64,000 bases of DNA, taken from the IMG/VR virus record IMGVR_UViG_3300021387_000118, positions 13,168 to 77,167 of that record; one strand, written 5' to 3'. Below, piece by piece: positions 1 to 64,000 of this stretch. The notes below the pieces were generated by a model. That model was given only the letters and a program-made list of their open reading frames with translations. It did not search any database and was not told the origin of the DNA. The position numbers and the translations under genes were made by a program. Numbering within the stretch: position 1 is the first letter of the stretch; each line of letters starts with the position of its first letter. Source of the stretch: a virus.

Positions 1-4
1 TCAT

Positions 5-1939
5 ATGGACATTGATACATTTATTAATGCCAAAGCAACAGATAAAAACAAACTTAACCATTTTAATTTATCGGTTATGGTTGATGACGATTTTATTTCT
101 GCCGTTAGAAAAGACGAGAATATTTGGCTTCATCATCCAGTATATGATGAAAATGGTAATGTGTTAAAAGATCCAGATAAGTGGATATATAGTAAACAAG
201 TATCGGCTAAAAAAATTTGGGATGAAATTATTCAGAAAGCATACGATAACGGCGAGCCTGGAATATTTTTCCTAGATAATTTAAATAGAGATAATAATAT
301 CTGGTATATAGAGAAGATAGTTTGCACTAACCCATGTTCGGAATATCTTGCTGGAACTCTTTATGGTAACAATCCAATTACTGGAGAACCAATTAATCCT
401 AAAGAATATGGTGGAGCTTGTAACCTTGGAAGTCTTTTCTTACATAGGTTTGTTGTAGATGCTTTTACTAACAATGCTCATATTAATTGGGAATTATTAA
501 AAGCAACGATTGAAACAGCAGTGAGAATGCTTGACAATATTATTGACATTAATAAGTTCCCGGATCCGATATATGAAAACTATCAGAAACATTTCAGGAC
601 TATCGGCTTGGGTTTCACGGGTCTAGGCGATTGTTTGGCAATGCTTAATTTAAAATATAACACCAAAGAAGCAAGAGATTATGTAGATAATCTTGTCGAG
701 TTCATTGCATTAAATGCATATAAGGCATCAATAGAACTAGCTAAAGAACGTGGCTCATTTGATTTTCTTGATAGAGAAAAATTTGTGCAGAGTGGATATA
801 TTCTTAAGCATTGTAAAGAAATTGATAGTTCATGGCGTGAAGTAAAAGAAGATATACTTAAATATGGTATTCGTAATGCCAAAATTCTTTCTGTGGCCCC
901 AGTAGGAACACTTAGCATTACATTTGGTAATAATTGTTCTTCTGGTTTGGAACCTATTTTCAGCCTTGAATATGAGCGAAGAGTAAAGATCGGTGGACAG
1001 ACAGAAGAAAATGAAAAGATTGTGCCGATGCGTGATTATGCGTATGGTAAATGGTTAGAGGTTAAAGACCGTCCAACCACGGTAGTTAAGAAAGATGTGT
1101 TCGTTACCGCTTTAGAAATGGATGTTGATGATCATATTGATATGCTCGGCGTTATTGCTAAACATATTGATATGTCTTGCTCTAAAACAATTAATGTTCC
1201 AGAAGATTACTCTTTTGAAAAAACTAAAGAGATTTATATGAAGTGCCATGACCTTGGAATTAAAGGCTGCACCATATTTAGACCAAACCCGCTCAGACAG
1301 GGGGTACTATTAACAAAGAAAGAAGATAAGAAACAATTCACCAATAATTCTATCGAATACACCGAGGATACATTACCTCGTGGCGTAGTTATTAAAGCTG
1401 ATGATAATTGTGTTGGCAAAAAAAGAACGCTTATAACTGGCTGTGGTACACTTCATTGTGAAGCATTCTTTGATCCATACACTGGAGCATTATTGGAAAC
1501 ATATTTTTCAAAAGGTAGTGAGGGTGGTTGTAATTCATTTATGGTCGCTTTGTCAAGAATGATTTCTTTAGCTTCTAGAGCCGGAGTAAGCATTGATTAT
1601 ATTATTGATCAGTTAGAATCAACAATTATTTGTGCATCATATGCTGTCCGTTCTGCTAAAAAACATGATACAAGTAAAGGTAATTGCTGTCCTAGTGCAA
1701 TTGGTAAAGCATTAAAGGATATGTATGAAGAAATGCAGGAAGAAATTAATGGTGACGATGACGATGACGAAGAGGATGAAACAATTCCTACTGCTGTCAA
1801 TAAGACACTAAATGAAGAAGTATCAAATATGACGGTCATAGAAGATAATAATGATAAATGTCCTGAATGTGGAGCCAAAGTTGAACATATTGGTGGATGC
1901 GTACAATGTCCTCAGTGTGCATGGAGTCGTTGCGGTTAA
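5..1939 (+). CDS. nrdJ: Class II (adenosylcobalamin-dependent) ribonucleotide reductase, 5'-truncated by window edge
   Basis: The ORF is open from the window start and has no in-frame TAG. Motifs TNPCSE and CNLGS lie ~11 aa apart, as in monomeric class II RNRs (thiyl-radical Cys and partner Cys). The C-terminus is a CxxC..CxxC zinc ribbon (CPECG...CVQCPQC). TAA stop at 1937-1939. Confidence 0.75.
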
Positions 1940-1950
1940 GGAGGAGTAAA

Positions 1951-2274
1951 ATGAGAATTCTTTATGTTGAGTCAGTGCCAAGTGGATTAAAAATATTCCT
2001 TATAGTATTTCTACTCATAGCATGCATAATAACTGGAGCATACAGTGTCAATACATGGATAGATCGCACAATTAAATCGGCAATTATTTCTACGGCAATA
2101 TTTGTTGTTTCCTTAACTGGAATAGTATTAGTCTCAACACTTATGCCAGAATATCTGCCTAATAAATACATTTATTATGTAGAAGTAACTGATGAAGAGA
2201 ATATAAGTGAATTATTAAAAGATTACAATATCATAGAAACGTATGGATCTATTTATAAAATAGAGGATAAATAA
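1951..2274 (+). CDS. Small membrane protein (two predicted TM helices)
   Basis: ATG at 1951 is preceded by RBS AAGGAGGAG. Hydrophobic segments LKIFLIVFLLIACIITGAY and AIISTAIFVVSLTGIVLV. TAA stop. Confidence 0.55.
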   Translation: MRILYVESVPSGLKIFLIVFLLIACIITGAYSVNTWIDRTIKSAIISTAIFVVSLTGIVLVSTLMPEYLPNKYIYYVEVTDEENISELLKDYNIIETYGSIYKIEDK

Positions 2275-2286
2275 CAGGAGTAAATA

Positions 2287-2658
2287 ATGGAATTTGGAAA
2301 CATGATTTTCGGATATTCACGGGGACAATATAGCGTTCCCCGTGGAATCTGGGAAGAACGATTTTATCAATTTTTAGAAAAAATCAACTCTGACAATTAT
2401 GGATATGCCAATGATCAGCACCATCCAAATGTCAATTCTCGCGGTGGATTTGAAACAACATTATTTACTATTAATCCATATTGGTGGGGAAGTTATGACG
2501 ATGACGAAGTTGGTAAACCCAATTTTATTTATCATCCAACAGGATATCATCTCACCTGGTACAAATATCCATTGAGAGATGCTTATGCTAATCAGAAAAT
2601 GACATATAAAGAATTTGATTTAATGTTGAAAGATTGTGAGGGATGTTATCATGGGTGA
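2287..2658 (+). CDS. Hypothetical protein
   Basis: RBS AACAGGAGTAAATAATGG; 123-aa uninterrupted ORF; no recognisable motif. Confidence 0.5.
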   Translation: MEFGNMIFGYSRGQYSVPRGIWEERFYQFLEKINSDNYGYANDQHHPNVNSRGGFETTLFTINPYWWGSYDDDEVGKPNFIYHPTGYHLTWYKYPLRDAYANQKMTYKEFDLMLKDCEGCYHG

Positions 2659-2889
2659 TGGTGAAGAAGAAGAATATGGCTGCTACGGCGATAATAATGA
2701 AGACAACGAAGACGAAGAGTGGGATGATTAAAATATGGGAGTAATTATAGCCGGAGTTGATTGTGACGATTGTATTTACTCCACCATTGATGATACTGAC
2801 AAGGCTCGTATAAAAGTTTATTGCGATGCTAGGGATAAACAGTATTGGTGGGGTCAAAGTATTCAATGTGAAGATAAGGAGAAAGAAAA

Positions 2890-3090
2890 GTGAACCCAGT
2901 ATTTGTGTTTTTAGTAATTTTAGGGGCTGCATTTTTATGGCTTCTTCTTTCTGGGTTGTTTAGGTTTGTTGGTAGTTTGACTCAGCATACTATTGAGAAA
3001 ACAAAAGATGCATTAGAAAATGATGATATTGGCAAACCAGAATCATTTCTTAATGGTTTTAAAAGTTCATTTAGAAAGGATAATGAGTAA
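2890..3090 (+). CDS. Small membrane protein (GTG start), possible NfeD-like partner of the SPFH protein
   Basis: RBS AAGGAGAAAGAAAAG is followed by GTG. N-terminal TM segment VFVFLVILGAAFLWLLLSGLF. The gene sits immediately upstream of, and is translationally coupled to, the SPFH gene (TAATG overlap at 3087-3092). Confidence 0.45.
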   Translation: MNPVFVFLVILGAAFLWLLLSGLFRFVGSLTQHTIEKTKDALENDDIGKPESFLNGFKSSFRKDNE

Positions 3091-4073
3091 TGAAAAAGGG
3101 TACTATTGGTGGAATTGTACTTGGAGTAGTAATTTTAATTTGTTTAATTATTGGATTTTCATGTGCTAAGAAGGTTCCGGCTGGATATGTTGGAATTATT
3201 TACAGTATGAATGGTGGTATTTCTGATGAAGTTCTTACACAAGGATGGCATATTATATCACCTACAAAGGAAGTAACACTATATTCGATTGGTATTGAGC
3301 AGTCCTATCTTACTGCCGGAAAAGATGGCGATTCAGAGGGTGATGATAGTTTTGAAGTTCCCTCATCAGATGGTAAAGGGTTGAAAGTGGATCTTACATT
3401 TACTTATAGATATGATGCTAATAAAGTTACTAGCTTGTTCACCAGGTTCAAGGGGCAGTCTGGTAAAGGTGTAAGAGATTCATTTATTAAACCCAACATT
3501 ATCTCATGGACAAAAGAAGTTACAGCAAAATACCCTGTAACTGATATTCTTGGTGATGAAAGAGCAAATCTTAATAAAGCAGTATCTGACTATATTAGAG
3601 AAAAATTTGAACCTTATGGAATCATTATTGAAAATGTTAGCTTAATTGATATTGATGCTGATGATGAAACAAGAGCCTCTGTTCAGAGAAAAGTAAATGC
3701 CCAACAAGAATTAGAACTTGCACAGATCGAACAAAAGACAGCCAATGTCCAGGCCCAGAAAGATAAGGAAGTTGCCCTTGTTAAAGCAGAACAGGATAAA
3801 GAGACTGCTTTAATTGCCGCAAACCAGGAGAAAGAAGTAGCTGCGATCAATGCCGAAAAAGCAAAGATTAAAGCAGAAGGTGAAGCTGAAGCAGCAAAGA
3901 TTAAAGCTGAAGCAGAAGCTGAAGCTAATAAGAAAATTGCAGAATCATTAACACCTGAACTTATTGAGAATAATAAGATAAATAAGTGGAATGGTACTGT
4001 TCCGGCGGTATCTGGATCTGGTGCAACAATTGTTGATGTTGGAAATATTACACAACAGAACGATGCGGAATAA
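3090..4073 (+). CDS. SPFH/band-7 (stomatin/prohibitin-like) membrane protein with C-terminal coiled coil
   Basis: N-terminal TM segment (GGIVLGVVILICLIIGF), a body typical of the SPFH domain, then a long E/A/K-rich coiled coil (QQELELAQIEQKTANVQAQKDKEVALVKAEQDKE...AEGEAEAAKIKAEAEAEA). Confidence 0.55.
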   Translation: MKKGTIGGIVLGVVILICLIIGFSCAKKVPAGYVGIIYSMNGGISDEVLTQGWHIISPTKEVTLYSIGIEQSYLTAGKDGDSEGDDSFEVPSSDGKGLKVDLTFTYRYDANKVTSLFTRFKGQSGKGVRDSFIKPNIISWTKEVTAKYPVTDILGDERANLNKAVSDYIREKFEPYGIIIENVSLIDIDADDETRASVQRKVNAQQELELAQIEQKTANVQAQKDKEVALVKAEQDKETALIAANQEKEVAAINAEKAKIKAEGEAEAAKIKAEAEAEANKKIAESLTPELIENNKINKWNGTVPAVSGSGATIVDVGNITQQNDAE

Positions 4074-4420
4074 TGATGGAACCTAAGAAATATAAATTTG
4101 AGAAAGGTGTTCCCGCTGAGACTATGATAAAATCTGGGTTTAGGCTTCGCGGGAGTCACTTCTCTTATAGAACAACTTTATACGAATATGATAATACTAA
4201 ACAACCATATGTTGAAATGAATATCTGGATTGAAAATGGAGTGCACATGACAATTGAAGTATTCTGTAATACTGGAATATATATCCCGTTTTATAATCCA
4301 AATATGAGACATGATAATCTAGTATATGAAAAGATTGTTAGCAATTATAACAACATTATGGATAGGTTTTGTAAGAAGAAAATATTAAAACATGATAGGA
4401 GAAAACATGGTGAGGATTAA
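4073..4420 (+). CDS. Hypothetical protein
   Basis: 115-aa ORF coupled to the upstream stop (TAATGATGG); no motif recognised. Confidence 0.45.
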   Translation: MMEPKKYKFEKGVPAETMIKSGFRLRGSHFSYRTTLYEYDNTKQPYVEMNIWIENGVHMTIEVFCNTGIYIPFYNPNMRHDNLVYEKIVSNYNNIMDRFCKKKILKHDRRKHGED

Positions 4421-4847
4421 TTTTAGAAAAATTGATAAGAATGCAACTGTTCCGAAGAGAGGAAGCAACGAAGCTGCCGGATACGATTTGTATGCAGATG
4501 TGGATGATATTATTGAGGTTATGCCTCATAGCACAGTAAAGATCGGAACTGGATTGGCGATGGAAATTCCCGATGGATATTTTGGAGCGATTTTTGCACG
4601 ATCTGGTCTTGCTACTAAAGAAGGACTTAGACCAAGCAATTGCGTGGGCGTTTGCGATCAAGATTTCCGGGGAGAGGTCGTTGTTGCTCTTCATAACGAT
4701 AGTGATACATCTAGGTTTATTACTCCTAACGAAAGAATTGCTCAGTTGGTTATTATTCCTTACCTTGAAGTAGAATTCAACGAAGTAGAAAAACTTAATA
4801 CAACAAGTAGAGGGACTGGTGGATTTGGTAGTACAGGAAGAGAATAA
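4407..4847 (+). CDS. dut: dUTP diphosphatase (dUTPase)
   Basis: Canonical trimeric dUTPase motifs in order: AGYDL, RSGLA, GVCDQDFRGEVVV, RIAQLVI, and the C-terminal RGTGGFGSTG. Likely start is the ATG at 4407, after RBS TAGGAGAAAAC. Confidence 0.85.
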   Translation: MVRINFRKIDKNATVPKRGSNEAAGYDLYADVDDIIEVMPHSTVKIGTGLAMEIPDGYFGAIFARSGLATKEGLRPSNCVGVCDQDFRGEVVVALHNDSDTSRFITPNERIAQLVIIPYLEVEFNEVEKLNTTSRGTGGFGSTGRE

Positions 4848-5016
4848 CCAATGTCCATACTGTGGTAATGAGTTAACAATTGTGGAACTCAATACTGCAT
4901 GCGGAAGATATTGGTATCAAGAATGTTTCGATTGCGGATGGTGCGGAGAGGAACACTATAGTAAAGATTTTTATTTTGGCGATCCAGATTTGGAGTGGGA
5001 TGATTTATGGGAATGA
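4819..5016 (+). CDS. Small zinc-ribbon protein
   Basis: CPYCG...CFDCGWCG four-Cys motif in a 65-aa ORF overlapping the dut 3' end. Confidence 0.4.
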   Translation: MDLVVQEENNQCPYCGNELTIVELNTACGRYWYQECFDCGWCGEEHYSKDFYFGDPDLEWDDLWE

Positions 5017-5432
5017 CTGTGATATTTATTATTTTATTAATCATATCACTTATGATATTTGCAATATTATTGATACATTTTGGAATTACCTTATTCGATT
5101 ATCATCAAGGAATCAACGATGAACAAACAATGACATTCAAACAATTTGAAAATCTATATTATACTAATCCAGACAAATGGATGTTTAAAGATTATTCCAT
5201 ACCATATGTTAGTTACTATTATGAGGGTAATAGTTACACCGACATATATATGTCGCACTATCTGGATTCAATAAAATTAAAAAAGATGTTTGCCAATATC
5301 AAGGATAAACTTAAAGAAAAGGAAAAAATTGAAGAGCGTAAAGATCTATTAAAATACTGGCAGAAAGATATTGATGATTATAACAATAAAATATTAAAAG
5401 AAATGAAAGGATTATTGAAAAATGAAAATTAG
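5007..5432 (+). CDS. Membrane protein, hypothetical
   Basis: N-terminal TM helix (VIFIILLIISLMIFAILLIHFGI) followed by a K/E-rich tail. Confidence 0.5.
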   Translation: MGMTVIFIILLIISLMIFAILLIHFGITLFDYHQGINDEQTMTFKQFENLYYTNPDKWMFKDYSIPYVSYYYEGNSYTDIYMSHYLDSIKLKKMFANIKDKLKEKEKIEERKDLLKYWQKDIDDYNNKILKEMKGLLKNEN

Positions 5433-5652
5433 TCATATTAGAGACATTGATAAATTTTTTAAAGTAATTGATTCATGTACCGGAAAGGTGGAATTGATCG
5501 GCGAAGATCTCCGGCTGAACCTTAAGAGCAATCTTGCCAAATACTTTGCCCTTGCAAATATCTTTAATGGTGGTGAAGAAATTCCCGAATTAGAGATTGT
5601 GGCATACAACCAGGAAGATATTAATAGGCTGATCCAGTATATGATTGGATAA
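5422..5652 (+). CDS. Hypothetical protein upstream of integrase (excisionase/accessory candidate)
   Basis: 76-aa ORF directly upstream of int; no confident motif. Confidence 0.35.
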   Translation: MKISHIRDIDKFFKVIDSCTGKVELIGEDLRLNLKSNLAKYFALANIFNGGEEIPELEIVAYNQEDINRLIQYMIG

Positions 5653-5663
5653 TTTATTAAACA

Positions 5664-5700
5664 AAGTCGGCGGATCAATTAGGTTCGCCGATATTTATAA
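5664..5700 (+). terminator. Putative rho-independent terminator
   Basis: GTCGGCG...CGCCGAT hairpin followed by TATTTAT. Confidence 0.35.
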
Positions 5701-5766
5701 GGATGTGATTTTATAGATAAGAAAGAACTTGAAAACATCCTTTCTGCTACTACCGAATATAAAGAA

Positions 5767-7023
5767 ATGTTGCAGTTATTTTTAAATAATGATATGATCA
5801 CATCGGAAACTGCGCAGGATTTATACATGGCAATTAGAAGAAAGGAGATACTAAAAAAATATAAACCGAGTTTAGGAAGCGATGGATTATGGTATGTCAA
5901 CATCAGATTTGCTCGTGGACCATCTGGCAGAAAAACCATTAGGAAAAAAGATCTGGATGAATTAGAAAATGAAATTGTCAAATTCGTTCTGAATAATGAA
6001 AACGCCAGACAACCGTTTGAGAAGAAGACGGTGGAATTTTTTCCGTATAGTTCTGCATTTACCAACTGGCTGAAAGCGCAGCATTATAAAAATCACAATA
6101 CCGAACAGCGCAATATGCGGGAGTATAAACGCTTCTTTGAGCGTCTTAAAGTCGGTCGGGAAATAGCTGACAAGGATATTAGAGATATAAAACCTTCAGA
6201 TATTGAGGGCTTTATGATTGAAGCTATTACTAAATACAATCTCACATCAAGGAAATCACGGGAAGATTATCATATGTTCTTTGAGTGTGTATATGAACAG
6301 GCTATCATCGACAGATTTATTCAGACGACAGATAACCCATGTGTTCTAATCCAGAAGAACAGGTTTTTGCAGTACGCCAGAAAAGAGATTTTTAATGACT
6401 CTGAACGTACAATCTCAGATAATGTTTCTGCGATTATTCAAGATGCTGTAGATAACGACCATTTTAAGAAAGAAGATTATATGCCGCCTTATGCCTGTGA
6501 ACTTTCAGCACTGACAGGATTAAGGTGTGGCGAACTTGCTGGCTTATTGTGGAAAGATGTTGACGAAAGTTTAGGACACATCAAAATTTGCCGAAGTCAG
6601 AAATATGATGAGAAAAATAAATCATATTATCTGGACGAAACAAAAAATGGGGTAATCAGGTATATCCCAATCACAGATGAAGTGCAACGTGTGTTGAATA
6701 GGATAAAAGCAATTCAAAAAACATATGGTCGTACTGGAGATTATGTTTTTTCAACATCAAAAGGCGCAGCCAATAACCGCCAGATCAGCGATTATATGTT
6801 TAATAAGAAGAAGCAGTATAAAATAAAACAGCCAATCAGCATTCACGCACAGCGCAGGACAATCAACAGCCGCATGGAAAATGCCGGAGTTTCGGCGGCA
6901 GTCCGTGCATCATTGCTTGGTCATACGGAGAGAACAAATATCAGTAACTATTCTTATGATGTTTCGTCATTAGACTACAAACGTGATGCTCTCTCGAAGG
7001 CTAGTATTGCACACAAAACCTGA
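5767..7023 (+). CDS. int: Tyrosine recombinase / phage integrase
   Basis: Box I LTGLRCGELAGLLWKDVD (catalytic Arg), HAQRRT (H-x-x-R), LLGH and the catalytic Tyr in SNYSY. N-terminal SAM-like arm-binding region. No in-frame TAG. An alternative start is the ATG at 5827 (AGGA spacer). TGA stop. Confidence 0.85.
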   Translation: MLQLFLNNDMITSETAQDLYMAIRRKEILKKYKPSLGSDGLWYVNIRFARGPSGRKTIRKKDLDELENEIVKFVLNNENARQPFEKKTVEFFPYSSAFTNWLKAQHYKNHNTEQRNMREYKRFFERLKVGREIADKDIRDIKPSDIEGFMIEAITKYNLTSRKSREDYHMFFECVYEQAIIDRFIQTTDNPCVLIQKNRFLQYARKEIFNDSERTISDNVSAIIQDAVDNDHFKKEDYMPPYACELSALTGLRCGELAGLLWKDVDESLGHIKICRSQKYDEKNKSYYLDETKNGVIRYIPITDEVQRVLNRIKAIQKTYGRTGDYVFSTSKGAANNRQISDYMFNKKKQYKIKQPISIHAQRRTINSRMENAGVSAAVRASLLGHTERTNISNYSYDVSSLDYKRDALSKASIAHKT

Positions 7024-7200
7024 TACGTAAACCTGATACGTAAGGTATGACTAACCGCAAGAAATAGCTTAAATACAATGAAAATTGATCTTCAGGGCGG
7101 GGCGCAATTCCCCTAATCGTATTTAAGAAAAAACCTTGATTATTCAACGAAAATCAGACCTCGATTTTGCGATTTTACCCTGATACGCCTGATACGTGAA
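7019..7200. other. Candidate attP: CTGATACG direct repeats (two tandem pairs) flanking a GC-rich core
   Basis: CCTGATACGTAA occurs twice in tandem at 7019-7042 and CCTGATACGCCTGATACGTG at 7178-7196. They flank an unusually GC-rich segment (GGGCGGGGCGCAATTCCCC) immediately downstream of int. Confidence 0.4.
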
Positions 7201-7325
7201 AATGACCACATAGAAAGGAGAAGCGCAGTTTCCTTCCTATTGTTTCCATATTTATTTATTCACATAAATAAGTTGACTTGTGTGATTAAATAAGTATGGA
7301 AAACGCATAAAAAATCGTAAAAAAT

Positions 7326-7351
7326 GGGGTTATCCAATTAAGGACAACCCC
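7326..7351. terminator. Bidirectional rho-independent terminator (end of the minus-strand late/lysis operon)
   Basis: GGGGTTATCC...GGACAACCCC hairpin with TTTAT on the plus side and ATTTTTTACGATTTTTT on the minus side. Lies just downstream of the last minus-strand gene. Confidence 0.5.
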
Positions 7352-7391
7352 TTTATAGTCAACTCAGTTTGCCGAGTAACTGAGCTATGAA

Positions 7392-8162
7392 TCATACTTC
7401 AATAATATCTGCATTAAAACCATTCTACCTCAGGAGCGTTTGACGTTCCTTGGCATTAGCTAATTTACTATATGAACCGCAATATACATATGTTTGATTA
7501 TTATTAACCTCGGTAAAACAGTCGAGATTGAGTTTGATCTTAATCCTCTGCTGAATAATAGTAACGTTTTCCGGTATAGAATAAATCCCAACTCTTACAC
7601 GAAAGTTCTTAGGTTTAGGCTGATCCCTCAGGCGAAGAATATACATAACCTTAGCATTAGGATGAGCAAGACTGCCGATCCATTTTATGTAGGTCGCGCC
7701 CTCACCAGATTCACCCCCAGTAAATGCATGTCCAGTGTCGTAGCTCTTTCCATTGCCATAATAAGCATTCGTATGAGACATACTAACATAAGTCAACACA
7801 TCTCCTGGCAGAAGAGTACCATCATTCATTAACTGCTTGACGGTCTTCTTACCCTTGATAGAGATAATCTTAAAATACTTCTTACAATCTTCTTTAGCCG
7901 TAGAATTCAGCCACACAATTTTTCCCGCACCACCATACCATTGAAGCGCACTTGCGGGAACTCCTGCTCCTTTCATGGCAAATATTACGCCGCCAGCACA
8001 ATTCGTATATCTCATATTTGCTTTACGGGTAGCTTCGAAAGTAGGTTTACTTCGATGGCTGCTATTATTATAATATTTCCAAGGCTTACCATCAGCCTTA
8101 TCCTATTTAACAATCTTATTATATTCTTTACACTTAGCAAGAAAGTTTTCAACTAAACTCAT
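7392..8162 (-). CDS. CHAP/NlpC-P60-like peptidoglycan peptidase (lysin), two in-frame TAGs
   Basis: RBS AAGGGGGAA precedes the ATG at 8162. The frame is continuous through TAG at 8103-8105 and 7425-7427 and ends at TGA 7392-7394. Motifs: Cys in YTNCAGGV, LLPGDVLTY, His in HTNAYYG. Confidence 0.55.
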
Positions 8163-8176
8163 ACCAACATTCCCCC

Positions 8177-9976
8177 TTAAATGGTTACAACAACACAATC
8201 AAATCCCTTAGACATGATTCTGCTACATAATTTATCTGCATTTTGTAATATCTCAAATTTCCCCGCCTAAACATACCACTGATCATCCTGCTGATACATA
8301 AGCGCATCAAAGCCGGATTTCTTTAATTTCTCTATTAATTTAGTAGCGTTCTATTTCTTGGTAAAGATCCCACACCGAACCTAGTATTGAGTAGATGGCT
8401 TAGATGGCTCAGAAGCTATTGTTTTAGCGTCTATCGTAGCAATAGCATATATCTGGTTACCCTCTGGATCAAAGACGCTTAAATGGGCTTTCTCGGCGGC
8501 TGCAATGGCATTCTCTTTAACAGTGTAAGCGCCAATTTGTCCAATATATGTCCCATTGGAATATGATTGAGCTACACGGTAATAGTTGTCTTTTATTTCT
8601 TGTGGAGTAACAGGTGCAGCACTTGAAACGGTATCAACCGTGCCATTTGAGATTGCGATCTGATCGTACTTGGTCAAATTATACTAATTAATTATGCGCA
8701 TTACACTAGTTATGTATGTCAGCCCTGTAGCATAACCTTTGTCTCGAATATAAGTAATCATTTGTTTAGGATCTTTCATTCCGACTACCGCACGATATTT
8801 ATATTCTCCACCTTGTTTTGCCCAGGTTAAGAACATTTCGTAATCATATAATGAATAAGCATAATTAGGATAAACTCTAAAATAGTCATTAATCCTTACG
8901 GCTACACCATTATATACTTCTGGAGTGTTTTTTAGAATTTGTTTCCCATCCCAGACGGTATAGTCTTTCCAGGTATCGTTGAGCAATGAACTTTTAATAC
9001 CCACAAGATTATTATTTTGTGTTAATACTAATGCATCACTAGCAGTTCCACCACCATTTTCAAGATAAGCCTATGCAATAACAACGGATGGCAAAATATT
9101 TGTATACTTATATAACTTCACACAAATTTCAGCAACCTTATTGATATAATCCTGTTGATTAACTGGCAATCCTTTGTAATCTGGCATTTCAGATAATATT
9201 TTCTGATTACGTTTTTGAATATCAGAGAGTTCTACAGTATATACCGCTTTCCCTTGGTAATCAAAAATTGAATAGCCAGCAGGACACTGAGACTTAGCTA
9301 TAGATAAATCTTTGAATGCTCCAAGCTATGATTTTTCATCTTCCCACGATTTGCGAATACGATACCATTTAACCTCTTCGGTGGTAGTAGCAACTCCATT
9401 CATAGCATTGGCAACATCTGCTCTAAACTTATCCATTGTCCATCCATAGCGGTTCCATATATGAGTTGGATCAACATGATTAGTGGATAAACCAGCTCTT
9501 CTACCTTCATCATGAGAGTATACTCTATATAATCCATTGCTCATTTTTTCTTGAGGATTCCAGCCATATTCCTTACATTTAAGTGCAAAGAATTGAACGG
9601 CAGTATTATACGCTCTAGTTACATCAGCTTTAAATTTCGCTTCATTAGTAACAGTGTAATTTGCACCTCCAGTATATTTCATATAATCTGATTCCATAAG
9701 TTCTACTGTAATAGAGTTATTGTTTCCAACACCACCATCTGCCCAGCTCCTACGATTATCTGGCAAAAACTGTAATACTAATCCATCTTGTTCAGCATCA
9801 ATACAATAATGAACACATGCTTGAATACCAGACTAATTCCAATAAGATGCGAGAGAAGCAGCAGTATTCTGTGCGGTACCAATCGTATGTAACTACATTG
9901 AATTGGGCGTGATTGTACGACCTGACTTATAACAATCATTCTTAGTAAGAATATTATTTTTAATTGTAATACTCAT
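8177..9976 (-). CDS. Multi-domain endolysin: N-acetylmuramoyl-L-alanine amidase (Amidase_2) + glucosaminidase + SPOR-like wall-binding repeats; several in-frame TAGs
   Basis: RBS AAGGAGG before the ATG at 9976. N-terminus KSGRTITPNSM(TAG)LHTIGT plus NNNSITVELME and SHDEGRRA..THIW match the Amidase_2/PGRP fold. The middle (NLVGIKS...KGYATGLTYITSVMRIINQY) resembles glucosaminidase PF01832. The C-terminus has YYRVAQS.. and QQDDQWYV repeats. Fragments 9326-9766, 8684-9004 and 8381-8677 share one frame joined by TAG. Real TAA stop at 8177. Confidence 0.75.
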
Positions 9977-9977
9977 T

Positions 9978-10172
9978 GTAATTCCTCCTTTAAATAAGAC
10001 GTTCGATTTTTGTTAGAAATATTATTTATCCACATAATATAATTCTATACTTTATCATATTCTTTTACTACTTTACGTAATGGACCGACTAATAATCCAT
10101 CTTTATATAATATATTCTTTATTTCATTAGTAACTGGATCTTTCGTATACATAATAACATTATCGCCCATAA
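9978..10172 (-). CDS. Small hypothetical protein (one in-frame TAG), first gene of the lysis transcription unit
   Basis: RBS AAGGAGAAC before the ATG at about 10172. 64 codons with a TGA overlapping the amidase ATG (CAATGAGT). Confidence 0.35.
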
Positions 10173-10224
10173 TTGTTCTCCTTATAAAAATCTCAAAAAT
10201 GATAAAAATCTCATTTTTAGAATT

Positions 10225-10244
10225 TGCAAAAAAGCAATTTTGCT
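10225..10244. promoter_or_regulatory. Overlapping palindromes GCAAAAaagcaaTTTTGC / AAGCAAttTTGCTT in the promoter region of the lysis cassette
   Basis: Perfect 6-bp inverted repeats in the 235-bp AT-rich gap between the regulator stop (10409) and the small-gene/amidase unit. Operator-like. Confidence 0.3.
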
Positions 10245-10408
10245 TTTCTTCTGAAATCCGTAATTACAAAAACACCCATAAATACTAGGGTTTTAAAAAA
10301 CAAAATTGTTTCAATAAAAGCATTTTTGCTCTGATGTAAAACGTTAAAAAACCCATATATATTAATAGTTTCTGACATTAATACCCGTCGGAAAACCTCT
10401 GTATAGTC

Positions 10409-10939
10409 TTAGGAAGTTCCCCATTCTGATCTTTCAAATAATCCAACAGCAGTAGCATTAACATTTTTACCTCTCAGATATATGCTAGGGTTAACAACAA
10501 TTTGTTCTCCAACGTATCCATCTTTCTTAGAACCTTCTCTAGAATAATTAATAACACCTTTTTTGTTTAAATTCATAATATTTCTTTTTAATGTACCCTC
10601 TGGAATTTTCATTAAATCTGCTAAATCTTTAATGCCTAATTTTTTACCGTTTTTATGACCACCAGTGCGAAGAATACAATCATCATAACAAACAAAATCC
10701 GCCAGAGACATAGCAGTGGAAAATTCTCCCTAATTATTCAGATATATTCTTAATTCATTCACTCCGTCAAATAATTTGACGAAATTCTTATTTCCGTTAA
10801 AATCTCTAATGATTAAATCAGACTCATTTTGATGAACTACGTAATCACCAAATTTCATTTCATCAACAATTTCACCTGTTGTTTTACTGACAACAGCATA
10901 TAAAACTTCATCTTCTTGTTCTTTATTATTTTCCTTCAT
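10409..10939 (-). CDS. Putative HTH transcriptional regulator (one in-frame TAG at 10730)
   Basis: RBS AAGGAGGAG before the ATG at 10939. Fragments 10730-10939 and 10409-10711 share a frame joined by TAG. The C-terminal LADLMKIPEGTLKRNIMNLNKKGVI resembles a winged-helix HTH. Real TAA stop. Confidence 0.5.
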
Positions 10940-11202
10940 ATCCTTTTCTCCTCCTTTAAATTAATAAACTCTCAATCATCTGCGCATAATGATTGAAAAA
11001 ACGCCGCGAGGCATGGAAGCCCCGCAGCAATATATATATAAAATATGATTTTTTCGCCACCGAAGTGGCGTGTCAGGAGAAAGCCGCCTTCTTCATAGCG
11101 GCACTTAAAATGCCAACCCTCTGTTGGAGAAGGACAGAGGGTGTATATATCAAACGGTAATTCCGTTTTACCGTTAGATACCAAAATTAATTAATAATAA
11201 AA
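10940..11202. other. Structured, GC-enriched intergenic region with at least four stable hairpins (candidate ncRNA, attenuator or terminator cluster)
   Basis: Hairpins ACCCTCTGT-n9-ACAGAGGGT, CGCCAC-cgaa-GTGGCG, AACGGTAA-n7-TTACCGTT and GCGGGGC-n6-GCCTCGC. On the minus strand the last is followed by TTTTTT about 40 nt upstream of the regulator RBS. The track ORF 10972-11184 here is probably spurious. Confidence 0.35.
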
Positions 11203-11463
11203 TTATTCCTTATAGGGTTCAATATACCCCATTGCCCTGGAAGAATCCGACAAACCATTAGTAGTCGGATCATTAACAACTCCAAGGATCACAAGTACGC
11301 CAAATACAGCATTGACAACAGCCAGAAGCTTATTGCCAAGATCGCCCAGATCAAGCTGGAAACCAAACACTGCGGCGATAACCTAAATTAACAGAAGAAC
11401 TGCCGGAATAAGAGACAACCAAAAGTTTCTGTTTAAAAATCTAATTTTCCAATTAATATTCAT
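11203..11463 (-). CDS. Holin-like small membrane protein (two TM helices, one in-frame TAG)
   Basis: RBS AAGGAGGAAG before the ATG at 11463. Protein is about 86 aa: MNINWKIRFLNRNFWLSLIPAVLLLI(TAG)VIAAVFGF..LLAVVNAVFGVLVILGVV, with a charged C-terminus. TAA at 11203. Confidence 0.5.
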
Positions 11464-11482
11464 AATTCTTCCTCCTTAAAAT

Positions 11483-11986
11483 TTACTCATCAATAATTTC
11501 CCACGTTTTGCTTGCGGGGACAGCAACTTCATCAATCCAACTATCTCCTCCGGCATTCTTATAGCTAGTAACCATATTGTTAAAAGCCCACGCTTCCATA
11601 GCGGTCCATTGGCCTTTCTTGCGATAGAAGTTATATGCTTGTGTTACCCTATCCCCCAATTTTGATCTGTCTGATTCGTCCATCTTTTCACGCATCTCTT
11701 TTACCTAATCTGATAAATCTCGCATAGATCCTTTCATTTCATCCATGCATTCAAATATCTTATTAAATTGCTAATCAGTCTTTTCAGCATGTCGCTTTAG
11801 CTCTGCTATGTCTTTTTGCTATTTTTCTTCCCTCGTTTTTCGCTTTGTTTGTATCCCTAGCTTAGAACAAAGATAGTCAAATTTCTGGATAACCCAAACT
11901 GCAATAATAATCAATGCTGCCACAAAAATAAGTCCATTCTTCCAATCCAAACTAAGGATACTAATAACATTTCCTATGTTGTCCAT
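11483..11986 (-). CDS. Membrane protein with N-terminal TM helix and coiled coil (lysis-associated?), three in-frame TAGs
   Basis: RBS GAAAGGAGG with an 8-nt spacer before the ATG at 11986 (MDNIGNV..). TM segment LIFVAALIIIAVWVI. Fragments 11819-12013 and 11483-11695 are joined by TAGs. Real TAA at 11483. Confidence 0.45.
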
Positions 11987-12090
11987 TGGTTCAACCTCCT
12001 TTCCCAAAATCATTAGTAGTCACAATCCTTTTAGTCCTTTGGGAGGTTAGTCCCCTTATATATAAACAGCTTATGAGGCTGAGAATATTG

Positions 12091-13095
12091 TTAATATGTC
12101 CAGGCTAATGTTACCGATTTTCCGTTAGAAGATTGCGGATTATACCCATCTATACATCCCAGAAGAACCTAGAATGAGTTGGCAGTACAATTCCTTACTC
12201 CATATACAAACAATGCGCTATTAGCAGAACAAACCTGAACAAGTGGATAATACGTTCCAGAAATATTGAGATTATGTGTAATCGTGCAAACATCAGAAGC
12301 ACTAGTAACAGTATGATGATATACGGGATGAACATTAGTACATGTTAAACTGCCGGATAAAATCATATTACCACTCCAATCTACAGTTAATGCATTGGAT
12401 CTTCCGGCAGTAGTATTAGCTGTGCCGTTACCAATAGTAAATGCATAATCACCAGTGTTACTATAAATAGCAGAGTCTCCAGAACCTGAAACTGTGGCTT
12501 TATTATATTTTCCAATAACTGTGTTGTAATCATTTAATGCTACTACATACGTTCCAATAGCCATAGACGAACTACCGGATGAAGTATTATGATGACCCAT
12601 AGCTAACGCATGAGTTTTTGTAGCATTATTACTCTTACCTATAGAAACAGCATATGCATCAGAAGAAGTATTAGTATATCCTATAGAAAATGAATAATCC
12701 GCAGATGCAGTATCATTATTTCCAATAGAGAAACAGTTATTTCCACTAGCTATACTCGAAACACCTAAAGCTATAGAATTATTCCCTGAAGCGGCGGAAG
12801 ATATTCCTAAAACAAAAGAATTAGAACCTATTATATAGTCATTACTTCTTACACCTAAAGTATAACTTCTAATATAACTACTACCAACATAAGCACCATT
12901 AAAAGAACCCAATAAAATGCCGCTGGCTCCGAAAAATGAAACACCAGAGGCCAATAAAGATATATAATTATCTCCTAAAGATTTACTGTAAATTTTATCA
13001 ACAGCCAAATTCCCCGACACTTCCAAATCATTACAATACAATTTATTTAAAATTCTTCCCACTCCATTAACGAGAAGATTATTAAGAATTGCCAA
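12091..13095 (-). CDS. Tail fiber with YadA-head/Hep_Hag-like repeats (TTG start)
   Basis: RBS TAGGAGGTGA with an 8-nt spacer to the TTG at 13095. Repeats NNSIALGVSSIASGNNCFSIGNNDTA..SIGYTN..AVSIGKSNN..ALAMGHHN..SMAIG. TAG at 12169 is read through to TAA at 12091. Confidence 0.6.
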
Positions 13096-13126
13096 TCATA
13101 TCACCTCCTAAATTATAGAGGCCATA

Positions 13127-13654
13127 TCAATTAGCCTCTTTCACATTGGTTGTTTCATCCATAAAGGACAGAATATTAAGTGCATCAAAATTGATAGCAG
13201 TATCATCGCTAAGACCATCAACGAAATCATCAAAATCAACTGTCGCAACATCAACCTCATTTGTTTCCAGAAGAATATCACGGAGCTTCGTATTTAACTC
13301 ATCAAATTCTTTCTGATAATCAGCCTGAAATTCTTTCTTCAAATGTTTGAGTTCTTGCATGATCTCGTTGCCGTCAGTATCCTTTACAACATTTCCATTG
13401 GCATCACGCTCAGGTTCAGAGATGATTTCCGTATTGTCATCCGTGAACCATTTCTCTTGGATTTTCTTAACTTCCCCATCTCTAAGTTCATCGAACCTCT
13501 TAGCAATCGGAATGATTGCGTCAAGATTCTTCTTCAAATACCACCTGAATTTCAGCGGTAATTCATTGCTCATTTCTTCCGTAAAATAGTTATTAATATA
13601 AGCTACGATGTTAACGATTTCTAATGTTGTAAATTCCTTTTTAATATTTTTCAT
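13127..13654 (-). CDS. Acidic hypothetical protein (no in-frame TAG)
   Basis: RBS AAAGGAGAAAAC before the ATG at 13654. 175 aa, D/E-rich. TGA stop. Confidence 0.5.
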   Translation of the reverse strand: MKNIKKEFTTLEIVNIVAYINNYFTEEMSNELPLKFRWYLKKNLDAIIPIAKRFDELRDGEVKKIQEKWFTDDNTEIISEPERDANGNVVKDTDGNEIMQELKHLKKEFQADYQKEFDELNTKLRDILLETNEVDVATVDFDDFVDGLSDDTAINFDALNILSFMDETTNVKEAN

Positions 13655-13681
13655 AATTGTTTTCTCCTTTAATTCATTATT

Positions 13682-14257
13682 TTAATATTCGATAAATTCG
13701 GTTGCCGAAATACAGTCACTATAAATTTTCATTATGTCTCCAGTTTCGAAAAATCCATGAGCAGGACCAACTCCATCATCTTCCGCACTCATACACCACG
13801 GAGTTGGTATAGACCCTTTTTCCAGTTTCCATTTTTCAATATACATATTACGATCACCATTGGCACCACCTGGTGAATTATATATATTAAGCCATAAATT
13901 CGCTGCATTTGCATGAGAGGCATTCGCCTCAGTTACAGTAAATGTCTAATATAAATAATCAGCATGACCATCAGTAAAATAATTTGTTCCAATCATGTTG
14001 CTACCCAATCTAACACTGCCTCCGCCCCAATAAACGCCCATTCCCAGAGTGTCAGCAGTTTTCGCCGTATGAGAAACATCAACATTCCAGAACTATATAG
14101 TATATGTCTAATTTGCGACAAGGTTCTCAGATAAGTTTAACTGATATGCATTATAAGCAGCTGGGTTATATGTTTTCGGATCTATTAATAATAAGTTTTC
14201 ATTAACATTACTGCCACCAGCTATAATGTTTCCTGTTTTATAAAATCCAACGCTCAT
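13682..14257 (-). CDS. Hypothetical structural protein (three in-frame TAGs; invisible in the ORF track)
   Basis: RBS GGAGGGA before the ATG at 14257. The frame is continuous to TAA at 13682-13684. About 191 aa: MSVGFYKTGNIIAGGSNVNENLLLIDPK... Confidence 0.4.
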
Positions 14258-14258
14258 A

Positions 14259-16154
14259 TTATCCCTCCACAAATTCGCTAGTAGTTAATAATGTTCCATT
14301 GTTGGCTATACTAATTGGGGTATGATATAACTCAAGAACCTAATCAGCAGTCAATGCGGTTGCATAAATGCGGAAATCAGATAAATCTCCACCATATGAC
14401 AATGCATTATTACTCCCATAATAACCAATTGCTCCGTTATTAAACGAACCAATAAATTGACCAGTATTAGAACGATTAGAAGTTGATTTTAATGTTCCAT
14501 CATAATATAATCGCATAATACCATCTTCAAATGTAAAACATATATGATGCCATTCATTTGCCGGAACTAAGAAGCCTGGTGCCCAAGTATTGCCAGAAAA
14601 AGATGAAGAAGTACCATGGTTCCAACCAATCCTAATTTTATAATCTCCAGAATATGTAAAAATTTGACAAATATCATTATACATATAATGATTATGAGAA
14701 TCGTCAAAATCATTTCTTTTCATCCAAAATGCAAACGTCATTTCATTATTTCTTGCTGCCGTAGTCCAAATATTTGGAATAAGAATCCTACTAGTTGACT
14801 AATCAAAATGCGAACTTGTACTATATTTTGGAGTATCAGTGGAGTATGTTATATTAGTTTTCGTACCGTTATGTTTGTATCCACTACAATCATATTCAAT
14901 TCCGTCATTAAGTCCCATGGCGGTATATTCGGACTCAGTTACGGTTGATGTCCATGGGGTAGCTTTATCCCCTTTTTCGAATTTCATATTTTTAACGTAC
15001 ACTTTACCTGAACAATCTCTTACATATACATATCCATACATACTCGTTGGGATCTAATTAAATCGGACAATTTGATACTATCTAATCCATCCTTTTCCAG
15101 ATGAATCATAAAAATATTTCTTTCCATTAACATAATATGCTCCTAACCATTTAGAAGTTCCATTATTATTGTAGGTTCCATCAAGATAAAATTCACACAT
15201 TGGATTAGTAGTTCCTTTTGTAAGATTTTCAACCAAAATATCGGCAGATATGGTATACATCTATGACAGATCCGATGGGTCTATTGCACTTAAAACAGTT
15301 TGACGAATATAATTAGTTTTACCAATTGCACAATTTGCAACAAAGCAACCAATGCCGTCTTTAGTTGTTATTCCGTCACCAGACTAATAAACGGTCCATG
15401 ATGTAGTATTCTTTTGCAATGCACTATTTATGAACATATTTGCCTATATAGATGTGCTTAGTGGATAATGCACAACCAACCCTTTTGCAATCTCGGCAAC
15501 TTCACGGGGAGAGAGAGGGGTATCATAAACACGAATATCATTGCAATAATACGGAATAGCTAATGTCTATCCATTGCCGCCATAAACCTACTTCATATTC
15601 ATTTTAAATGGATATTTGGGGATCGTAGTAATATTTGGAGTATTGGTTGTTTGAAATAATTCCCCGTTAATATACAACGATATTTTTTTACTTGGTAAAT
15701 CCATTATGCATGCAAGATGAACCCATTTATCCATAAGGTTATGATTCTTTAAACTATATGAAATAACATACAAATTACTACCTTCTCTTACTGGCGTATG
15801 AATAATAAAATTAGTATATGGTTTAGTAGCTGTCCAAGATAATGCTAAACCATTATAACTGTTGTAGCCCATTAAAGTACCAAACATAGTTGTGTGTGTA
15901 GTAGAATAATTATCAATATAACTTTGAATTTCACTTTCTGGAAATTTAAACCATCCACATAATGTTGCGCCATTTTCACCAATCCAATCAGTAGAAGTCA
16001 TGCCAGATTCAATTGTGCTATTATTTGTTTTAATACATTTACCAAGTTTACCTTCATTAGACGAAGAATAACCAGTAGTAGTAAATTGTTCGGTAGATAA
16101 TCCTTGATTGTGTAATGTCCCATCTGTCATTGGAAACCAATATTTTAACGCCAT
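14259..16154 (-). CDS. Tail fiber / receptor-binding protein with two concanavalin-A-like (LamG) lectin domains
   Basis: RBS GGAGGTG before the ATG at 16154. Fragments 15588-16160, 15078-15260, 14799-15041 and 14340-14741 share one frame and are joined by TAGs. The C-terminal domain TFAFWMK..WHHICFTFEDGIMRLYYDG..FRIYATAL is LamG-like. TAA at 14259. Confidence 0.6.
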
Positions 16155-16204
16155 AATCACACCTCCATTCTTATTCTATACTTCATAAAATCTCCTTATT
16201 AAAT

Positions 16205-16237
16205 AGAAGACCACGGAGTCGAACCGCAGTCTTCTTG
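16205..16237 (-). terminator. Intra-operon hairpin (attenuator/terminator) between fiber genes
   Basis: On the minus strand, GAAGACTGCGG-ttcgact-CCGTGGTCTTC is followed by TATTT. A GGTTCGACTCC T-loop-like string occurs within it but there is no tRNA cloverleaf. Confidence 0.4.
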
Positions 16238-19200
16238 TTAATTAAAAATAAAATCTAACGAATTAGTTGTTGAATTAAACTCCATTCTGCATCCACTCGT
16301 ATTAGTGGCATTTCCACCAACGGTTACTGAGCCATTAAACACAGCATTACCAATCGTTGATATTGAAGCAACCTGAGTCGGGGTTCTTCCGCCCTTCCAT
16401 ACCCAACCACGAGTTGCATCATTAGTCGTTGAAGTTGTCTTCATTGTAAAGTACGTTGCCCAGTCGCCTTGAACATAACCATGAGCGCCTTGATTCGATA
16501 CGTTGCGCATCAAAATACCATAATAGTCTGGATCAGTACCAAACAGAGCAATACCGCCAGCAGTAGCAGATTGGCCACTATTAGCCGCAAGGTATCCACT
16601 TGCCGCAAAACTTGTACCAGTAACAGCTCCAGTAAAAGCACCGCCAGATTTTTTCATGTAGGTAGTATTGATTGCATTCCCATCAGAGTCCTGTGTGGCT
16701 TTGGTTGCTGCTCCAACAGTAACACTGGAAGCTCTCGACCACTTCATCTGCCCACCAGATGCGAATGCATCAATACCAACAAGATATGTAAATCCGTTTG
16801 ATTCTGTCAATGAAGTTGCCGTCCATTTAAGTGGGCCTGTCATAGTTCCACCAGACAATGGAAGAGCATATGAGTCATAATTACTGGTGGTTAACATGTT
16901 GGATAAATCATATGTCTATCCACTTGTGCCTGTGAGCTTAAACCACCAAGTGGGGTCATCATCTGTTGCACCTCCATTCGATGATCCGGCAAAAGTAACA
17001 ATAGGTGTATTATACGCAACATCTAACATTCCCTTTGTGTCAGACGCTCCGAATAAAATTGCTGATGAATAACTACCACTATTCCAGGTCGCTTTTGATG
17101 ATGAAGGTCTTGCTACAGTTATCTTTGTACCACTTGTTGTTCCTCCAAGAGTTTTCCACCCGCCAGTTGCAAGAGAGACACCACTCACCGCCGCGAGAGC
17201 AATAGGTTTTCCACTCACATTTGCCCAAGCTACAGCATTTGCAGTAGTCGCAGTAGTAGCAGTAGTAGCATTGCCAGAGATAGAAATATCCCAAGTGCCT
17301 GATGCTCCATCGCCAGTTTTTGTAACAGTATAAGATGTATAGTTATGAGAATCTAATACTGTAAGCCAATTTCCCCAAGTATTCGCAGTTCCATATTCAC
17401 CTCTAATCTATAGGTATGGAGTAGATGAACTATGACAATAAGCTATCTATCCATCCCAAGCACCATTATCCCATGGCAGATGTAAGATATGAGCGTCACT
17501 TCCAGGTTTACCCTCGGTCATAGAACCTGTTGCTAAGAAGTATCTTACCTTGTTATCCGCAAAATTTTTATTTGCAGTTGTCGGTCTTGATGCTGTGCCA
17601 GATTGTGGTTCCCAAGATGAATTTAAACCACATAATGCAGCACTATCGACTGCGGTACAAGCAGTTATAATACCATGATTATCAACATAAACAGGCTAAG
17701 TTGCACTTCCTACATCTGCAAATGTTTTATTATCACTACCAGATGGTAATAGAGCAAATTTATACCATTTAGTCCATGTAGCTCCAGTATCTTGTGATGA
17801 ACGATAAAATAAATCGTTATTACCACTATCGAGAAATTGTCTAATAGTTTTAGGGCGATATCCAATATATGTTATTAATTTTAATCCAGCACCAGATACT
17901 GGAACCGTTCCAGATAATGTATTAGTTATAGTGTTACTAGCGCTATAATAAGTTCCGGCCTCCTTATAGTTAGTATCTATATTGCTTGATTCTGCCATGT
18001 CTGTTCCACAAGCTTTGATATATGCACCACCTAAATTAGTAATAGCATCAATAGCAGTTGTTGCACTAGTACCACCTTGAGCTATAGTAACTGTATTTTT
18101 TGATGTTAGAATTGCATATTCTTTATTAGATGTTAAACCTGCTGAAACAGCTGGTAAACTATATGTTTCATACTTTCCAGTTGTAGCAGTATCTGCTGTG
18201 CTATTAGGACTAAATTCTCTCCACTAAAACCTTCCTGAAGTAATATTAGTAGCATTTCCTGCATCATACCAAGATTCAGCTACCTATGTACCAGCATTAT
18301 TTTTATAATATATATCGCCGATCCATCGAACAGCTGTACCAGCATCGCCCCTACCAAGTAAATCTATATAACCAAATTGTTTACGACCTCTAAAAGCTTG
18401 TGTACCAGTAGTAACTATTCCACTAGCAGTTGGACTAGCACTTGGTATAACTGCGGTTTTAGTTTCACCTAAAATTGTCACACTTAAAGTAGGTCCAGCA
18501 GTTGTTCCATCAGAATATGACAAGTCTGTGAAAATATCTTCTGCTGATGTTTGACCAGTACCTCCTTGGGCTATTGTGACAGGATTTTTTGTTGACAACA
18601 TTGTTGACCAAGCACCCCAAGAAGTATTAGTTCCTCCACTATCATTTTGTCTGAATAAGAGAGTATCACCTCTAGCGACAATTTGGAATTTATCACCAGC
18701 ACTTCCAACCTATAAACCAACCCAATCAGAACTTCCAAATGGTTCACCAACACCCGCAAATGAGAATGTGCCAGCAGTATTATTTATTGTAGTACTATCT
18801 AAAGTTTTATTTGTTAATGTTTCTGCGGTAGTAGCACTTCCCGCAGTATCAGCATGTCCGGCATTCATCTTAGTCCATGCTGACCATGTACTGTCTGCAC
18901 TTTTCCACCAACGTTTATAAAAATATAAAGTCGATGAATCATGAACAACTAACTAAAACGGTGTGCCGATTGTTCTAGCATTTAACCAAACCATATGCCC
19001 AGTAGTATAAGCATCTGTCACGTTCCCCATAGTAAATGCTATACTATCAGTTTCAGATAAAGCCTATGCTGTCCATGTTGTCATATCATTAGTGTTGATA
19101 TAACGCATTCCAGATCCAGCCGCTGTTCCAGACATGTCGAGGCTAAATTTGTTAGATGATAATGTAAGACCAACTCCTGCACTATAAGTGGTATTAGTTG

Positions 19201-21250
19201 GGGTTGCCCAAGTACCGTCACCACGCAAGAACGATGATTGCTTTCCAGATCCAGGGGCGGGGACAAGACCAGATGTTCCATCAGCAGAAGCTGTTGCAGC
19301 ACCCATCGCTGAAACAGCAACAGTAATTGCACCACTCGCATTAGAAGTTACACTAACTGGAGCAGTACCCGCAATTTTACGCCGATCATAATTACTATTA
19401 TCTGCAAGTATTAAATAAGTATTGCCATTAGTAGTTGCCGCATTTCCAGTTGCGGAAGATCCACCAACATAAAAGTGTCCAGTAAGATGAGTATCTTTAT
19501 CATTTGGGACAGCCCAAGTTCCATCTGCTCTCAGGAATTTTGTATTATATCCATCTTTTGGCGGTACTGCGTTTACATAGCCAACAGTACCATTCGCAGA
19601 AGATGTTGCTCCAGTCATTGCTTCCCAAGTGTTCGTACTAGCAATTGTAATATTTCCATCTGCATCTGACTTAACCGTAGTGGCACCAGAACCAGCAATT
19701 TTTCTTCTGTCATAGTTGTCGTTGTCTGCCAATATTAAATAAACATTTCCATTTGTTGTAACCGCTGCGTTTCCAGTCGCCGAAGATCCGCCGACATATA
19801 GATGAGCCGTAAGGTGAGTATTTGTGTCGGTAGGAACTGCCCAAGTCCCATCTGCTCTGAAAAACTTAGCCTAATTGCCAGCACCAGGAGCCGGAACATA
19901 GCCAGCAGTACCATCGGCAGAAGCAGTAGCACCGACAAAAGCTGTCCAAGTATTATTATCAGTAGGAACAGCCCAAGTTCCATCACCACGTAAGAATTTA
20001 TTGTGATTTCCGGCAGTAGGAGCAGTAATATATCCATCAGTACCATTTGCTGAAGAAGTTGCTCCAACAAACTTCGTCCAAGTATTTGTTGAAGAAATCG
20101 TAATATCACCACTTGCATTTGATGTAACAGATGTTGCTCCGCTACCAGAAATTTTACGCCGTGTAGTTGCTGATCCACCATCCACAAGAATAAGATAAGT
20201 CGATCCGTTTGAAGTGGCGGCATTGGCTGATCCATTCGATGCTCCCGCATAAAGGTATGCCGTATTATGTGTATTGTTATCTGGTGGAACTGCCCATGTT
20301 CCGTCTTGTCTTAAGAATTTAGTGGTAGTGCTTTCATTTGGTAATTGAGGAACAAGTCCATCAGAATCTTTAGAAACAACATCATATTGAGTTCCTACAG
20401 GTGCTGCCCAAGTTCCATCATTTCTCAGAAATGTATTTGTTGCTGATCCAAGTTTTGGACCATTTGTAATTGTGTTTTCGCCATTAAATTTAACTAAATA
20501 TCCACTTGTACCGGAGCCAGTAATATTATTCTATATAACAGTTGGAAGACCGTTCTTAAAATAAACAGGGACGGATTCATTACCAACATTCGTATTAGTT
20601 CCTAAATTAGTAGCCGACGTAGCACTATCGGCAGTTCCGGCAGTTGCCGCTTTGCCAGAATATGTACTAGCATTAAGGCCAAGAACTGAATTAATTTTAG
20701 ATTGAACATAAGACCATAATACAGAAGCATTTCTACGAAAATAATCAGTTTTAGTGGTATCTGTATTCTATGTAATTATATAAGTACTATCGGTAATCGT
20801 TGTAGCTGTACCAGTATCTAATGCATTCAGAAAATTATTTGCGGCAGCTTTTGCAGTAGTTTGTCCAGTTCCACCATTGCCAACACCAAGAGTTCCGGTT
20901 ACCCCTGGAGTTATATCACTGGACCCATCAAAAGAGGCGGTGGAAGTGGAAGCTAAGTTTGTTCTAATGGTATGACCATTTTCTAATTTGGTGGCAGTAT
21001 CTGCATTACCAGTAACATTACCATATAATCCATTAATAAATCTGGCAGAACCAGTGTTAATAAGATTTCCACTTGTTAAGTCTGTTACATTTAATGCGTC
21101 AAAATTTTCTAGGTCAACATCTGAAGTAGTTTGATTACGTTTCTGCAATGTAAGAGTGTGACCAGAGAATTCCGCCGATCCTACTGCCTATGAATCTTTG
21201 AGATTATATGACTAATTATTTGGTAACTTTATTACAGATAAATCACTCAT
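16238..21250 (-). CDS. Giant tail fiber (~1670 aa) with repeated ~170-aa modules carrying F(L/F)R(A/G)DGTWA(V)P motifs; more than 20 in-frame TAGs
   Basis: RBS AAAGGTGGTGAG before the ATG at 21250. Fragments 20768-21148, 19871-20185, 19064-19732, 18284-18601, 17696-17998, 16916-17218 and 16238-16897 all have the same frame (end mod 3 = 1). Translation across every gap has no TAA/TGA. TAA at 16238. Confidence 0.65.
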
Positions 21251-21289
21251 TTATTTTCTCACCACCTTTCTATGTGAATAAAATAATTA

Positions 21290-22308
21290 TCAAGAAACAG
21301 TAATATCTTCTGCGGTACCTTGGAAAGTAGGCTGACTAACGCTACCAGCAGCGGTAGTTGTACCAGACAGATTATATTTCTTTCCTGTAAATGAGGGAGC
21401 GCTATTACTACCAACAGTGGTTCCCTTAACAGTTACAGTTTTATTTGTTCCAGTAAATGAAGCAGAAATGACCGTGTCGGTTCCAGTAAATATTGGATCA
21501 GACGCAAGTTGATATGATGCATCTCCGGTTTTAACGGTTTCATTCTCAGTTGTGATAGCGGCAGTAGTAGAATAACCAATTTGATACAAACTTAAAGTTT
21601 CTCCAGAAACAGAATAATACACTAAATTGTTATCTGGATGATCAGTACTACTAGGAGCAGCAACAGTGACTGCATTTGCAACAGTATTTATAGTTTTTGG
21701 ATTTTTGATTGTAGTAGTAGTACCAGCAGTATTTACACTGATATTTGGCTTACTAACAGTCCCCGCTGGTTTAAAATTTGTAGTACCAGTAGTTTCTTGA
21801 GTAATTGTAACATTACCAGTTGCCGCAAATGTACCAGTTGATGTCATTTCTCCTCCGGTAAACTATGGAACCCCAACAGTTCCACCAACCTAAAATGTTC
21901 CATTATTAGCTTCTGTAGCGGTAATATCAACAGTAGATTCCTGACCCTAAAAGTTTGGTTTCGTAACAGTTCCTTTTGGCGTATAATTTGCAGTTGCGGT
22001 ATCCTTAAATGCTAATGCTTTTAAAGAACCAGTAGAACCAAACTCATGCCACTTATTGTCCGTATCACTAAATATATATTCTTTGTTGCCATATATAACA
22101 ACATCTCCGGCAACAGCAGTATACTATTGAGTATCAATAGTAATTGGATTAGTCGTTGAACCATCAGCAATAGCAGTAGTGGTTACACCAGCATAATGCA
22201 TTGCACCACTACTTGTACCGGTAATAACCTCGATCTATTGTCGTGCATATGCATCTTTGATATTATATTCCGATCCAGACGGAAGTCGGATTTTTGAAAG
22301 ATCTGCCA
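21290..22308 (-). CDS. Structural protein with repeated PNF.G / FTG strands; apparent -1 frameshift near 22141-22150
   Basis: RBS AAAGGAGAAAATC before the ATG at 22308. The N-terminal 55 codons are in one frame and the remainder, down to TGA at 21290, in the -1 frame. Each frame is closed on the other side of the junction. Confidence 0.4.
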
Positions 22309-22427
22309 TATGATTTTCTCCTTTCTTAAATTATTGTAAATCTATCAAATTACAGAGTTGTTATTACTAAACACTCTGAATCATTTTCATCTATTAAACA
22401 TCTGTTTTTATTATTCCAATACTCACG

Positions 22428-22748
22428 TTCAGCCTATGTTATATGCACAACACGATCATTAACATGATCAAGGAATGTCTACTCATCAACCGTCATATAT
22501 GGCAAATCAACAACGTAAGCATTCCCATCGCCGAGTCTAAATGCGGGAACTTCATAAGTAGTATCATCCTTAGTAATAGTCCGATAATCAGTTGTCACAT
22601 AGAGTACACCTGGTTCAGATGTAGTTAATCCATCTATATCCCATTGAGATTTTGTCTTGGCAACCACCGTGAGTTTTTGGTTAATTCTCCCTGAAATAAT
22701 CTAATAAAACCTGATTAATCCATTTTTATCTAAATAGGAGTTTGCCAT
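22428..22748 (-). CDS. Hypothetical protein (three in-frame TAGs)
   Basis: RBS AAGGGGGTGAG before the ATG at 22748. Includes fragment 22479-22667. TGA at 22428. Confidence 0.4.
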
Positions 22749-22762
22749 TAAAGCTCACCCCC

Positions 22763-23566
22763 TTATGATCCGCTCGATGTCGTTGATGTAATTGTATCAA
22801 TTTCAGAGTTAGTAATAGCAACCATATCAGTAGTAAGCATATAGCCAGAAAGATCTACGTCAGTAGTTCCAATCTTTTCATATCCACTACCAGTCCAGAT
22901 ATATTCATCATATATATTAGGAGCAGTTCCGTTATTAGCTAAAAGATAAATAGTGCCAGTTTCTCCAGTTGCCGGAAGACTCTGGACAACTTCGTAGCTA
23001 ATTCCAGTAACTCCATCAAGTGCTTCATTAATTTTTCTAGTAACATCAGCGGCAGTTTGGTAACCCGCAGCATTAATAGCATCAACACCATCCTGGGCAG
23101 CTTCAGCAGCAGCAAGAGCGCCATAAACTGTCGGAGTGTCGGCAGTATCACCAATTCCACCAAGTACAGAGGCGGCAGATCCAGCCCTATCATAAGCATT
23201 GGAATTTGTATAAGCGGCAGAACCAAGTCCCGCAACACTTACATCTTCGCCGTTAATAGCAATCGCACCATCTGTAGTTCCAGTTTCAGCAATAATATTG
23301 ACCGCTTTATTTGCAACTGGAAGAGCGGCACCATTTACCTTAACCGTCTCAATAACATTAGGCTCACCACCAGTAGTAACAATTTCATCAAGCCTATCTT
23401 CAATGTCATCAACTTTAGTTTTGTATTGTCCATACTAGCTGTCTTTAACAGTATAATCATCATTTACCAGATCGGATTGCTTAGTCGGCACAACAGATCC
23501 AACGTATTGTTTTATTTTTTGCCATACATATAACAATCCATTCTCATCTAAATATTTTCTAGCCAT
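22763..23566 (-). CDS. Fiber/structural protein, member of a three-gene paralog family (N-terminal MARKYLDENGLLYVW, C-terminal GTIYLL..DEYIW..YEKIGTTDVDLSGY)
   Basis: RBS AAAGGAGGGGAAAT before the ATG at 23566. One in-frame TAG. TAA at 22763. The central part is Ala/Gly-rich. Confidence 0.55.
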
Positions 23567-23585
23567 ATTTCCCCTCCTTTCACAA

Positions 23586-24155
23586 TTAGGTCAATAATTC
23601 TTCAATTTCAAAATTTGTTAACGCTCTATCATTGCGTAAATAATCTATGCTTAAATCTCTGTCTCCGATTAATGTAGTACCATCAATTTTTGGTTTATTA
23701 ATTAATTTCTCATAATCATTAGTATATTTATTAAGGTCAATCAATACTGTCCAGAGACTCTGTGTTTCATATTTATATTCAATAATTCCATCATTATTCC
23801 GAATCTCCATTTTATCACCGTGAAGACTCGCAATCCATTCTTCTTCAGTACCCTCATAATCTGTGTAGATAACTGCAATTTCATAAGCACTTAAACCGCG
23901 AAGAGTAGCGTTGGAAAGTTTACCAGTCATATCAATGACTTTTGATAAACTTCCCGACAACTTCCTCTTCTCAGGAGATATTGCTCCTGTTAAATTTTGC
24001 GGACTTGATAAAAGTCCAGATAGTGCTTGTAGTGGAGTTACCGTTGAGCCAGAAAGGTCAATTGTACCATTGGTAATTTGTCCTGTTAATGAAGATACTG
24101 GATGGAGGGTGCCAGTTAGTTGACCTAATCCAGAAAGAGTTCCGGTAAGTTCCAT
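23586..24155 (-). CDS. Tail-fiber-like protein with LSAYEIAV..GYEGTEEEWIASLHG motif
   Basis: RBS GGGAGGTG before the ATG at 24155. No in-frame TAG. TAA at 23586. N-terminal LTGTL-type repeats. Confidence 0.5.
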   Translation of the reverse strand: MELTGTLSGLGQLTGTLHPVSSLTGQITNGTIDLSGSTVTPLQALSGLLSSPQNLTGAISPEKRKLSGSLSKVIDMTGKLSNATLRGLSAYEIAVIYTDYEGTEEEWIASLHGDKMEIRNNDGIIEYKYETQSLWTVLIDLNKYTNDYEKLINKPKIDGTTLIGDRDLSIDYLRNDRALTNFEIEELLT

Positions 24156-24172
24156 AGCAAAACACCTCCCGA

Positions 24173-24511
24173 TCACGAAACTTCTTCAGTTAGTTTTAGC
24201 TTACCGCTAATTATTGTGTCTACAATTTGATCTCCATAGGTTAATTGTATATCAAATACATATGTTTCTGGTTGAGCAAGATTTTTAGTATCTTCAGAAT
24301 CTACTCTAAGAATCATGGTATCAATTGGAATATTTTTCTCAATTAATATTTTTTTATCATTATAATCTTTTTTCAGAGCAAATCTAAGAGTATCGGTTTC
24401 TTCGGGAACATATTCATTTCCATCAGAATCTGTAATATTGATTTTTGTTATAAGAGTATCTGCACGGGTCATTAAAATCATATTTTTATCGGATCTAATT
24501 TTTACCGACAT
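24173..24511 (-). CDS. Hypothetical structural protein
   Basis: RBS GGAGGTGA before the ATG at 24511. TGA at 24173. 112 aa. Confidence 0.45.
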   Translation of the reverse strand: MSVKIRSDKNMILMTRADTLITKINITDSDGNEYVPEETDTLRFALKKDYNDKKILIEKNIPIDTMILRVDSEDTKNLAQPETYVFDIQLTYGDQIVDTIISGKLKLTEEVS

Positions 24512-24540
24512 ATAACTCACCTCCATTTAAGTTATTTTAT

Positions 24541-24879
24541 TTATCCCTCGGTCGGCGTTTCCTCTTCGGGTGTAGTTTCCTCTTCAGGAGTTGGCTCCTC
24601 TTCAGGAGTTGTCTCCTCTTCAGGAGTAGGTTCTACCTCCGGCTCTGGGATCTCATGGTAGTAGCACTGGTTCATAACCGCACGACCATCAGAGGTCAGA
24701 AGAGTAGCAGAGTGCTGTGGAAGTTCACTAACAGCAGCTGCCGCAAGAACCTCGTGATACTTGCTTTCAGCTTTAAGACGAGCCTTTGTTGCATCCTCAT
24801 CAAATGCGAAGTGGACAATATGCCCGTATTCCATACTAGGATAGTACTATTGCAGTTCAATAATATAATATTGTGTCAT
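24541..24879 (-). CDS. Hypothetical protein with C-terminal TPEEE(T/P) tandem repeat; one TAG
   Basis: RBS AAAGGAGGAAAC before the ATG at 24879. An 18-bp DNA repeat (CCTCTTCAGGAGTTGG-like) at 24550-24620 encodes PE-rich repeats. TAA at 24541. Confidence 0.45.
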
Positions 24880-24892
24880 AATGTTTCCTCCT

Positions 24893-25462
24893 TTAAATAA
24901 TAAAATCATTTCTAGAAGACACATAAAATGTCTTACTAATAGCGTCATACATTCCAATTTTCTAATCAGATTTCCGCCTACACGGAATTAAATACATTTT
25001 ATATTTCCCACTATTTTTAATCCAAAATTCGGCGATACTGCCAGTGTATCTAGCAGACCAGTTCCGCCTTTCTGCTATCCATAAATCTAATCCCGTCGTT
25101 CCATCCAATGGTGCCTCATATGGTACTGTTAATGTGTGTCCGTCTATGCTTAAAGCACCACTGCTGTTAATATCTAGATCATACCAGGCATCAGTCGCTA
25201 ATCCAAAATTGGCTGATCCTGTTGCGCTTGAAAAGTATTTAAAATACCATCCTGTCTAAGAAAAACCACTTATTAATACTAATTGATAAGTACCAACACC
25301 AGCAGAAAATAGGGTTCCGTTTTGTCCCTTATATCTTACGTGGATCTCATCATTCTGTTCTGGAAAATAAGTAGTTCTTAAAGACTAGTTTCCATCAGCA
25401 GTTATATAAGGAACCTTTTCATAAGCAGACGGAAGACTCAGTTCATCTTCTAATGTCGCCAT
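24893..25462 (-). CDS. Hypothetical structural protein (three in-frame TAGs)
   Basis: The frame is continuous from the ATG at about 25462 to TAA at 24893-24895, overlapping the next RBS. About 190 aa. Confidence 0.4.
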
Positions 25463-25485
25463 CATTATCCTATGTCTCAGTTCCA

Positions 25486-25899
25486 TCAAACTGACCATGC
25501 CATCACCACCCCATATACACCATCAAGAATATTAATCTCATAAATTGTATTCGTTGCAAGTGCTGTCGGATCAAACGAACTTGGAAACTTAACAGTTGAT
25601 GGTACAGTTAAAACCGCAACTGTACTTCCGCTTGTAAACCGCACATCGCAAATGCCACTTGCACATGGCGTAAAGTTAAGAGACGTAACCTCGCCACAAA
25701 CATACATGTGATTACTCTAAGCGGTTATTGCAGGAGTAGCACCAGTAATGTTCTCTATAATTGGAGCGGAGAGATTAGCAATATCTTGCTTATCAGTAGC
25801 AGTAAGAGTGTAAGTGTCTCCTTTATCACCTTTATCTCCTTTAATTGCGGGAATGTTTATCCATTGATTATTACTATCTTTAATTTTTAAAACGCTCAA
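25486..25899 (-). CDS. Small structural protein with GDKGDKGD collagen-like triplets (TTG start)
   Basis: RBS GGAGGTGA with a 6-nt spacer to the TTG at 25899. Fragments 25717-25899 and 25486-25707 are joined by TAG. TGA at 25486. Confidence 0.45.
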
Positions 25900-28800
25900 T
25901 AGTTGTCACCTCCAAATCGTTTAAAAAACAGAATAGCTTCGTAAAATGGTATTGACGTTGTAACCGTATTGCCATCAATATCTGTATCTGAAACACTTCC
26001 ACCATTCCATCCACCGACGTGACCACCAGTTGTAAAAGAACGAAGCCATGCTTGACCTCCACCATTCTTTATCATGTTAACCATAAACAGAGAATATCGA
26101 TAATATACAGTAGAGTCATCCATACAGTGCCAAATCTTAATCGGCACCGGATAAATCTTTTGCATAGAATTGTAGGCAGCGGCCTCTGCTTCGTTTCCAT
26201 AGTTTGCGTTAGCAGTGTCGTGATCACCTATTGTACGAATTAATAAATTGTCAAACCCTTTTATTTTGTCTATATTTTGTAAGAAATATTCTTGTGAAGG
26301 TGTAGTTGTTTTCCAATCTGGAAAGTTCCAATGCCCCGCTATTGATATCCTCTGATTATCACCACCCCATGAACCCAGATAATCCTGTTTATAAACAGAA
26401 AGTGCAGGGCAAAAGAGTGCGTTGGCAATTACTGGAATAATGTTTGTCTGTGTAATTAATGCGGCAGCACCGCCACCCATAGATATTCCAGTGACAAATA
26501 CACGTTCTTCCAAATTATACTTTTTCATAACATATTTGTAGCCGCTTAAGTAAGACTATAACAGATATTTGCTACAATAATGCAGATTCGTATATGGAAC
26601 ATCTCTTGCAACCGTCCATGCCGCTGATATCCCATTCATATCCATGACGGCATAGCCTTTTGCAAGAAAGTATTCCCACCCCTAGAGTGTTAATGGGTTA
26701 GTATTTGCTCCAATTCTGTCGGCAGAGCCTCCGCAAGCAATGATTAATTTTGTTGGCGTTCCAGTTGCCGAATAATTTGTCGGTAATGCTATAACACCAT
26801 AATCTGTGTATAGAGATTCTCCATCATTTGCGTCTTCAGTGTAATCGGAATAATTTACTGAGACGGAGAAATTATGATAACCAGACTCTGGCCTTTTATC
26901 TTTTACAGTTATGATGCTATCCGAAAGCTTACCATATAGATCAACTTCCCACTAGATAGAAAACATGAAGTAGATAGTTGATGAGGCTTTTGTAAACGTT
27001 ATCGTATCACCGACGTTTACGTTTGTTTGGCTTGATGACCATAAGCTACCATCTGTACAAAAAGTGCTATCACCAGGCGCATTAGCCCCAACCCATGAAG
27101 CTCTACAGTTTGTCGCTATTCTAAGATTCTCACTTGCTAATAGGTCAATATCAAATACGTTCCATTCATTGGTTACACAAGAAACATCTTTTTTGTAAAC
27201 AACAACATTTTCATCATTTATAAAAAGAATAGAACCCGTATTAGCTACGTTTGTACTAATCTTAACGGTTTTAATAACCGAGCCTTTTGATATAACCCTA
27301 TCTGACAAATAGTATAAACTCTGTCCAGTATTCCAGTTTGTAGGAAGTTCGCTTTGGATATTTGGGACTGATTCCGTTCCAATTTTGACACTTGTCTCAT
27401 TGACAATGTACTGCCGAGTTTCATTAATATTGGTTTCTAATGCATCTATTTTCTATTTCAAAGGATAATACTTAAACACATTGAAGTTAGTAAATGTGAA
27501 TGTATCACCAACAGAATTTGCATAATTATCTGAAGCATAAATACTGATCTGATTTACATCATTTTCAAAAACAATGCTATTCTTAATATTAGGTCCACGT
27601 TTAAGATTTAGTAATGTTATACCAGATGTAGTATAAGAAAATACAACAGTGCATATTGTAGCATCCGTATCTGTACTTTCAATATTATCAACGGTTATAA
27701 TATATTCTCCGGCGGGAATATCAACGTTGACCTATGTTCCCAATATTCCAGTGTATGTGTCGCTTAATACAGTACGATATTTAACATTTTCAATATTATT
27801 TAAACGACTGGTTAAGTCAGCTATTCCCTATGTATCAGTGTCTGGATCTCCAGAAGTATCTATCCAGACATTCTCATTGCCTGTTGGAGCTGTTTCTCCG
27901 ACATATACACCAGATTCACCACGAGGAATGCCAAGGTTTAATTCCATAGCATCATACTCACCTGTAATACTGGCAGTAGCATCTGAACCTGTGGGAAGAG
28001 TAGTAACAGTACCAACACTCATTGCAAAGTCATCTTTGTTAGCTTTTAAGTTCATCTCATCCACAACAGTTACTTCCACCGCATCCGTTCCATCAAAAGC
28101 ACCAGTAGCATGATCAGCTGTGAACCTATACAACTTCCCGCCGTTCATCACATAGTCTCCCTCCACATACGAATTACTCGCATCAAACTCATCCGCAATC
28201 ATAGCTTCAACATCTTCTAATGCTGTGTCGGTATATCCTTTTGTTGCCACATCCATTGCATTTGTAGGATCAGCGCCAACTGTTAATTTTCCGGCAAGAA
28301 CTTCATTGCCAGACCAATCGAGAGTACGAGCATTGGAACGAGCATTAATAGATCCATTGCCAACGATTTCAACATAGTTTGAACGCCTTTGGGAGTTAAA
28401 AGGATTTGATTCTATATTATATTCTCCAAATACATGTTCAGATAAACCTCTTGCTATAGTACCGCTACCTTCTGCATGAGAACAATTCCCTGTGGCAGTT
28501 GTACCACCACCCTCTGCATGAGAGCACTCACCCTGTGCTATAGTACCTCCACCTTCTGCGTGAGATGCTGCTGCTTGTGCTTGACTACCCTATCCCTCTG
28601 AATGAGAACCTATGCCACGAGCGGTGGTTCCACTTCCCTCTGCATGAGCACCATTACCAATAGCTTGAGTACCTAAACCTTCTGAATGAGCGCCTTGTGC
28701 TTTGGCTTGTGTGCTACCACCTTCTGCATGTGCAGATGTTTCAGTAGCTTTACTACCAACCCCCTCCGCATGTGAATTCTAACCGGAAGCCCCGGTATAA

Positions 28801-29117
28801 TTTCCCTCTGCATGTGAATTCTAACCGGAAGCCTCAGTATAATTCCCCTCTGCATGAGAATTCTAACCAGTCGCCCCAGAATGAAATCCTTCCGCATGAG
28901 AATACTCGCCGAGAGCACCAGTAGCAAACCCTTCCGCATGTGAATAATTGCCAGACGCTACATTGGCATTAATCTCAGAAATTTTCCCCTCAATTACAGC
29001 GCCGTCACCAGTCCCTTTTTTTATCCTATCCGAAAAATCAAAACTACGTGTAAAATCATATATATAAGTTTTAACCCTCTAAAGAGATGTCTTTAGTTGG
29101 TCTAATGTAATGACCAA
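25896..29117 (-). CDS. Tail fiber/tailspike (~1070 aa): N-terminal Hep_Hag-like SHAEG repeats, central domains, C-terminal alpha/beta-hydrolase (esterase; GxSxG = GISMGG)
   Basis: TTG start about 29117 after RBS GAGGTGA. At least 14 (N/Y)SHAEG..A(S/T)G repeats including 39-bp DNA tandem repeats at 28780-28900. The ARTLDWSGN motif is present. Fragments 27828-28256, 26952-27308 and 25896-26528 share one frame joined by TAGs. The C-terminus has LIIACGGSADRIG and GISMGGGAAA as in serine esterases. TGA at 25896. Confidence 0.65.
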
Positions 29118-29165
29118 AATAATCACCTCATTTCTATATAAATATTAATAAATTACAAACCATAA

Positions 29166-30737
29166 TTATTGTGTTGATGGCAATAAGGCAATTAACTGTT
29201 TAAGTATTTCTGGAGTTAATGTAACTTCATTTGCGGTTCCCATGCCAAGCGTGATGCTGCCGGAAAGAGATTCGTTTCCACTCCAGTCAAGCGTTCTGGC
29301 GTTGGAGCGAGCGCTATCACTAGTGCCGTTACCTACTATTTCTGCATAATTTCCACGAGCTGTTTCTGCAGCGGTGGAATTATCAAGAATATTATATTCA
29401 CCAAAAACATGCTGAGATCTATGATTTGCAGTTGTAAATGATCCATCCGCATGAGAATATAATCCGCTTGCAGTTGTTCCACAACCTTCAGCATGAGAAT
29501 TTCCACCGCTTGCAGTTGTTCCACCACCTTCAGCATGAGAATTTCCACCAATCGCTAAATTATTTGTTCCTTCACTATGAGAGCCTTGCCCATAGGCTCC
29601 TGCGGTATTATATATGACAGAATTAATAGTTTTTGATTTAAAGTTACTGGACTATCCCTCTGCATGAGAATAACTACCATTAGCTTTAGTACTACCACCC
29701 TCAGCATGTGATCCTATGGCACTAGCAGTTGTTCCGCTACCCTCTGCATGAGAATAATTATTAGATGCAGTTGTATCAGACCCCTCAGCATGAGAATAAC
29801 TACCAGATGCGGTTGTGCCAGACCCCTCAGCATGAGAATAATTACCATTAGCTTTAGTACCACCACCCTCTGCATGAGAAGAACTACCAGATGCGGTTGT
29901 ACCATTACCCTCTGCATGTGCGTTAATTGTGGTTGCTTTACTTCCATTTCCTTCAGCATGAGAATAATCAGCACTAGCTGTTGTTCCTGCGCCTTCAGCA
30001 TGAGAATATATCCCGATTGCCTTGGTACCAGAACCCTCTGCGTGAGAATAGTTTCCGCTTGCCTCAGTGTCGGTGCCCTCTGCATGAGAATTGTCTCCGG
30101 ACGCTACAGTACCATTACCCTCTGCATGGCTTGCTTTTCCTGATGCTATTGTATTTCTACCTTCGCTATGCGCGGCCTATCCATACGCACCCGCTTGATT
30201 ATACGTTTTATTGTTTATTTTTTTTGAAAAAGAACCATTTGTTTCACCCTCAGCATGGGAGCAACCACCAGATGCTTGGATATAATACCCTTCGGCATGA
30301 GCTTCGCTGCCACTAGCGGTGGTAGAAGCTCCTTCTGCGTGAGAAGCAGTTCCTGTTGCGTTAGTGCGGTTACCTTCTGCGTGTGCCCAATCTGTTGTAG
30401 CCTTGCTACCGAAACCTTCAGCGTGAGAGTGGTTTCCAGAAGCTATAGTTTGGCAACCCTCTGCATGAGACTGGTATCCAGACGCTTTGTTCGCTTTAGT
30501 ATAGTCATCTCTATCAGTTATTTGACCTTCGATTATTGCCCCCTCACCTTCTCCTTTCGCCATCCGGTCAGAAAGATCAAAGCTAGGCGCTGCATCAATA
30601 CTATCAGCCAAATCACTAAGATCAGTTTGCAACTACGATATATTAGCATCATTAGCAGCTATACCATCTTCAATATTATTTATCTTAACAGCAGTGATGA
30701 CATCTCCATCACTCCAAGTATTTTTTATGTAACTCAT
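29166..30737 (-). CDS. Shorter Hep_Hag/SHAEG-repeat tail fiber paralog (~520 aa)
   Basis: RBS AAAGGAGGAATGAT before the ATG at 30737. The N-terminus ..LADSIDAAPSFDLSDRMAKGEGEGAIIEGQIT parallels the upstream-gene paralog. SHAEG repeats. The C-terminus ...SNARTLDWSGNESLSGSITLG..TQ ends at TAA about 29166. Confidence 0.6.
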
Positions 30738-30750
30738 ATCATTCCTCCTT

Positions 30751-31140
30751 TCATGCAAATACCTAAGTCAGCATTGTATCTACCGCAGAATCCGCAGCAA
30801 TATCTGACTCGGTTAAGTATCCAGTAAGATTTACTCTTGTATCTCCAATTTTTTCAAACTTATCTCCAGTATAAATAAATTCAAAATAAACATTTGTAGT
30901 ATCTAATATGGTACCAGTACCAACAGCAGCAGTTCCAATTGTTGAATTATCAATAGACTTCGGCACAAGATATATCACACCAAGTTCACCCTCAAGTGTT
31001 GGAATATAAGTAGTGGTATCATATTCACCAGTTTGACAGACATAATATCTAGTGCTAGAGAAGTTTTCTAATGCCGATGAAATTATTGATTTAACGCCAT
31101 TATGATATCTCTATAATCCTTCATAAGTTAAATAAGCCAT
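30751..31140 (-). CDS. Small fiber-family paralog (C-terminal GVIYLVPK..FEFIYTGDKFEKIGDTRVNLTGY domain)
   Basis: RBS GGGGGTGG before the ATG at 31140. Two in-frame TAGs. TGA at 30751. Confidence 0.5.
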
Positions 31141-31154
31141 ATAGCCACCCCCAA

Positions 31155-31712
31155 TCAGGACGCAAGGATGGTATCAATTTGAGCATTACTAATAATATCG
31201 GTAATCTCTACGTATCCACTCAAATCGATATCTGTATGACCTAATTTTTCAAACACAGTATCGATCCAAATGTATTCATCAAATCCATCATTAGTACCAT
31301 GAGGATCTGTGACTAAATAAATAATACCCTTCTCACCAGTTTGAGGAAGTTCATTGACCTTTTGGAAATCAAATCCAGTAATTGTATCTAACGCTGCCGC
31401 GATAGCAGTAGCAACATCATCTCCAGTTTGATAATCAGCACCATTAATCAGCTAATTATTATTTGTCGGAACACTAATATTTACTGCCTTAGAGTCAATA
31501 GCCTACGTAACGTTATTGACTTTAATGCTCTCAATAATATTTACCTAAGAACCAGATTCAATATTATTGAGTTTATTTTTTTCTGTATCAGAATAATCAT
31601 TTGTACTCAAACCTTTTCCGGTTTCCTTATCAACTTTATTAGCTAATAAATTCTTAATGGCAGTATAAAAGTACAAAAGACCATCTTCCGATAAAAAACG
31701 AGGTTTAGCCAT
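31155..31712 (-). CDS. Fiber-family paralog (N-terminal MAKPRFLSEDGLLYFYTAIK; C-terminal GIIYLVTDP..DEYIWID..FEKLGHTDIDLSGY)
   Basis: RBS AAAGGAGTGA before the ATG at about 31712. Three in-frame TAGs. TGA at 31155. Confidence 0.5.
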
Positions 31713-31728
31713 TATTAATCACTCCTTT

Positions 31729-31989
31729 CATTGATTTAAAATTTCTAAAATTTCCAGATTAGTCATAGCATCATTAGGAGTCATCACATAATCAGAAAAT
31801 TCACCTTTTATTTCCACATCGTCAATTGTCGGCAATTTCTCAAGCATTTCATAATCCAATACTTGATAAATCACCTAATCTGGCTTCGTTATATTGCCAG
31901 TTATGCTTTTCATATTATTTACAGCGCCAGTTACAGACGTTAAATTATTAATAGTGGCAGAGAGTCCAGATATAAATGTCATACTCATA
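31729..31989 (-). CDS. Small hypothetical protein (~86 aa, one TAG)
   Basis: RBS AGAAGGAGGAG before the ATG at 31989. The TGA overlaps the next RBS. Confidence 0.4.
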
Positions 31990-32003
31990 ATATCTCCTCC
32001 TTC

Positions 32004-32360
32004 TATTATTCAATTAACGTAATCTCTGGCAAGATGTTAAATTTGCTAAGATTAACAAAAGTATAAATATCACCATTCTCATACTCTACCTATGCATCCC
32101 AAAAATATGTTCCAGTATCAAGATCCGCAGTATCCTCTGGCTTTATATGCCAGACGATCATGGTACTATCGTTATAATCGCGCAAAATATCCCCATCAAA
32201 CGCAAGATCTTCGTCGGGATTTTGGCGCACCTGGCAACGTATGACATCTTTTGCAGACAACTACGCTTCCTAGCCGTTTACCTTAATGCGGAACTAGATG
32301 TAAGCAGAATCGCCTCGTGTGATAGATATGTTACTATTATCTATTTTTAGCATAAATATC
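32004..32360 (-). CDS. Hypothetical protein (~118 aa, four in-frame TAGs)
   Basis: ATG at about 32360 (MLKIDNSNISITRGDSAYI...). The frame is continuous to TAA at about 32004. Confidence 0.35.
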
Positions 32361-32407
32361 TCACCTACCTTTATTAAATAGTAGGGCGGTAGTTAACCGC
32401 CCCATTA

Positions 32408-33096
32408 ATAAGTTACTCAGGAATTTCAATTCCATAATAAATAGCACCAATGTCAGTGACAGTTTGTAACGTCATAACATAGTGCTTTAATTTATTGAAG
32501 TATACTCTATGATATTCTTTGTTTTTCTATAGCTTATCATATATTTCAAATAAATCGCCGAGATTATATTCGCTATATGGTTCACCATCAGCATGGTAAA
32601 GTTTCTTTTCACCAGTTGCTACCCAAGGTTGAATACTTTGTAATTCAAGTTGATCCTCAATGGTGAAAGAGTAGTGTTTACCATTAATGTCTAAACCATC
32701 TTCAATAGCTTTCTTACATTCGGCACTGAGTTCTTTTATTTTCATATCACGAACAAACTCAAGATCAACATCGGTCACATCTTCTTTAATCGGCTCTTTC
32801 TTTTCCTCAATCTGCGGTTGAATAGTTTCCTGAACTTCAAGGGCAGAAGAGTAAGCATTGTATTCTTCTTCACTGATTTCAACAACAGATGCTTCTATTA
32901 ATTCGACAGGAATTTCCTGTGATAATGGTAACATCCAAACCGAGTCTCTGTAATACAGATCGCCGATTTGGATAAATTGTACATTATCAGGTTTTGTGAA
33001 AAGAATAATCTGATGCTTTAATTGATACATCCTAAAATCTTGAGTTGTTCCAACTCCGACAATAACATCGTTTTTCTAAATCTTATAATATCTCAT
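32408..33096 (-). CDS. Hypothetical protein (~229 aa)
   Basis: RBS GGGGGTGA before the ATG at 33096. Contains fragment 32527-33030. TAGs are read through to TAA at about 32408. Confidence 0.45.
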
Positions 33097-33114
33097 TCAA
33101 TTCACCCCCTGTTA

Positions 33115-36100
33115 TTATACTGAGAAGCAGACATCGATGCCAAAGCTACTATATGGATAGCCATATCCCCACATGTTACCAGTATAAGAAACATAGTGGA
33201 AATATTCGCTTGAATTTCTCATAGGAGATCTTAACCACCAATCTGAAGGTGCTAACCATAATCCGCCATTACTAGCTGTAATAGTCCCAGCATAACCAGA
33301 TTGATTAATAGAAGAATATACATGTTTACTTGCATCATCTGCTGAAATATAAATATAATACATGGAATTTGTATACCACACATCTCCAGGAATTACGTTA
33401 TTTGAGGAAACCGTAGTAGGATCTTCAGAAGACGTAAACGCACGAGATCCATCCGGTACATTTATATTATTATATTTGCTTCTTGTTTGAGGATTTGTAA
33501 ACCAGGCAATAAATGAATCTTTTTCTCCTTCTTCGGGATATGGAGATGTTGAGTTGGCAGTCACTTCATAAACAGAAGGAACATAAATATATGTATCGGC
33601 TGCCACAATTTCAGTTGAATTATTTCCGGCACTTGATTTAACACTAACTTTCTTTAAGATTGATTGATAGACAGTCGGTAGTGCATTGAATATTCTTGTA
33701 TTTAAGAATTCATACAGTTCGGTATCTGGAAAACCACCAGCGTTCGTACTGTTAGTGTTCATAATATAACCACAATCCAATAGGCTATTGGCTATAAATG
33801 AAAGTCTCGCATACTGACTAGTATATCCAACTCTAAATCTTTCGCCTGATCCAGTATATTCCATTCTCCATGTTTCATGAGGCCATGCAGCTAATTCTCT
33901 GGCATTTGCATCACCAAGATCAGCATACCAAATCTTACACCAATGTACCCAACCTTGAGCATAATTAATATGACCTCCATCAGAAGCTTTTATTGCGCCA
34001 AATACAAGAGGTATATCTGTTGATGTAGACCTATTCCTAACTAACTCGGAAAACGTAACATTTGTATCATATGTATATCCATTTAAATTAAAAGCATATA
34101 TATATAAAGTATCCGATCCTTTTAAATGACGAAGAACACAAATACCTCGGTGATTTGTCGCGCCGACAGTCTGGTTTTTATCTCCCCATTGAATACTAGG
34201 CGATCCATTATTATATCTCAATCTAAATCCTTCAGAGCCATTTTCTTCGAAACATGATACGAGCGTTCTATTATTTGTAGTCCCAACAAATTCAAAGTCA
34301 ATAGCTAAAGTGAAAGATTCAGCATCAGCATTGAATAACTAAATATCAGTATCTAAGTAGTCAGATGTTCCATTGAAATATTGTTCAGAACAAATCAATG
34401 CTGATTCGACATTATCAAATGAGAAATCATGTCCAACAGTGATATCTTTATAGTCTTTAATATTATCTTCGTCATTTATATATGCATCAATATTAATACC
34501 AGAAGCATTACCAAGACCATAGATTTGAGCAGGAGTCATATTATTAAGGAGAGTACCAGAAGTTGGAAGAGTAGATCTATCCCATATTGCATAAACATCT
34601 GTATTTCCAGTAATATATCCTGTGGATTTATCCCATCCTGCAAAAACATTATAAGTATAAGAGGATTCTTCGTCTGTTCTTGTAGGTCTATCCCATTCAT
34701 AAACCGCTTCATCTCCATACCGTTTTTCAACACTTCTAAGAGGAACACCTGGTCTAGAATACCATGTTACAGTATACGTTCTGATTGTTGGAGTATATAC
34801 TGCTGTAATTGTTCTAGGAGCAAGCATAATGGATTCGATTTCATCCCAACTGCTAAATGTATAAGTATATTGAGCATCACTTATTTTCGTAGGAGCTTGA
34901 ATTTCACCAGTAGCAACTGGATCTGGAGGATTAGAACCACGGTCAACATAAATTGAACATAGTTCAGTTCCATCATCATTAACATATGTAGCCAAATACT
35001 GTTCGACAAGATAATTCGGATTATATGTCACTTCAAGATCTGCCCATTTCGCACCATATTTTTCCAGTTCTTTTAAACGAACAGCACCATTAATATAAAC
35101 ACTACCAGTAAGAGTAGAAGAACTAAGATTTAATAATGAATTCAGTATAGTTGAATCTGGAACAGTCCAATTCAAATCATATAAATAAGCAACTTCAAGA
35201 GTGTCAATTACATCGTTAATAATTTCAAGACTATTTAATGTACCACCTTGTAAAGTTAATTGTTCAATGTAATCCATAGAACATTCAAAATCCTCAAGAT
35301 CATTAAGATTTCTCATTACCAAAGCATTGAGTGTTGATGGGAGATGAGCAATCTAAACCTTGCCATTTATGGCGAATGTTATACTACTTATCCTGGTTCC
35401 ATCAGCATATAATTTAATTAAGTTACTGCATTCAGCAAGATTAAGCGTTCCCGTCAGATTTCCACAGTTTCTTAAATCAAGTTCTTCAAGCAGCTTATTT
35501 GAACCAAGAGTTAATGATGTTAATCTCGGATTTGAGTATCCTGGGGTAGTATTACCAAGAACAAGTTTACGTAATTTGGTTGCCATAGAAAAGTTATTAG
35601 CGGCAATATAACAAGCAGATAAATCATTGAGCGCAGAAATTCTATTTGCACCATAAATTGTAACCTGAGTATCTGTTGTTGTACTAACACTAAAGTTCAA
35701 TACAACAGTTTCTCCGGCTTTTGCTCTAATTTGTCTCTGATCACCATTACCAAACATGGCAGATACATACATATCTTGGAATGGAGTAATACTTAAAGAA
35801 TAGTTTTTCGGAACAACAACATCGTTGCCAGGATCATAACACCTAAATGTAATACGGTTATTGTCACCAACAACACTATTCATCAAATACTTTGTACCAA
35901 AATACATTTCTTGATCTCTTACCCATTGTCTTCTCTGATATTTCTTTCTTCCTTGCATCATATCTCTAAGGTATTGAGTATCATGTTTTGGAATAGAATT
36001 ATCAACGGATTTTCCTGTATAAGTTCTGATGTATTTTCTTTCTATATCAAGTCTCCAAATTTCTTCTGGATAACAACCTTGAAATCTATCAAATTGATTA

Positions 36101-39100
36101 ATTAAATTCGTTGCGCTAAAACACTCTGCCGAAACAGTATTAAATGTTTCTGTTATTTCATTAGACAGAAGATCTCTTAGACGGCACCAGAATACAGATG
36201 TTGCACCATTAAATACCCATCCAGAAGATGAATTACCATCTATGTTATAATCAGTATCTTCTTTACCATATGGGAATATCAATTCTCCGTTGTTATTAAT
36301 TCCTATCGCAGTATCAGTGTCATAGCACCACAAATCAAACGCATACTAAGTATAATAAGTCTTTTCTGGATCAATAGCGGTATCTTCGGTAGGAACATAT
36401 TCGTCGTCGATAAGTTCGCAATAAATATGAAGCAATTCCTCTACTGGTCTAGATACCTCTCTATATATTCCTGTTTTTGCGAAATGCCAGAATGTATTCT
36501 TTGCCCTATTATCCATCATGGTGTAATAAAGCGTAAATGAGTAGAAAAACTCGGCAGCACTTCGTACACACCATTGATCTAGCTCCTGAACAAATTGTTC
36601 ATTAGTAGAAGTAATCACCCATTTATAAAACGCTCTCCATACCTTTTCATTAGTCTTTACTTGTTTTTTGCCATAACCAGAATAATCATTTACAAGTTTG
36701 CCATCACGATAATCACCGCAACAAGCATATCTGGGTTCAAACGAATGATCTCCATCAAATCCTTCATTATATAAACACCAAATTCTCATGTTAAGATAAC
36801 CAGTCTCATCACCATCATATTTAGAGTCTCCTGTTTCATTAATAACATGAATTGTACCTTGTTGGAACAGAAGAGCATCGGCCTAATCTGCCGGAACTGG
36901 GAATACATGGCTAGAAATACTTGTCTCAGACACAGCTGTTACTACAAGCTCACCTTCCTTATCTAATGTTTTAACAATGTGAAAATGCTCATAGTCTAAT
37001 GTTCCGTCACCAGTATCATAAACACCAGTCTGGAAAGTTGCATTGTTCTTTGTGTTATCAGATATTTCTATTGTAAACTCGTTCATATCCTCTGGGTCAT
37101 ATGCACGAGTATAGTCTGTCTTCTTTGAATCGCCAAGATTACCAAGAGCGTAAAAATGCCATTCATTATCTTGGAATTCATTATGAGTAGTCACATCTGG
37201 ATTGGTTTCTTTAATAAATAAAATAGCCGGAACAAATTCCATGTCATTCTTAATACGAGGATCTCTTCTTTTAGCTGGAGAGGTGTATGTCAAGAAATCT
37301 GTGTATCTCTTTTGTAAAAGTGCATTATTTGCATTTTCGCTAGAGGCGATGTTTACCTTGAGATTAAAGAAATTATTAGGAATAGATGTTCTGGTAAGAC
37401 TAACTTTACCTTTAGTACCTTTCCAATCATCGCAAGCTTCCGTATATGCATTTTCCGTATTATACCCAAGAGTTACCCTAGAAATATAATCTGGTTCTGG
37501 ATCTTTAATCTTATCACTTGGATTATGTCTGCCATCACAGTTAAATAAGAAATCAACGTTTCTACCAGAGTTACCATAGTTATCAGATGTTGTTCCCTGA
37601 CCAGAGTGCCATCCATTTTCGAAATACCAGTTATCATAGTATTCATCACCAGGATAAATATCTCCACCAGGAGCATGAATACATCTAAGGTTTGACTTTA
37701 CAAATGTCTTTTTACTAGTCGTAAAATGATCAGTTTCCAACATAAGAACTTTTACATTGGGAACCATCGGAGCGAGTCTTTCTGGATCAATAATGCCGTT
37801 AGTATTATAAGGAGAATACTCGCCAGTTTCAGTATTGTAGTAAATACTATTTCTATCATATCTCGCAAGCATAGTCGTTGAATCCCTAGAGTCTGCAATG
37901 AAGTTTCTCATAACTCCCTCGGAAGAGAGTGAAGTAGAATAAATTTTCAACCTATAAATTCTTACGTCACAATAATTAGAACCAATTACAATAGGCTTAG
38001 GCTCATATTGATAAAATCTATCACTTCTATCATAAATATATGCCTTTGCTGGAACACCGTCTTCATACGACATTACAAAAGCTGTAGATGTTTCATCATC
38101 TAAATCAATTGCATCGATATTAATATCCATTTCAATAATATCTTCTTCGCCATATGGCATATATAAATATGTATTCGTAGCAGCTACCATTTCAGAACCT
38201 TCGCCAGATACATCAACATCACTGGCTTTATTCGTTTTAAGCCAACCGTTATGCGCCCCCATCTGAATACCCATGCTTACGGTTACGGTAGTTTCATCAA
38301 CTGTCTGACTTCTGGTTTCTACATTACTAAACCAGACAGCATCTGGATCTTGAACATTTTCTGTCATAAATACAATTTTCATTTCAGATCCAGTTCTTGA
38401 CGGATTATTATCAACACCACCATTAAACATCATATAATCAAATGAAGCAGTAGTCCCAGCCTTAATTAAGAAATATGAGTTACCATCCTCATCGGTTTTA
38501 TAGCCACCATTTGCCCAGTCAAAGTTGTCTGACACAGACATATGATAATTATCATTTTCCCAAATCCTATTTTCGGAACTATTAGTGATACCAACTGGAT
38601 TAAAGTCTAATTCAAGTCCACCAGTAATCGGAGCAACATCAATGCCAAGTTCAGTAACATTAACAATTATTGTCACGGACGTATTACGACATTCAATGCG
38701 CAAAGTATGTTGACCAACAATGTCAGATTTAAAACTCCATGTACCTTGAGATGTTTCCATAGTATCTGTTCCAACAAGAACATCATCAACGTATCTTCTC
38801 ACTACCGGATAATTGGTAGTAGGATCGTAAACATTATAAATAATTGGTAACGTATCAAACTGTCTTACCTTGGCAAGTCCATGATAGTCATATCTATAGC
38901 TACATCCGATTACAGGATTTTTATAATTACCCTGAGCATCAACATTTGGGTCATACCACATAAGATCTTTATAAATATGATTTGTTTCAATGTCAGTGCC
39001 GTTAATCGTAGCGGTAATCCATACATCTAATAAATAAGAACCATGTTCCTGCGCGGGAACAGTGTAAGACTGTAAGATACCTGAAGAACTAGTTGTAATA

Positions 39101-41463
39101 GTTTCTTCTACTCCATTTAATTTAAAATGGATGGTCTTATTAACAGCGCCATAAGGTGTATATGTAAACGATGCAGATCTGCCAATTTCAATAGTATATC
39201 TATCGTTATAGTCAGACTCAATCCTTACATCAACCTTTTGTACTGTAAATGTTCTAACGGCAGTACTCCCGCCTAAGTCTGTTACATTCAAACTAAATCT
39301 CTGCGTTCCAATATTACAGTAAGAAGTTACATCAATTGAGTTTAATCCCTAGATACAATCGTCACTTGCAATAACAGTATTTCCAAGTTTTAATGTATAT
39401 GTACCGTCAATCTCTTCTTTCTAATCATCGTTCGTGACAGAAGAATATCTAAACTCAAGAATAACATCATCATTCGGAGTAACAATAAGAGGAGATGGAG
39501 TAACTCTTTCAACAACAAGATTTGTTGATGTCTGTTGACCACCGCCGCCACCTTGAATAACGAACTGACTAACGACTTCTTCCTCTTGACCTTTAACCCT
39601 ACGAAGTCTATAAACATTATCAGTTTCTTGACCACCTACTTCATAAGTGCCATAATCAGCATAATATTCATATCCCTCGGTATCTATTTCACTTACTGCC
39701 TGTTGTAATGAAGTAACAGTATTATTTAATGAGAGGATGTTAGATTGATTTTGAGTTATTCTTGAATCTAATCCATCAACCTTTGTATTAGTATTGGTTA
39801 TACTCAGATTTAAAGTGGCAACGATAGTGTCAAGATCTTCCTGAGAAAAACCAATCTATACAAATTTATTATCCATATATCTATAATGGGCAAGGTTATT
39901 CCCCACACCAAACTAGACATAATAATCCTTTGTATCACTGGGATTCACGACAAGATTATCAAATCCCCAATTATATGTATTTTCACCCTATTCAATAGGG
40001 TAGTAAACAATCAGCTTAGAAGTATCAAGAACATACTTATTAACATAATCCGCAGCATTAGCTTCTCTGGCAATAGGATCGAAGTAATAGTCAATGGTAT
40101 TTTCATAAGCAATTACTTCGCCACTTCCACCGGAGATTAATCTCCAATCATTATCAATCCATTTATAGTATTGATATTCACCATCATTGCTCAGAATATA
40201 ATCAATACTTGGAATTCCTGGATCTGGTAATTGATCTACAACAACAGTAGAAGAGGAACTTCCAACTTCTACAAAATCATCATTAATCCATCTGTAATGG
40301 GAATACGTTCCTAATTCATTAAGAATATAATAATCAGTAGTCTCATCACCAGATAACGGCAACGATTCCCTAACTTCCGCAGAAGAGCCGGAGATCATTA
40401 CCCATGTGTTATTTAAATATCTATACTGGGTAATTTTGCCATTATCATTCAATAAATAATTGACATTAGTGTCTGGATCAGGCGGTAAACTAGTAACCAC
40501 AGATGTCCTTGTATTGGCATAAGTATACGGATCTATACCAATATTATTAGGATTATAAACGCTTGGCTGCATAGCCGAATCTGCCTTAGATAATGTAGAT
40601 TCAAAGTCCGCATTAACCATTGGTCTTGAGATTGCCCCAATACCAATATTCTGCATAGCTGAGTCGGCCTTTGCTAAAGTTGCTTCAAAATCAGCATCAA
40701 CCTTGGCACGACTGATTGAACCATTATCAATACTTTGCATAGCAGTATCTGCCTTGGCAAGGGTAGCCTCAAAATCTGCGTTAACCTTTGCACGAGAAAT
40801 GCTCCCATCTGGTATTGCCATGTCAAGGTGACTAACAGTATCAAGAGTTTCCTGTACATCAGGTGTTAACATATTGTACGTTACAGAATTTGCATCGATC
40901 TACTGCATTGCGGTATCAGCCTTTGCCAGAGTCGCTTCAAAATCTGGGTCAACCTTTACTCTGGTAATAGTTCCGTCCTCAATTACAATATTAGAGAGAA
41001 TACCTTCTTCACGATATCTCTCAATAACGTTGTTGACATCATTCTGAATCATTTCATCAAAATCTTCCGGCGAAATGGTCTGACCAGTAACAGCTTCGAT
41101 AATCATTTCCATTACGGTTCTATTCATTTCGACACTATGAGCATCGTCAACAACCATATCCTTAGTAATACTCAAACTAAGGTAATTTGTGGTCGCTCTT
41201 ACCTCATCGTTTTTAGTTCCATAAAGAACAAGGATGCATTCACCTGGCTCAACTGTAGATGGTAAATAAACCATATTATCAGTAATATAATCCATTACAG
41301 CATTTTTACCTTCTTGAATGAACTGGGCGACCTTGGATAATCCATCCCAATCCTCGTTAAAATTAAACTTAAAACGAATGAATTTTTGCGTACCAGACAC
41401 TATGGGCTTTAAATTGGTAACTAGCTTAAGCTATTGCCCAACAACGTTTATTAATATATCCAT
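33115..41463 (-). CDS. Giant (~2780 aa) tail/baseplate receptor-binding protein: N-terminal domain, 4 ISRAKV.ADFEATLAKADTAMQ repeats, ~800-aa beta-rich middle, LRR-like segment, C-terminal lectin-like domain
   Basis: RBS AGAAAGGAAAG before the ATG at 41463. Fragments 40900-41400, 39988-40872, 36883-39291, 36346-36789, 35353-36333, 34339-35322 and 33115-34221 all have end mod 3 = 0 and are joined by TAGs. I translated every gap and found no TAA/TGA. TAA at 33115. Confidence 0.6.
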
Positions 41464-41489
41464 ATTGTCTTTCCTTTCTATATTTAGTT

Positions 41490-44400
41490 ACTTAATTTAT
41501 CTTCGAGTTCTTTGATTTTATTCTTCAATTCCTAAATCTATTCATGATCATTCTTGATCATCTAAAACATAAGAGGAACAACTATGTTGCTATTCCACAT
41601 TTCTGGTGATCCATCATCGTTATGATCAATAGCAATTGGCATAATATCTTCCCAGTCCTCAACAATAAAACCAGGGATATCTTTATCATATCTTTGATCT
41701 GTATCTGCGATATAACCGTCTTTATATTTGAACCAATACACAGGAACATCATATAATCTATCAATGTCATTATTAGTCATGTAATCTGATATATTTTTAT
41801 ATCTGATCGAAGATGATGGCGCTCTACACATAAATCCGGCACTATCAACACGTAAATTAGGAGTATCTGTCTCGGCAACAGTATTCCACATTGTTGGCAG
41901 ATAAACTGTTCTCAATGTTGCAGTTCCAGTTATGTCTAAACCACTTGTACCAGTGATACCACCATGAACCATAAAATTACTTAACGAATGAATAGTATTA
42001 TCAGTGGAATCGACAGAAATTATATTAGTAGTATCTACCACGTCGGCTTTCATTATTCCATTAGAAATAGCAGTGGTTGATTTCATTCCAACACCACCTA
42101 TTGAATATTGACCATCAGCACTTATGTATTGATAATCTACACCGCCAACTTGATTAAATGTAACACCATTAATAGTGCCACCACTGAGAATATTACCAGA
42201 AAGTGTTCCGCTTATATTAATATTTTTAATCTTAAGATCACCATTACTATCAATAGTACAACCACCAATAATCCCAGAAGTCGCCACAATTTGACCACGG
42301 ATTATTGCATTATTAGCTGTCAACAAACCATCCTTATTTATCATAAGATAAGTTTCTTCATCGTCAGTACTGTCACCTAATCCAATATTGGTCAACACAA
42401 AATCTCCAGATTCAATTTCTGTAAACTCTTGATCACCCACAGTGATAGTACGTTTTGTAACACCATTAGCAGTAGTAGCAGTAGACACGGTAACATCATC
42501 TGTATATAAAATGTTTGCACCTCCAGTCAAATCAGTAACATTAGTAGGTATTGTGGGAGTGTTACTGATTGAACTATATGGTATCTCAACATTATTTCCA
42601 AGAGTTAAAGATGTGGCATTAATATTTCCAGTAATATCAGCATCAGATGCATATAGATGTCCGGCATTCGTCACATAAAATGGAACACTAACAGTATTCC
42701 CATCATCATTCTTAACGCCGAAAACTGTATCTCCAGTAAAGCCATCAATGATCGATTCTTCCTCTTCATGTATATACCCACTCATAGATTCAACAGATAA
42801 TTCAGCCTATTCTCCATCCTTTTCGGCTGTCATATAAATAATATAATGCCCCAATGGAGTAGCAGATGGCATAGTCACGCTAAATTTAAAATCGGTAATA
42901 TGATCACTAATAGGAAATGACAACGCATAATCATCACCATACTCGGCAGATTCAAAAGTATAATACACCTTATCCTCTAAAATAATTCCTTCTTCTTGCG
43001 CTTGTTGTTCTTCTTCTGGAGTATGATATAATGTAGCCTCTCCACCAGTTATCAAATCATTTTCTGGATAAGTAGTCGAGAAATTAATTGTATAACCATA
43101 AAGATCTCCATCATATGTTATGACAGCAATTTTCTCTTCAATGTTACCATTATCGTTAGGGATAAAAGTAAAACTGCCATCTATATTCTTAACAATTCTA
43201 GAACTACCTATGCATTGCAGCATAACTGTGCGACCATTTGACTCAGAATACAAACATCCTTTCAAAATATTCCAACCGCCAATATCTCCACTTGGAGAGT
43301 TGAGAGTCCCTGCAAAGTAAGCATTCGATTCCCACACTGGATCATCTTTAGTCCCAGTATTTGTATTAATAACGCTAAATCCTGGAGTTTTGAAATTTCC
43401 GCTTAGTAAATTCAAATAACTTCCTGTGGTAGAAAACATGCTATCATCAGATGGGGCTTTATAATTATTGCTAACAATTTCATTAATCGCCAAATGTTTT
43501 GCAAGAATTGAAGTGGTTAAAAGATTGCCGCCAGTAACAGTAGTATCACCAGAGTCACCCTCTGTAATCCATGTTTTTATAATTTGATCATTACTAGCAC
43601 CAGTGTTGATAATCCAATCATTTACATCACTAATTGGTCCAATAACATTTTGATAAGATTCCATCATGGAGTCAGCAGATGAATTCTCAATATATGTCTG
43701 CATTCCACCCTATAACAACTTAATCAAAAAAGATGAATCAATAGAGTATGATCCATCAAGATGTTTGCTGTTAGAGTATGCAGATATTTGACTATCACCA
43801 ACTCCAGTTGATAACTGGAATAAATCAACAAAGTCGTTTTGTTTCGATTTATATTGAACGATACTGGAGAAAGTAATATCAATATCAGGCTCAATCATAA
43901 ATGGATTAAGACCAATAGATATAACACGAAGCTTGGTTAAATAGTTAATATTATTTCGTTCGTATTTTTCCGGCTCGGTAGTGAGCGGGTTTTTCTCCAT
44001 ACCGATTGTAATATAGTTACCGATATCTAACTACCTTTGCCAGCTTTTAAATTCTGGCATTAAGAACAGGTTACTCTAAGATGTTACCCATTTCCACTGT
44101 GGATGAGAGACAGCATATAGCTCTTCCTGCGCAGCTTTATATAGTTCATCTTCAGTATCAACAATTTCTTGACTAGTAAAGATATCAGTTATAATCATGT
44201 TTTCATTTACATAATCTGTATGAACATAGTATTCTTTAATAAGATCAAGTTCAGCTTCTGTAAATCCGTAAATTTCATTAGCCATATTACCTTGATCCTT
44301 TAAGTCTTGCATCTGTTCAGATAATGATTTAAGTTCTTGTAATTTATCTGCTTTCTCTTGTTCTCTCTATGCCTTTACTTCTTCAGCCTCTTTTAATGCT

Positions 44401-46577
44401 TTATCATACTTTTGATATAGTTCGTATTTACGTCTATGAAAATCATCGTCATATTGATTTGTCCCGCCAGACTCCTCATCACTACCTTCTTCTGAATCAT
44501 CTTGAGTTGTCGTAGAGGTATCATTTGTAGGATCTTCATCTTGATTGTTAGGATCTTCACTGTCTTTGCCACTATCTGGATCTATTGTATATCCTTTTGC
44601 CCATAATGATTGTATTTTATTTTTAAGATCAGTAATACGCACATCAATTTCATTGAGGCCATAACTGTCACCATAAGTTTTAAAGTTATACATGTAATTT
44701 TCCAAATATTCTTTTTGTCGTTTATATGATGTTTTCTTTTCTCTTTCAACCTGATCGTCAGTTTTTTCTACAAATTTACCATTTTGAATTTGACGATTTA
44801 ATAAAACAATATCAATCTATCCTAAATGAGCATTATCTTCCTATGACTAAATTAAATAATCTTCTTTAACAGGATCAAAATAAATTAAATTCAAAGCATT
44901 CAAAGGTTTACTAAGAATAACAGTGGTAATATAAAGATATTCATTCCAATCATCTGATTGTTCAATGGCAGCAATACTAAAGTTGTTATTCTCATCCACA
45001 TAAAATTGTTCTAACCCTCTAAGTATAGCTTCATATTTTTTTCTTTCTTCTTCTAGTTCTGTTTCAGAGAATGACTTGTATTGACTTGGATCTGCACCAT
45101 CAACAGGAACACGATCTACAATGTAAGACAACTCGTCAAGCTTATCATAATAATCAACTGCTAAAGTTTTATATTGTTGTCGAAGCTGTTCTCGTTGTTC
45201 AACCCAGTTATAGTATTTATCTATAGTAGACTGATCAAAGTGATCAGTATTCATATAATACGAAAGATCCACCATAGTATCCTCACCAAGATTGGCATAT
45301 TTTATGTCAAGTTCATCTCCACCATTCACATGAAAGACTGTTTTTATTGGATCTTCATTTGACCTCTCAACGCTGTTCTGAATGTTCGCAAAGTTAATAA
45401 TTATATTAGTATCAACCCCAAGATTATTAACATTATAACAATTTACCAGTTTATTAATTGTATCAAAAACAAATATACATCGAAAATATGGACTTGCTTC
45501 TTGCATCAGGAAATTGTAAATGTTAGAAGAGGAGATCTCAAAACGACCAACCTTATCAGGCAGCGGTTTTAGGTCGTCCTCATCATCTGACTCGGATAAA
45601 ACACTTCCATCAACAAAACCAACATTCCAATCACTATCTTCAAGGACAGCGTCCATCATCGATAATTCCTTTTGCCTTTGAAGTTCTTTCTGTAACATTT
45701 CCGGTATAGTTAAATTTGGCAATGTTTCTGGCTAATCAGATGCGATTTCTTCTGGATTTTCATTAATAACTGTCTGAGTCAAATCAATATCTGAAACATC
45801 AAGATATTCGATCAATTCAGGATATGACTGCGTTAGGAAATAAATTACTTGCTATTTTTCTAGGTTCTTTTTCCTTTTTCCAATAGTATATGATCTAAGA
45901 GTTTGCGCACGTTTTTCATCGGTCATATTATTTGCGCAATTTTCAATAGCCTGAACAACAGTACCAGTATTATATGTCACTCGCCACGATCTATATAAAG
46001 TTGGATAAGATGGCAAAATGGCAATCAGATCCTGCTTTGTCCAAGTGTCATCTACCATATTTATTACTTCCTATAATTCAGTAGTGTCTCTGTAAAACTT
46101 CATATTCGACCAAGAAAACAATGAGTCAGATCCATCTAATGCCTTATAAACATTATCAGTAGCTAACATTTCAAGAGATGAATTAGTACCCATATTAATT
46201 TCCATTCCCTTGATAAAATAATTGGCTAATTCAATTTCCAACGATTCCGCCCTGACAGACATAACCTCGGAATTTCCATCGCCACTGATTGACGGCGGTT
46301 CATAAATTTTAAACCATCCAACTCCAGGCACTTCCAATTCCATCAAATATTCTATTCTGTGATAAAACTAACTGACTTTACCATCTTTCATTTTATTAAC
46401 ATCAAATGTTAGAACAGCAGTGTTATTTAAATTAATATCCAATCGGCAAGTGCTTTCATCAACACCATTTAATACGCCCAATAATCTTTTGCCAGGATTT
46501 GCTAAAGCAATATATGTAGTATTTATATATCCGTATTTATTATAGCTATCAAATAAAGGATATGATCTAATAATCAT
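41490..46577 (-). CDS. Tal-like tail tip / tail-associated protein (~1695 aa) with C-terminal peptidase-S74 intramolecular chaperone domain
   Basis: RBS GAAAGGTGGGTG before the ATG at 46577. Fragments 46368-46577, 46071-46346, 45852-46058, 44847-45722, 44367-44705, 44076-44312, 43710-44000, 42807-43703 and 41562-42785 all have end mod 3 = 2 and are joined by TAGs. The C-terminus (SSSIRYK...RYDKDIPGFIVEDWEDIMPIAI) resembles the auto-cleaving chaperone of tailspikes. TAA about 41490. Confidence 0.6.
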
Positions 46578-47409
46578 TAATATGCACCCACCTTTCTAGG
46601 CTCTCTCCATGTAAACGTTACATTTGCACCCTGAGTAACCGTAAAGATATTTTCGCCGTTATATAATTTAGGCCAATAAAATTGTGTAAGATCAGCAATC
46701 CCAATGTCTGAAAATGCAATATCATTTCCATCCTGATCGTATATGAGATATTTTTGACAATCAATATTTACTTCGGTGTTGGATGGGATTGTTAGCGTTA
46801 ATGAATTATTACCATCTGTAACAGCAGTAATAGTAACTTCACCAGCTGAATCACTAATAGTTACAATAGGATATAATTCACGTTTCCTTTCCGCTGAATT
46901 AACAACTATCTGTAATTGATTATCATCCTAAGTACTTGAAATTTGTTTCTTTTTTTCTTCAGTCCATGCGAACGGCGAATTAGTGTGAAACGTACAATTT
47001 AATCCAATAATGTCTCCATTCCATACCTATGATTGAATGTCGCTAAACACCCCAAAATATTCATACCTTGTAAAACTTTCCAGATCATCGTCGTACATTT
47101 TTAATAAAGTAGGATAGTCGGGAGATGTGAGCCACGCAGCTATCTCATTTACTTCATATTCAGTAAAAATCATACCTTCATCATCTGGAAATTCGCAAGG
47201 ACTTTTTATGAATGAAACATCGAACGACAGAACGTCGGACCACTAAGTTCCCATATTTGTTGTAATAGATCTATATCTATTTAGTCCACTTGAAAGGACT
47301 TCGCGAGATAATCCCAATGGGATTTCTTCGCTGACAGATATGCCACCAATCATTAAATTATAACTGGTAGAATTAATTCCATCATAATCAAAACTAAATG
47401 TTCTCAATT
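46577..47409 (-). CDS. Distal tail protein (Dit)-like
   Basis: RBS AAAGGAG with an 8-nt spacer to a TTG at about 47409. Protein starts LRTFSFDYDGINSTSYNLMIGG... as Dit proteins do. The TAA overlaps the Tal ATG (TAATG). Coordinates approximate, because my hand translation has a 1-nt inconsistency. Confidence 0.45.
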
Positions 47410-47475
47410 TTTCATCTCCTTTCTTTTCCTATAAGAAATAGAAGAGTGCGCTTTGACACGCACCCTTCTTAATTA

Positions 47476-50400
47476 TCATGCTCTTTTGTTATATGCTCTT
47501 TTGAAATTCTATGTGTTATAATCAAATTGTTTTTGCATAAAGTTACGATCTTTTAATAAGCTGTTTGCTATAGCATCAATCTTATTCAACATGTCACCAT
47601 CTACATTACCATCAATTCTGATAAGAGATTCATAATAGTAGTTTCCACCACTATTTACACTGCTTACATTGCTAACATTTGGAACAGAAGTATTTGCTTT
47701 TGTCGGATCTATTTGACTCCATTTCCAAATATTATCAGATTGCAGTTTAGGAAGAACTTGCGAACCCTATGGTAACTGCCTCAAAATGGCCCCATTTCCG
47801 AGAATAATCTCGTCATTATGAGTCAGCGCAAGTTCATCTTCATTGATTCTCTTTGAGCCTTTACGATAAGATTTTAACTTTGACGCACTGGTAACTCCCA
47901 ATTTCTTCAAATGTTTCTTAAGCTCAGATAACACGGCATTGCTCTGTTGAGATGTCCATGTCTTATCTACATGAACACCAAGAGCATTGGCTAATTTAGT
48001 AGGAACACCTTTAGAAACAGATCTTCCAAAAGTAGATGCTATATAATCGCCAATTGCGCCACCGCCATTATTCTTACCTTTTGGTAACCCTTTAATAATA
48101 TCAACAACCCTATCTGAAGTATTTAATAACCAATTCGCATGTGAATCGATATACTACTAGGTCGCCGGATCTGATGATACTGTTCCTGTTGGAGTTGTAT
48201 TGGTAGTATTATTTATATCCGTATTGATTGATCCAATTCCCCCATCTGCGGCTCCAACAGTACTTCCAGCCTAAGATTGTGCCTTTGTTGCTTCAATCAT
48301 AGCGGCAGAATATTCTTTAGCTTTTTTAATGAGATAATCAAGTTTTTCGCCAGTTACAGTTGCAAATGTATCAATAGCAGTAGTATCAATGTTTTGAGCA
48401 ACAGCACTAGTGAATTTTTTCCAGTTATTAGTTGGAACAAGAGTTTCTTCATTGATCGCTCCAAAGAATGCATTTAAATTAGGATCTTTTAAGCAAGCGT
48501 CTGATGTTTCACTAACAACAGTTCCGGTAGCTTTAATCCTCTGGTCAACAGTGTCATATGCCTCTTGATAATGACCAACTAATTGATTCAACATCATTTG
48601 AACAATACGGTCTTGTTCATCCGTGTTTGCCGCAATATGACGGAGAGTCTGATCGAGTGTTTCTTGAATATCCTATGAAAGTTGATCATATCCTTGGTTA
48701 AGCATATCATAGCGATGGTTGTATCTGGTATCTTCTAATGACTCATCTGCATCAGATAATTGCTGTCTTAATCTTGCGGCCTCAGCTTGTGCTTGTTTAT
48801 TAGTGGAACCTTCCAAGGAATTTAATTGCGCAAGAACTTTATTACGTTCTCTATTTTGATTTGTCACTTGCTTCTGATAATCATAATATGATTTTTGTTG
48901 ACTTAAAGCCTCTTTTCTTAATTCTATATTTTTTTGAATAGCAGCATTTTCATTCTATATCTATACCTTGTACATTTCGATCAATGCGTTCTTGTCTTCC
49001 TTCAGGTCTACAGCCATGCTTTGGATTTGCTTTCTATATTCATCGACTTGTTTTTCGCCTTCTTCAACACTTATGTTGTGGTTTTCCATTTCTTCATTTA
49101 CTTTATCTATAGCCGATCTTAAATTACCCATTTCATTAATGGTTGTTTTATAGTGATTGCCCAATAATAATATATTTGCTAAACCTTTATTGGTAATGCC
49201 CCAACCTTCGCCATCATCATCAAAGAATTCTTCTTGACTAAATAAACCGCGAAGATGTTCGAAATCGGATCTAGTAGTCTCAAGTTTATCCTGAAGACTG
49301 TCAAACTCTTTCCAGCGGAGAGAGCGGATGGATTTCTTAAGATTCTCATTCTAAATCACCATTTGTCTGAGCGCGGCTTCATCAGCTTCAATAGCAGACT
49401 TCAATTGATCATACTGTTCAGAACCTTCTTCGTACCCCATTGTATCTAACAATCTCTTATTATAATCCAATCTTTGTTCTGTGTATATGATATTTGAATT
49501 ATTATTTTTGATCTGACTATTATAATCATTCTCAGTTATGTAAGAAGATGGATCATTAAGTAATGTACCTCTGGCTTCTTTAAGAGCAACCCTATCTTGA
49601 TACATTTGTGCTTCTGCTTTGATGCGGTTCATCATATAATCAATAGGCTTTAAGTTGAGATCATACATCGCTCTTGTTAAATCTCTTGCATTCTTTTCGG
49701 ACTGTTTTAATGCAGTTGCCATACCTTGATAAGCTGTTTGTGCCTTACGATATTCGTTACTATCTACACCGAAAATTCCGGCAGCATTTCGCATTTCATT
49801 AAGATATGCATTCATTTGTGCTCTATAAATTTCCTGCGATTTGCCCTCAAGAGCAATCTGGTTAGCATACTCCTGCATATTACCATAAGAATTATCTCTT
49901 AATCCTTTAGAAGCATTAAGATCAATAATGGCCTATGAGGTCTATGCAACGGCTTGAGCGTATTCGTTTAAGGATTCGTATTGCTCCGTGATGTTATCAA
50001 GTTTCATTTGCTGAAGTTCTTTTTGTTTTGCAATACACTCCTCGATAGCATCCTCACACTCCAAAATTTTTTCATACCACGTTTGATATTCATTAATATA
50101 CGCTGTTGCTCTGTTTTCTGTCTTACTAGAATCTTTTCCGCGTGATGTTTTCTTGGTTTTAAGATACTTAGAAAAGTCTTCTACTGTTAATCCGCCTTCT
50201 TTAATTAGTTTATTAAGACGTTTTGCTTCTTTAGATGTCACTAGTCCAGAAGATTTCGCTTTCTTAACAACCGTTTTTAAATGAGAGGTATATCCACCCT
50301 TCTTTGAAATGGCACTTTCATTGGTCTGTCTTAAACTGATATTGGTAGCCATTGCGTCATCTATATACTTATTCTTTGCAGCGTAACCAGTCTCGCCTTT

Positions 50401-53400
50401 ATATGATGACGGCGCATATCCTCCAGCTCCACCTATATTCTCTGCTCTGGATATTGCAAGTTCCATTGTTCGAGTCAATCTTTTGATGCGAACTTCAATC
50501 CAATCCATAAACGAAGATGCCCAGTTCTGGAATTTCTCAAGAGCAGTAGTAGTGTTCTCTGTTGCTTCGGTTTCTTTTTCTTTAGCATCTGTGTTAGCTT
50601 GTGTAGCTTTAGTGTTGGCTTTTTCAGATGACGATTTTGAAGTGGATGGACCATTATCATTAGAATGAATTGTCGGATTCTTAACATCTACTGAACCACC
50701 ATGTGCCGGACCTATAGGTCTTAAATCAGCCAACGAAACTCCAGATCCTTGAGCAAATGCTTTACCGTGACCTAAAGCTTTTCCATGTTCAATCAGATCA
50801 GTAGTTTGCATATGATTTAGAATTATATCTCCTTTTTTAAGAGCTTCTACATGCATACCACCTGGAATTAAGAACCATTTCCCATCTCTAATAATCGATT
50901 CGGTTCCTAATTCATTAACAAGTGCTTCTTCGTCTTGATCAAGTCCTACTTTACCATCAGCAAAAGCACCAGAAATAGGTCTAAGATTAATAGCATTATA
51001 AGCAGTTCCATCCGCATGAGCAGGAGAGATCATAGTACCAGTATATTTATGTGTTCCACCAGGTAAACCAAATACATTTGCGGCAACAGATATTGTAAAA
51101 GGTCTATTAAGCGCCGCATCAATACTACTACTAATCTATGATGTTTCGGCAGTAACCGGAATCTATGCAGTTCTAGAATTAATATCATGAACAGCAAAAC
51201 TAACGCTACTAATAGCCGGAGAAGTATTCGCATCAACTGTTATTTCTCCTTTTGTATCATTTGCTTTTGATTCAACATCCTCTATGGCTTGTTCTGCCTA
51301 CTCTGTATTGGCACCAACCTATACATCATTTTGCGTTAACGCAGTAATAGATTCCTGATCTAATTTTACAACTAAATCTGCACCTTTTGATACTTCGTCT
51401 AATACCCCTCTAAGAGTTTCAAGATCTTCTTCTCCAGTTATCTCTACCCCAATATCTTTTGTTTCATCTTGAGCCATTTCTTCAATTTGTTGTGGAGTAT
51501 ACCCTTGGCTTGATAATTCGTAAACAACATCAATAATCTGTTGTTTATGTTCTGTCTACTCTTGAATATCAGGATTAGCTTGCCTTAAATAATTCTGTTC
51601 TGCTCTTGTATCATCAATAGCATTACCAGTCTGAGTAGGAGCCTTTGGTCTTGTTGAGTACGATTGTTCTTCTTCCAAGCCAAACAATTCTTTTAAAGTG
51701 GTAACCAAAGCATTTCCAGCTTCTTGACCAAGACCAAGCTTTGCCAATAATGAATCAAGCGCTCCCTCAAGTGCTTCATCCTAAACCTTGCCATCACCAA
51801 ATATAATTTTATCAAAATCTTCTCCTGTATAGCCCTCTAAAGAACTCATAATAGAAGTCATTTCTTCGTCTAACCCATCAGCAGAAGTATATGCTTCTTT
51901 TAATTGAGCAACTATTCCATCATGAGTTTCATCACCATTTTCAGTAAGATTAGATATGTCAGCATTTTCTGCTATAACAGGAGTAATCTTGACTTCATTA
52001 TAATCTGGGAATGCTCGTTGCATTGCCTCTTCGTCAACTTCTTTTAAGTCTGGAGTTAATTTAATATGGGTTTCATCTGCAATCTATTGCACTCTGCGTT
52101 CAAATGTATCTTGATCAATTTCCCCACGATTAAACATGTTCTAAATTGATTTAAAATCAGCGATTCCATTCCTGAGTTCTTTTGCTGTTACCATTCCTTC
52201 TCTGGCAGCAACATCTTGCGTGTTTTCAACAAGTTTGCGCTGGCGAGTTTTAAGATCTGTTATCTAATTATTAAGATCCTAAAGCTCCTCGTCCGATGCT
52301 CCCTCTCTACGTGCCTTATTATATCTAAGTTGAGCATCAACAAGGTCTTCCATATTATCTTTAACTTTAAGTTCACCCTCCGCCTATGTATTAACAAGAT
52401 CGACATAAGCACCATAATCCTCGACCCTACCAAGAAGAATATCTAATAATTCCGTTGTAATACCAAGACTATGAGCTGCCTCATCCATGTCTGGCATAGC
52501 AAGAGTATATCCATCATCTGTTTTTGACCCAAAACCTTTATCGACAGCATCTTTTATAAAATTACTTAATCCAGTAGCATCTTCAGTGAAATATCTTTTA
52601 ATCTTTTCAATATTTCTATCATATGCAGCAACAGTATCAGATCCATATTCATCAATCATTGCCGTAAATGCTCTAAACTCATCAGTTCCGGTTAGTCCTT
52701 TGGAGTAAGCATCTTGCATATCTTTTAATGCGCTTTGTATTGTATTATATCTATCACCACCATTTGCAGTAGACTCAGCATTTTGCCATTGCGCAAAATC
52801 TGTGAATTGTTGCTTCTATTGATCGTACAAAGCTTGAAGCATAGATAATTCACGTTCAGCTGCGCTAATACGCTATTCAGCCGCTGCAACTGCCTTTTGC
52901 GCAGTTTCCGTTTCAGCATCACCGTACATTTCAATAATGTTTTTCTGTTCTTCAATCGTATCTTTTAACGTACTTACTTGCAGTTCATATTCTGCATCGA
53001 CTAAAGTTTCTGCTGCATCCGCATTCATTTTCATGCCATCAGCACTCTAATAGAAAATACTACTGACATCATATCCAACAAGATCACTAAATTGTCTCTA
53101 TAACTCATTCATAGTATCAATAGTTAATCCTGTTTCTGAGTTCATTTCGCTAAAAGCAGAAGAGAGAACCGATACTAGTTCTGAAGCATTAGTAGATACA
53201 AGAGATGTCATAGTCTCATACCAACCAATTTGACTTTGTTGCATAGCAGAGATAGAAGCATCTACATCATCAATCTGAGATTGATACTCACGCCATGTAG
53301 ATCCGCCACGCTGAACACCCCTTTGAAGATTTTCAAGTTCTTTTCTCTATTGTTTAAGATTATCAATTTGCTCATTACCATTACTAATCAAAGATTTGTA

Positions 53401-56400
53401 AAGAGATTCACTTGTCTTTTGATGTTTGACATCAGCAGAATTAAGTAAATCTTCAGTTTGAGAAGCTTTTGTTTGAAGATCAGTATATTCGTTTTGAAGG
53501 TCAGTAAGAGGTAATTCTTTTAATGTCTTGCTATATTCATAATACTTAGATGTTAAGGAGTCCAATGCTGTTTCTGCCTAAATATACTATTCATTACGTT
53601 CTTGCCAAATAGTATTAATGTTACCATTTTTATCAAACATTTCAGTATCATCAAGCAGATCCTTTGCGGCATCTCGTACAATTTTGGCTTGCTCTAATAT
53701 GCCATCATTACCCTCATATGGAGCCATTACACCCTCAATATAATCTTTCGTAACCTTTCTACCAAGATTTTCTAATTGTGAATAATCACTTTCAAGAGCT
53801 TCAGCCTACGACTGAAGTTTAGCTAATTCAGCAGAAGCCTATTGATATGGTAATTCTTCTTGCTCTTTTCTCATATTAAATCTTTGTGTAAGATTACTCC
53901 ACCAATCAGACTTATTGCTCTATCTATTACTCCTAGCATTCTATGCACGTTCAGAATTCTCTCCATATACAGCGGAATATATTGTTTCCTATGCTCCATA
54001 TATTGCATCAAGGACGTTATTTCCAATAATCTGTTTGCTAAGATTATCTATATTCTTTTTATAGTCAGAATCTGACATCCCTTGTCCTTTTGTCGCATTA
54101 AATTCCTACTCATTCTAAAGCTCTGTTAATGCATCTTTATATTTTTGAATAGCGTTAGCAGCTTGTTCTCCAGGAAGTTCAAATAATGATCTAGCAAAAT
54201 CAGACTATGTATCACGAGCGCTGATTAAAGAATCTACAAGTGAATCAATGGCATCTTTTTCCTGATAATATGCATCACTGCCATAAGCAATGGAGCCGTC
54301 ATTCATAGCTTCTTGTAATTTAACTCTTCTCCTTGCGATCTATTCTTCAATGTTTTCTATGTTTTCTTCGTTTAATCCCATTAAGTTCATATAACCACTA
54401 GCGGTCGGCTCTCTTTTTTCAAAATCAGCCTAAGCTTTTTCAAATGAACGAGATATTTCTGTGCCAGTACGTTCTAGCTCTCTAAATGGAAGTTCACTTA
54501 TTGCGTTTTTATATTCATATATTTTCTGCGTTAAATTATCAATAGCATCGGCATTACTATCATAATTGTTTTGCATTTCTTGCCATTCGCTATTATTACG
54601 TGCATATTCATCGAATGATGATTTTGCTTGCTCGAAAGACTCAAATTGATGACTTGCCATATATTCGCGCCTAAATTGATCCTGTTGTGCCAAAATTTCA
54701 TCTTGTTGATTAGCAAGATTAGACTTCTCAGCCCTAGCTGCATCAATTGCGCCCTAATATATTTCTTTTGTAATATCTCCACCCATAGTTTCTCTGTTGG
54801 AAATTTCTTTCTCGGCTTGTGCTGTCGCTCTGGCAAGTTCTGTGCCAATATTTTGAAGATTGGTTAATGGAAGTTCATTGATTGCTTTACCCCAATTACG
54901 GATTTTCTCTATAATAGAATCTAAAGACCCTTGGTTAGTGTCAAGATCTGCCATAAACTGTTGCCATTCCGTATTCTGCGCAAGTATTGAATCCTTTTGT
55001 TCTTCCCAAGCGGCATCTGCTTGTTCTTTCGACTCAAATTGATGACTCGCCATAAACTCTTTTCTTTGCATCTCTTCAAACTATGTGGCTTCATCAAGAA
55101 TTTCTTGTCTTGTTCTTTCAAGATTTTCTTTTTCGGCAGAAGCAGAATCAATAGCTTGTTGATACAATGACTATGTAGGAACATTGCCAATGTTCTCAAC
55201 ATTTTGAATTTGTCGTTCCGCATCAGCTGTCGCTCTGGCAAGTTCCGTACCAAAGCTTTCAAGTTCAACACGAGGTTGTTTTAATATAGCTAAATTATTT
55301 TTCTGTTTATTAGTTTTTTCGCCAAATATTAATCCGGTTAATTCCTTTACTCTGTTTTGCAATATGGTATTCTTAGGACTCTTAGCGAGTTTTTCTTCTG
55401 CTGCTTTTAGCTATCCTTCGTATGCTTTAATTAAACCATCACTTATTGCGTTGTCAGCTTCGTAATCCTCAATTGTCATTGCATTACCGAGAACATCATC
55501 TAATCCTTGCTTTTGAGAATTGAGATTTCTATCGGCAGTAAGAGAGTCAATTGTTTTCTGTAAGTTTTCTGTTTCAACTTCAAGATCCCATACAAGTTTA
55601 TAATCTCCGTATTTTTCGATCAATGTATCAACGTCACCAGAGAATTGATCTTGTAATGCAAGAACTATATTCCAATTAAGATCTTCACCGTATTTTTCTT
55701 TCAAAGCGCTTAGTTTATTGTTAAACTATTCGTACTGTGCAATCCTTTCTTCATTATCATAAGCTGGCGCAGTAATAAATGATTCCCTAACCTATTTTAA
55801 TGCCTCTTGTTCAGAGACATTAACTTTTCTATAACTAGCAGTAAAATTAGCAAGATAGGTATCAAGCTACTTAATTCCTTCATCAGAGAAATCAGTCCAT
55901 CCAGATTTAAACTAATCTATCCAATTGCTAAGTTCCTTTGTACCGAATTTTGAAATACCTTCCTCTGAAAAATCAGTCATGTCTGGAAACTCTTCTTGTA
56001 AATCGCGCATTTGCTCCGCTGTAAGAGATCCTTCTGTGCGAAGTGTTTCAAGCGCCCCCGTCAACGAGGAGAGTCTCTTCTCATATCCTTCTGTAGCAGA
56101 TTGATAGCTCTCGTCTGAGAAAATAGAAGAGAGGGTGCCATCTTTTTCGATTTCTGGTACTTTATCCTAATATTCTTTTATCCAATCGAGAAGATCATAA
56201 AATCCTCCGCCAAGTTTAAAATCAAAACTGCCATTATCTATTGCCTCAATTATGCTACCTTTTTGCCCTTGGGTTAATTTTGACAACATACGTTTATCTA
56301 TACGGCCTTCATCTCCACCAAGTGCTTCGTATATTTGATCGTTCACATTTTGATATGAAGCAAAATAATTACCATTCTCATCGACAAATTCATATTTTAA

Positions 56401-58040
56401 TGCAACCTTAAAAGTATGCTATAATTCTTCGTCTCCAGGGAATAATTTTTCTAAAATGTCATCTAATTGATTTGTCATTTCCGCATCTGTTAAATCAGAA
56501 GAGTCAAATGTAAATAAACTTTCAATTTGTTTAGTAACTTCTTCTTTATCTTGTTTTGTTTTGGCTCTATCAAATGCATTAGATAAACTATACATCAATT
56601 TATTTTTAATATAATCATCAAAGTTTTCGAAAATATCTTGCTCTTCAAATGCGGCATATGCCTTACTCAAATCAATACCAGACACAGCAGATGCTATGCC
56701 ATTTTGTATTGTCTCAGAGAATTCTTTATAGGTTGCTGTGGTTGTAAATTTTGACATAAGAGATGGTTTTAAGGATTCCCAATTATCTTTAATTTGTCTC
56801 TCAGAGATATTTATATTGTCTTCTGCAATTTTTGCCTCATCATAAGAAGAATCTCCAGAAAGACCAAGTAACTTGTTCGCTTCTTCAATAGCATCTTCTA
56901 ACTAATCAGTATCTGCATTAAAGAAATATGTGACTGTTGGAGCAGTAATATTACCTTCTGCATCCATTATATTCCCACCGGTAATCCATTGATCAGTTAA
57001 ATTGATTCCATTTTTACCAAATCCTTGCTCAAACGCTTCAGATACTTTTCCACCATAATCCATGCTTTGGTCAATAACTACCTTATAACCATCTTCGGTT
57101 TTTTCTATGAAAGATTCAATTCCATTTTTTGTCGCATCAATATTTGATTTAGTAGCTTTTACCATTGATTCATTTTCAGATATTGTGCGTAATTCTTTAT
57201 CATTCTATGCAAGAACACCATTCAACTAATCTTCGAATTTGTCTCCGATTTCTTTGTTCGCCAGATCTCTCTGTACAGCAAGCAAATCCTGTAGTGACTG
57301 AGTTGCTTTATCAGCATCTGTGCCAAGATTTACATATGCATTTCCTTGAGCATCTGTACCAGCCCTCAACGATGGGTACAAATCAACCAATTGCCTATTT
57401 ACATCTAAAAATTCATTATACTCATCAGTTGACAAAGATGCATTTTCGTATCCTTTACCCTCTTTATATGTTACACCAGACCTTAATTCATTATAACGCT
57501 TTCCTAAATCTGTTGTAGATGTTTCTCTTTCTTTATAATTTTTATTAACATCTTCAATTTGCTATTGAGCTTTTTTACCTTTTGCTATTAAATTATCTTG
57601 CTTTTTAATAACATCATTATATATCCACTCAATTCCTTTTCCGATTACTGTAATAATAGCTGTTACAGCAATTGTTGTTAATGCGGTTGATATTAAAGAT
57701 TTCAATGCCCCACCGAACTTAGCAAGCGATGAAACAATATTTGGCATTGCTTCTGGAACCATCCGTACAGTTGTCTACATTTTTCGCATTGCATCTCCCA
57801 TTGATAATGCCTATAATTCTGTATCGGACATACTGTCTTTTAATCTAGCAAAAGCATCGCTACTAACAACGATATTTTTAGCCCATTCATTAGTATTTAA
57901 TTGTTCCATAAAATTGCCATCAATTTTGAAATCTTTTAACGCTGTTTGTAATGAAGCACTAAGCGGTTTAAATACTTCTTCTTCAACAAGTTTTTTGTCA
58001 GGATCTCCAGAAAAGAAATTTTTTATAGCATAACCCCACA
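47476..58040 (-). CDS. Giant (~3520 aa) coiled-coil tail protein (tape-measure-like; TM helix, ~100-aa tandem repeats, putative peptidase region)
   Basis: All 18 track fragments from 57811-58074 down to 48271-48597 have end mod 3 = 0, and each begins at a CTA (TAG). The sampled gap 51034-51360 translates without TAA/TGA. Likely start is the internal ATG about 58040 (RBS GGTGA; MWGYAIKNFF...). Tandem repeats MASHQFES..GTELARATA at 54430-55362. TM segment LISTALTTIAVTAIITVIG. TGA at 47476. Confidence 0.5.
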
Positions 58041-58144
58041 TGTTTTCACCTTTAGAAGTCGTAGATAAAATCATTACATATAATAGTAAAATACATATGG
58101 TAAAATATAAATGCTAAAGATAATGTTTTTGTAGTTGAACAACA

Positions 58145-58175
58145 AAAAAGAGCGGCAAATCACCGCTCCATATAC
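58145..58175 (-). terminator. Rho-independent terminator of the DUF262 gene
   Basis: On the minus strand, GAGCGG-tgatttg-CCGCTC is followed by TTTTTTGTT, 8 nt after the TGA stop. Confidence 0.55.
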
Positions 58176-58182
58176 GACCAAC

Positions 58183-59169
58183 TCAGCAGATGAATCTGTT
58201 AAACTCATTATTCAATATCTCAATCCTTTTAGCAACATTAACTGCGTGTCCTGCGCCCTGAGAAGATGCTAAATTATATTCTTCACTAATGCTGCTTCCT
58301 TTTTCACCACCAAAGAAGTACTGAAGGAATGGGATTATTTTCTCATCATCTCCATGCTTTTCAATAAATGGTGTGAGAGTAGGTATGTTACCACGAGACA
58401 TTAATTTTCTCATAACAAACCTATTCTCTTTTTTATTTTCAGCAAGTGCATCATAAATGGTTAAGAATTTATCATATATACCAGAAAGTCTCTCAACATC
58501 TTGTGGCTCAATTTCAGTAGTACGCATAAATGGACCAATCTCTTTAGAGTCGAGACAAGGCTTATCATTAAACAACATAATCAGGCTTTGAATAACGATT
58601 GTCCTCTGCGCAAGTTTCGCCCTAGCGTTATTCGTTAACGCAACAAGGAATATTTTATGATCGCACAACTGGGAGATTTCATTTTTCGAAATAGCCTTCG
58701 CATAGTTACGATCATTAGCTTTGAGAGTAGTACCATTATTCAGTCTATAGAAGATATCTTCAATTTCTTCCTGAGTAATATCATCAAAAATAATAAGGTT
58801 CAAATTGTATTCATCAATTTTATCTCTAATTTCTTCCGGTAAATCAGAATATCTCATACCATTAATATCAGTTTCAAAATCATCCTCAATTATAGATGGA
58901 ACATCTTTAAGAGCGTATTTACCGTCCATAAAATCTATTATAGCAAAACATCTCTGTTTCCCGTCTATAAAATCGAAAGATGCTCGTCCGGCTTTAACAA
59001 CATAAAACGGTGGAACAGCATAGTCCATAATTAAACTATGAATTAGTAAAGATTTCTGCTGTACGTTCCAAACAATTCCACGTTGAACCTCATTATCAAA
59101 TGTTGCTTTGTTCGCTGTATATTGTCCATATAGTTTCTTTGCCGTCCAATTTGTTTGTGTTCGTATCAT
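58183..59169 (-). CDS. DUF262 (ParB/Srx-like nuclease-NTPase, GmrSD/SspE N-terminal type) protein; standard-code moron
   Basis: RBS GAAAGGAGTCAACT before the ATG at 59169. 328 aa with no in-frame TAG, unlike all its neighbours. DUF262 hallmarks EVQRGIVWNVQQKSLLIHSL and FIDGKQRCFAII (DGQQR motif). Own promoter upstream and terminator downstream. TGA stop. Confidence 0.75.
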   Translation of the reverse strand: MIRTQTNWTAKKLYGQYTANKATFDNEVQRGIVWNVQQKSLLIHSLIMDYAVPPFYVVKAGRASFDFIDGKQRCFAIIDFMDGKYALKDVPSIIEDDFETDINGMRYSDLPEEIRDKIDEYNLNLIIFDDITQEEIEDIFYRLNNGTTLKANDRNYAKAISKNEISQLCDHKIFLVALTNNARAKLAQRTIVIQSLIMLFNDKPCLDSKEIGPFMRTTEIEPQDVERLSGIYDKFLTIYDALAENKKENRFVMRKLMSRGNIPTLTPFIEKHGDDEKIIPFLQYFFGGEKGSSISEEYNLASSQGAGHAVNVAKRIEILNNEFNRFIC

Positions 59170-59195
59170 AGTTGACTCCTTTCGTTTTTTATTTA

Positions 59196-59223
59196 ACTCT
59201 AGCAGAGTACAACAATAGAGTCA
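59196..59223 (-). promoter_or_regulatory. Sigma70-like promoter for the DUF262 gene
   Basis: On the minus strand, TTGACT-17 nt-TAGAGT lies about 25 nt upstream of the RBS, in a 275-bp gap after the tape-measure stop. Confidence 0.35.
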
Positions 59224-59445
59224 AGATTTTTTAATATCCACTTTTATTATCAGTATTGCAAGCACGATAATGGGAGAGTGGTACCCATATATAGGATTTC
59301 GACTGTATATTACGATAAAAACAATTACGCCTGTTCTTACCACATCTTGTCAGTCTGTCGCTCGGATCTTCGATAGAAGAGTGCCGAGTCGGGATCGTTA
59401 TCATATTGATAGTTTTCCCCGATATTCGATATATTTTTATGGCTG

Positions 59446-62400
59446 TCATCTGACCTGTATTAGCAACATAATGGCATTGTTATTATGTTCTATACAGAGG
59501 GCATTTCTCCTACGACTTTTACCCTTGCCATTAATTTGTAGGAATATTCCTGCCGCTGCGCCCATTAATGTATTAAGATGACCAAACGCACCACCAAGAT
59601 CATTAAGTAAATTTAATAATTGAGTTCCAAGATCAATAAATCCCTTAATCCAGGATGAATCAATTGCTGATGCCGTTAATTCTTGAAGCGCATTTTGAAA
59701 TTGTGCAGCTTTACCTTGAATAGAATCAAGATATTTGTCTAATTCTTGTTGTGCTGAACCTTCTGAATTTAATGATGCTTCATATACCTCTTGTAATGTT
59801 TCAAAGTTGTCAAGAATCGAACTTGCCGCTGCAGCCCTTGTCTTACCAGCTATCGTTTCAAGCAAGAAAGACTATCTATTAGTTCCCATCTTTTTGTCTT
59901 CTTCGCCAATCTCTTTCCAAACTGATGCAATTCCTTTTAACATTTCATATGTTGTTTTATAGTTTCCGTTTTCATCAAGAATATCAAATCCCTGATAATT
60001 ATTGGCACTAACTTTAGTTGCATCCATGATTGTCGATCTTAATTTTGATTGTGTTGTTATAAGACCATCGATTTCTTCTCCGGCTTCTTGCATGTCTTCT
60101 ATGGAAGTTCCTGTTAATCTTAAGGCAATAGTACGAAGCGATTGACCAACCATTTGCGGGTTCTGAAGAACCTGATTTCCGGCTACTGTCAATGCGATGC
60201 TTTCGTCTATTGAATTTCCCGCAACCTTAAGTGTTCCGGCTGATCTTTGTAACGATTCTGCTAATTCGCTAGTTGAAATGCTAAAGTTATTACCTATGTT
60301 GTTCAGTTTATCAATGATATCAATTTTATCTAATTCCTGATAAGCTTGACTCATTGCCACCAGTGATTCTGTTGCAGTATTAATATCTTGAAACTCTGAT
60401 ACGTTGAGCAGAACAGTAGAGTATTCTGCACTTTTGCTTGCTTCTTTTAAATCCTCACCTAAGCGCATCCAATCGGCAGTACTAGCTGAAATCTATGCCG
60501 CAGTTGTTCCAACTCTATCTGCTATATCAAACGTTTCAAATTGATATTCTTGTAATGTTTGTAAACTTTCATCTGATACTTTTCTCATCTCTGTAAGTTG
60601 CGTATCAAGTTCTGTTACTGTTTGAATTGCTTCACGTCCATAACGAATAAAATCCTGGAAACTGAGATAATACGTCGCAAGACTAGTCATTGTGTTTTTG
60701 AATTGATCTTTGAAACGGTCACCGAGAGATTTGCCGAGAAGACCACGTTTTGCAGCATCTTCTTGTATTTTCTAAAATCTCGCAGTCCAATCTTGTGCAG
60801 CCCCCTTACTGCCAACCTATGATATGTCATCTTTTAATTGTTCAAGAGCTTCACTAAATTCTTTCGCGGCAATTTTATTCTGATTCATCCATTTCGCCAG
60901 ATCTGCGCCAGCCTTGGCCTACCAATCTCTTCCTACATCCTAAAAATCGATACTTTTGCTTACATCTTGATATGTTTTTCTTATTTCAAGTATCTATTGT
61001 TTAAAATCCTCTAATCCTTTCTCATCTATTATATCTGATGGATTTAAAGCCGTAAGCGAATCTTCTATTTTTTTTACTCTATCATCCCATCCATCCGCTC
61101 GCCATTCCGACTAACCTTTCATTTTATCTACACGATTAGCCATATCATTATACAATTTAGTGGCTTCGGCATTAATCGCGTTTTGTTTTAACATCTCTTC
61201 AGTATTCGTAGTAGATGCATTTTTTAATTCTTCTCTTGCTTGTACTTGTTTCTTTGACAAATTAAGACCTTCTGCTAAATCATCGTTCCAGCTCTATTCA
61301 ATACTTCTAATCTCTGTCATTAGAGATGCCATTTTTTGGAACTACTCATTTGTTAACGCAGTATTGCCAACTATATCTCCATTATCGTTTCGTTTCCATT
61401 CGCCACTTAATGCCTATTGATAAATTTTCTAATATTCGGCCCTGTCATTAGCATATTGATTTAATGTCTATCTTGTATTTTGTGCCTACATTTTCTTAAA
61501 TACAGACTTATATTTTGCTGATTGCGTCGGATCATTAAAAGAATCTTCGGCGCGAGTCCAACGATTCTACATTTGATTCGAAATATTACCATTAAATTTA
61601 TCAGTAACTTTATCGAGTGCTTCGCCAGCAGAAATAGCTGCTTCTTTTGCATCATTTAAATCTTGAACAAGCTTTGAATCTCCCTTTCCCCCAGACGCAT
61701 CCAATTTTGCTTGCAATTCAGCTACTTTGTCTGTAGCGTTTTCAAATGCAATAATAGCACTTTCTACTTCTTTAACAGATTTTTGATTAAAATTGTATTC
61801 ATCCTATGTATTTTTTAAATTCTGTTTTATAGTACGTAATTCATTCTAAAATCCAGTCATTGTATTTGAAGTAGCTTTGTCCTTAGATTTATTAAACCTA
61901 TCAATTAAATCGTTCAATTCCTTTTCAAGCTATTCTGTATCAGCATTTGATTCTTTCATGTCACGCAACGTTGATTGAAGATCGGTATTTAGTTTTGCCT
62001 TTGCTGCTTCTAAATTATCGGGACGAAGATTAGACGCTACTTTTTGATTTTTTTCAGCCTACTGAGCTGACAATCTATATTGCTTCAATAGATTATCTAA
62101 TTCTTGTCGCTCTACTTTATTTGTAGAACCCTTTGTACGTAATTCGCCAATTTTCTTCGTGACTGCATTATAAGCATCTTCAACCTTTTTCTTGTCTTCG
62201 CCTGAAAAATCATATGCACTACCATCAACATACTATTGCTTATATCTATTAAGTGTTGCTTCCTAACGACTTAATAACGCTTCTGTTTCTTCTATTGCCT
62301 TTTGCTTCAATTTTTCTCCGCTTGCAAAATCTTTTGCATCTTTTATGTCATTCTTTGCCTGATGCTTTTTCGTTTCGGCAGTAACTCTTTCATTAAATAA

Positions 62401-64000
62401 ATCAATTGAATAATTCCTATGTTCGTCAGCATAAGTTTTAGCCTATTCATTAATTGATCTTTGTTCTTCTTCAAGTAAATCAATATATTCTTTTATACTA
62501 CCAATTAACTTCTAATCTGGCGTGGAAGCTCTCTATGCTTCGTCAAGTGCCAACATCGCATCAGATAATTCGTTTGTAACACGAATAGCGTCACGTTCAA
62601 AAGAGAGGTAGTTAGTTGTTTCTGCACTAAATGGTTCCCAAGTTTTTTCTTTACGATTCCATTTTACACCTTCTTCATAAGTTCTACCACGTTCATCCTA
62701 ATATGTTTTAGATCGTTTACTTGGAGTTCTTTGCTCTTTGATGATTTTACCTTCTTTAGGAGACTAATCTGCATCACCAACCAAATTATCTTGCGCCTGT
62801 TTTTTTGCCGAATCACCTTCCTGTTTAATTCCCTCCGCAGCTTGTTTTGTTGCATCCGCTGTTTCTTTGGCAGAAGAGGCGACTTCATTATTTGCTCTTG
62901 TAAAATCAATTTTTGCGACAGCGGCAGTTTTCGCAGAATCTCCCTCGGTTTTAACACCTTCAGCAGCTTGTTTTGTTGCATCCGCTGTTTCTTTGGCAGC
63001 CTCGACAGTCTTTTCTTCTTGGTTAGTATCCTATCTATCACCTGTCTTTGATGCTTCTTCCTTCTTCTACTTTAATTCTTCTTCTGCCTTAGCAGCATCT
63101 TCCGCAGCTTGTTTTTCTTCTTTGTGCTGCTCAACCATAGGAGAGGAGGGCGGCTGCTGAACCCCAGATGCATCTGCGACTTTCTTTTCTGCTTCTGCAT
63201 GTTCTTCAGCGGCTTTAGCAGCTTGATGATGAGCATCAGCAGTCTCAGCGGCGGCATCTTTTTCAGCCTGTTTCCGCTTCTCTATTTCCGCTAATAAATC
63301 AACACCATATTTTTTGGCCTCATTTATGTAACTTTCTTGATCGGTTTCTATTATACGGCGATCTTCACTATCTGAAACACCAGGTCTTTTGGGAGGGTTC
63401 GATTTTTTCTCTTCAAGTCGTTGATACGCCTGTATTAAGCCCTCAACGATTTCCTACTCAGTCTTACCGGATTCAATTATCTATTTGCGACGCACAGCAT
63501 TTCTATCTGTATCCGCTCTCCATGGATCTCCATTTGCAATTGCAGCATCTTCAATCGCTTGAAACATTTCTTTTATTGCGTCCTCTGCCGACATCGAATC
63601 ATATTTAATTGCCTCAATCATCTCGTGATATTTAGCTTCTGTATCATCAAACGTCTTTGCAGAAACACCGTCCTCGAAATCTGGCATCGCTTTGTTAAAT
63701 GCATCAAGATTTGCTTGAATTTCAGGAGAAAACTAGATTTTTTGCCATTTCTAAGACGTTTCGTCAAACGCTACATCAAGGCGTTTCGCAACTTCCTCCA
63801 TACCTTTCATAGCATCTTCTGCACTAATCGCGCCAGAATTAATATCTTGGATATATTGCATATAAGCACGAGAGAGTGCCTCTGGTGGTTCTGTAGATTT
63901 TAATACGGATTTTGTCCAGGTGTTTTTAAAGTCATCAACGGTTGATGAAACTGGAGTTTCATCGGATAATTTACTTCTATATGATTCAATGCTTTCCTTA
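59446..64000 (-). CDS. Tail tape measure protein, TP901-family core region (partial; continues past the 3' window edge)
   Basis: Fragments 63481-63687, 60493-60690, 59872-60468 and 59446-59865 share one frame joined by TAGs. A continuous hand translation from about 62900 to 59446 has many TAGs and no TAA/TGA. The region DRFKDQFKNTMTSLATYY...LKVAGNSIDESIALTVAGNQVLQNPQMVGQSLRTIALRLTGT matches the TP901 tape-measure core. TGA at 59446. Confidence 0.65.

What the first reader, a model, noticed from the sequence alone, without database searches (positions are those of the whole stretch)
58140..59450. Standard-code DUF262 (GmrSD/SspE-type ParB-like nuclease-NTPase) moron with its own promoter and terminator inside the recoded tail module
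The only TAG-free gene in 56 kb of recoded late genes. It carries the DUF262 motifs (QRG.VW..QQ..LI.S; FIDGKQR) and is flanked by a TTGACT-17-TAGAGT promoter and a GAGCGG..CCGCTC-T6 terminator. It sits between the tape-measure core gene and the downstream giant gene. Autonomous expression in standard code fits a lysogenic-conversion defence gene (superinfection exclusion, modification-dependent restriction) or an anti-defence factor. A 328-aa DUF262 without the usual DUF1524/HNH partner is an unusual architecture.
Basis: partly seen in the sequence, partly recalled or inferred. Interest (0 to 1): 0.8.

Follow-up and report, generated by a model that had tools for sequence, protein, structure and literature searches.

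The report
DUF262 gene inside tape-measure intron
The standard-code DUF262 gene is real, but it lies inside a self-splicing group I intron that splits one giant recoded tail tape-measure gene, so the intron lets an independently expressed accessory gene sit inside an essential late gene.

Summary
The 328-aa ORF (58183..59169, minus strand) is real, TAG-free and DUF262-positive (Pfam GmrSD_N 5.8e-16). Its promoter-like site, Shine-Dalgarno and terminator are conserved in relatives. The two "genes" around it are two exons of one TAG-recoded tape-measure gene of at least 5,000 aa.

The gene sits in a 1,449-nt group I intron (59520..58072).
- The ~300 nt upstream are conserved as RNA across reading frames and fold into P1-P9.1 with the P3/P7 pseudoknot. 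90.9% of cells pair versus 33-44% in slid controls, and 35 of 67 pairs show double changes.
- One guide sequence pairs with the exon 1 end (U·G) and the exon 2 start, with compensatory changes.
- One relative has ACG instead of ATG at the junction, and exon 2 has no Shine-Dalgarno.
- An intron-less homologue reads straight across the junction.
- Rfam's group I model does not detect the RNA.

The protein resembles Menshen NsnA: a ParB-DUF262 NTPase plus a helical DNA-binding domain, with no nuclease domain. That architecture is known, not unusual. Its role is inferred only (competition or exclusion factor, or homing-type protein). A phage with ~55% identical exons carries a 93-99% identical cassette. 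A related phage appears to hold a 7.8-kb, many-gene intron at the same site.

The parts
59521..64000 (-). Tape-measure gene, exon 1. It is TAG-recoded, runs off the window end, and ends ...FLQINGKG with the codon GGT at 59523..59521.
   Evidence: There is a long ORF only if TAG is read as sense. Homologues carry Pfam PhageMin_Tail. Protein conservation in five relatives stops at G-x-G(K), after which the conserved DNA is read in different frames.
58072..59520 (-). Group I intron, 1,449 nt. It begins AAAAGUCGUAG... and ends ...UAAUG. The last G (58072) is the proposed omega-G; it is also the G of the apparent ATG at 58074..58072.
   Evidence: Boundaries come from P1/P10 pairing and comparison of five copies. 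The length is a multiple of 3, and both exons are in the same frame.
59238..59525 (-). Ribozyme core. P1 pairs exon AGGGU (59525..59521) with the guide GCCCU (59502..59498). The P10 part of the guide, GAAAU, lies at 59507..59503. The remaining helices are P2, P2.1, P3, P4, P5, P6, P7, P8 and P9.1.
   Evidence: 90.9% of cells pair versus 33-44% when partners are slid. 35 of 67 pairs change on both sides. 0 of 500 shuffles reach the observed values. The P/Q/R/S-like elements resemble the T4 td intron. The region is more conserved (69-81% nt) than the flanking coding DNA.
59196..59224 (-). Sigma-70-like promoter TTGACT-17-TAGAGT (TG-extended), lying inside the intron just after P9.1.
   Evidence: Consensus scan. 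The same layout, TTGAC(A/T)-17/18-TAnnnT, occurs in L004, L129 and L130.
59176..59182 (-). Shine-Dalgarno AAAGGAG of the DUF262 gene.
58183..59169 (-). DUF262 gene, 328 aa, no TAG codon. It has a ParB-DUF262 NTPase domain (about residues 1-150) and an all-helical ParBDB-like domain (about residues 150-328).
58140..58169 (-). Intrinsic terminator GGAGCGGUGAUUUGCCGCUC followed by a U tract.
   Evidence: It is the only terminator-like site in 57800..59800. A terminator hairpin follows the ORF in L001, L004, L129, L130 and L171.
58072..58139 (-). AT-rich 3' tail of the intron up to omega-G. It lacks the 9-12-bp pairing with the P9.1 loop that is seen in three relatives.
   Evidence: Duplex energies are -15.0 kcal/mol in L001 and L130 (0 of 300 shuffles as low), -6.1 in L004 and -4.5 (no better than shuffles) in the window.
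47476..58071 (-). Tape-measure gene, exon 2. It begins ATT TTA TCT... (ILSTTSKGE...), runs 3,531 codons with 55 TAG, and stops at TGA 47476..47478.
   Evidence: No Shine-Dalgarno precedes 58074, while most genes here have AGGAGG-type sites. The intron-less homologue P0061 aligns across the junction without a gap.

Best explanation
Structure (shown by sequence comparison):
- The DUF262 ORF is the resident gene of a 1,449-nt group I intron (59520..58072, minus strand).
- The intron interrupts one giant TAG-recoded tape-measure gene. Exon 1 ends ...NGKG at 59521 and exon 2 starts ILSTT... at 58071.
- The ribozyme core (P1-P9.1) occupies the first ~285 nt. The ORF cassette (promoter, Shine-Dalgarno, ORF, terminator) lies downstream of P9.1.
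- One internal guide sequence, 5'-GAAAU-GCCCU-3', pairs with the exon 2 start (P10) and the exon 1 end (P1, with U·G at the splice site).

How it works (inferred):
- Late in infection the tape-measure pre-mRNA is read through the cassette's terminator.
- The intron excises itself by the usual guanosine-initiated two-step reaction and joins GGU|AUU in frame.
- The ligated mRNA, with at least 87 TAG codons, is translated once TAG is read as glutamine.
- Separately, host RNA polymerase can start at the intron-internal sigma-70-like promoter and stop at the terminator.
- Because the ORF has no TAG, ordinary host ribosomes can translate it early in infection or in the lysogen.

Protein (fold shown, role inferred):
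- It is an NsnA-like ParB-DUF262 NTPase fused to a helical DNA-binding domain, with an intact QRxxxW / DGxQR / FxxxN pocket and no nuclease domain.
- My best guess is that it is an NTP-dependent DNA-binding or DNA-sensing factor that acts on other incoming or co-infecting phage DNA (exclusion or competition). This would favour the phage and the spread of its own cassette.
- The intron gives the cassette a harmless site in an essential gene, and its conserved core serves as homology for cassette exchange between phages.
For: RNA evidence:
- About 300 nt after the apparent end of the upstream ORF are conserved at nucleotide level in five diverged phages while falling in different reading frames.
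- Identity of this RNA is 69-81% nt. The flanking exons are only 22-72% identical at protein level.
- The structure test on alignment A3 gave 90.9% paired cells versus 33-44% in slid controls. 35 of 67 pairs changed on both sides versus 1-10. 0 of 500 shuffles matched. The structure includes the P3/P7 pseudoknot.
- P1 has U·G in 5 of 5 copies. P10 is 93% paired, with AAAAU/AUUUU switching to AAGAU/AUCUU and AGGAU/AUCUU.
- All five copies end in G. L130 has ACG, not ATG, so exon 2 there has no start codon.
- No Shine-Dalgarno precedes 58074, whereas most genes have one.
- The P4, P7 and J8/7 elements and the ends (TTGGGT|... ...TAATG|) resemble the T4 td intron.
- The same P4...R signature recurs in 32 metagenomic or genomic sequences, 22 of them with the matching S element.

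Gene continuity:
- P0061 (679 aa) is a single ORF that aligns to the spliced junction over 98% of a 600-aa query without a gap at the junction.
- In L171, a related phage in standard code, exon 1 ends GUCGGU and pairs with GCCGAC. The adjacent UUUGAAUAU is the exact complement of AUAUUCAAA.
- That 9-mer occurs once in 23 kb, directly after a G and in frame, at the start of an ORF homologous to window exon 2 (tblastn 1e-26).

Cassette:
- The promoter, Shine-Dalgarno and terminator are conserved.
- The ORF has no TAG codon.
- The protein is under purifying selection: 53-74% identity, above the neighbouring exons.
- The L151 cassette is 93-99% identical to the window over about 1 kb, while its exon 1 is only 51-63% identical. 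The breakpoint lies inside the ribozyme core.

Protein:
-.
- The NsnA architecture is described in PMC12065111.
Against: - Rfam RF00028 (Intron_gpI) gives no hit, even at E <= 10 on the 326-nt core alone. It does find T4 td and nrdB at 40 and 36 bits, both below its own 50-bit cut-off.
- RF00028 also misses the related metagenomic RNAs, although it finds other introns in the same loci. This limits the weight of the miss.
- Splicing has not been observed.
- The window copy lacks the 9-12-bp pairing between the P9.1 loop and the 3' tail seen in L001, L130 and L004. Its splicing efficiency is therefore uncertain.
- P1 is short: 4-5 bp, and 3 bp in L129 and L151.
- P1/P10 statistics on five AT-rich sequences are weak on their own (49 of 500 shuffles reach the observed pairing).
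- A sense-strand intrinsic terminator inside the intron would have to be read through.
- Four of five copies keep an in-frame ATG exactly at the 3' splice site, which would also allow separate translation of exon 2.
- Shorter tape-measure homologues (such as the 745-aa P0075) have ORFs that end about 11 residues past this position, followed by a structured RNA with its own candidate P1.
- Nothing tested bears directly on the protein's function. It has no nuclease domain, and 80 IMG/VR family members are not associated with introns or tape-measure genes.
Confidence: 0.72

Rival explanations
1. The DUF262 protein is the intron's own mobility protein. It would be a new kind of homing endonuclease or homing-initiating factor built on the ParB/Srx fold. 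It would cut or mark cassette-less or intron-less tape-measure alleles so that repair copies the cassette in.
For: - It is the only ORF common to all copies at this site: the window, L001, L004, L129, L130, L151 and L164. A 27%-identical DUF262 gene also lies in the 7.8-kb element of L171.
- The cassette is nearly identical (93-99%) between phages whose exons are only 51-63% identical, which shows recent horizontal spread.
- All ORFs are intact.
- Group I intron ORFs are normally homing endonucleases (established knowledge).
- Some ParB/Srx-fold proteins are named as nucleases by their depositors, such as the pNOB8 ParB-N domain and PadC ('ParB-like nuclease domain protein').
Against: - No recognised nuclease domain or homing-endonuclease family is detected.
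- In GmrSD, BrxU and SspE the DUF262 domain is described as the NTPase or sensor, and cutting is attributed to the DUF1524/HNH-type domain, which is absent here (PMC12065111, PMC4619093).
- Most family members are free-standing and not next to introns.
- The L151 pattern can also arise from ordinary recombination at the conserved ribozyme core.
- No paper in the searchable library links DUF262 or ParB-like proteins with group I introns.
Confidence: 0.22
2. The DUF262 gene is a free-standing moron between two separate genes: a tape-measure core gene ending at the TGA at 59446 and a giant gene starting at the ATG at 58074. The conserved upstream RNA would be only a leader or regulatory element of the moron.
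For: - An in-frame TGA lies at 59446..59448, and an ATG at 58074 opens the downstream ORF.
- A sense-strand terminator separates the two ORFs.
- Shorter tape-measure homologues, such as the 745-aa P0075, have ORFs that end near this position.
- Rfam finds no intron.
Against: - L130 has no start codon at the equivalent position.
- No Shine-Dalgarno precedes 58074.
- The 25 codons after GGT are not conserved as protein. They are conserved as RNA across reading frames.
- The guide sequence covaries with the first bases of the downstream ORF, and does so across 7.8 kb in L171.
- The fold has group I topology with strong covariation.
- The homologue P0061 is one continuous ORF.
Confidence: 0.07
3. 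The intron is real, but the protein is an anti-defence decoy. As a phage copy of the sensor subunit of host DUF262-based systems (Menshen NsnA, GmrSD/BrxU, SspE, DndB-type), it would bind the same DNA feature or the partner subunits and so block host immunity early in infection.
For: - The best defence-library match is NsnA (1.1e-28), and there is no NsnB or NsnC partner nearby.
- Expression would be early and independent of recoding.
- The family is widespread in large phages.
- BrxU-type DUF262 proteins act as dimers (from memory of the BrxU structure paper, not checked here), which would allow poisoning by a truncated homologue.
Against: - No experimental precedent was found in the searches.
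- The NTP-binding motifs are fully conserved, which a passive decoy would not need.
- The position next to the integrase in relatives fits expression in the lysogen better than an early lytic function.
Confidence: 0.12
4. The window copy is a decayed intron that no longer splices, or splices poorly. The phage would then make a truncated tape-measure protein plus a separate 3,532-aa protein started at the ATG at 58074. The ribozyme sequence would persist only because the cassette arrived recently.
For: - The window lacks the pairing between the P9.1 loop and the 3' tail seen in L001, L130 and L004.
- An ATG is present at the junction.
- A terminator lies inside the intron.
- The 3' two-thirds of the element looks recently acquired, being 93-99% identical to L151.
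Against: - Every core helix, U·G, omega-G, P1 and P10 is intact in the window copy.
- L129 also lacks the loop-tail pairing yet keeps an 8-bp P10.
- There is no ribosome-binding site for exon 2.
- A tape-measure protein split at this point would have to work as two chains, although the fused homologue P0061 exists.
Confidence: 0.1

Closest known systems
T4 td, nrdB and nrdD (sunY) group IA introns with I-TevI/II/III ORFs
   Same: - These are self-splicing group I introns in an essential phage gene.
- Each carries an ORF that is looped out of the ribozyme and, from memory of the T4 literature, transcribed from its own promoter.
- The P4, P7 and J8/7 sequences and both intron ends are similar to ours: td reads CTTGGGT|TAATT... 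...ACATAATG|, and ours reads GCAAGGGT|AAAAG... ...ATGTAATG|.
- As I recall for nrdD (not checked here), the ORF lies 3' of the catalytic core and the 3' splice site is remote.
   Different: - The ORF here is a ParB-DUF262/ParBDB protein, not a GIY-YIG or HNH endonuclease.
- The host gene is a TAG-recoded tape-measure gene, while the ORF is in standard code.
- The ORF ends with its own intrinsic terminator.
- RF00028 scores T4 td and nrdB at 40 and 36 bits but does not detect this RNA at all.
Menshen NsnA, the sensor subunit of the NsnABC anti-phage system (PMC12065111)
   Same: - Same two-domain architecture: ParB-DUF262 with QRxxxW, DGxQR and FxxxN motifs, followed by a helical DNA-binding ParBDB domain.
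- It is the best PADLOC match (1.1e-28, residues 5-255).
   Different: - No NsnB ABC ATPase and no NsnC effector lies next to it or among the window ORFs scanned.
- It is encoded by a phage, inside an intron.
GmrSD / BrxU / SspE modification-dependent enzymes
   Same: [quoted passage not shown] BrxU 7P9K is the best solved-structure match by sequence, and BrxU and SspE are among the top fold matches.
   Different: The DUF1524/HNH-type nuclease half is absent, so it cannot work as a single-chain restriction enzyme.
PhiPA3 gp210, an intron-encoded endonuclease used in phage-phage competition (PMC11620839, abstract seen)
   Same: It is a group I intron ORF in a phage whose product acts on a co-infecting rival rather than being merely selfish. 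It is a model for how an intron ORF can benefit its phage.
   Different: That protein is described as a homing endonuclease. Here there is no nuclease domain and no experiment.
Phage morons (lambda and HK97-type: promoter, gene, terminator inserted between late genes)
   Same: - It is an autonomous transcription unit in the late region.
- It could plausibly be expressed from the prophage.
- Relatives hold the same gene beside the integrase.
   Different: It is not intergenic. It is tolerated inside a coding sequence only because the surrounding RNA splices out.
Clostridioides difficile IStrons and the fungal mitochondrial rps3 intron (from memory, not checked here)
   Same: These are group I introns whose internal genes are not classical homing endonucleases.
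   Different: The cargo differs (a transposase or a ribosomal protein), and neither case involves a phage or recoding.

Membership tests
Group I intron | P1 helix in which the last exon base is U, paired with G of an internal guide sequence | tested here: met
   U·G is present in 5 of 5 copies, followed by 2-4 G-C pairs. L171 and L134 have independent 6-bp P1 helices, GUCGGU/GCCGAC and GUAGGU/GCCUAC.
Group I intron | The intron ends in G (omega-G), and the start of exon 2 pairs with the 5' part of the same guide sequence (P10) | tested here: met
   G ends 5 of 5 copies. P10 is 93% paired, with compensatory A-U to G-C changes. L171 has a unique 9-bp P10 located 7.8 kb downstream.
Group I intron | Conserved core: the P4-P6 domain and the P3-P8 domain with the P3/P7 pseudoknot | tested here: met
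   Thirteen helices were tested: 90.9% of cells pair, 35 of 67 pairs change on both sides, 0 of 500 shuffles reach this, and slid controls give 33-44%. The small P9 hairpin is not supported (44% paired).
Group I intron | Conserved core sequence elements (P, Q, R, S) | tested here: met
   Compared directly with T4 td (td / ours): ACGGGGAAC / UCGGGGAAA; AAUCCCGU / GAUCCCGA; ACGACUAUC / CAGACUGAC; GAUAUAGUCUG / AAUAUACAGUCGA. The general consensus is from memory.
Group I intron | Match to the curated covariance model Rfam RF00028 | tested here: not met
   No hit at E <= 10. As a control, T4 td and nrdB score 40 and 36 bits, below the 50-bit cut-off. Related metagenomic RNAs are missed as well.
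Group I intron | Self-splicing with guanosine; ligated exons found in RNA | not testable with these tools
   No RNA data or experiments are available.
GmrSD / SspE / BrxU type IV restriction enzymes | N-terminal DUF262 (ParB-like NTPase) domain | tested here: met
   Pfam GmrSD_N 5.8e-16. BrxU is the best solved-structure match by sequence and a top fold match.
GmrSD / SspE / BrxU type IV restriction enzymes | C-terminal DUF1524 / HNH-type nuclease domain, fused or as an adjacent gene | tested here: not met
   Pfam finds no such domain. The C-terminal half is all-helical with no nuclease fold match. The neighbours are the tape-measure exons.
Menshen (NsnABC) | NsnA: ParB-DUF262 plus ParBDB domains | tested here: met
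   PADLOC NsnA 1.1e-28 over residues 5-255. The architecture is as described in PMC12065111.
Menshen (NsnABC) | NsnB ABC ATPase and NsnC effector genes immediately downstream | tested here: not met
   Downstream lie a terminator and exon 2. The standard-code ORFs scanned with Pfam are a ribonucleotide reductase, an SPFH protein, a dUTPase and an integrase; three further small ORFs had no Pfam match.
Known homing endonuclease families (LAGLIDADG, GIY-YIG, HNH, His-Cys box, PD-(D/E)xK, EDxHD) | Presence of one of these catalytic domains | tested here: not met
   The only significant Pfam hit is GmrSD_N, and the fold searches return only ParB/Srx-type proteins. One distant family member, P0054, has an added HNH domain.
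Moron | Own promoter and terminator flanking a gene not needed for lytic growth, inserted between late genes | tested here: inconclusive
   Promoter-like and terminator-like sites are present and conserved. The site is inside a gene, within an intron, not between genes. Expression and dispensability were not tested.

The most novel reading that the evidence does not exclude
Group I introns at this tape-measure site act as cargo bays. Their self-splicing core lets phages keep independently transcribed, standard-code accessory genes inside an essential recoded late gene. The cargo ranges from one gene here to about a dozen in a 7.8-kb relative. The conserved ribozyme sequence serves as the homology through which the cargo is swapped between distantly related phages. 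The one constant passenger, a ParB-DUF262/ParBDB NTPase, would be a new class of intron-associated mobility or competition protein that lacks any known homing-endonuclease domain.
Probability: 0.35. Interest if true: 0.85.

Novelty: new variant of a known kind. Interest (0 to 1): 0.7.

Why it matters
1. Annotation. What looks like three genes is one interrupted tape-measure gene of at least 5,000 codons. Many 'short' tape-measure proteins in databases may be first exons. Rfam's group I model misses this intron class, so such interruptions go unseen.

2. Biology of recoding. The cassette is a standard-code gene with host-type expression signals. It is nested in a TAG-recoded late gene and removed from the late mRNA by RNA catalysis. 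This is a tidy way of running two expression programmes from one stretch of DNA.

3. Mobile elements. If the ParB-DUF262 protein drives or rides cassette spread, it is a new kind of intron passenger. The 7.8-kb relative would be an unusually large gene-carrying group I intron.

4. Defence research. A phage-borne orphan NsnA-like sensor is a candidate superinfection-exclusion, competition or anti-Menshen factor that can be tested directly.

Tried and rejected
- Rfam at gathering and E-value thresholds found no group I hit on the window, on the 326-nt core, on L004/L129/L130, on L134 or on L171. The T4 control shows the model is weak for phage introns.
- blastn of the region and of the ribozyme against GenBank phages found nothing relevant.
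- An IMG/VR scan with the conserved 15-mer AATGCCATTATGTTG returned only chance hits.
- An IMG/VR scan with the single protein found no relatives. A scan with the family alignment gave 80 loci. None had a homologue of our tape-measure gene or integrase, or the ribozyme signature, within 6 kb.
- A search for intron-less alleles with the ligated-junction pattern GGTATTTTWWMYTACGAC gave 26 chance hits with no tape-measure homology.
- No tRNA or suppressor tRNA was found in the window.
- A separate DUF1524/HNH partner was looked for in the intron and among the standard-code ORFs. None was found.
- The pairing between the P9.1 loop and the 3' tail was considered as a general feature. It holds for L001, L130 and L004 but not for the window or L129.
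- The proposed small P9 hairpin is not supported by covariation.
- A group II intron, an intein and translational bypassing were considered and dropped. There is no reverse transcriptase, there are in-frame stops, and the insert is 1.4 kb of structured RNA plus an ORF.
- Literature searches linking DUF262 or ParB-like proteins with group I introns or homing found nothing.

Full report
**1. What is at the coordinates**

The minus strand carries an ORF at 58183..59169: 328 aa, ATG start, TGA stop. It matches Pfam GmrSD_N (DUF262) at E = 5.8e-16. It has the three DUF262 motifs QRGIVW, DGKQR and FYRLNNG, which are invariant or at least 90% conserved in a 46-sequence family alignment.

An AAAGGAG Shine-Dalgarno precedes the ATG.

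The promoter match alone is not above chance in this AT-rich DNA: 12 sites against 9.2 +/- 2.5 in shuffles. The same arrangement of promoter-like site, Shine-Dalgarno and terminator is kept in relatives.

The surrounding minus-strand genes make long ORFs only when TAG is read as sense. The neighbours have 55 TAG in 3,532 codons and 32 in 1,471. The DUF262 ORF has none.

Three small late-strand ORFs (117-189 aa) also lack TAG, so 'the only TAG-free gene' is an overstatement.

TAG aligns with Gln in relatives.

**2. The flanks are not two genes**

The three ORFs are in one frame.

In four further phages the DUF262 homologue (53-74% identical) sits at the same place, after a PhageMin_Tail gene and before a giant gene. 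These are L001/L002/L003, L004, L129 and L130/L131.

Protein similarity of the upstream ORFs stops at ...G-x-G(K). The next ~300 nt are strongly conserved as DNA but fall in different reading frames in different phages. That is the signature of a functional RNA, not of a protein tail.

This RNA is 69-81% identical between the phages. The adjoining exons are only 22-72% identical at protein level.

**3. The RNA is a group I intron**

Reading the alignment gave the helices P1, P2, P2.1, P3-P8 and P9.1, with the P3/P7 pseudoknot. The pair count on the MAFFT alignment gives:

| Measure | Proposed structure | Controls |
|---|---|---|
| Cells forming standard pairs | 90.9% | 33-44% when partners are slid |
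| Pairs changed on both sides | 35 of 67 | 1-10 in slid versions |
| Shuffles reaching the observed values | 0 of 500 | n/a |

(All.)

Exon 1 ends in U, paired with G of the guide GCCC(U), in all five copies. The bases just 5' of that guide pair with the first bases of the downstream ORF: AAAAU/AUUUU in three copies, UUUAAGAU/AUCUUAAA in L129, and AGGAU/AUCUU in L130. This P10 helix is 93% paired with compensatory changes.

Every copy has G immediately before exon 2. In L130 the triplet there is ACG rather than ATG, so exon 2 has no start codon.

In the window no Shine-Dalgarno precedes 58074, although most genes have AGGAGG-like sites.

The core sequences and both intron ends resemble the T4 td intron read from GenBank.

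The resulting intron is 59520..58072, 1,449 nt. It joins ...INGKG to ILSTTSK... in frame.

**4. Independent support**

P0061, a 679-aa ORF from another phage, aligns with the spliced junction sequence over 98% of a 600-aa query with no gap at the junction.

L171 is a standard-code relative whose tape-measure ORF is 1,027 aa. Its exon 1 ends GUCGGU and pairs with GCCGAC. The adjoining UUUGAAUAU is the exact complement of AUAUUCAAA.

That 9-mer occurs once in 23 kb. It lies 7,766 nt downstream, directly after a G and in frame, at the start of an ORF homologous to window exon 2 (tblastn 1e-26).

A pattern made from P4 and R (GAATATCGG...CGASAGRCYGACAA) finds 32 metagenomic and genomic sequences. 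Of these, 22 have the matching S element downstream. Two are new copies of this tape-measure intron, L151 and L164.

**5. The main counter-evidence**

- Rfam RF00028 never hits this RNA. The control shows the model is weak here. T4 td and nrdB reach only 40 and 36 bits against a 50-bit cut-off. The model also misses the related metagenomic RNAs while finding other introns in the same loci.
- The window copy lacks a 9-12-bp pairing between the P9.1 loop and the 3' tail that L001, L130 and L004 have.
- P1 is short.
- A sense-strand terminator lies inside the intron.
- Four of five copies keep an ATG at the splice site.

Splicing itself is therefore inferred, not shown.

**6. The protein**

AlphaFold2 gives a confident model (mean pLDDT 91.9). 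It has an N-terminal ParB/Srx-type domain and an all-helical C-terminal half.

The best structural matches are BrxU, ParB CTPases, PadC, SspE, KorB and a DndBCDE-DndI DUF262 protein. No nuclease fold is found.

The best defence-library match is Menshen NsnA (1.1e-28). Its published architecture, ParB-DUF262 plus ParBDB and proposed as a DNA sensor, fits (PMC12065111).

There is no NsnB, NsnC, DUF1524 or HNH partner. The protein belongs to a recurrent phage family, PHROG 2598, with 129 relatives in IMG/VR. So the architecture is known and not rare. It is neither a GmrSD/SspE enzyme nor a complete Menshen system.

**7. What the context says about function**

The phage is temperate. Ribonucleotide reductase, dUTPase and a tyrosine integrase are encoded in standard code at 5..7023.

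In L005, L132 and L133 the 44-47% identical homologue lies just after the integrase, without the RNA. More distant homologues are free-standing in large phages. This fits an accessory gene expressed from the prophage or early in infection.

Other observations point to cassette mobility:
- The gene is the one constant passenger of the tape-measure intron.
- It is better conserved than the exons.
- L151 carries a cassette 93-99% identical to the window over about 1 kb, although its exon 1 is only 51-63% identical and the first 200 nt of its intron 67%. The exchange point therefore lies inside the ribozyme core. The cassette has moved recently between distant phages.
- Other copies hold extra, unrelated genes on the opposite strand: a lipoprotein in L129 and a zinc-ribbon protein in L130, with an equivalent ~600-nt insert in L001. 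L171 holds about a dozen ORFs.

**8. Mechanism proposed**

- Shown by sequence comparison: intron anatomy, splice-site pairings, cassette signals and protein fold.
- Inferred: late read-through and self-splicing restore the tape-measure mRNA. Host RNA polymerase and ordinary ribosomes express the TAG-free ORF independently.
- Inferred with low confidence: the protein is an NTP-dependent DNA-binding or DNA-sensing factor acting on rival or incoming phage DNA. A homing-type role (about 0.2) and an anti-defence decoy role (about 0.1) are alternatives.

**9. Verdict**

The real feature is an intron-nested gene cassette in a recoded tape-measure gene. It is a new variant of a known kind, with a plausible and testable more novel reading, namely introns as cargo bays with a new intron passenger family. 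No paper in the searchable library links DUF262 or ParB-like proteins to group I introns.

Noticed in passing
window 47476..58071 plus 59521..64000 (minus strand): Once spliced, the tape-measure gene is at least 5,023 codons (3,531 plus at least 1,492, running off the window) with at least 87 TAG codons. That is far larger than usual tape-measure proteins. The domain content of exon 2 was not examined.
   Followed up: partly
L171 13055..20820 (same contig as L136; ENA ERZ15610569 NODE_347): This appears to be a 7,766-nt group I-type intron at the same tape-measure site in a standard-code phage. It has a 6-bp P1 and a unique 9-bp P10, and it holds about a dozen ORFs on both strands, including a 332-aa DUF262 gene (27% identical to ours) and a 298-aa membrane protein. 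Its ribozyme core was not worked out, and Rfam finds nothing.
   Followed up: partly
L129 5291..5761 (minus); L130 6053..6565 (minus); L001 about 7050..7650: Extra genes lie on the opposite strand inside the intron, downstream of the DUF262 gene. L129 has a 156-aa protein with a lipoprotein-type signal (MNRMFFIILVCLLLTSC...). L130 has a 170-aa multi-zinc-ribbon protein, and L001 has an equivalent ~600-nt insert. The window copy has none of these.
   Followed up: partly
L151 (Ga0326511_10002780), about 12899..14115: The intron is chimeric. Exon 1 is 51-63% and intron nt 1-200 are 67% identical to the window, but from about nt 200 onward (P7-P9.1, promoter, DUF262 ORF) identity is 93-99%. This indicates recent cassette exchange, with the breakpoint inside the ribozyme core.
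   Followed up: yes
loci L139-L170 (metagenome and genome scans): A widespread set of RNAs shares GAATATCGG...CGAGAGACTGACAAGG...(G/A)ATACAGTCC; 22 of 32 pattern hits also have the S element. They look like a group I subclass that RF00028 does not detect, although it finds other introns in the same loci (L150, L160). Several interrupt what look like phage protein genes.
   Followed up: partly
L134/L135 7238..about 7700 (NCBI GCA_014848825.1, tape-measure protein annotated as from Clostridium sp.): The 745-aa tape-measure ORF ends 11 residues after the equivalent site. It is followed by a structured RNA with its own P1 (GUAGGU/GCCUAC) and GACUG/CAGUC elements. After that come more than 5 kb of small genes, including DUF2513 and PemK-like genes, with no exon 2 within reach. 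Many database tape-measure proteins of this type may be first exons.
   Followed up: partly
protein P0062 (80% identical to window exon 1): This ORF departs from the homologous sequence at ...LLETVAG|LKKPVKYGNIFLSTHLNALII, about 120 residues upstream of our insertion site. It may mark a second intron site in a close relative.
   Followed up: no
window 5..7023 (plus strand): This is a standard-code block with ribonucleotide reductase, an SPFH protein, a dUTPase and a tyrosine integrase (5767..7023), so the phage is temperate. In relatives L005, L132 and L133 the DUF262 homologue lies directly after the integrase rather than in the tape-measure gene.
   Followed up: partly
window 13127..13654, 23586..24155, 24173..24526 (minus strand): Three small late-strand ORFs (175, 189 and 117 aa) have no TAG codon and no Pfam match. 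They may lack TAG by chance given their size, or they may be further standard-code inserts.
   Followed up: partly
window, whole: No tRNA gene, and so no TAG suppressor tRNA, lies in these 64 kb. The means of TAG decoding must be encoded elsewhere on the roughly 142-kb contig.
   Followed up: no
window 59270..59581 (plus strand) and 59231..59449 (minus strand): ORFs of 103 and 72 aa overlap the ribozyme core. They are almost certainly spurious, since the region is conserved as RNA across reading frames.
   Followed up: yes
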